A stretch of DNA of 35,063 bases from a bacterium. Lineage in GTDB: Bacteria > Hinthialibacterota > Hinthialibacteria > Hinthialibacterales > Hinthialibacteraceae. A program made the translations under genes and the position numbers. Where the stretch lies: contig CAXXSM010000074.1 in the NCBI GenBank assembly GCA_963663405.2, forward strand, positions 1 through 35,063, written 5' to 3'. The notes under the pieces are model-generated. The model ran no database searches, was not told the DNA's origin, and saw only the letters and a list, made by a program, of their open reading frames with translations. Below, piece after piece: positions 1-35,063 of this stretch; positions within the stretch are counted from its first letter, which is position 1, and every line of letters begins with the position of its first letter.

Positions 1-537
1 ATCATCAAGTTTCCCTTCGATCCCCAGAGGAAACATCGATTCGTGTATCTGTATCGATACAAACACATTATCGCGGACAAAGATCGATGTATACTGGCTG
101 CCCGTGATATGCCAAGAAACATAACCAGTATCATTCGGATTGACCGGATTAAGCAAAGGCACAGCCGCCATCATCACTCGCGTTGAAGCGATGATCGCTT
201 CCCGATGAGAAGGAAAAACACCAATGGTGAGCCGGATAAATCTCTGGTCTTCTTTGTTACGTTTCACCCGCCATTTCGATCCTAGACCTCGTTCACTCGC
301 TCCCCCTGATCGAAATTCGAACACATCATAATCCGGGATATAACGGGAAAAGACCGTATCGAGATCGATCCCCGTAATCAATAGACGGTCGGATTCAACA
401 ACAGGAACCTGATCAATCCAGGCTTTTATAGTCTCAATCGCTTCTTCCTCCGCATGAATCGGATTCGATATCGCGCAAAGGAAGAAGATCTCCGCGAACA
501 ATAGAAAACACATGAACTCTCTACATTTTGCAATCAT
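1..537 (-). CDS. Secreted protein of the tandem paralog array (subtype C), 3' end runs off the window
   Basis: Not in the ORF track. Manual translation from ATG at 537: MIAKCREFMCFLLFAEIFFLCAISNPIHAEEEAIETIKAWIDQVPVVESDRLLITGIDLD..., with later LTIGVFPSHREAI and NPVNPNDTGYVSW. Clearly paralogous to 2925..3890, with the same upstream AAGGATAC RBS region. Confidence 0.85.
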   Translation of the reverse strand, partial: MIAKCREFMCFLLFAEIFFLCAISNPIHAEEEAIETIKAWIDQVPVVESDRLLITGIDLDTVFSRYIPDYDVFEFRSGGASERGLGSKWRVKRNKEDQRFIRLTIGVFPSHREAIIASTRVMMAAVPLLNPVNPNDTGYVSWHITGSQYTSIFVRDNVFVSIQIHESMFPLGIEGKLDD

Positions 538-764
538 GGTATGTATCCTTGAATATTGAATGATAGAAGACGCCGTGTTGTGATGGTTTGCTTGAATGAT
601 TCAACGATCAAATAAGAGGAAAGTTTTACGGAACAAATAATTTGTGGATCATAGGGTAAGTGAATACATTCCAATATATGATTTCATTTTTTATATCATC
701 ATGGGTAGCAAGGGCAAGGTTTTTTTCTGCCCTTGCATAATTCCATAATATAAATGGAATATCA

Positions 765-1730
765 TTATTCTTCTTTAACATTGAAAAGTATATCTTTCTT
801 GATCCATAAATCAGATACGACACATATATCATTGACTGCCACTGCCTTCAGATCGAAAATTGTGAAACTGTATAGAGATAATTTTACAATCCCTGATGGT
901 TCCCATTCAACTGATGGTGTAGGAAATGGCTCATATCCTAATCCAGTCCAACGTTCGGGGTAATCATCAGCTTTCCTATATGTATCGGGGGATATTCGTG
1001 TATATATTTTTCTCAAGTTAGGATCGTAGACTGGTAATGACACATTTACTATTCCACCAGTCTCAAGGGAAAATTCTGAAGGAAAATCCTCTCCCTGAAT
1101 TATGGGAGGAATCGGTTTCCCTCCTTTGATAACCCATTCCGCGCCATCGATCAATCCCCGTTTTAGAGCATTCTGAATTCGTTTTGCATCCATTTCTTTT
1201 GATCCATCAAAACCAGCTAACACATTATCAATCACATATTTTCCTTCGTGCCAGAAGACGAATCCAGGATTTTCTTTTTCAATGGGCGCCACTGGAACGG
1301 GTATATTCACCATCGATAAAGATCGTACAGCGGCTAACAAAGCGTCGCGATGACTGCGAAAAATGCCTAGCGAGATTTTCCATCGCCTTTTGTAAAAAGG
1401 AAGTTTCCGCTTTTTCCCATAGCAAAACCGCGTTTCCGGATCGTTAGGATCAGGTTTGACACGGCCTCGAGCGACAATACCATTAAATCCACCTACAAGT
1501 TCATATTCAAAATCTTCCAAATCCGGGATGTATTCTTTTAAGAAAGATTCAATTTTCAGTCCAGTAATCAATGGCCGATTGGATTCCATAACGGGAATAT
1601 CAGAATTAAGATATCGCACAGTTTTAACATCATCCCCTTCTTGCGCGAATGATGTTAAAACCATAAAAAATGAGCAGGTGAAAAGACAGTATAAAATACA
1701 TAAGCGACGAAAGAGCATTCTCAAATCCAT
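765..1730 (-). CDS. Secreted protein of unknown function, array paralog (subtype B)
   Basis: 321 aa ORF; Sec-type signal ending SFA-QE; family motifs PVxESNRPLITG, VKPDPNDPETRF, GIFRSHRDALLAA, GAEWVIKG, AVAVND-C-VVSD; GAGGTGG RBS. Confidence 0.88.
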   Translation of the reverse strand: MDLRMLFRRLCILYCLFTCSFFMVLTSFAQEGDDVKTVRYLNSDIPVMESNRPLITGLKIESFLKEYIPDLEDFEYELVGGFNGIVARGRVKPDPNDPETRFCYGKKRKLPFYKRRWKISLGIFRSHRDALLAAVRSLSMVNIPVPVAPIEKENPGFVFWHEGKYVIDNVLAGFDGSKEMDAKRIQNALKRGLIDGAEWVIKGGKPIPPIIQGEDFPSEFSLETGGIVNVSLPVYDPNLRKIYTRISPDTYRKADDYPERWTGLGYEPFPTPSVEWEPSGIVKLSLYSFTIFDLKAVAVNDICVVSDLWIKKDILFNVKEE

Positions 1731-1776
1731 CAGTCCACCTCACAACAAAAGATTGTAAGTTTTTTTGGTAAGAACA

Positions 1777-1807
1777 GCGCCCAGCCTCCATCCAAGAGAC
1801 CGGGCGC
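1777..1807 (-). repeat. Conserved intergenic hairpin of the paralog array, copy 1
   Basis: Minus strand GCGCCCGGTCTC-TTGGATG-GAGGCTGGGCGC, 12-bp stem with G-U pairs, followed by TGTTCTT. Confidence 0.85.
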
Positions 1808-1856
1808 CGCTGTCAACCGGTCATTCGTGAACTTAGAGATTATATATGAAACACCT

Positions 1857-2840
1857 TTATTCTTCTGGAACGCTAATACGAATCTCCTTTTTAAACACAT
1901 CCGAAACCACACACAGATTGTTCACTGCGACTGTTTCCAGGTCAAAAGTCACAGCGCCATTTTGAGTTATTTGCACGATGTCAGGCGATTTCCATTTTAT
2001 TAATGGTTTTAGATGTATTGGAAATCTCTCTGTAAGTCCAGTACCAAAAACAGATGGTTCGTATTCCTTCTTATATCCTCTTAAATTTCGCGCATGAATA
2101 TTTCTATATACTTTTAATCCATTTGGTTCTATGATGTTCAATTCAGCTTCCACCTTCCGATCGATCCAAAGAGAAAATTCCGAAGGAAAATTCTCTCCCT
2201 GGATCTGCGGAGGAATCGGTTTATCTCCTTTAATTACCCATTCCGCGCCATGCAATAATCCTTGCTTAAGAGCAGTCCGGATTTCTTTTTTATCCAGAAT
2301 ATCTCCAGAACTGAAACCAGCAAAAACATTGTCAATTACCCATTTTCCCTCACCCCAAGAGACGAAACCGGGGTTGTCTTTGTCTAGTGGATTAACTTCT
2401 TTTAAAGCGCTTCTATTTTTATAATAACGTGAAGCGGCCAACAATGCGTCGCGATGACTTTTGTAAACACCAATCGAGATTCCCCATCGTCTTTTATAAA
2501 ATGGGAGATGGCGCTTACTTCCCCAAAAAAAACGTGTTTCTGGATCGTTTGGATCGGGCTTAACACGCCCATGAGCGACCAAACCGTAATAGCCACCAAC
2601 AAATTCATATTCAAAATCATCAAGATCTGGGACATATTTCTCTAAAAAGGATTCTATTCTTACTCCAGTAATAAGCTGCCGTTTGGATTCTACAACAGGA
2701 ACATCATACGTTTCTTGAAACCGGACGGTCTCAACCTCAATATCTTGGTCTTGTGCGGCTGATATTAAAACCATAAAAAATGAGAAAGTGAATAAGCAGG
2801 ATAATATACATAAGCGCCGAAAAAGCATTCTCAATTTCAT
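1857..2840 (-). CDS. Secreted protein of unknown function, array paralog (subtype A)
   Basis: 327 aa ORF; signal peptide ending SAA-QD; same family motifs; C-terminus KKEIRISVPEE. Confidence 0.88.
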   Translation of the reverse strand: MKLRMLFRRLCILSCLFTFSFFMVLISAAQDQDIEVETVRFQETYDVPVVESKRQLITGVRIESFLEKYVPDLDDFEYEFVGGYYGLVAHGRVKPDPNDPETRFFWGSKRHLPFYKRRWGISIGVYKSHRDALLAASRYYKNRSALKEVNPLDKDNPGFVSWGEGKWVIDNVFAGFSSGDILDKKEIRTALKQGLLHGAEWVIKGDKPIPPQIQGENFPSEFSLWIDRKVEAELNIIEPNGLKVYRNIHARNLRGYKKEYEPSVFGTGLTERFPIHLKPLIKWKSPDIVQITQNGAVTFDLETVAVNNLCVVSDVFKKEIRISVPEE

Positions 2841-2885
2841 CAGTCCACCTCACAACAAAAGATTGTAAGTTTGTTGGTAAAAACA

Positions 2886-2916
2886 GCGCCCAGCCTTCAT
2901 CCAAGAGACCGGGCGC
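2886..2916 (-). repeat. Conserved intergenic hairpin of the paralog array, copy 2
   Basis: GCGCCCGGTCTCTTGGATGAAGGCTGGGCGC followed by TGTTTTT. Confidence 0.85.
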
Positions 2917-2924
2917 CATCAAAA

Positions 2925-3890
2925 TTAATTTGATTCAGATTTCGGAACAGAGAAGGTTACGATCTTTTTCCACACCTCTGAAACAACACAACGATCGTTA
3001 ACAACGATCGCGCAAACCTCCGCAGCCCGGCTTACTTGACCGCGGTGTTTGATTTCAACGAGATCGGGCCGAATCCATGTTATTATGGGGACATTTGTCT
3101 CGTCGACGGGAATCGCCAGGGAACGATTGATATCATTAACCCAAACGTTACCAATTAATTCCCGTTTATCGGGATCGATGGCTCGCAGGGCTGCCGTAGT
3201 TTTTCCTTTAACCCAAAAAGAAACTTGATCGGTAAAATCACTTCCATCAATTATTGGCCGCACTACTGTTTTTCCTTTGAATATTCCTTCTGCGCCGTTT
3301 TTTAAGTCTCGATCGAGTTGCTTAGCCATCTCTTGGGGATTCAAGGATTCATCAATTTGAATTGCCACATAAACATTGTCTCGAATAAAACTAAACTGAT
3401 TTGGATTCATCGAATTCCAAGAGACAAATCCAGGATCGTCCGGATCAATTGGATTGAGTCTTGGAACTTCCTGTATGTCAGTTTCCGGTATAGCGATTAT
3501 GGCATCCCTATGTGAAGGGAAAACGCCAATAGTTAATCTAACAAATCTCTGATAGTAAGGTTCACTCCTTTTCTTCCCCCAAAAATATCTAGTTTCGGGA
3601 TCTTTAGGATCAGGTTTCACTCGCCATTTCCACACAATTCCATCTTCATAAGGACCCATTGGACTCCGCTCGAAAGCATCATAATCAGCTAGATAGCGGG
3701 AAAAGACTTTATCTAAATCTATCCCAGTAATCAGCGGACGGTTGGATTCAATAACCGGCACTTGATCTCTCCATACCTGAATGCGTTCAATGTCCTTTTC
3801 TTCTGAAATGACAGGATTCGATAATACACAAAAAAAGAATAGATACGCTAACAACAGAGTATATTGGGTCCTTCTTCCAGAATCAGCCAT
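2925..3890 (-). CDS. Secreted protein of unknown function, array paralog (divergent subtype C)
   Basis: 321 aa ORF; hydrophobic N-terminus; VPVIESNRPLITG, VKPDPKDPETRYF, IGVFPSHRDAI, VNDRCVVSEVW. Confidence 0.87.
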   Translation of the reverse strand: MADSGRRTQYTLLLAYLFFFCVLSNPVISEEKDIERIQVWRDQVPVIESNRPLITGIDLDKVFSRYLADYDAFERSPMGPYEDGIVWKWRVKPDPKDPETRYFWGKKRSEPYYQRFVRLTIGVFPSHRDAIIAIPETDIQEVPRLNPIDPDDPGFVSWNSMNPNQFSFIRDNVYVAIQIDESLNPQEMAKQLDRDLKNGAEGIFKGKTVVRPIIDGSDFTDQVSFWVKGKTTAALRAIDPDKRELIGNVWVNDINRSLAIPVDETNVPIITWIRPDLVEIKHRGQVSRAAEVCAIVVNDRCVVSEVWKKIVTFSVPKSESN

Positions 3891-4035
3891 AGTAAGTATC
3901 CTTGATTTTTTGTTTATAAGACGCCGAACTAGGGTACATGACCTTAATAATAAAACGATTTAGAAAAGAGATAGTTTTAATGAAACTCATTTTTGCGCCA
4001 TAGCCGCAAAGAAAAGATAGAGAATGAAGAAAAAC

Positions 4036-4068
4036 GGCGCCCAGCCCCCATCCAAGAAACCGGGCGCC
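4036..4068 (-). repeat. Conserved intergenic hairpin of the paralog array, copy 3 (most terminator-like)
   Basis: GGCGCCCGGTTTC-TTGGATG-GGGGCTGGGCGCC followed by GTTTTTCTT. Confidence 0.85.
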
Positions 4069-4119
4069 GCTGTCATTTACCGGTCATTCGTGAATTCGGA
4101 GAATATAAATGGAATGCCT

Positions 4120-5091
4120 TTACTCTTCTGGTACGTTGATTCGAATCTCCTTTTTAAACACATCCGAAACCACGCATAGATCGTTCACGGCGACCGCCTC
4201 TAAATCGAAAGTTACATTTCCTCGATGAATGATTTCTACAATACCAGACGGCTTCCATTTCAATATTGGCTCCAAATCAGTCGGATGTATCTCTGCAAGT
4301 AAACCCATGGGACCTGGTTCGTACTCTTTGTCATACCCTCGTAAATTAAGAGCGAAAAACCTTTTGAATATCTTTCTTTCATTTGGATCCATAACGGGTA
4401 AAGGAGCTTCCGCTTTCCGATCGATCCAAAGGGAAAATTCCGAGGGAAAATCCTCTCCCTGGATTTGGGGGGGAATCGGTTTTCCTCCTTTAATTACCCA
4501 TTCCGCGCCATGTAATAATCCCTGCTTGAGCTCATTCTGAATTGCTTTTTTGTTCGGTATTTCTCCCGAACTGAAACCTGCATAAACATTATCAATTACG
4601 CATCGGTCATCACCCCATGAAACAAAACCGGGATTCTCTTTGTCCAGCGGATCTGCCTCTACAGTGATATTCCAACCACTAAAATGCCGCAATGCAGCCA
4701 ATAAAGCTTCTCGATGACTGCGATAAACACCAATCGTTATTGCCCACCGTCTTATTGGAACATGAGGCTTTGATGAATCAAAAACGTAAGCCAGATTCCT
4801 GTTAGGTACTGGTTTGAGACGCCCACGAGCGCCCAAACCTTTGAAACCACCTACAAGTTTATATTCAAAATCTTCAAACTCGGGGATATATTTCTTCAAA
4901 AAAACTTCTATTTTCACCCCAGTAATCAGCGGCCTGTTGGATTCCACAACAGGAATTTCATACTCTTGAAACTGGACGGTTTCGTCCTCAACAATCCCAC
5001 CTTGCGCGAATGATGTTATAATTATAAGAAATACGCCAATAAAAAAGCAGGATAAAACACATAAGTAATGGAAGAACATTCTAAATTTCAT
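4120..5091 (-). CDS. Secreted protein of unknown function, array paralog (subtype A)
   Basis: Start placed at ATG 5091 (MKFRMFF) by alignment with paralogs and the conserved RBS; signal ending SFA-QG; family motifs present. Confidence 0.87.
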   Translation of the reverse strand: MKFRMFFHYLCVLSCFFIGVFLIIITSFAQGGIVEDETVQFQEYEIPVVESNRPLITGVKIEVFLKKYIPEFEDFEYKLVGGFKGLGARGRLKPVPNRNLAYVFDSSKPHVPIRRWAITIGVYRSHREALLAALRHFSGWNITVEADPLDKENPGFVSWGDDRCVIDNVYAGFSSGEIPNKKAIQNELKQGLLHGAEWVIKGGKPIPPQIQGEDFPSEFSLWIDRKAEAPLPVMDPNERKIFKRFFALNLRGYDKEYEPGPMGLLAEIHPTDLEPILKWKPSGIVEIIHRGNVTFDLEAVAVNDLCVVSDVFKKEIRINVPEE

Positions 5092-5135
5092 CAGTCCACT
5101 CCCCAACAAAAGATTGTAAGTCTTTTGGTAAGAAC

Positions 5136-5168
5136 GGCGCCCAGTCTCGATCCAAGAGACAGGGCGCC
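5136..5168 (-). repeat. Conserved intergenic hairpin of the paralog array, copy 4
   Basis: GGCGCCCTGTCTC-TTGGATC-GAGACTGGGCGCC followed by GTTCTT. Confidence 0.85.
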
Positions 5169-5205
5169 GCTGTCATTTACCGGCCATTCGTAAATTTAGT
5201 TAATA

Positions 5206-6183
5206 TCATGGATTCGCCTGTTTTGTTAGAACGTAACATTGAACATCTTTCTTTATCCATAAATCAGATACGACACATAAATCATTGACCGCCACTGCTT
5301 TCAGATCGAAAACCGTAAATTCTTTCAGATGTAATTGTACGTCTCCTGACGGCCCCCATTCAACAATGGGCGCCGAAAAAGCTTCAATTCCATCATCTGT
5401 AAAACGTTCAGGATACTCTTTCTCTTTCCCAAATGTAAATGGGGAAATACGTCTATAAAATTTTCGTAAATTTGGATCATATACTTGTAAGGTGGCAGCT
5501 GCAATTCCACTGGTCTGAAGAGTGAATTTCGCAGGAAAATCCTCCCCATGAATTATGGGAGGAATCGGTTTCCCTCCTTTAATAACCCATTCCGCGCCAT
5601 CGATCAACTCCCGTTTAAGAGCATTCTGTATTCGTTTTGCATCCATTTCTTTTGATCCTTCAAAACCAGCTAACACATTATCAATTACATATTTTCCTTC
5701 ATGCCAAAAGACGAATCCAGGATTTTCTTTTTCAAGGGGCGCCACTGGAACGGGCATATTCACCATCGATAAGGATCGTACAGCGGCTAATAAAGCGTCG
5801 CGATGACTGCGAAAAATACCTAGCGAGATTTTCCATCGTCTTTTGTAAAAAGGAAGTTTCCGCTTTTTCCCATAGCAAAACCGCGTTTCCGGATCGTTAG
5901 GATCGGGTTTGACACGGCCTCGAGCGACAATACCATTAAATCCACCAACCAGTTCATATTCAAAATCTTCTAAATCTGGGATGTATTCTTTTAAGAAGGA
6001 TTCAATTTTCAGTCCAGTAATCAATGGCCGGTTGGATTCTACAACGGGAATATCAAAATTTAGATACCGCACAGTTTCAACATCATCCTGCTCCTGCGCA
6101 AATGATGTTAAGACCATAAAAAATGAACAAGTAAATAAGCAGAATAAAACACATAAGTAATGAAAGAACATTCTCAAATTCAT
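5206..6183 (-). CDS. Secreted protein of unknown function, array paralog (subtype B)
   Basis: Start placed at ATG 6183 (MNLRMFF) after a GGGGGGTGG RBS; mature N-terminal two-thirds nearly identical to 765..1730. Confidence 0.87.
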   Translation of the reverse strand: MNLRMFFHYLCVLFCLFTCSFFMVLTSFAQEQDDVETVRYLNFDIPVVESNRPLITGLKIESFLKEYIPDLEDFEYELVGGFNGIVARGRVKPDPNDPETRFCYGKKRKLPFYKRRWKISLGIFRSHRDALLAAVRSLSMVNMPVPVAPLEKENPGFVFWHEGKYVIDNVLAGFEGSKEMDAKRIQNALKRELIDGAEWVIKGGKPIPPIIHGEDFPAKFTLQTSGIAAATLQVYDPNLRKFYRRISPFTFGKEKEYPERFTDDGIEAFSAPIVEWGPSGDVQLHLKEFTVFDLKAVAVNDLCVVSDLWIKKDVQCYVLTKQANP

Positions 6184-6227
6184 CGGTCCACCCCCCAATA
6201 AAAGATTGTAAGTTTGTTGGTAAGAAC

Positions 6228-6260
6228 GGCGCCCAGCCTCCATCCAAGAAACCGGGCGCC
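6228..6260 (-). repeat. Conserved intergenic hairpin of the paralog array, copy 5
   Basis: GGCGCCCGGTTTC-TTGGATG-GAGGCTGGGCGCC; stem extended by flanking AAC/GTT. Confidence 0.85.
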
Positions 6261-6308
6261 GTTTGTGTTTCCCGGTCATTGTTGTTTTTATGAAGTTTGC
6301 TCGATAAC

Positions 6309-7319
6309 TTATTCTTCCGGAATAGAAATATGAATCTCCTTTTTCCACACGTCCGAAACCACGCATAGATCGTTCACTGCGACCGCTTCCAGATCGAAAG
6401 TCAAAGGGCCACCACTATGAGTAATTTCCACAACGCCTGATTGTTGCCATTTGATTGTTGGCATTGAATAAATCGGAATCTCCTTCAGTCCTCCAAGAAA
6501 TAAAGCAGGATTGTACTTTTTCTTGTATCCTCTTTTATTACGAGGCTGAATTCTTTGAAATATTTTTCGTTCATTCGGTTCAACAATGGTTAATTGAGTT
6601 TTCGCCATTTGATCGACCCAAAACGAAAATTCTGAAGGAAAATCCTCCCCTTGGATTTGGGGAGAAACCGGTTTGTCGCCTTTAATAACCCATTCAGCGC
6701 CATCGAATAATCCCTGCTTGAGAGCGGTTATAATTTCTACAGTATTCATTGAATTCGAAGCGCTAAAACATGCAAAAACATTGTCAATCACAAAATCGGT
6801 TCCACTCCATGAATCAATCGCAAAATCTTTCCCACTCCATGAAACAAAACCGGGATTCTCTTTTTCCATAGGATCAGTGTTAATGATAACACTCCAATCA
6901 CTATAATATCGCGAAGCGGCGACCAATGCGTCACGATGACTTTGATAGACGCCAATGGCTATTCTCCACTGTCTTTTATAAAAAGGAAGATTACGCTTTT
7001 TCCCCCAAAAGAACCGGGTTTCTGGATCGTTTGGATCGGGTTTGACACGGCCAGTGGCGCCTATACCTCTGAAACCGCCTGTTAATGTATACTCAAAATC
7101 ATCATACTCCGGAATGTGCTGTATCAAGAATAATTCAATTTTTACTCCGGCGATCAAAGGCCGCTCTGATTCTATGACTGGAATGTCATACACATGTTGA
7201 AACCGGACAGATTGACTAACATCCTCCTCCTGCGCGAATGAGGACAAAACAAAAAATAATACACCATATAATAAAAAAGATAACTTTGATAACCATATTG
7301 AAAGTTTATTATTATTCAT
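6309..7319 (-). CDS. Secreted protein of unknown function, first array paralog (subtype A)
   Basis: 336 aa ORF; AGGAGA RBS; signal ending SFA-QE; family motifs; short internal duplication SWSGKDFAID/SWSGTDFVID. Confidence 0.88.
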   Translation of the reverse strand: MNNNKLSIWLSKLSFLLYGVLFFVLSSFAQEEDVSQSVRFQHVYDIPVIESERPLIAGVKIELFLIQHIPEYDDFEYTLTGGFRGIGATGRVKPDPNDPETRFFWGKKRNLPFYKRQWRIAIGVYQSHRDALVAASRYYSDWSVIINTDPMEKENPGFVSWSGKDFAIDSWSGTDFVIDNVFACFSASNSMNTVEIITALKQGLFDGAEWVIKGDKPVSPQIQGEDFPSEFSFWVDQMAKTQLTIVEPNERKIFQRIQPRNKRGYKKKYNPALFLGGLKEIPIYSMPTIKWQQSGVVEITHSGGPLTFDLEAVAVNDLCVVSDVWKKEIHISIPEE

Positions 7320-7396
7320 TTTAGATCTCCTATATAGGACATTTTTAAAATTTTATTATCATCTTATCCACTTCTACATAATCATAACAATACATA

Positions 7397-8572
7397 TTAT
7401 CTTTCACCTTCATTCAATGTACAATTTTCTAAATTTAGAACTTGTGGAATATCATGCATTATATGCTCAAAGTAATAGTTATAAGTTTTCAAATCTACCA
7501 ATATTCCTGGCGATGTCCATCCATCATTGTCATTATCATTTCCATCAAGCAGTAAAGATGAATCGGCTGCATAATAAGTACTATTTTGAAACAAATAATC
7601 AGCTTCATGATATAGAAAACATGTCCTCGCACCTTCAATCCAACCCGCTAATTTCACAGGCCTAGTAATAATTGGATCATCTGGAAAAGTAATTCTTGAA
7701 AATGACATTATCTTTGCTTCATCAATTCCAACTGCCCTGCATAACGTGTTATAGAAACACGCAAAATCCCTACAATCATTACCTTCTTGTGGACCTTCTT
7801 GATATTCATAGTTACAATCACTGATAAACTCACGAATATAAAAACTATCAACCATACCAGGATAAGTATAATGTTTTCCAGGATGATATTTCAAAAATGA
7901 ATACAATGCTGGTACTAGCTGTTCCATGGCAAAGCTTTTATTAGTCGCCCCTTCCATCCCCGCTGTTGCATATCTTAAAACTTCCACATAGACCGGAGTC
8001 GATCCCCACGGCTCTTTTGGGTAATCTAATAATAAAAAACATGTTGTGAAAGTAGAACCAGCATATAGCCAAGGACCATCATAGATTTTATATTCCCAAT
8101 CGAAGTACATTTCTACTTCATCAATTGCCATTCCGGACATTACTCCAGCAACATCATAAGTATATCCATACACTATTTTTTCTGTTTCGTTTAACAGAAG
8201 GTTACCAGAAGTTTCTATTATCAAACCATTATTACCTACTCCTCTAAAATAGACTGGTGTCGAACTACTATCCCACGGGAAACTTAATTCAAATTTCAAT
8301 GTCATCGGTATTGAATGATCAACTGGTATATAAATAGGATCATCCTCACCGGCAAGAGTCCAATGAGGCGGGGTGATCAACTCATCTTCCTCACCCCATT
8401 TTAAATTTAAATACGAGCTATATTGATCTTGATAGCTAACCTCAACAATCGTTAACGTCGGATCCTGGGCAAAACCAACCCCCGCCATCACCCCCATAAT
8501 ACCACAAACAATTCCAATTCGTTTAGAAATTTTGCATAATTTTGATAACACACATCTTTTGTAATCATTCAT
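7397..8572 (-). CDS. Secreted protein with putative transglutaminase-like (papain-fold) catalytic domain
   Basis: 391 aa; AAGGAG RBS; signal ending GFA-QD; GNDCRDFACFYNTLCRAVGI resembles the transglutaminase-like GxCxDxA...lcRaxGi motif, followed by YHEA (His) and YAADSS (Asp); visibly AT-rich. Confidence 0.65.
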   Translation of the reverse strand: MNDYKRCVLSKLCKISKRIGIVCGIMGVMAGVGFAQDPTLTIVEVSYQDQYSSYLNLKWGEEDELITPPHWTLAGEDDPIYIPVDHSIPMTLKFELSFPWDSSSTPVYFRGVGNNGLIIETSGNLLLNETEKIVYGYTYDVAGVMSGMAIDEVEMYFDWEYKIYDGPWLYAGSTFTTCFLLLDYPKEPWGSTPVYVEVLRYATAGMEGATNKSFAMEQLVPALYSFLKYHPGKHYTYPGMVDSFYIREFISDCNYEYQEGPQEGNDCRDFACFYNTLCRAVGIDEAKIMSFSRITFPDDPIITRPVKLAGWIEGARTCFLYHEADYLFQNSTYYAADSSLLLDGNDNDNDGWTSPGILVDLKTYNYYFEHIMHDIPQVLNLENCTLNEGER

Positions 8573-8910
8573 TGGATTCTACTCCTTTTTTTGTTTTGAT
8601 ACATTACTAAGATCGCGTCAATCAGATTCTGAAAATTTACTCTTTGTAATAATGCATTCGTTTTATAGTTCCATATAAATCCTACTTTACTTAAAGAATA
8701 TAACACATTCATAACAGACTATATATTACACAAAAGAACATATACAGCCGTACATTTCATAATATATCACATAAATCCAAATAGATCAACTAAAAATACT
8801 AAATATTTAATAATTAAAAGTTAGAATAACACAATTGGTTGGATAATTTGTTGAGTTGAGTGACTGAAAAATAAGGATTTAGGTAGGATCGAAAATCTTC
8901 AAAAAAACGC

Positions 8911-10185
8911 TCATTTTCCCTGCGCTTTTTCAATTTTCGCTTTGCATTCTAAATAAATCTGCCCCCGCAATCCATGTCCCTTCTCCCCCGGACGCACCCA
9001 GAAGGGGCAGAGTTGTTCGCAGAAATCGAAGCCGTCATAAAAATTGAACGCGGATCGTGGGCCTTCTTCCCGCTGCGTGATCCCGAACGTAAGGCTGTAC
9101 GCGCCTTCCAAAAGATTCAGGTTTTCGATCTGGAACGAGGCGGTCCCACGCCCTTCGATCAATTCTATATCACCGAACGTAACATCAGTCGCAGCAGTAT
9201 AGATCGGCTCTCCCTCATCCGAGACAATCGACATACCGAAGATCGGATAATCAATCGGCTGTTTCGCGGCCCATTCAAACTCGATACGGACCGGCTCACC
9301 CGTTTCGTAGATGTACCGCTCCGCGCCTGCGCCGTCGAACATCCGGACGCGGGTAAATCGGATTTCAAACGTCCCAAACCGGTTGCGTTTCACAATCTCG
9401 GCGGAAAGCGCTTCCCCCCGGCGGCGCGCTTCTTCAAATTGATGCTGTTTATACAGCCCGATCATTTCATACGGATGCCCATCTCCAATGACCTTCCCCC
9501 GGTGAAGAACAACCGCCCTACTGCACAATGTCAAGATCGCATCCAGGTCGTGAGTGACTACAATTATAGTTTTACCGGAATTGCGAAGGTACCGAATATG
9601 GTCCTTACACTTGCGTTGAAACCGCTGATCGCCGACCGCAAGGATCTCATCCACCAAAAGAATACCCGGCTGCACGTGGACGCCGATGGCGAAACCAAGA
9701 CGCAAAAACATGCCGGATGAATAATGCTTCACCGGTGAATCGATAAATTCCTCCAATTCGCTGAACGCGATAATCTCCGGCATCCGGCGTGTCAGTTCGC
9801 TTTTAGAGATCCCCAACAGCGCCCCGGATAGGTAGACATTTTCCCGCCCGGTCATATCCGGATGAAATCCGACGCCCACCTCCAAAAGACTCGACACAGT
9901 TCCATTGACTTCAATAGTGCCTGATGTAGGCGAGGTAATCCCCGCGATTAATTTAAGAAGCGTGCTCTTCCCGGAACCATTGTCACCGATTAAGCCCACG
10001 ATCTCACCGGAAAAAATGGTCAGATCGATCTCCTTAAGCGCTTCGATATGGTTCACAGCGAGTTTACCGCGTCCACCGCGAAGGATCTTCTCCTTCCAGG
10101 TCGACGCCTTTTCCGCCGAGAGCGTGAAAGTCTTGCTCAAGCCCCTGCATGCGATCGCCGTATGTAATTTTCGTTCGTTTTGCAT
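8911..10185 (-). CDS. wzt: Polysaccharide ABC exporter ATP-binding protein with C-terminal carbohydrate-binding (Wzt_C-like) domain
   Basis: Walker A GDNGSGKST, YSSGM signature, LLVDEILAVGD Walker B, and a beta-rich C-terminal extension typical of Wzt/RfbB. Confidence 0.88.
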   Translation of the reverse strand: MQNERKLHTAIACRGLSKTFTLSAEKASTWKEKILRGGRGKLAVNHIEALKEIDLTIFSGEIVGLIGDNGSGKSTLLKLIAGITSPTSGTIEVNGTVSSLLEVGVGFHPDMTGRENVYLSGALLGISKSELTRRMPEIIAFSELEEFIDSPVKHYSSGMFLRLGFAIGVHVQPGILLVDEILAVGDQRFQRKCKDHIRYLRNSGKTIIVVTHDLDAILTLCSRAVVLHRGKVIGDGHPYEMIGLYKQHQFEEARRRGEALSAEIVKRNRFGTFEIRFTRVRMFDGAGAERYIYETGEPVRIEFEWAAKQPIDYPIFGMSIVSDEGEPIYTAATDVTFGDIELIEGRGTASFQIENLNLLEGAYSLTFGITQREEGPRSAFNFYDGFDFCEQLCPFWVRPGEKGHGLRGQIYLECKAKIEKAQGK

Positions 10186-10197
10186 GGATATATGTAT

Positions 10198-11682
10198 TTA
10201 TTCGTTCCCCTTCGCGCACCGATGCCTAGCCTCATGTATCCGATCCCATACCTTGATCCGCCAGCGTTCAATTGAATTGTATTCACGCTTCAAGGCGTGG
10301 ATATGGTTACAAACTTCCTTAGGATTGGGCGCGCCGATATGCTCGCGGGATTCAACGCAGGATGATGGATCATTAAGGCGGTCAAACTCATCTTGTTTGA
10401 GCGGTTCTACATTCTTATCCCGCAGAAGCTGATTCAAATCCTCAAAATCAAAACAACCTTCCTTCGCCATACCCACCGCGTCCGAGAGAATATGATAGGT
10501 CTCGCGGAAAGGAAGCCCCCGCGAACGAGCCAAATGATCAGCGAGATCGACCGCGTTGAGAAATCCACTGCGCGAAGCGGCCTCCATCCGGTCCGTGTGT
10601 ACCACCAATCCACGAACCACATCCGCGAGAAGAACCGCCGCTCCAGCTCCTTCCCGCGCGGCGTCCATGAAGAGATACTTGGTCCACTGCGCGTCTTTGT
10701 TATAGCCCGATAGGTTGCAGGCGTCGATCGAGAGGAGCGCCTGCGCGTAGCCGTGGATGGAATGGAATTTCCCCTTAATCGCTTCCGCAAAATCAGGATT
10801 GCGCTTCTGGGGCATGATCGAACTGCCCGTCGTGAAGTCCGCAGGCAGGCTGAGATACCCAAATTCTTCGGTGGAAAAAAGAATCAAATCTTGAGATAGA
10901 TTCGACAACCGTTTCAAGAGCATAAGGATCGCATGCGCGATCTCCGCCTCCGCCTCCCCCCGCGAGGAGACCGCGTCGAGTGTATTGACCTGAACCCCGT
11001 CAAACGCAAGCAGTTCAGCAGTCAATTTACGATCCAGCGGCCAAGTCGTTCCATAAGACGCCGCCGCTCCGAGTGGGCAGGTGTTAACGAGCGCGTAGAG
11101 ATCCTTCAACCGCCCTGCGTCACGCAGCAATCCCTGCGCGTACGAAAGAAGCCAATGCCCCCACGTCGTCAACGTGGCTTTTCGATGGTGAGTATACCCC
11201 GGCATGACAGCCGCCGCATATTCACGCGCGCTGGAAAGCAAAGAAGCGCCCAAGGCTTCAATCTCTTCAACAAACCGCAGAATCACTTCCCGCGCGAAGA
11301 GTTTCATGTCCGTAGCGGCTTGATCGTTGCGGCTGCGTCCACTATGCAGACGACCGCCGATTTCTCCCCCGCAGCGTTCGCTGACGTATGACTCGATATT
11401 AATATGAACGTCTTCCAATTGGGGATCGAGCGTCCATGAGCCGGTCTTCCATTCGCGCTCCAAACGGTTCAACGCTTGGAGGACCTTCTTTAATTGACCG
11501 GTGGAGTATACGCCAATCCCACGCAGCGCGATCGCATGCGCTTGATTCGTCCAAAGATCGTAGGGCACAAGAAGCGAATCCGCCTCAACCAAAGGGACGA
11601 CATCCCGCCCGGCGGCGAATGCGACGAACGCCTCCCGCGCCGAACCTTTAGCGTCACTATGCCAGATGGGTTTCTTCACCAT
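10198..11682 (-). CDS. argH: Argininosuccinate lyase
   Basis: EDVHINIE, LHSGRSRNDQ, MPGYTH and the TGSSIMPQKRNPD fumarase/ASL signature. Confidence 0.93.
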   Translation of the reverse strand: MVKKPIWHSDAKGSAREAFVAFAAGRDVVPLVEADSLLVPYDLWTNQAHAIALRGIGVYSTGQLKKVLQALNRLEREWKTGSWTLDPQLEDVHINIESYVSERCGGEIGGRLHSGRSRNDQAATDMKLFAREVILRFVEEIEALGASLLSSAREYAAAVMPGYTHHRKATLTTWGHWLLSYAQGLLRDAGRLKDLYALVNTCPLGAAASYGTTWPLDRKLTAELLAFDGVQVNTLDAVSSRGEAEAEIAHAILMLLKRLSNLSQDLILFSTEEFGYLSLPADFTTGSSIMPQKRNPDFAEAIKGKFHSIHGYAQALLSIDACNLSGYNKDAQWTKYLFMDAAREGAGAAVLLADVVRGLVVHTDRMEAASRSGFLNAVDLADHLARSRGLPFRETYHILSDAVGMAKEGCFDFEDLNQLLRDKNVEPLKQDEFDRLNDPSSCVESREHIGAPNPKEVCNHIHALKREYNSIERWRIKVWDRIHEARHRCAKGNE

Positions 11683-11749
11683 AATTCCACCTCATTTGCA
11701 ATAGTGGAATTATACATGGGCGATTGAATGGAGAAAGCGGTTTAACAAA

Positions 11750-12865
11750 TTACCAAAGCATTAATTGCCGATCGGGCGTAGAAGATGAATCAGCGGATTC
11801 GGACTCATCCTCAAAACCAGCCGCTCGCACCCCCAACAAGCGGACAGCTCGATTCGTCAAATCGATCTCCTTGAGCAAATTGATCGCGATTTCAGCGATC
11901 TCTTTACTTACATTCACAGGATGATCCAAAGTTAATGCGCGGGTAGCCACTGTAAAATCTTCGAACCGGACCTTAATCCCAATGGTCCGTCCTTCCAATC
12001 CCAATTTATCCAACTGCGCAGCCACCTCCCCCGCGAGATAGCGCAGGAACTCATGCATTTTCGCAGAGTCCTTCAGATCGTGTGAAAATGTATGTTCCTT
12101 GGATAGCGATTTCCGTTTTCGCTCAACAATAACGGGATTGGGATCCACGCCACGCGCGAGTTCATGGAGCCGGGAGCCATGTTTGTTACCCAACGCTTGT
12201 TGAAGCGATTCAAGCGAATAGGATCGCAGTTCCCCCACGGTTCGTATCCCCATCGCGGTCAGACGTTCTTCCGTTTTCGAGCCAACACCGGGAATGATCC
12301 GCGTGGGCTGCGGCGTAAGAAACGCTTCAGCCTCTTGGGGATGGATCACAAAAAAACCATCCGGCTTGTCATAATCAGACGCGATTTTCGCGAGGAATTT
12401 ATTCGGTCCAATACCTACAGATGCCGTTAATTGCGTCTCCCGCTTAATCTCCGCTTTCAACCGCCGCCCCAACGATTCCGCTTCAGAGAACGCGCTTATA
12501 CTGGCGCTGACATCAAGATAGGCTTCATCCAGCGAGACAGGCTCTATGAGCGGCGTCAACCCCAGAAACTGTTTACGGATCTGTAAAGATACAGTTTTAT
12601 ACGCTTGAAAGTGGCAATCACGGCGAATCGCCTGGGGACAGAGACGAAGCGCCCGGATCATCGGCATGGCGGAACGGATACCGAATTTCCGCGCTTCATA
12701 CGAAGCCGCCGTCACAACGCCTCGATCGGCGGGACTGCCCCCGACCACGACTGGTTTCCCCCGCAGTTCGGGATGATCGCGCTGCTCGACGGACGCGAAA
12801 AACGCGTCCATGTCCACATGAATAATCGTACGTCCGATGGCCGGATCACCTCCCGGCGGTTCCAA
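11750..12865 (-). CDS. dinB: DNA polymerase IV (Y family)
   Basis: IIHVDMDAFFASVE, ASYEARKFGI, SLDEAYLD, KFLAKIASDYDKPDG; exact start uncertain. Confidence 0.95.
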   Translation of the reverse strand: MEPPGGDPAIGRTIIHVDMDAFFASVEQRDHPELRGKPVVVGGSPADRGVVTAASYEARKFGIRSAMPMIRALRLCPQAIRRDCHFQAYKTVSLQIRKQFLGLTPLIEPVSLDEAYLDVSASISAFSEAESLGRRLKAEIKRETQLTASVGIGPNKFLAKIASDYDKPDGFFVIHPQEAEAFLTPQPTRIIPGVGSKTEERLTAMGIRTVGELRSYSLESLQQALGNKHGSRLHELARGVDPNPVIVERKRKSLSKEHTFSHDLKDSAKMHEFLRYLAGEVAAQLDKLGLEGRTIGIKVRFEDFTVATRALTLDHPVNVSKEIAEIAINLLKEIDLTNRAVRLLGVRAAGFEDESESADSSSTPDRQLMLW

Positions 12866-12900
12866 TCATTTGAAACAAATAGAATAAATCGGCGGGCGTT

Positions 12901-13419
12901 TCAAGAATCGTAAACGGTAAGCGTATGAATGGGATGGGATTTCAGTTTCTCCCGTCCGCTCAAAAACGCCAATTCGACAACGAAAGAAACGCCTACAACC
13001 TGACAGGAGAAGTTTTTCAAAAGATTCAATGTCGCTTCCACCGTTCCACCCGTCGCAAGGAGATCGTCAACGATAACGACCGTTTCCCCCGCCGCAACGG
13101 CGTCTTTATGGATCTCAATCGTATCCTGCCCATATTCCAATTCATACGTGTGAGAATACGTGTCCGCTGGAAGTTTGTTAGGCTTACGGACGACAGCCAG
13201 TCCGGCGTTCAGTTTTAAAGCGAGGGGCGCGCCATAGATAAATCCACGAGACTCGATCGCGACGATTTTATCAATTTTCTTCCCTTCATACGGCGCGGCC
13301 ATAGAATCAATGGTCCATCGGAAAGCGTCTATATCCTGAACGATGGGTGTGATATCAATAAAATTGATTCCCGGTTTGGGAAAATCGGGAATGGTTCGCA
13401 GAATCGTTTTTAAATCCAT
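12901..13419 (-). CDS. apt: Adenine phosphoribosyltransferase
   Basis: IPDFPKPGINFIDIT, ESRGF, YELEYG and the PRPP motif VVIVDDLLATGGT. Confidence 0.96.
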   Translation of the reverse strand: MDLKTILRTIPDFPKPGINFIDITPIVQDIDAFRWTIDSMAAPYEGKKIDKIVAIESRGFIYGAPLALKLNAGLAVVRKPNKLPADTYSHTYELEYGQDTIEIHKDAVAAGETVVIVDDLLATGGTVEATLNLLKNFSCQVVGVSFVVELAFLSGREKLKSHPIHTLTVYDS

Positions 13420-13595
13420 TGAGTTCTCCTCACAAAATATAAATACAAATAGTCTTGATCGAATTCTTGCATAATTACAAAGAGGTAAATCAGAATAACA
13501 CTCTAAAAGAGGCGATGAAACCTGTCAAGATTGAACTTCCTTGCGTTCTTTTTCTTGACAGATGACGCAGCAGGCGATATCGTCCTCTGAGACCT

Positions 13596-15035
13596 ATGGA
13601 ACGCACAACTCTTCAACCCATATCCTCATCCCGGAACCGGATGGAATTCCTTCTCGGTTTCCTGGGATCTATTTTTTTAATATTAATCGCTCTTTTTATC
13701 CAATCACCGTTTCTTCTTTTTGGACTCGCCTTTGGAATCGCTGGAGCCGTTGTTTTTTGGTATTGGTACGAATACACGCCGATGGCGTTGATTCTTCTTC
13801 TTGCGTTTTCGGTGGAAATCCAAGTCACTGGGGCCACACGGCTGACCGTTCCGACCGAACCTTTTATTGTCTTGCTGTTTCTAATGGCGAGCGCCCAGCT
13901 CTATCGAAGGCCCAAAATTCATTATCACAGCTCGCCGCAGAATCGCGCGGTGATCTTCCTCTATCTTATCATGGTTTTAAGCTTGGTGATCTCCCAATCT
14001 CAGGTTAGCACAATCAAAGCGTTTATCCGCGATACAGGCTACATTGTGGCCGCCTATTATCTGATACCGCGATACATCGATTCGGAAAAACGCTTGAAAC
14101 AACTTGTCATTGGTTGTCTGATCGCGCATTCATTATTAACGCTCTATGGATTCGGCACACAAGCGGTGATGGGGATCCGAATCTATTCAAGAATCGCCAA
14201 TCCTTTTTTTATTGAGCACTGTATCTACGCCGCGTTTCTGGTCATCACATTCTCGTTTGTTCTCGCCTACTATTTAGATCTGTCATCAGGCCCTGTCAGG
14301 AACGCGTTGGGGATTATCACAGCGGTAATCGGCTGCGCGATTGTATTGACATTCGTGCGAGCGGCGTGGTTCAGTGTCGTCGTCCTACTGATTTATTATT
14401 TAACCCAGTTTCACAAACGCAAATCCGCCGTCGATTTGATTATAATTTTACTAATGTTTCTCATTGCCGGTCTTATCCTTTTGCTCACAACCGATCTCGG
14501 CACAATGTTTCTACAGCGCTTCGATACACTCACCGATCTTCATTACGTCGCCAATTACGATCGGCTCGATCGATGGATCGCCGCTTGGGAAATGTGGAAA
14601 GACAATCCGATTCTTGGCGTTGGCTGGGGCGCCTATCCCGACCTGTATCCGGACTACTCTCTTCTTCCCGGCGCCTATTCGAGCCAAATCCGCATGGGCG
14701 CGCATAATCTGTACTTGGAATTGATGGCGGAAACGGGGATCGTTGGAATTTCAGTCTTCTTCTATTTAATTTATACGTATTTCTACCAATCTGTTTTAAT
14801 TAAGAGACGCGCGCGCTCCTCTTTTTATCGTGTTTTCCTGATCGGTATGCAAGGCGCGATGATCACATACCTTATCCACGCCTTTTTAAACAACCTCGGC
14901 CCCTCCGATAAAATGGGTATCACATTCTGGTTTTTATTAGGAATGGTTCCAACAATGCGCTTTCTTGTCGATGAAGAAATCGAATCCCAACCAGTAGACG
15001 AATATTCCGAATCCCTCCAAGAAACCAACGAATAA
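13596..15035 (+). CDS. O-antigen ligase / Wzy_C family polytopic membrane protein
   Basis: Many hydrophobic segments; TFVRAAW, R...W...W.DNPILGVGWG and AHNLYLELMAETGIVG motifs. Confidence 0.85.
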   Translation: MERTTLQPISSSRNRMEFLLGFLGSIFLILIALFIQSPFLLFGLAFGIAGAVVFWYWYEYTPMALILLLAFSVEIQVTGATRLTVPTEPFIVLLFLMASAQLYRRPKIHYHSSPQNRAVIFLYLIMVLSLVISQSQVSTIKAFIRDTGYIVAAYYLIPRYIDSEKRLKQLVIGCLIAHSLLTLYGFGTQAVMGIRIYSRIANPFFIEHCIYAAFLVITFSFVLAYYLDLSSGPVRNALGIITAVIGCAIVLTFVRAAWFSVVVLLIYYLTQFHKRKSAVDLIIILLMFLIAGLILLLTTDLGTMFLQRFDTLTDLHYVANYDRLDRWIAAWEMWKDNPILGVGWGAYPDLYPDYSLLPGAYSSQIRMGAHNLYLELMAETGIVGISVFFYLIYTYFYQSVLIKRRARSSFYRVFLIGMQGAMITYLIHAFLNNLGPSDKMGITFWFLLGMVPTMRFLVDEEIESQPVDEYSESLQETNE

Positions 15036-15290
15036 ATCTACATCGAACGAGTCTTCAATAAAACAACATAAAAAAAGCAAAATCAAAGGTTTATACGAAT
15101 TCTATTAATCAAAACCTATGCTAGTCGGATTCGTCTATCATCGTGTTTCCAACCACTTCTTAACCACGGCTCAGCGAACTCATATCACAATTCAAACGCC
15201 GCAAATCCTACAGGACCATCCTTTTTAACGAAATATTAATTTTATCCTATTTTCGTAAACTTTTCCTCTATCCCGCCCGTATTATATAAC

Positions 15291-15372
15291 GAGAGATTTC
15301 CTAACCTACCGGGTAATGGTCTATCCATTACCTCCTCACCTTCCCCCGGTCCTCCCCGGGGGACTTTTTTTT
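15291..15372 (+). ncRNA. Candidate small RNA (two hairpins, CCUCC motifs, intrinsic terminator)
   Basis: Perfect hairpin GGTAATGG-TCTAT-CCATTACC (15312-15332), linker TCCTCACCT, then a terminator hairpin; AT-rich -10-like TATTATATAAC at 15280-15290. 5' end is an estimate. Confidence 0.45.
15342..15372 (+). terminator. Rho-independent terminator
   Basis: TCCCCCGG-TCCTCC-CCGGGGGA followed by C and T8. Confidence 0.85.
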
Positions 15373-15388
15373 ATTCATATAGAAAAAA

Positions 15389-16951
15389 CTAAATCGCAAG
15401 AGGCCACTCACTGATTTTCAAGTGATTGCGCAGAACTTGGAGAAAGAGATAAAGACCGGAAAAAACAATACTCTGGTAAAGAGTATACTGCAGAACTGGA
15501 ATGGAATAACGCAGGCGTACGGCCATAGCGCCTAATGTTAAAATCAAAGGAACCGTCAATCCTGAGAAAAGATCCCAATCCGCCGGATAGGCTCGGTCAG
15601 GGCGCCAGACGATGGTGTAGATAAGATAAAATCCCGCAAGAACGCATAACCATCCCTGTTCCGTATCCAATCCACGCCATTTCCGGGGTGAACTGAGAAT
15701 CATACAAAAAAGAAACAAGGCGCCGAGAGATAAACAGCTATATTCATTAAACGCGGTCAAATAGTAATTATAATCGAAATACGCGTCCAATGGATGAAAC
15801 ATAGCCGCGTCCGTCCCTACCAGCATCACTTGATCGCTCCAGAAATGCTCCCAGAGCAAACCGGGATCGCCTCCATATCCATAAAACAAGATAAATCCCC
15901 AAAAACAACAGACAACAGCAAAAAACACGAGTGTCTGCACGCCGATTTCATAGACAGCGAAGATGACACATCCTTGATTCCTTGATCTGAAGAGGGGAAG
16001 CAGAAGAAACGCTGGGAGCCACCACCCCGCGGAGAGATGAAGGCAGAAGAGAATCCCAAACATGAGTCCCAACGGCCAAACCGGCCATTCATCCCGCAGA
16101 TACCGGACGGCGCAGTATAGATAGAGAACCAGCCCAAGCTGAAGCAACGCATAAATTTCAATATTCCCAACAAAAACCTGTGTATACCCATAAGACGCCA
16201 AGACCAGCGCAAAAATAAATCCAGCGAATGGCTTGGGAACAAAATGCCAAACGATCCGCCAAAGAAAACCGATCGAAATCAAACCGCAGAGAATATTCAA
16301 AAGCGTGATACATCCATAGGGAGACCAATGAAAGACCTTCATACCAAAGAGAACCCATAACCGGAAGAGAAACGTTCCCAATGGTTCCCGCAAATACCGC
16401 ATCCAATTCTTCGGAAAAACACTGTGTTTAAGCCAATCGTACCCATCGGGTGACAGGTTTTGGCTGCGCAGCAGCCACATAACCATCCCAATGATCAGAA
16501 ATGGAACGATTAGTTTGCGCCCAAAATAGCCCCGCTGACGCAGCCACTCCCATCCAGCGGTGAAACCATCCCGTACAAGGGGATACATAGAAGGATGAAT
16601 AAGAAGCAACGCCGCCTGTGCCCAGACAATCCGCGTCAACACCGAAAACCAACGGGGCGTATAAAAAGCCCAGAACGAGCCCCCCAATTCATTAATCAAA
16701 CAAAAAACAATTAGAAACGATCCGATGAAAGACGGCCAAAAAATAAACTGCGAACCGTATTCGGAAAGACGTTCATTTTGCCGGAAAATCGTCGTCGTAG
16801 CGAGAATCAAGACGCAAGGATATACAAAAGGGGGCGTGGGTCCGCTCTGCGCCAATCCTCCAGAACTAAAAAAAAGGAGAACGATTTGTATGGTGAAAAG
16901 GAGGGCGTGAAGAATTAAATCCATTCGCAGTGGGGAGGCGGTTGATTTCAT
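15389..16951 (-). CDS. Polytopic membrane protein, possibly GT-C superfamily glycosyltransferase
   Basis: 520 aa, many TM-like segments; acidic loop motifs SPDGYDW, REPLG, IEIYAL and DWDLF reminiscent of ArnT/PMT/DUF2723-like proteins. Confidence 0.6.
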   Translation of the reverse strand: MKSTASPLRMDLILHALLFTIQIVLLFFSSGGLAQSGPTPPFVYPCVLILATTTIFRQNERLSEYGSQFIFWPSFIGSFLIVFCLINELGGSFWAFYTPRWFSVLTRIVWAQAALLLIHPSMYPLVRDGFTAGWEWLRQRGYFGRKLIVPFLIIGMVMWLLRSQNLSPDGYDWLKHSVFPKNWMRYLREPLGTFLFRLWVLFGMKVFHWSPYGCITLLNILCGLISIGFLWRIVWHFVPKPFAGFIFALVLASYGYTQVFVGNIEIYALLQLGLVLYLYCAVRYLRDEWPVWPLGLMFGILFCLHLSAGWWLPAFLLLPLFRSRNQGCVIFAVYEIGVQTLVFFAVVCCFWGFILFYGYGGDPGLLWEHFWSDQVMLVGTDAAMFHPLDAYFDYNYYLTAFNEYSCLSLGALFLFCMILSSPRKWRGLDTEQGWLCVLAGFYLIYTIVWRPDRAYPADWDLFSGLTVPLILTLGAMAVRLRYSIPVLQYTLYQSIVFSGLYLFLQVLRNHLKISEWPLAI

Positions 16952-16954
16952 AAG

Positions 16955-17890
16955 TCACTCACAGACCGCCCCTTCCGCCGGTTTGTGACCTCGCAGGAAT
17001 TCCGATGCGGACATAGCCCGCTTCCCGGCCGGTTGAAGTTCGAGAATTTCCACAATCGCATCCGCGGCGGCGATGCGGATCGTATTGAACGCCGTTGTAA
17101 CCAGTGTTCCAGGACGCGGTGGCGTCTCTTGGATCACCTCGGTCCGCAACACTTTCCATCGCTGCCCTTCGCAAGACGTAAACGCGCCGGGGAACGGATT
17201 AAATCCACGGATAAGATTATGTATCTCCCCGGCGCTTTTTGTCCAATCGATTCGCGCGTCTTCTTTGTTAATCAAAGGCGCGAAAAACTCGCATTCCTCT
17301 GGTTGAGGAACGCGGGGCGCTTTGCCTTCAGCGATATCGAGAAGAGACCGGACAACCAATCGGGCGCCTTTTTCAGCCAAACGGGGGGCGAGTGTTCCAT
17401 ACGTGTCGGATGGGAGAATCGGTTCTTCTTCTTGATAGATGATATCTCCCGTGTCCCACCCCTTATCTAGGTACATCGTAGTATTCCCGGTTCGTGTATC
17501 ACCACGCGCGATCGCCCATTGGATCGGCGCCGCGCCGCGATACATTGGCAGCAAGGAAGGATGCAGGTTCACACAACCGAACCGGGCCGCTTCCCGAATC
17601 GTTTTCGGCACAAAACCACCGTATGCGACAACGACAATCACATCCGGTTTATGCCGTTCCAACCAGGGCAATGTTTCCGGATCTTTCAATTTCTCCGGCT
17701 GTAAAAGATCGAGACCGTGTTCCTGTGCGAGTATTTTGACCGGTGAAGGTTGGAGTTTCTTCCCGCGTCCAGCGGGGCGGTCCGGCTGGGTCAGCGCGGC
17801 GGGTATTTCAACGCCCTTCGCTTCAATCAGCGCGCTAAGAGTGGGGACGGCGAATTCCGGCGTTCCAAAAAAGACGGCGCGTATCATCAT
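16955..17890 (-). CDS. fmt: Methionyl-tRNA formyltransferase
   Basis: FFGTPEFAVPTL, TQPDRPAGRG, NLHPSLLPMYRGAAPIQ; start reassigned to ATG 17890, just downstream of def. Confidence 0.96.
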   Translation of the reverse strand: MMIRAVFFGTPEFAVPTLSALIEAKGVEIPAALTQPDRPAGRGKKLQPSPVKILAQEHGLDLLQPEKLKDPETLPWLERHKPDVIVVVAYGGFVPKTIREAARFGCVNLHPSLLPMYRGAAPIQWAIARGDTRTGNTTMYLDKGWDTGDIIYQEEEPILPSDTYGTLAPRLAEKGARLVVRSLLDIAEGKAPRVPQPEECEFFAPLINKEDARIDWTKSAGEIHNLIRGFNPFPGAFTSCEGQRWKVLRTEVIQETPPRPGTLVTTAFNTIRIAAADAIVEILELQPAGKRAMSASEFLRGHKPAEGAVCE

Positions 17891-17903
17891 TCGAATCGTA
17901 TCT

Positions 17904-18404
17904 CTAGGCGGCGGCCATTTCCTGCAGTTTTCGATTAAATTGGGAACGTTCGGAATCACGCAGATGATCGACAAATAAAATACCATTTAAATGGTCAACT
18001 TCATGCTGAATCACACGGGCCAGCATCCCAGAAGCCTCGATTTCGAATTCTTCGCCGGTTTCCGGATGGTTGGCTTTGACTTTGATCTGGGTGGGCCGGT
18101 AGACTTCCGCCTCAATACCGGGGATAGAGAGACATCCTTCCTTCACAGTGTCCATTTCCTCATTTTTCCAGGTCAATTTTGGATTTATCAACGCGTACTT
18201 TTCCCCCGGTTCTTGTGTATCGACTACGATCACTTTTTTCGATATGCCTATCTGTGGCGCGGCAAGGCCGATCCCATCATTCTCGTACATGATCGTAAAC
18301 ATGAATTGAATCAGCTGACCAAGTTTTTTATCGAATTTCTTTACATACTTGGTCTTCTTTCTTAAAACTTCATCCCCATAGGTTCGAATTATCGCTTTCG
18401 GCAT
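17904..18404 (-). CDS. def: Peptide deformylase
   Basis: GIGLAAPQ, EGCLS and QHEVDHLNG motifs; GGAG RBS 7 nt before ATG 18404. Confidence 0.97.
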   Translation of the reverse strand: MPKAIIRTYGDEVLRKKTKYVKKFDKKLGQLIQFMFTIMYENDGIGLAAPQIGISKKVIVVDTQEPGEKYALINPKLTWKNEEMDTVKEGCLSIPGIEAEVYRPTQIKVKANHPETGEEFEIEASGMLARVIQHEVDHLNGILFVDHLRDSERSQFNRKLQEMAAA

Positions 18405-18604
18405 TGTCAATCTCCATCAAGCCGGATCAACCGGGAGACACATCGGGCGCCATGCGGTTGTCTAATCGATCTTACTGACTAAAATCATTGTATCCATTGT
18501 GAAAAAAGTCTGCAAGAACCAGCAAACCAGGAACGGCGATCCTTGGTTCGAAGCGCGTTTTAATTCCAATTCAACCGGAAGAAAACAGGAGGCTTTGTGT
18601 CATC

Positions 18605-19210
18605 TTGAACTCAGAAGTGAAAACCATCGCAGTTTATGGAAGTTCGGGCATCTCCCAGGAATCTGAATCCGCCCAGCGCGCCTGCCGGCTTGGTCGGTTA
18701 TTGGCGGAGAATGGATTCCGGATTTGTAACGGGGGCTATACAGGAGTGATGGAAGCCTGCAGCCGGGGGGCGCGTGAAGCGGGCGGTCATGTGACGGGTG
18801 TATGCTGCGACACGTTTATTACACGTTCACCGAATCCCTATTTAACTGAAATCATTCAAACTCCCGATCTGTTGGAACGAATCACTACCCTAATGCGCCT
18901 CTCCGACGCCTATATTGTGTTAGACGGCAACATCGGCACACTGGCGGAATTATTTCTGGCGTGGAATTTAATCGCCATCGGCTGGACGCGACCACTCATA
19001 GTCGTCGGCGACGATATGCGAAACGCGCTGAAAGCGCTTGAACCCTATACGGAAATAGAAGAAAAGAAGATGCGCCACATCACATTCGCGCCCACCGCCG
19101 AGGAAGCGGTTCACTATCTTCGAAAATATTTTAATGGGACACACCCAATAATCCCCCACATGTTTTACCGGATCAGTAGCAGGACTAGTCAAAGATATCA
19201 TTCATCGTGA
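18605..19210 (+). CDS. LOG family (Rossmann-fold, lysine-decarboxylase-like) protein
   Basis: IAVYGSS, NGGYTGVMEACSRGA, ER..LMRLSDAYIVLDGNIGTLAEL. Confidence 0.85.
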   Translation: MNSEVKTIAVYGSSGISQESESAQRACRLGRLLAENGFRICNGGYTGVMEACSRGAREAGGHVTGVCCDTFITRSPNPYLTEIIQTPDLLERITTLMRLSDAYIVLDGNIGTLAELFLAWNLIAIGWTRPLIVVGDDMRNALKALEPYTEIEEKKMRHITFAPTAEEAVHYLRKYFNGTHPIIPHMFYRISSRTSQRYHSS

Positions 19211-19745
19211 GCGTCAGTTCGGGGAATGACAAGGGGGAAAATGTTTCTCCTAATGTTGGAATATAAGATTCTTGATACCCACCCAATCCCGGTTTTCGAT
19301 AGATTTCTATCGCCTTCTGGTGTAGATCCACAATCCAAAATTCAGGGATATTATGCCGGGCGTATAAACGCCGTTTCACATTCCGGTCAAAGTAAATCGT
19401 AGTATCTGAAACTTCCACAATTAAAAACACATCCTCCGGCTTGGGATGACTTTTTTTATAAAAATCTGGACGCGGCTTCAATAAGATTAAATCCGGAACC
19501 GGTTCAGAATAATCATCCAAACGGATTGGACCTTGAATTCGAACAATAACTTTCTCTTCTGGTATCCGGCCAAAAAATCTATTTAAGTAATCAACATGCC
19601 CCGCATGACCACTTCCAATCGGTACCATCCGAACAATCTCCCCCTCGATCAATTCCACCCGCGCCGTTTCGTAGAACAGTTGGGAGCGCCCAATTCGATA
19701 ATAGTCCTGTACGTTGATCTGATATTTGATGGGCAGAGCGACCAT
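19185..19745 (-). CDS. Uma2/DUF820 family putative endonuclease, copy 1
   Basis: ELIEGEI, PIGSGH, SEPVPDL, LIVEVSDTT, K..LYAR..IPEFWIVDL; start at ATG 19745 after AAGGAGTGGGGG RBS. Confidence 0.92.
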   Translation of the reverse strand: MVALPIKYQINVQDYYRIGRSQLFYETARVELIEGEIVRMVPIGSGHAGHVDYLNRFFGRIPEEKVIVRIQGPIRLDDYSEPVPDLILLKPRPDFYKKSHPKPEDVFLIVEVSDTTIYFDRNVKRRLYARHNIPEFWIVDLHQKAIEIYRKPGLGGYQESYIPTLGETFSPLSFPELTLTMNDIFD

Positions 19746-19789
19746 GTGGATTCCCCCACTCCTTCGATCCGTCAATGATTTGCTTCTCT

Positions 19790-19800
19790 ATTATATCACA
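19790..19800 (-). promoter_or_regulatory. Extended -10 promoter TGTGATATAAT upstream of Uma2 copy 1 (repeated at 20432, 21074, 21717, 22362)
   Basis: Exact match to TRTGnTATAAT about 45 nt upstream of each ATG. Confidence 0.65.
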
Positions 19801-19826
19801 TCATAAGAATTGGATATACAAGAACA

Positions 19827-20387
19827 CTAACCAAAAATATCATTCATCGTGAGCACAAATTCGGGGAATGATAAAGGAGAGAAAGTTTCTTCTGATGTTG
19901 GAATAAAAGATTCTTGATACCCACCCGGCCCCGGCTTTCGATAGATCTCTATCGCCTTCTGATGTAGATCCACAATCCAAAATTCAGGGATATTATGCCG
20001 GGCGTATAAACGCCGTTTTACATTCCGGTCAAAGTAAATCGTAGTATCTGAAACTTCCACGATTAGAAATACATCCTCCGGCCGGGGATGGCTTTTTTCA
20101 TAAAAATCTGTACGTGGCTTTAATAATACTAAATCCGGAACCGGTTCTGAAAAGTTATCCAAATAAATTGGACCTTGGATGCGAATACGTGCTTTCTTTT
20201 TTGGGATTTGTGAGAATAATTCAAGAATACGATCGACTTTCCCCGCATGACCACTTCCAATCGGTACCATCCGAACAATCTCCCCCTCGATCAATTCCAT
20301 CCGCGCCGCTTCGGAGAACAGTTGGGTGCGCCCAATTCGATAATAGTCCTGCGCGTTGATTTGATATTTGATGGGCAGAGCGGCCAT
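19827..20387 (-). CDS. Uma2/DUF820 family putative endonuclease, copy 2
   Basis: Same motifs; ATG 20387. Confidence 0.92.
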   Translation of the reverse strand: MAALPIKYQINAQDYYRIGRTQLFSEAARMELIEGEIVRMVPIGSGHAGKVDRILELFSQIPKKKARIRIQGPIYLDNFSEPVPDLVLLKPRTDFYEKSHPRPEDVFLIVEVSDTTIYFDRNVKRRLYARHNIPEFWIVDLHQKAIEIYRKPGPGGYQESFIPTSEETFSPLSFPEFVLTMNDIFG

Positions 20388-20468
20388 ATGGATTCCCCCA
20401 CTCCTTCTATCCGTCAATGATTTACTTCTCTATTATATCACATCATAAGAATTGGATATACAAGAACA

Positions 20469-21029
20469 CTAACCGAAAATATCATTCGGCGTGAGCACAA
20501 GTTCGGGGAATGATAAAGGAGAGAATGTTTCTTCTGATGTTGGAATATAAGATTCTTGATACCCACCCGGCCCCGGCTTTCGAAAGATCTCTATCGCCTT
20601 CTGGTGTAGATCCACAATCCAAAATTCAGGGATATTATGCCGGGCGTATAAACGCCGTTTTACATTCCGGTCAAAGTAAATCGTAGTATCTGAAACTTCC
20701 ACGATTAGATACACATCCTCCGGCTTGGGATGACTTTTTTTGTAATAATCTAGACGCGGCTTCAATAATACCAAATCTGGAACCGGCTCTGAATAGTCAT
20801 CCAAACGGATTGGTCCCTGAACGCTAAGAATCGTTTTTTCTTCAGATAATTGAGTAAATAACCGTAGAAGCCAGTTAACGTGCCCCGCATGACCACTTCC
20901 AATCGGTACCATCCGAACAATCTCCCCCTCGATCAATTCCATCCGCGCCGCTTCGGAGAACAGTTGGGTGCGCCCAATTCGATAATAGTCCTGCGCGTTG
21001 ATTTGATATTTGATGGGCAGAGCGGCCAT
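20469..21029 (-). CDS. Uma2/DUF820 family putative endonuclease, copy 3
   Basis: Same motifs; ATG 21029. Confidence 0.92.
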   Translation of the reverse strand: MAALPIKYQINAQDYYRIGRTQLFSEAARMELIEGEIVRMVPIGSGHAGHVNWLLRLFTQLSEEKTILSVQGPIRLDDYSEPVPDLVLLKPRLDYYKKSHPKPEDVYLIVEVSDTTIYFDRNVKRRLYARHNIPEFWIVDLHQKAIEIFRKPGPGGYQESYIPTSEETFSPLSFPELVLTPNDIFG

Positions 21030-21110
21030 ATGGATTCCCCCACTCCTTCTATCCGTCAATGATTTTCTTCTCTATTATATCACATCATAAGAATTGGATA
21101 TACAAGAACA

Positions 21111-21672
21111 CTAACCGAAAATATCATTCGGCGTGAGTACAAGTTCGGGGAATGATAAAGGAGAGAATGTTTCTTCTGATGTTGGAATATAAGATTCTTG
21201 ATACCCACCCGGCCCCCGGCTTTCGAAAGATCTCTATCGCCTTCTGGTGTAGATCCACAATCCAAAATTCAGGGATATTATGCCGGGCGTATAAACGCCG
21301 TTTCACATTCCGGTCAAAGTAAATCGTAGTATCTGAAACTTCCACGATTAGATACACATCCTCCGGCCGGGGATGGCATTTTTTATAAAAATCTGGACGC
21401 GGCTTCAATAATACTAAATCCGGAACCGGTTCAGAATAATCATCTAAACGGATTGGACCTTGGATGCGAATACGTGCTTTCTTTTTGGGTATCTGTGAGA
21501 ATAATTCAAGAATACAATCGACGTGCCCCGCATGACCACTTCCAATCGGTACCATCCGAACAATCTCCCCCTCGATCAATTCCACCCGCGCCGTTTCGTA
21601 GAACAGTTGGGAGCGCCCAATTCGATAATAGTCCTGTACGTTGATCTGATATTTGATGGGCAGAGCGACCAT
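21111..21672 (-). CDS. Uma2/DUF820 family putative endonuclease, copy 4, with +1 frameshift near the 3' end
   Basis: Same motifs; C5 run at 21213-21217 versus C4 in copies 2 and 3 shifts the last ~30 codons. Removing one base restores the paralog C-terminus and the TAG at 21111-21113. Confidence 0.85.
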
Positions 21673-21753
21673 GTGGATTCCCCCACTCCTTCGATCCGTC
21701 AATGATTTGCTTCTCTATTATATCACATCATAAGAATTGGATATACAAGAACA

Positions 21754-22317
21754 CTAACCAAAAATATCATTCATCGTGAGCACAAGTTCGGGGAATGATA
21801 AAGGAGAGAAAGTTTCTTCTGATGTTGGAATAAAAGATTCTTGATACCCACCCGGCCCTGGCTTTCGATAGATCTCTATCGCCTTCTGATGTAGATCCAC
21901 TATCCAAAATTCAGGGATATTATGCCGGGCGTATAAACGCCGTTTTACATTCCGGTCAAAGTAAATCGTAGTATCTGAAACTTCCACGATTAGATACACA
22001 TCCTCCGGCCGGGGATGGCATTTTTTATAAAAATCTGGACGCGGCTTCAATAATACTAAATCTGGAACCGGTTCAGAATAATCATCTAAACGAATAGAAT
22101 TTTGAACACTAATAAATGCTTTTTTCTCAGTAGCGATTGGATTAAATAAACTTGTTAGACATATCACATGCCCCGCATGACCACATCCTATTGGTACCAT
22201 CCGAACAATCTCCCCCTCGATCAATTCCATCCGCGCCGCTTCGGAGAACAGTTGGGAGCGCCCAATTCGATAATAGTCCTGTACGTTGATCTGATATTTG
22301 ATGGGCAGAGCAACCAT
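21754..22317 (-). CDS. Uma2/DUF820 family putative endonuclease, copy 5
   Basis: Same motifs; ATG 22317; one extra codon in the variable segment. Confidence 0.92.
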   Translation of the reverse strand: MVALPIKYQINVQDYYRIGRSQLFSEAARMELIEGEIVRMVPIGCGHAGHVICLTSLFNPIATEKKAFISVQNSIRLDDYSEPVPDLVLLKPRPDFYKKCHPRPEDVYLIVEVSDTTIYFDRNVKRRLYARHNIPEFWIVDLHQKAIEIYRKPGPGGYQESFIPTSEETFSPLSFPELVLTMNDIFG

Positions 22318-22398
22318 GTGGATTCCCCCACTCCTTCTATCCGTCAATGATTTTCTTCTCTATTATATCACATCATAAGAATTGGATATACAAGAACA

Positions 22399-22965
22399 CT
22401 AACCGAAAATATCATTCGGCGTGAGTACAAGTTCGGGGAATGATAAGGGGGAAAACGTTTCTTCTGATGTTGGAATATGAATCTGTTGATACCCATCCGG
22501 CGACGGTTCCCGGTAGATCTCTATCGCTTTCTTATTCAGATCAACAATCCACAGTTCAGATATCTCGCATCTAGCGTAAATAGGAAGTTTCATCTCCTTG
22601 TCGTAATCAATTGACACATCCGATACCTCTACAATCAGGAAGACATCATCCGGTTGAGGATAGCTGTCTTCATAAGAATCCGGGCGCGGTTTTAAAAGAC
22701 TCAGATCAGGAATAAACTCAGAATATTCATCCAAACAGACATGGCTTTGATCATAGATTTGCGTTTTCTCTTTTGGGATTTTTTGAAATAAATTCGCCAT
22801 ACGAGTCACATGCGCCGCATGTTCGCCGGTGATTTCAGCCATCTCATATATTTCCCCATGAATCAATTCCATCGGGGTTTTGCTGGATAAAATTTTTTTC
22901 TGGCATATGAGTTGAAATTGCTTAACGGAAAACCGATAAATCATCGGTTCAATATCCATATCCAT
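22399..22965 (-). CDS. Uma2/DUF820 family putative endonuclease, divergent copy 6
   Basis: ELIHGEI, SEFIPDL, LIVEVSD, KLPIYAR; divergent except for the last ~24 codons, which match copy 3. Confidence 0.9.
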   Translation of the reverse strand: MDMDIEPMIYRFSVKQFQLICQKKILSSKTPMELIHGEIYEMAEITGEHAAHVTRMANLFQKIPKEKTQIYDQSHVCLDEYSEFIPDLSLLKPRPDSYEDSYPQPDDVFLIVEVSDVSIDYDKEMKLPIYARCEISELWIVDLNKKAIEIYREPSPDGYQQIHIPTSEETFSPLSFPELVLTPNDIFG

Positions 22966-23134
22966 GCGAATTCTCCCCTCCTTTCGTTCCTTTAAGAAGA
23001 CGTCTTCCTATTATATTCTAGGATCAAACAAGTTGAATAGGGGATTGATAGGGATTCATTCGAACGCAATTACGATATACACTTATTGTTTTCAGCGGCA
23101 AGACCAATCAATCAACCAACTGAGATGGAGTATC

Positions 23135-23809
23135 ATGAATACAGCAAAACGGAAAGGCCGGAATTTACATTTGATGCTGGAAACCGGCATCGTGGCGGTC
23201 ATTCGCGCCCAGAGCAGCGATCAATTAGTAGACGTCGCAATGGGCGTTGCGCGAAGGCGGTGTTAAAGCGATCGAAGTGACTATGACCACGCCTAACGCG
23301 CTGGATGTGATCCGCGATGTGTCGGTGCGAATGAAGGACATGGACGCGGTCATCGGCGTGGGCACAGTACTCGACCCAGAAACCGCGCGCGCGGCGATGC
23401 TGGCCGGAGCGGAATATGTCGTCTCTCCCACATTGAACCTGGACGTCATCAAGATGTGCAAGCGCTATAGCGCGATCGTCGTTCCCGGCGCCTACACGCC
23501 GACGGAGATCTTAACCGCCTGGGAAGCGGGCGCGGACATCGTCAAAGTCTTCCCCGCCACCGGATTGGGCGCGGGGGTATTTCAAAGACCTTCTCGGTCC
23601 CCTGCCCCAGCTGCGTCTCTCACCGACAGGAGGAGTCAGCCTCGACACGGTCGCCGGTTTCATCAAAGCGGGAGCCTGCTGCGTAGCCGTCCGGAGGCAA
23701 TCTCGTCTCCAAAAAAGCCCTCGCGGAAAAAGACTGGAAAACCATCACCGAAACAGGAAAAGAATTTATTAAACGCATTCAAGACGCGCGGGAAGAAATG
23801 AAAGGATAA
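23135..23809 (+). CDS. eda: KDPG/KHG aldolase, with three apparent +1 frameshifts
   Basis: GIVAVIRA, EGGVKAIEVT, IGVGTVLD, VVSP, GAYTPTEI, VKVFPA, then YFKDLLGPLP..PTGGVS in shifted frames; extra bases at 23242-44 (GGG), 23573-77 (G5) and 23691-92 (CC). Confidence 0.88.
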
Positions 23810-23818
23810 CTCAATATC

Positions 23819-24806
23819 ATGGCCGATTTAGTTACTTTTGGAGAAGCGATGGTGCGGTTATCGCCGCCCAATTTCATGCGCTTGGAACAGACAACCAGCC
23901 TCGATATGAAAATCGGAGGCGGTGAGTACAACGTGTCCGTCGCCGGCGCCCGGTTGGGACTGTCCACTTCATTTGTGTCCCGGTTGCCGAAGAATCCACT
24001 AGGACGCATGATCGAAAACAAGGCGAGAGAACACGGCGTGGACACCTCAAACGTCCTCTGGACGGACGGCGAAAGAGCCGGACTCTACTTCGTCGAATTC
24101 GGCGCCAAACCCCGCGCCAGCAGCGTGCTCTACGACCGGAAAGATTCCGCCATCAGCAATATCCAAACCGGACAGGTCAATTGGGACGCGGTGTTCGAAG
24201 GCGCGAAGGTCTATCACGTAAAGCGGAATCACACCCGCGCTCTCCAAAAACGCCGCCGCCGTGACTAAAGAATCAATGCTCAAAGCGAAAGAACACGGCG
24301 TCACCATCAGTGTCGACCTTAATTACCGCGCCAAACTCTGGTCAGAAGCGGAAGCGCAGGAGTGCATGACCGATCTGATGCAGCATACCGATATCCTCAT
24401 CACCACCGAAGAAGACACCATGCGCGTCTTCAAAATCGAAGGCGATAATTACGAACAGGTAGCGGAAAAACTACACGAACGTTTCGGCTTTGATGTCGTA
24501 GCCATCACCCTGCGCGAGAATATATCCGTCTGGAAAAACAACTGGACGGCGATCGCCCTCAAAGACGGGACCATTCATACCGCCCCCACATACGAAGTCG
24601 AAATCGTTGACCGCGTCGGCGGCGGCGACTCCTTCTCCGCGGGATTCCTCACAGGCTATCTCACCAAAGACACCGATTACGCCGTCAAATTCGGCGTCGC
24701 CTTCTCCGCCCTGAAACATTCCATCCCAGGAGACCTCAACTGGTGCACCCGCGCCGAAGCCGAAGCGCTAATGAAAGGCGGGGGGACACTGCGGATCGTG
24801 CGGTGA
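23819..24806 (+). CDS. kdgK: 2-keto-3-deoxygluconate kinase (PfkB family), with one apparent +1 frameshift
   Basis: VTFGEAMVRLSPP, GGGEYNV, DLNYRAKLWS, IVDRVGGGDSFSAG, KHSIPGD; extra A at 24220-22 interrupts YHVSGITPALS. Confidence 0.88.
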
Positions 24807-25195
24807 TTTGTATAATTTGCACATGAAGTTAGCTTAACCTTCCAGCGCTGTTTTCAGACTTTTTCCAACCTTCGGCATAACCCAATCCACTGGCTATACA
24901 TTGAAACCTATAACTACAGGATTTCTGGTGTTATAAAATTAGTATACTAATTCTGTCAACATTTTTGTTGAATTTGCTTGTTAACTCAAACACAGAAAGT
25001 ATAATGCAAAACTGTAAGGTGGTCTTTACTCGACAAAACAATAATTTGTTTGGCAGTTAATAATAGTCTTCAGGAGTACGGATGCTTTCGGTGGGACATC
25101 TGATTCATCTATTGCCGAACGAGTTGTCTTTCATTGAGGACAGTTAGCCGTTCTTGTGAGATCTATCGAACTCTCCTGCGGTGGGGACGTTGACC

Positions 25196-25678
25196 ATGGC
25201 GAAGCGGATATACATTGAGACGACGATCCCAAGTTTCTACTTCGAAGTCCGCTCCGAGGCCGACATGGCCGCTCGCCGGGAGTGGACTCGAAGATGGTGG
25301 CAAGGCGCAGGCGCCAGGTATGAACTTGTCACGAGCGTAGCGGTGATCGAGGAACTCACTCGTGGGGACTTCTCTGCTCGGGAAGACTGCCTGCGGCTCA
25401 TCGAAAGTCTGCCCTTGGCGCCGATCGAACCAGCGGTAACCGAGATTGTGCAGACTTACGTTTCTCGCAAGGTCATGCCCAGTGATCCCATAGGTGATGC
25501 GTTACACTTGGCAGTGGCGTCTTACCACTGTTGTGACTTCCTGCTCACCTGGAATTGCCGCCACCCTGCGAATGCGAACAAGTTCGACCATATCAGACGA
25601 GTCAACGCAATGTTGGGGCTCTTTGTACCGGCGCTCGTGACGCCGCTGGAACTGCTAGGAGACGACGATGATGACTGA
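25196..25678 (+). CDS. PIN-domain (VapC-like) toxin family protein
   Basis: IYIETTIPSFY, SVAVIEEL, DALHLAVAS, DFLLTWNCRH.ANA. Confidence 0.85.
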   Translation: MAKRIYIETTIPSFYFEVRSEADMAARREWTRRWWQGAGARYELVTSVAVIEELTRGDFSAREDCLRLIESLPLAPIEPAVTEIVQTYVSRKVMPSDPIGDALHLAVASYHCCDFLLTWNCRHPANANKFDHIRRVNAMLGLFVPALVTPLELLGDDDDD

Positions 25679-25859
25679 AGATGAAGGAATCCGGCTTGTG
25701 CGGAATGTGCGTGAAAAGATCTCGGCAGAATTCGCGAACGATCCCGATCGGCTTATTGAACACTACATAGCGGAACAAGAACGATATCGAGAGCGGCTTA
25801 TTCAACCAGGCGCCGTCCAACAAACCGATACAGTAAAAAGATCTTCCTCCGGATATTGA
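25668..25859 (+). CDS. Small protein overlapping the PIN gene, putative antitoxin
   Basis: 63 aa; DEGIRLVRNVREKISAEFAND pattern typical of short partners downstream of this PIN subfamily; overlaps the PIN stop. Confidence 0.65.
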   Translation: MMTEDEGIRLVRNVREKISAEFANDPDRLIEHYIAEQERYRERLIQPGAVQQTDTVKRSSSGY

Positions 25860-25887
25860 CATAAGAAGATTTTTCTACCACGATCTG

Positions 25888-25960
25888 CCCGAACAATATG
25901 TTGCGCCTGCCCCTCGAACCACTGGCGCGGTTTCCGGGCAGATGAGTTTTAACATTACGC
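25888..25960 (+). mobile_element. Degenerate attC-like integron cassette recombination site
   Basis: CCCGAAC-AATATG-TTGCGCCTGCCC...GGGCAGATGAG-TTTTAAC-ATTACGC: 73-bp imperfect palindrome with R''/L''/L'/R' layout; R' GTT appears mutated to ATT. Confidence 0.5.
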
Positions 25961-25998
25961 GATTGAATTTGAGTGAAACACTCCCCAGAAATGAAGCT

Positions 25999-26232
25999 AT
26001 GCATGAACGGATTGCGGTTCAACAAGATATCCACTTTGCAAAACCATGTGTGGCGGGTACACGCATCACGGTACAGAGTGTATTAGAATTGGTTCGTGAT
26101 GGCGTTTCGTCCTCGGAAATCACCCAAGATTATTATCCTGATTTGACTATCGAAGACATCAAAGCCTGTCTTCAGTACGCAATCGAAATCGTTGCGCTGG
26201 AAGACATTCACTTGGCAGCCAAAGAATCATGA
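25999..26232 (+). CDS. DUF433 family protein (putative antitoxin)
   Basis: ERI...DIHFAKPCVAGTRITVQSVLEL...EI..DYYPDLTIEDIKACLQYA. Confidence 0.9.
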   Translation: MHERIAVQQDIHFAKPCVAGTRITVQSVLELVRDGVSSSEITQDYYPDLTIEDIKACLQYAIEIVALEDIHLAAKES

Positions 26233-26396
26233 AAGATCCATTTGTGCTCGAAATAAGAAACTTCCGGATGGAGCACACAAAAAAATTCAATTTTGATATT
26301 CATGCGATATGCGACGATCTTAGAAAATACCAAAAAGAACTACATGCGATCTCAGCAATTGATAAAAATAAAAAATTCATAAATAAATCTCTCTAG
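26229..26396 (+). CDS. Small protein (55 aa), putative orphan antitoxin-like
   Basis: Not in the ORF track. ATGA overlap with the DUF433 stop; MKDPFVLEIRNFRMEHTKKFNFDIHAICDDLRKYQ... has the same pattern as 25668..25859. Confidence 0.6.
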   Translation: MKDPFVLEIRNFRMEHTKKFNFDIHAICDDLRKYQKELHAISAIDKNKKFINKSL

Positions 26397-26441
26397 TGGA
26401 AGGCTATCACCACTGTTATACGTTTCCTATTCAAAATAAGT

Positions 26442-27416
26442 TCATTCACTCCCCCCCACCCGCAACAAAACCTTCAACGCCCCCGGCGTTGAAGCCCGTT
26501 TCCACGCCTCTTCCGCTTCTTCCAATGGATACACCGCTTCAATCAGCCGTTCGAGGGGCAAAACACCCCGCTCCAGCAGCCGCAAAGCGGGTGGAAACTG
26601 ACCGCAGCGGGAGCCTACAAGGGTTATCTCATCGATGACCAGCGGGGTTAAATCCAGCGCTTCCGCATGGGCCATAGTGCTTTTAAGAACAATGGTTCCA
26701 CGCGGGCGAGCCAGCGTCATCGCTTGATTGAGACCTTGTGAAGATCCAGTGGCGTCAATCACGATATCCCACTGTTTCCGGGTAGAGGCGTCAAAATCTT
26801 TTTCCAGTGTCACATCAAGCCGGTCACTTACACGATCGAGATTCTTTTGATGATGGCCGATCAGGAGCGTGTTTCCATCCTGCTTGTGCGCCGCAACCAA
26901 CGCAATCAGAAGCCCCAATTTTCCATCGCCGATCACGCAGATCCGTTGCTCCGGTTGAATGTGAATCTGTTCGAAAATTTCGAGTGAGGCGGCCAATGGC
27001 TCCACGAAGACGGCGGTCTCATCGGGAACGCCGGGTGGAATAGGATAGATGTTCTCGCGGGGAAGAACGGCCCATTCCGCCATACAGCCATCGCGTTTCA
27101 AGATCCCCAGCGTCGACCGGTTTGGACAATGACGGGCGAGTCCTTTCCCGCAATACTCGCATTCGCCACATCCCGCGTTGATTTCTCCAGTTACGCGCGT
27201 TCCCTTTGGCCAGGGTGAATCCGTATCCGCAATCTCCCCCACGAACTCATGTCCCAATACACCCTCATAATTCATGTAGCCGCGAGTCAATTCCAGATCC
27301 GTCCTGCAGATGCCCGCCAGTCGAATTCGGATGCGTTGTTCACCGGGTGGAACTGTGGGAGAATCCGCCTGGGGATCAAAAATCAATCGATTAGAAGAGA
27401 AACGGAGCGCTTTCAT
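26442..27416 (-). CDS. Zinc-dependent medium-chain alcohol dehydrogenase family protein
   Basis: GICRTD, GHEFVG, CGECEYC...HC structural Zn site, EPLA, GDGKLG. Confidence 0.92.
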   Translation of the reverse strand: MKALRFSSNRLIFDPQADSPTVPPGEQRIRIRLAGICRTDLELTRGYMNYEGVLGHEFVGEIADTDSPWPKGTRVTGEINAGCGECEYCGKGLARHCPNRSTLGILKRDGCMAEWAVLPRENIYPIPPGVPDETAVFVEPLAASLEIFEQIHIQPEQRICVIGDGKLGLLIALVAAHKQDGNTLLIGHHQKNLDRVSDRLDVTLEKDFDASTRKQWDIVIDATGSSQGLNQAMTLARPRGTIVLKSTMAHAEALDLTPLVIDEITLVGSRCGQFPPALRLLERGVLPLERLIEAVYPLEEAEEAWKRASTPGALKVLLRVGGSE

Positions 27417-27474
27417 ACTAAATCCTTTATTTATACTTAACGTTGTTGTAAAATAGCGGTATACTCATTATATT

Positions 27475-27662
27475 TAGATGAAAATGAGTTTCAGAGACTT
27501 TCTTGTTTTAGGTTTCTCCCGCAACTCATTTTCATTTGCAGATAGTGATCTCGATCATGATAGTGTAGATGAAAATGAGTTTCAGGGACTTCCTCGTTCT
27601 AGGTTTCTCCAGCAACTCATTTTCATTTGCAGGTTGTGATCACAATTATGATAATGTAGATG
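27475..27662 (+). repeat. 91-bp tandem repeat (two copies plus 6 nt), each with a long inverted repeat
   Basis: TAGATG recurs at 27475, 27566 and 27657; each unit has ATGAAAATGAGTT...AACTCATTTTCAT. Confidence 0.92.
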
Positions 27663-27730
27663 GGATTTCTATTCTATCCTGTGTATAATTTTTTGTTAAT
27701 CTTGGGGATTCAATAAAAAAGGTGCGATGA

Positions 27731-28066
27731 ATGACTATCAATCGTAAAGACGAGAATGATATTTCTATTTTCTCCTTTGAGGATGAAGAACAGCTGCTCG
27801 AACCTGATTATTTACGGGAATCGATTCATTCGGCGATTGCTGAGGGCCAGTTGAAAATTCTAATCGATTTCGAAAACATCCAATACATCAGCAGTTCCGC
27901 GCTGGGATGTTTGGTGACCGCCTACCGCGAGTTACAGCAGCACGAAGGAGTCTTGAAACTCGTGAACGTCCAACCCAACATCACGAAACTCATGGGCATC
28001 ACCCGGCTGGATCGAGTCATCGAAATGTTTAACGACATGCGAACCGCCACCGCGTCATTTGGGTAG
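27731..28066 (+). CDS. STAS-domain anti-sigma factor antagonist
   Basis: ILIDFENIQYISSSALGCLV, LKLVNV, ITRLDRVIEMF. Confidence 0.9.
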   Translation: MTINRKDENDISIFSFEDEEQLLEPDYLRESIHSAIAEGQLKILIDFENIQYISSSALGCLVTAYRELQQHEGVLKLVNVQPNITKLMGITRLDRVIEMFNDMRTATASFG

Positions 28067-28381
28067 ACTGATCCTTTTCGAATTTTCTTATGAATAAACT
28101 GGCTAAAGCCGGTTCTTCAGCAATCCCTCATAACACTCTAAATATCAAATAGATAGCCCCCACAATAAAGAAACCTCCACAATATAGTATATCCGTTTTT
28201 CTGTGCGCGTTTTTAAACGGTACGATATATTTGATTCGCAGGCAAATTCACGCCTTGCTGAATACCACACACACCATACGAATTCAAACGGCGCCCACAC
28301 CTTTCCGAATCAAAACAACCGAGACAAGCCGTGACGAACCAGATTATGAGAATCCGAAAATTCAAACAGGAGAACCATAAC

Positions 28382-30544
28382 ATGGAGAGATCGAGAAGAT
28401 TATATGGGTTGGCGGTAATGCTTTTTCTTTTCAATTGCCTCGCTTCGATATCTATTGCTGATGATAATCTGTTTAAACCGGAGATTCATTTTATCACTAA
28501 TTATTACCACTTTAATAATACACCGATTTTAGATATTGGTGATTTTGATGGTGATAGCCGCTTCGATGTACTATTCGCTTGGTGCTATCATCCTCGGGGC
28601 TCCAGTATGAGAGAAATCGTTATCAATTACTCGACTTTACCGGAACCTTTTGCCGATGTAACTGATTTCATGAGTGATATGTTCTATTACAATTATACAT
28701 TCACTGGAGACTGGAATCGCGACGGTAAAGATGATCTATTACTAGACTTGGCAATCGAGAAACTATTTTACATTTCTCCTGAATCAGGAATATGGGATGC
28801 GTCTAGTCAACCTTCTTCAACATTTTCTGGAAATGGTTGGTATTATACTTGTTCCTTCGTGAAAGGTGATTTCAATGGAGATCGCAATTTGGATGTTTTT
28901 CAATATGGAAACGCTTACAAAGGTTATGTACGAAACCTTTTTTGGGGAAATGGGGATGGCAGTTTCGATCTTCTCTCAAATCCAATTCTTGGAACCGGTG
29001 AGCCGTCAGTAGTAGACTGGAACGATGATGGATTGGATGATATCGCAATTCCACATGAAATGGCAATTCATATCTATTCTGGTAATACGATTCGATCGGC
29101 TTCTCTTACCTTGTCTTATGAGATTGAAATACCGTTCCAACCGATGACCGTACGGACATACTCCGATTCATCAAGTGGAATGATCGAATTGATCGCCTCT
29201 GGAGAGCAAAATTTACAATACATACATTTAAACAATGGAATTGTTGAGGAAAACCGTCCAATTCCAATACCTGCAACGTTTCATCCCGAACGCATCTTCA
29301 TTGATGATTTCAATACAGATGGAATTCCCGATGTTATGACATGGGACGAAGCGCGCATATCATTTTTATTTGGAGATCCGGATCAGATATTCGAAAATCG
29401 CATGGAGTACGATACACCTTATGTGGATTTAATCGAAGCGCTGAAAGTTGCGGATTTTGACACCGATGGAAAGCCAGATATCCTATTTTTTGCGCAATCC
29501 AATCCTGAAGTCGTTGTTCTCTACAACCAAATTCCCTCCTTTACATATCCGGAACCAATTCCATCCTTAACGCCGGTTCCCACGGAAAAACCAAATCCAG
29601 TTCCACTTAACATTCCACCAGACGCTATCCATGTCGGGCCGGATATCGATTTAACGCAGATGCTTCAAAGCGCCCCTAAGCAATCAGTGTGGGCGCTCGA
29701 ACCGGGTAATTATTTAATCAACCTTGTCACGCATGTGGTAAGTCTTGACGCAGTAATTCGAATTACAGAAAAAGAGATAACTCTAATTGGCGCTGATATA
29801 GAAAATCCACCGATTATTAAGGGAGCTTTATCGATCCAAAATGGTTCTATTCATCTCCAAAATATATGTATGAAACCTAACGAAGAATGCCCTCATGGTT
29901 CACTAATCCGTCTAAATAACAGTTCGGGCGTATTTATCGGCAATCACTTTGCCTCGACTCATGAGCGTGAACGAAAAAACTATTGGGAATCGTGGCCTAC
30001 AGCCGATGATACTATCACAATACAGAATTGTGAGAACCAACAATTTCTATGGATAAATAATATAATTATGGGCGCAATGACATATTATCCTTTTGATGTC
30101 TCAAGTCTATCGATTCAAGATTGTACTAATATTAATGTGCAATTTTCGAATAACCATCCAAAAGGTCATCCTGGAACTCGATATGACACGGGCGGCTCCA
30201 GCGTAACAATCTCCAATAGTTCACAAGTCAAAATCCACCTCAATCCCGACACCTTCACAGGGGGAATCAGCGAAGGAATCGGACTCGATGTCACGAATTC
30301 AACCGTCTCCATCTATGGAGGAAGCCTCATCGGTGGAGATGGATTTACAGCGATCCAAGGAACAGATGGAGGCGTGGGAGTTTCAGCGGTCGAATCATCA
30401 ATTATCCACTTATACGACTTAACAGTCCAAGGCGGGAAAGGAGGCGATGGAGTCATCCCCGGCGCCGATGGCGCGCCGTATTATGCGGATGAGACATCGC
30501 AGATCCTATTCCTCTCCTCCGCAAACGATTGGTGGCTGTATTAA
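28382..30544 (+). CDS. Exported protein: FG-GAP/VCBS repeats, Pro/Thr linker, right-handed beta-helix-like domain
   Basis: AGGAGA RBS and ATG 28382; signal peptide; repeated D(F/W)(D/N)xDGxxD motifs; linker PIPSLTPVPT; Asn-rich repeats; Gly-rich tail; ends SSANDWWLY. Confidence 0.82.
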   Translation: MERSRRLYGLAVMLFLFNCLASISIADDNLFKPEIHFITNYYHFNNTPILDIGDFDGDSRFDVLFAWCYHPRGSSMREIVINYSTLPEPFADVTDFMSDMFYYNYTFTGDWNRDGKDDLLLDLAIEKLFYISPESGIWDASSQPSSTFSGNGWYYTCSFVKGDFNGDRNLDVFQYGNAYKGYVRNLFWGNGDGSFDLLSNPILGTGEPSVVDWNDDGLDDIAIPHEMAIHIYSGNTIRSASLTLSYEIEIPFQPMTVRTYSDSSSGMIELIASGEQNLQYIHLNNGIVEENRPIPIPATFHPERIFIDDFNTDGIPDVMTWDEARISFLFGDPDQIFENRMEYDTPYVDLIEALKVADFDTDGKPDILFFAQSNPEVVVLYNQIPSFTYPEPIPSLTPVPTEKPNPVPLNIPPDAIHVGPDIDLTQMLQSAPKQSVWALEPGNYLINLVTHVVSLDAVIRITEKEITLIGADIENPPIIKGALSIQNGSIHLQNICMKPNEECPHGSLIRLNNSSGVFIGNHFASTHERERKNYWESWPTADDTITIQNCENQQFLWINNIIMGAMTYYPFDVSSLSIQDCTNINVQFSNNHPKGHPGTRYDTGGSSVTISNSSQVKIHLNPDTFTGGISEGIGLDVTNSTVSIYGGSLIGGDGFTAIQGTDGGVGVSAVESSIIHLYDLTVQGGKGGDGVIPGADGAPYYADETSQILFLSSANDWWLY

Positions 30545-30592
30545 CAAAACTAAGATCTGCATAGTGTTGAAAACAGATTGGAGGTATATACA

Positions 30593-32797
30593 ATGTCAAG
30601 TTTGAAAAGATTGTGTTGGGTGACCTTCCTATTCAGTAGTATAACTTCAGCAATGGCGATCGAATCGGAACTCTTTAAACACGATGTACTGTTCGTCACT
30701 CCTCATTCCAGTTCCAGTTATCCCTCATTTTTGGAAATTGGTGATTATGATGGTGACAGCCATTTAGATGTTCTGTACGTCTGGAGTTATTTTACTCGTG
30801 GAATTTCAAGTGAAGGCGCCGTTCTTATCTATCCATCCTTGTCAGAAACCGTCTACGACGTTCGAAAATATTTCTATAAAAGGTTTGCGGATTGGCCCAC
30901 GTTTATTGAAATATTCACTGGGGATTGGAATGGGGATGGGAAAGATGATTTTCTACGAATAACCCATGAAGATTGTGATTTCTATATTTCCAGTGATGTG
31001 GGAATCGTGGAAAGTTCTGATTATCATGCGAATTCAGAACTCACCGGTGACGGCGCCAGTGTATTCGTCACGGGTGATTTTAATGGCGACCACAACGTAG
31101 ATGTATTTATTTATCGAAAAGGATCAGAAGAGAAACGCGCTCAAAATCTGTTTTGGGGAAATGGGGATGGCAGTTTCGATCTTCTCACCCATCCAACTGA
31201 AGGAGCAGGATCGCCGGCTGTGATCGATTGGAACGGCGATCATTTAGATGACATTGCCATTCCTCACGAACAATCAATTCGAATCTACTCCGGCAATACA
31301 ATACAGTCAGCCTCGTTTCCCTTATCTTATGTGATCGATCTCCCGTTCAGTCCATCAAATGTATGTTCTTGGTCTGATTCATCAAACGGTGATGTAGAAT
31401 TGTTCGCCGCGAATGACGGATATTTACAATACCTGCGGCTGCATAACAGCACCGTTATAGATAACCATTCGATTTCCGTATCCACCGCATTCAAACCCGG
31501 AAGCATCCTTGTCGACGATTTCAATACCGATGGAATTCCAGATGTGTTTACACGGGAAAACACGCGATTATCGTTCTTGTTTGGGGATCAGGATCGAATG
31601 TACATAAATCGTATGGAGTATGATATTACGTACATGGACAACATTACAACACTCAAAGTTGCGGATATGAATAACGATGGAAAACCGGATATTCTATTCA
31701 AGTCTGATTTTTTATTCTTTTTCGATGTAAATCAATTTCAAACACAATACATGTACTACAATCCAGAGGTCGTCGTTCTCTACAATCAAATCCCATCCTT
31801 TACATATCCTGCTACAATAGTCCCTACAATAAAACCAACTCCAACAATCAGGCCCACACCGGTTCCCCTTCCAATCGAGATCCCGCCCGGCGCCATTACT
31901 ATTGGGCCAGAAATCGACTTGAATCAAACGCTTCAAAGCGCTCCAGAGTATTCAACATGGATACTAGAACCGGGAAATTATAGCATAAAACAGGCTACGC
32001 ATATAACAAATCCCCAAGCGATAATCCAAATAACAGGTAAGAAATTAACTTTAATTGGGAAAGATATTGACAATCCACCATTAATTACAGGGAATTTTTG
32101 GATTCAAAACTCTACCATTTATATGCAAAATATAAGAATGGATCCATATAAAGTCTGGCCAGAATCTCCACTTATATACTTAAATAATAGTTCAGGCGTT
32201 TTCATTGACAATCAATTCACTTCACCCTACCAGCGTAGAAGATACGCATATTATCAAATGATACCTTCAACCAATCAGTCGATTAGGATAACAAATTGTA
32301 AAAATCAACATGTATCATTTATCAATAATACCATTCAAAGCGATGGGATTCCCTACATTCTATCAATCAGCGATTCATCCAACATTACTATGCAGTTCTC
32401 TAATAACTACCTAGCCGGGCGCGCAGGAGTCCGATATGGCACGGGGGGAACACCCATAAAGATTACGGACAGTTCTCGAGTAAAAATCCATCTTGATTCA
32501 GATACATTCCAAGGAGGCGCCAGCCGGGGAAATGGATTGTACGTCTCAAATTCTTCTGTATTCGTTCAAGGTGGTACCCTAATCGGTGGAGATGGAAATT
32601 TAGCGATCCAAGGAACAAACGGAGGCGTGGGAGTTTCAGCGGTCGAATCATCAGTTGTCCACTTATACGACGTAACAATCCAAGGCGGGAAAGGGGGTGA
32701 TGGAGTCATTCCCGGCGCCGATGGCGCGCCGTATTATGCGGATGAGACATCACAGGTCCTGTTTCTCTCGACGGTGAATGAGTGGCGGGAGTATTAA
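30593..32797 (+). CDS. Exported protein: FG-GAP/VCBS repeats, Pro/Thr linker, beta-helix-like domain (paralog)
   Basis: GGAGG RBS and ATG 30593; collinear with the upstream gene; linker PTIKPTPTIRPTP; ends STVNEWREY. Confidence 0.82.
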   Translation: MSSLKRLCWVTFLFSSITSAMAIESELFKHDVLFVTPHSSSSYPSFLEIGDYDGDSHLDVLYVWSYFTRGISSEGAVLIYPSLSETVYDVRKYFYKRFADWPTFIEIFTGDWNGDGKDDFLRITHEDCDFYISSDVGIVESSDYHANSELTGDGASVFVTGDFNGDHNVDVFIYRKGSEEKRAQNLFWGNGDGSFDLLTHPTEGAGSPAVIDWNGDHLDDIAIPHEQSIRIYSGNTIQSASFPLSYVIDLPFSPSNVCSWSDSSNGDVELFAANDGYLQYLRLHNSTVIDNHSISVSTAFKPGSILVDDFNTDGIPDVFTRENTRLSFLFGDQDRMYINRMEYDITYMDNITTLKVADMNNDGKPDILFKSDFLFFFDVNQFQTQYMYYNPEVVVLYNQIPSFTYPATIVPTIKPTPTIRPTPVPLPIEIPPGAITIGPEIDLNQTLQSAPEYSTWILEPGNYSIKQATHITNPQAIIQITGKKLTLIGKDIDNPPLITGNFWIQNSTIYMQNIRMDPYKVWPESPLIYLNNSSGVFIDNQFTSPYQRRRYAYYQMIPSTNQSIRITNCKNQHVSFINNTIQSDGIPYILSISDSSNITMQFSNNYLAGRAGVRYGTGGTPIKITDSSRVKIHLDSDTFQGGASRGNGLYVSNSSVFVQGGTLIGGDGNLAIQGTNGGVGVSAVESSVVHLYDVTIQGGKGGDGVIPGADGAPYYADETSQVLFLSTVNEWREY

Positions 32798-32828
32798 AAA
32801 AACGCCCGTGTGTTTTGCACGGGCGTTT
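32796..32828 (-). terminator. Rho-independent terminator between convergent genes (probably bidirectional)
   Basis: AAACGCCCGTG-TGTTTTG-CACGGGCGTTT with A7 on the left (U-tract on the minus strand). Confidence 0.82.
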
Positions 32829-32856
32829 CGTGGAATTCAATGTGAATCGATTTGGA

Positions 32857-34335
32857 TTAATTGAGGAAGTCACGGATTTCGCGGCTTCGGAGCGGATGCC
32901 GCAGTTTACGGATCGCCCGCTGCTCAATTTGACGCACACGCTCACGCGTGATCCCAAACCGCTTACCGATGTCTCCCAGCTTCCAGATCTTTCCATCGCC
33001 GAGACCGTACCGCAGACGCAGGATGGTCTCTTCCCGCTCGGACAGCTGACCCAGAATCTGTTCGATCCGCTGACTCAAAACCCGGTCGCTCAACTGTGTG
33101 TCCGCGGAGACCGTCTGGGAATCTTTGATCAGTTCCCCGATCGTGGTTTCCCGGTCGTCCCGCAGAGGGGTTTCCAGAGAAAGCGGATCTTGCTGCCATC
33201 CGATCAGATCCATCACGCGGCTCTCTTCAATTTCCAAGTGTTCGGCGACCTCCTGAATGGAGGGATCGCGTCCCAACCGCTGGATCAATTCGATATTTGC
33301 TCGTTCAATCATTGCGATCTGGTCCGTGACGCCGGTGGGGAGGCGGATGGTCTTGCGCTGTTGTTTCATCGCGCGGGAGATGCTCTGCCGAATCCACCAG
33401 ACGGCGTACGTGCTGAATTTTGTTCCCCGCTGGCAGTCGAATTTATCCACTGCGCGGGTTAAACCGAGATTCCCTTCCTGAATCAAGTCCAGCATCGGGA
33501 TTCCTGCGTTTTTATACCGTTTCGCGACCGAAACCACTAGACGAAGGTTGCCGCGAATCATGTCCTGCCGCGCTTCGCGGATCAGGTTCAGTCCATTTTT
33601 CACAAACTGATAGACCTCATCCATCCGGCGGGGGGAATCGCCCAATTCATCGGCCAGCGCGTTTCGGTCTTTCGAGGTTTTCTTTTCACTCATCACACGT
33701 TTGGCTCTCAAGAGAGAGTTCCCCAAAACCCAAAGCGCGTTGATATCCAAATCCATCTCGTACAGCAAACTCGACCATTTCTTGTATCGATTGACGATCT
33801 GCCGTTCGGAAAGAGTTCCGGAATCTTCTTCCCGGAATCCTTGTTTGATCTTCCGGACTTGACGTTTTAGATCCTTAATCGCCTTGACGAGTTCTGTTTT
33901 CCGCCGCACTTTGCCCGAATCCGGATTGCGGAAAGTAATATGCGGCGAACGTTCTCCGCTGGCGAGTTGCTCGATCAATCTCTCCAATTCACGGATCACG
34001 ACACGGGAACGGGAGAGGCCTTCGGTCAAATATTGACGGCCTTGATCCATTTTCCGGTAAATCCGCTGTTCGTCTTCTCTATTGAGGAGAGGATAAGCGC
34101 CGATCTCACTTAAATATTCCTTAACAGGATTCGCGATCATTCGTTCGCTCACACGGGACCGGGTTCTCGTCTTTCTCGGTGTGGATTTAGGCGCCAACTC
34201 TACAATCCCATCACCTTCAAATTCAGGTTCCTCTCCATCGATCAAAGGAGAGACGGGAGAATCGGTCATTTCTCCTGCGAACACGTCAATGACATCCTCT
34301 TTGCCCATCAATTCATTCGATTGGGATGAAATCAT
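32857..34335 (-). CDS. RNA polymerase sigma-70 factor, RpoD/RpoS-like (group 1/2)
   Basis: Region 1.2 PVKEYLSEIG..PLL; region 2 NLRLVVSVAKRY, DLIQEGNLGL, KFSTYAVWWIRQ; region 4 ITRERVRQIE..AIRKLRH. Start ATG 34335 or TTG 34341. Confidence 0.92.
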   Translation of the reverse strand: MISSQSNELMGKEDVIDVFAGEMTDSPVSPLIDGEEPEFEGDGIVELAPKSTPRKTRTRSRVSERMIANPVKEYLSEIGAYPLLNREDEQRIYRKMDQGRQYLTEGLSRSRVVIRELERLIEQLASGERSPHITFRNPDSGKVRRKTELVKAIKDLKRQVRKIKQGFREEDSGTLSERQIVNRYKKWSSLLYEMDLDINALWVLGNSLLRAKRVMSEKKTSKDRNALADELGDSPRRMDEVYQFVKNGLNLIREARQDMIRGNLRLVVSVAKRYKNAGIPMLDLIQEGNLGLTRAVDKFDCQRGTKFSTYAVWWIRQSISRAMKQQRKTIRLPTGVTDQIAMIERANIELIQRLGRDPSIQEVAEHLEIEESRVMDLIGWQQDPLSLETPLRDDRETTIGELIKDSQTVSADTQLSDRVLSQRIEQILGQLSEREETILRLRYGLGDGKIWKLGDIGKRFGITRERVRQIEQRAIRKLRHPLRSREIRDFLN

Positions 34336-35063
34336 GATCAAAACCTTTCTTTTGCATAGTCACAGTTGGCGATTACGTTTTAAAACGAAGCAAGAGGTAT
34401 ACCACTGCGAAAAATTCTTAATAATTCTTTAGTATTTCAGTCAAATATTTATTTCAATGCGTTTCTCTAGCCCATATCTTAAGAAAAGATTTGTTCCAGT
34501 ATCTCAAAATGGAAAGAATATCGTTCCATAATGGCACACTAACAAGAAATATCTGAGACAATAAGTACATCGGCTCACTCCAAGTAACCTCTAATTCAAT
34601 AAATACAAAAAAAAGGTGTAAATATTTTTTCACCTTGATTTGTAATCTATAGTAACGATTTGAAAGACAATATGTAACCGAGTGGATTACATTATAGACG
34701 AAAATACGCTCATCAGGTAACTATGTATGAATTAATATGTAAAATTCTAATTTCTGCCTGATTTTACTGATCTTACAAAGTGAAATTCAACCTATATCAC
34801 CAATTCAATATATTGACTTATAGAATCATAACATTTTCGGAGCCAAAACATTCATTGTTTTGTCACCTATTTCGTTACAAAACTGTTAGGAAATAGATTG
34901 ATAAATCCATTGGAAAAAGCAATCTGTCTCACCAAAAATGTCTCAAAAAAGATAACTATTGTATCACGAAAATGAGACAATAATAGATGAGGCAAGTATA
35001 AAAGAGATAAAAAGAATAAAAAAAGAATCGAAATTTATGTTAATAAAATTCAGATGAAAGTCA

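Follow-up and report, generated by a model that had tools for sequence, protein, structure and literature searches.

An exported Cys-His-Asp enzyme and its exported two-domain partner in one candidate phylum: an array of at least seven partner genes as a possible inhibitor or immunity bank

Closest Described Systems

The amidase and lipase effectors of the T6SS are paired with periplasmic immunity proteins (Tae/Tai and Tle/Tli), and LapG is a periplasmic transglutaminase-like cysteine protease that processes an adhesin. Lipase-specific foldases are encoded by genes downstream of their lipase; chagasin, the staphostatins, and AprI/Inh are inhibitors suited to comparison. Polyimmunity loci, as outlined by Zhang et al. 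(2012; PMC3482391), are tandem, co-oriented paralogous immunity genes separated by short spacers, and Tae3-Tai3 and the LapG/BTLCP proteases both appear among the references of PMC10318531. IPI of B. subtilis (PMC3901451) and Cpi1 of Pseudomonas, presented as membrane-anchored and chagasin-like (bioRxiv 10.64898/2026.06.02.729523), are the comparison cases for Ig-fold peptidase inhibitors and for inhibitors encoded in the operon of their own target.

The locus described here carries an undescribed two-gene module, restricted to its phylum, that consists of an exported Cys-His-Asp enzyme and an exported partner. It shares with the polymorphic-toxin peptidases (Tox-TGase, papain-like) and polyimmunity loci, as far as these are laid out in PMC3482391, a thiol Cys-His-Asp enzyme with predicted general Sec export, together with closely spaced, co-oriented, diverged paralogs and partner copies that lack a toxin. 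The array is tandem, and its copy number varies between genomes. In contrast to the polymorphic toxins of that account, the enzyme is a free-standing protein of 391 aa and does not form the C-terminal end of some long toxin of the RHS or filamentous type; the locus has no toxin cassettes, and the partner belongs to none of the Pfam Imm families or other known or predicted immunity families, its suggested immunity role coming from gene context.

An enzyme gene followed by one or several exported partners, with plausible papain-like chemistry, also resembles Tae/Tai and Tle/Tli, an analogy drawn in the first-pass annotation. The analogy breaks down as membership, which was ruled out: unlike T6SS effectors, the enzyme has a Sec-type N-terminus, T6SS genes are found near none of the 13 module loci, and TssC/VipB occurs in 1 of the 35 phylum genomes (the present one, G000, on another contig), with no match in the other 6 of the 7 module-bearing genomes. 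The likeness to LapG/BTLCP is that of an exported bacterial enzyme with Cys-His-Asp in transglutaminase-like order and a predicted action at the envelope; the enzyme differs in its extra N-terminal Ig-like domain and in having a different kind of protein as its partner. LapG/BTLCP (Peptidase C93) membership was rejected, with no BTLCP match at E up to 1 and no LapD-like, T1SS, or RTX adhesin genes nearby. Finally, set against the Ig-fold and own-operon inhibitors as those two sources portray them, the partner model has the Ig-like beta-sandwich of chagasin/ICP and IPI, with loops that are conserved at one end; the partner may also be anchored in the membrane, and its gene lies beside that of the peptidase it would control; the partner differs by an additional 170-residue alpha/beta domain, and no Pfam sequence match places it in an inhibitor family.

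Layout of the Array

The window, the whole stretch of DNA analyzed, is one complete contig of 35,063 nucleotides (G000:C74), and it holds 7/7 of the partner-family matches found in the assembly of 8.4 Mb, so the last paralog (P7) runs off the contig end. In the ORF listing, the enzyme gene is followed, on the minus strand throughout, by six complete paralogs of 321-336 aa and the truncated seventh:

7397..8572, minus strand: enzyme gene, 391 aa, with the motifs GNDCRDFA, LYHEAD, and AADSS
6309..7319, minus strand: P1, subtype A, 336 aa, following the enzyme gene after a gap of 77 nt
5206..6183, minus strand: P2, subtype B, 325 aa counted from the homologous ATG
4120..5091, minus strand: P3, subtype A, 323 aa, with an alternative TTG start at 5109
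2925..3890, minus strand: P4, subtype C, 321 aa
1857..2840, minus strand: P5, subtype A, 327 aa, the paralog chosen for the structure model
765..1730, minus strand: P6, subtype B, 321 aa
1..537, minus strand: P7, subtype C, first 179 aa only, the gene being cut by the contig end

A longer P2 ORF, extending to 6366, overlaps P1 and probably does not mark the real start. Paralogy of the array genes is far above chance (E 1e-14 to 1e-129). In the identity matrix, P1, P3, and P5 (subtype A) are 56-62% identical to one another, P2 and P6 (subtype B) 83%, and P4 and P7 (subtype C) 54%; subtypes A and B are softly separated, at 52-58%, and subtype C stands at 30-37% identity to the other paralogs. 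The spacers between paralogs measure 84-229 nt, and GC content is 35-41% over positions 1-9000, compared with ~53% in the next 4 kb. Every protein, enzyme and paralogs alike, begins with 1-6 Lys/Arg residues, after which 13-30 residues are hydrophobic and free of charge; such N-termini are compatible with Sec signal peptides and with membrane anchors.

The layout proposed in the first-pass annotation is borne out: a co-oriented cluster with an AT-rich enzyme gene ahead of at least seven paralogs, arranged A-B-A-C-A-B-C in the direction of transcription and reaching the window edge. The signal peptides that it assigned to all paralogs agree with their basic and hydrophobic N-termini, which could also be membrane anchors.

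The Enzyme

From its N-terminus, the enzyme consists of a signal or anchor segment (residues 1-36), a beta-sandwich of Ig-like type (residues ~40-181), and a predicted C-terminal catalytic domain with Cys267 (in GNDCRDF), His322, and Asp337. The three residues follow the Cys-His-Asp order of the transglutaminase-like superfamily; they are kept across 7 close homologs and are invariant in 60/60 aligned diverse relatives at a mean column identity of 18%, which fits the triad initially read from the motifs.

The enzyme has no curated family and appears to resemble transglutaminase-like cores weakly. PF01841 (Transglut_core) reaches 13.7 bits, below its gathering cut-off of 23 (E 0.08), over residues 264-284 only, and Pfam yields no other match at E up to 1. 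At that same limit, only 2/60 members of the enzyme family match PF01841 (best 1.1e-4); one further relative matches Transglut_core at E 0.0048. Alignment by hhalign with 8 Transglut_core domains of the same genome superimposes the catalytic Cys helix (probability 13.6%, E 0.002, 89 columns), and a language-model search retrieves Transglut_core clusters at only 0.82-0.84, while profile searches of the PDB returned nothing relevant. Over residues 224-391, pLDDT in the AF2 model is ~30, below 50, which leaves the catalytic fold unconfirmed. The signals that group the Cys helix with Transglut_core are weak but consistent.

Twelve cluster representatives form the close enzyme family (E up to 1e-30) and 690 the wider superfamily (E up to 0.001), which spans several phyla; in distant relatives, the enzyme domain occurs in fusions with Laminin_G_3, PKD, fn3, and beta-helix modules.

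The Partner

The paralogs have no match in Pfam (Imm families included), NCBIfam, PADLOC, or PHROGs; a family that went unrecognized at first inspection thus matches no characterized one here either. A confident model of P5 divides the protein into an alpha/beta domain (residues 35-205) and an Ig-like domain (residues 208-327, pLDDT 87.5). The latter matches Ig-like structures at Z 7.3-9.7 (Foldseek E down to 8e-5), the top matches being surface proteins: SraP (Z 9.7), the Sap S-layer protein (Z 9.0), and intimin D00 (Z 8.9). The Ig-like fold is very common; a match to it is no proof of function, and Z values of 8-10 are generic. For the 170-residue alpha/beta domain, the best match is the PknH sensor domain (4esq; Z 7.8, rmsd 4.1 Å, 118 residues aligned), and the structural search found no clear relative.

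Residues 251-280 of the Ig-like domain form a hypervariable insert (top-residue frequency 0.22, 27% gaps), which adjoins the most conserved segment of the partner, a C-terminal hairpin at 301-327 containing Cys310 (top-residue frequency 0.63) and marked by an invariant Cys and a Lys-Lys pair. The N-terminal hydrophobic segment, of 18-30 residues, is a possible anchor. P1 contains an in-frame 30-nt tandem duplication (6784-6843), and P2 and P6 are mosaic, with nearly identical N-terminal domains and diverged Ig-like domains. In the tree, P4 clusters with the enzyme-adjacent partner of genome G017 (support 95/94) and with a G009 copy, apart from its own array mates, as expected of an immunity gene aimed at a relative's enzyme.

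Some properties count against the partner as an inhibitor. Strongly conserved residues of the N-terminal domain (Ser128, His129, Trp162, Asp170, and Asn171) could mean that the partner itself has an activity or binds a ligand; the mature protein, with two domains and ~290 aa, exceeds most immunity proteins in size; and the overall dN/dS between paralogs, 0.19-0.33, does not demonstrate positive selection.

Linkage and Divergence across the Phylum

Our sample comprises 35 genomes of one small candidate phylum, and 8 genomes besides this one, several of them close kin, carry partner genes. The enzyme is present in 7/35 genomes and the partner family in 9/35. In all seven enzyme-bearing genomes (7/7), a partner gene lies immediately downstream of the enzyme gene on the same strand, and the enzyme-paralog pairing thus recurs in the gene-neighborhood survey that the first-pass annotation had proposed; the gap ranges from an overlap to ~83 nt in the six other genomes, compared with 77 nt here. 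The other genomes have 1-2 partner copies per locus. Around the module, nothing else is conserved over 12 loci in the 8 other genomes, except some flanking genes in 3 loci of one genus; the neighbors are housekeeping genes of many kinds, with glycoside hydrolases and esterases at some loci.

On contigs where this could be judged, no enzyme gene lacks a partner (a fragment on the short contig G023:C207 was left out). The converse occurs: partners stand without an enzyme at G009:C397, G024:C737, G026:C45, G023:C146, G003:C1 (two in tandem), and G003:C8, and 2/9 partner-bearing genomes have no enzyme gene at all. At G026:C8, the enzyme frame is broken and two intact partner genes follow it, a single case seen in two near-identical, perhaps not independent assemblies, of a genome whose own assembly is known for frameshift errors. 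Distant members of the enzyme family within the phylum lie on other contigs or far from partner matches; strict pairing is a feature of the close enzyme family alone.

Enzyme and partner diverge much faster than housekeeping genes, and they do so jointly. By tblastn, the enzyme is 35-36% identical to its counterparts in other genomes of its taxonomic family, compared with 64-67% for ArgH and 63-64% for Fmt, and the identity matrices of the enzymes and their adjacent partners are correlated (r = 0.89, Mantel 1 of 5000).

Interpretation

An effector with its immunity protein, or an enzyme with its inhibitor, would fit the gene layout, the partner copies that lack an enzyme, and the rapid divergence that both genes share. 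The toxin-and-immunity reading of the first-pass annotation is partly supported: among the refuting outcomes that it listed, neither a match of the paralogs to a characterized family nor a lack of co-occurrence with the enzyme was found. We tentatively favor, from sequence and gene context, an enzyme paired with its cognate inhibitor or immunity protein, the latter perhaps expanded into a poly-immunity-like bank. We suggest that the first gene encodes a Sec-exported enzyme in which an Ig-like sandwich precedes a very divergent transglutaminase/papain-like Cys-His-Asp domain, and that this enzyme would most likely act as a thiol hydrolase on an extracytoplasmic peptide or isopeptide bond. The product of the second gene, an exported or membrane-anchored two-domain protein, would bind and block the enzyme and, as its cognate inhibitor or immunity protein, would guard the producer's own envelope. 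Tandem duplication of gene-plus-leader units and recombination could have expanded it here to at least seven diverged copies, and the resulting poly-immunity-like bank might also cover enzyme variants from relatives.

A more specific form of this proposal dispenses with a specialized secretion system: a Sec-exported transglutaminase-like toxin would attack the envelope, and new two-domain, Ig-bearing, possibly anchored immunity proteins, with a specificity insert that recombination reshuffles among the seven or more genes of a heritable bank, would protect against the enzyme variants of relatives. We regard it as possible, if rather unlikely.

The linkage and correlated divergence do not single out inhibition; an enzyme and its substrate would be expected to show both just as well. 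On that alternative, which the first-pass annotation also named, the paralogs would be proteins of the envelope or cell surface whose Ig-like domain varies and which the enzyme trims, releases, or cross-links, in the manner of LapG and its adhesin, and the array would be a set of surface variants. The surface proteins among the best Ig-like matches point this way, as do the long, possibly anchoring hydrophobic N-termini, the variable insert on a conserved scaffold, the recombination between copies, and the invariant Cys and Lys-Lys pair of the C-terminal hairpin. However, those matches are generic at Z 8-10, no Gln is conserved in the partner alignment as a candidate transglutaminase donor, the partner has no C-terminal sorting signal, T1SS, LapD, and adhesin genes are absent nearby, and partners without an enzyme, in 2/9 genomes and at several loci elsewhere, would be odd for obligate substrates. 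We consider a substrate role somewhat less likely than inhibition.

Improbable is a looser association, in which a secreted degradative enzyme would be co-expressed, with no direct interaction, with proteins that bind some polymer or nutrient of the environment. The fusion modules of the distant enzyme relatives are typical of extracellular degradative or binding proteins, and glycoside hydrolases and esterases neighbor some loci; yet the strict pairing is limited to the close enzyme family, with distant members not beside partners, the neighbors are not conserved, and enzyme and partner co-diverge tightly. Least probable of all is a membrane-anchored periplasmic foldase or escort for maturation or export of the enzyme, for although the partner is directly downstream and co-oriented, has a potential 18-30 residue anchor, and accompanies every enzyme found, seven diverged helpers would be needless for one enzyme, enzyme-less copies are common, and the partner model is not helical, unlike known lipase foldases.

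Neither the enzyme nor the partner family has a curated family or a described member, and the enzyme is the close-knit tip of a large, unnamed, and never characterized superfamily of extracellular Cys-His-Asp domains. Strict pairing offers a handle on that superfamily, since the partner would be either a natural ligand of the enzyme or its substrate. Should it prove to be an inhibitor or immunity protein, it would represent a new inhibitor architecture and an antagonism independent of secretion systems in a lineage represented by metagenomes only, and the array of at least seven copies might supply an uncultured bacterium with a set of blockers against such enzymes; if it is a substrate, the module would represent a new maturation system for envelope proteins.

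Spacers and Hairpins

The gene-free intervals hold the following features, the hairpins being specific to the array:

8573..8910, minus strand: AT-rich spacer of 338 nt upstream of the enzyme gene
6228..6260, minus strand: GC-rich hairpin in the P1-P2 spacer
5136..5168, minus strand: hairpin in the P2-P3 spacer
4036..4068, minus strand: hairpin in the P3-P4 spacer, the sole copy followed by a T-run (terminator-like)
2885..2917, minus strand: hairpin in the P4-P5 spacer
1776..1808, minus strand: hairpin in the P5-P6 spacer

At the 338-nt spacer, the low-GC island borders on a Wzt-type ABC ATPase gene; the spacer contains one promoter-like site (8789-8761), recognized by consensus match only.

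Linkage of the Enzyme and Partner Genes

A recurrent pairing of the exported enzyme with the paralogs downstream of it (the partner family; P1 to P7 in transcription order), which the first-pass annotation had proposed to seek by a gene-neighborhood survey, was found: among the 35 species genomes of the source phylum in our collection, the partner family is present in nine and the enzyme in seven, and all seven enzyme-bearing genomes carry a partner gene directly downstream on the same strand. The linked loci lie in the source genome (G000) and on contigs G025:C9, G023:C109, G004:C16, G017:C186, G026:C8 (two partners), and G003:C3 of other genomes of the phylum; a further (eighth) fragment of the enzyme gene sits on G023:C207, a short contig, and was left out of the count. 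This strict linkage is our main new result; the evidence comes from eight genomes besides the source genome, some closely related and all metagenome-assembled. A scan of ~185,000 species genomes for the GNDCRDF-type pattern returned five loci, all among the known seven, and literature searches outside subscription journals returned no description of the enzyme–partner pair.

Clustering of every ORF in the window and in 12 additional loci showed that the enzyme and partner were the only genes that recurred across genera. The other neighbors include ClpX, CarD, TctC, acyl-CoA dehydrogenase, glycosidases, GDSL esterases, and similar genes, and synteny of these remaining genes is seen within one genus only. 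In 12 of 13 loci, the module (the enzyme gene with its adjacent partner gene) is lower in GC content than the flanking sequence. Superfamily members only remotely related to the enzyme, where found in the phylum, are on contigs without a partner match or far from one, which indicates that the pairing is specific to the close enzyme family.

Two genomes, G009 (85% complete) and G024 (90% complete), carry a partner gene and have no enzyme match genome-wide, and further enzyme-less partner loci are found in G003, G023, G025, and G026. Neighborhood inspection identified G009:C397, G024:C737, G026:C45, G023:C146, G003:C1, and G003:C8 as enzyme-less; G025:C131, G023:C56, G025:C299, and G017:C152 were so classified by absence of an enzyme match on the contig. 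At G026:C8, the enzyme frame is split, with both partner genes downstream; the split recurs in a metagenome contig 99.98% identical to this one, possibly not an independent observation.

Layout and Growth of the Array

The source assembly is a metagenome-assembled genome (8.4 Mb, 82% complete), in which the window is one whole 35,063-nt contig; its seven partner-family matches are all on this contig.

Enzyme gene and partner paralogs in transcription order
7397-8572, minus strand, enzyme gene, 391 aa in the ORF listing
6309-7319, minus strand, P1, complete ORF (P1 to P6 range from 321 to 336 aa)
5206-6183, minus strand, P2, complete ORF
4120-5091, minus strand, P3, complete ORF
2925-3890, minus strand, P4, complete ORF
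1857-2840, minus strand, P5, complete ORF
765-1730, minus strand, P6, complete ORF
1-537, minus strand, P7, ORF cut by the contig end after 179 aa

The identity matrix reproduces the previously described subtype order A-B-A-C-A-B-C, with within-subtype identities of 56-62% for A (P1, P3, P5), 83% for B (P2, P6), and 54% for C (P4, P7), and with 30-37% identity between subtype C and the remaining paralogs. Identity between A and B copies is 52-58%, about the level seen among the A copies, so that the A/B boundary is soft. Maximum-likelihood analysis of 21 partners places the A and B copies together in a genome-specific clade (support 100/100) and groups P4 with the enzyme-adjacent copy of G017 and the copy of G009 (support 95/94).

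Window positions 1-9000 form an AT-rich island, with a GC content of 35-41% versus ~53% in the adjoining Wzt-type ABC ATPase, argininosuccinate lyase, and DinB genes. The N-termini of the enzyme and of all the paralogs carry one to six Lys/Arg and then 13-30 residues that are hydrophobic and uncharged, a pattern that indicates Sec export and is compatible with either a cleaved signal peptide or an N-terminal anchor. Low-depth contigs of one sequencing run cover 4468-8988 with zero differences; no sequence bridging the contig end was found in the runs. P1 contains an in-frame 30-nt tandem duplication (6784-6843, minus strand; copies 87% identical), which doubles the segment preceding the conserved V-I-D-N motif of this enzyme-adjacent paralog.

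The same 33-nt GC-rich hairpin occurs in five of the six inter-paralog spacers, and the leaders before P2, P3, P5, and P6 are alignable as far as a GAGGTG-like ribosome-binding site; the leaders of P4 and P7 are common to these two and unlike the others. The common hairpins and alignable leaders indicate that hairpin, leader, and gene were duplicated together as a unit. The array hairpin folds strongly (z -3.2 to -5.4), a T-run follows only the copy before P4, and these elements may serve as partial terminators or mRNA-stabilizing stems. The idea that the array hairpin is a known RNA, or a repeat dispersed through the genome, was rejected: it is found nowhere in the genome outside the array, and positions 1-9200, array hairpins included, have no Rfam match. 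The P6-P7 spacer contains a hairpin (708-736, minus strand) that, unlike the array hairpin, is a dispersed genome-wide element, with 34 copies in G000 at ≤3 mismatches versus 0 for the reversed control. Its stem variants show paired arm changes (GGGCAG/CTGCCC to GGGGAG/CTCCCC) around a conserved A-rich loop, and the site is also touched by many short contigs from other sequencing runs.

P2 and P6 are mosaic genes: pN is 0-0.03 and pS 0.09-0.20 in their alpha/beta domain, and pN is 0.17-0.33 and pS 0.55-0.72 in their Ig-like domain. These values indicate gene conversion or an exchange of domains. Over whole genes, dN/dS among the paralogs is 0.19-0.33, which does not demonstrate positive selection. 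Phase-variation machinery was rejected, as 1-9200 contains no inverted repeats and promoter-like sites are no commoner than in shuffles (30 versus 25.8).

Family and Active Site of the Enzyme

Pfam gives the enzyme only a sub-threshold match, to Transglut_core (residues 264-284; 13.7 bits versus a cut-off of 23), and neither the enzyme nor the partner family matches NCBIfam, PADLOC, or PHROGs. Among 5.8 billion proteins, word-based searching with the enzyme returned the query alone, and an HMMER profile of seven homologs retrieved 690 cluster representatives at E ≤0.001, 113 at ≤1e-10, and 12 at ≤1e-30. Pfam was run on 50 of at least 150 representatives among the matches listed; their shared domain fits no family model save for one weak Transglut_core match (E 0.0048), and several of them carry Laminin_G_3, PKD, fn3, TPR, or beta-helix modules N-terminal to it. 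Judged by these matches, the relatives of the enzyme domain are a large, unnamed, mostly extracellular superfamily. Viral contigs yielded no relative of the enzyme or partner family.

Five residues, Cys267, Gly282, His322, Asp337, and Tyr366, are invariant in a 60-member alignment with a mean column identity of 18%. Profile–profile comparison with eight genuine Transglut_core domains of the same genome gave a weak match (probability 13.6%, E 0.002), in which GNDCRDFACFYNTLCRAVGI is paired with the Transglut_core Cys-helix signature; a language-model search placed unnamed clusters first (0.95), with Transglut_core clusters at 0.82-0.84. PDB sequence-profile searches (alignments A2 and A4) were empty or irrelevant. 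The AlphaFold model from a shallow 7-row alignment is poor (pLDDT 48) and has an N-terminal beta-sandwich at residues 40-181 and a helix starting immediately after Cys267, with no confident structure over the remainder of the catalytic domain; the fold search with this model covered the N-terminal sandwich alone, giving generic Ig-like matches, none with Z ≥8. We place the enzyme, putatively, among the transglutaminase/papain-like thiol enzymes as a very divergent branch; its triad is seen in the alignment and its fold is presumptive.

Fold and Conservation of the Partner Paralogs

The partner paralogs likewise match no Pfam family, and their family is rare: among 5.8 billion proteins, a single query found two members outside the window and a 20-row profile found five, and a metagenome scan (alignment A3) returned six loci, each nearly identical to a genome already in the set. 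The P5 model from the 20-row alignment is confident (pLDDT 87.5, pTM 0.80) and predicts a hydrophobic helix at the N-terminus, followed by an alpha/beta domain at ~35-205 and an Ig-like sandwich at 208-327 (P5 numbering). In fold searches, SraP (Z 9.7), Sap S-layer (Z 9.0), intimin D00 (Z 8.9), and cadherins matched, all of them through the Ig-like domain alone. The N-terminal domain was searched within the whole-protein model; its best match, the sensor domain of PknH (Z 7.8; 118 residues aligned at an rmsd of 4.1 Å), has a Z score that unrelated structures would also be expected to reach. An Atlas search with this domain returned unnamed clusters and one DUF7956 cluster at 0.90.

Across 20 members, the first domain conserves Ser128-His129, Pro157-Gly158, Trp162, and Asp170-Asn171, and the Ig-like domain ends in a hairpin with the conserved motif A-V-A-V-N-D-x-C-V-V-S-D...K-K. 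Block-wise conservation reveals a hypervariable segment at 251-280 (top-residue frequency 0.22, gaps 27%) and the most conserved segment at 301-327 (0.63). Complex prediction for enzyme residues 36-391 (alignment A4) and P1 residues 31-336 (alignment A6) scored 0.01 versus a mark of 0.32, which is evidence neither way.

Divergence and Possible Roles of the Pair

Enzyme identity is 35-36% to the counterparts in genomes of the same taxonomic family (G004, G017) and 34-37% to those of another family, i.e., no closer within the family; the corresponding values are 64-67% and 47-49% for ArgH, and 63-64% and 52-55% for Fmt. Enzyme and adjacent-partner identities correlate with r = 0.89 over 21 pairs, a value matched by 1 of 5,000 permutations and to which shared ancestry contributes.

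We tentatively favor a role for the enzyme as a toxin or protease and for the partner as its cognate immunity protein or inhibitor. This reading draws on the strict downstream linkage; on the enzyme-less partner copies, yet no enzyme seen without a partner; on the excess of partner copies over enzyme; on the fast, correlated divergence of the two; on the variable insert of the partner adjoining a conserved loop; and on the export of both proteins. The partner array matches the layout of a polyimmunity locus as defined by Zhang et al. (PMC3482391), namely, tandem, co-oriented, closely spaced diverged paralogs, and two further sources describe Ig-fold peptidase inhibitors, one of them membrane-anchored (PMC3901451; bioRxiv 10.64898/2026.06.02.729523). 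The analogy to T6SS effectors drawn in the first-pass annotation does not extend to membership: of the 35 phylum genomes, only G000 has TssC/VipB (on another contig), six of the seven module-bearing genomes have no match to it, and the enzyme N-terminus is of the Sec type.

Most of the facts behind an immunity or inhibitor role are also compatible with the paralogs being substrates, envelope proteins that the enzyme would trim or cross-link, which we consider somewhat unlikely. A looser functional pair of enzyme and partner appears improbable, and a partner acting as a foldase-like helper of the enzyme very improbable.

Other Features of the Contig and Genome

The two TssC/VipB (T6SS sheath) genes, at G000:C57:57732-61355, are the sole match among the 35 phylum genomes, suggesting either that they were acquired recently or that the contig is mis-binned. 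On the window contig, cell-surface polysaccharide genes adjoin the island (8911-16951):
8911-10185, Wzt-type ABC ATPase with a Wzt_C domain
13596-15035, Wzy_C O-antigen ligase-like gene
15389-16951, ORF of 520 aa that belongs to no family and is strongly skewed in A/T composition

A second paralog array, likewise in a lower-GC stretch, consists of six tandem co-oriented genes of 188-197 aa (19185-22965, minus strand), all Uma2 (PF05685, putative restriction endonuclease; E 1e-25 to 1e-30), and another lower-GC stretch (28331-32797, plus strand) holds two adjacent paralogs of 737 and 739 aa with FG-GAP repeats (PF13517). At 23247-24806 (plus strand), the ORF of a KDPG aldolase spans only part of its family model and a PfkB-family kinase is broken into two ORFs that overlap (23819-24268 and 24261-24806), both of which probably reflect single-base assembly errors. 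A PIN-domain gene (25181-25678) near a DUF433 gene (25942-26232), within 25181-26232 on the plus strand, forms a possible toxin–antitoxin pair.
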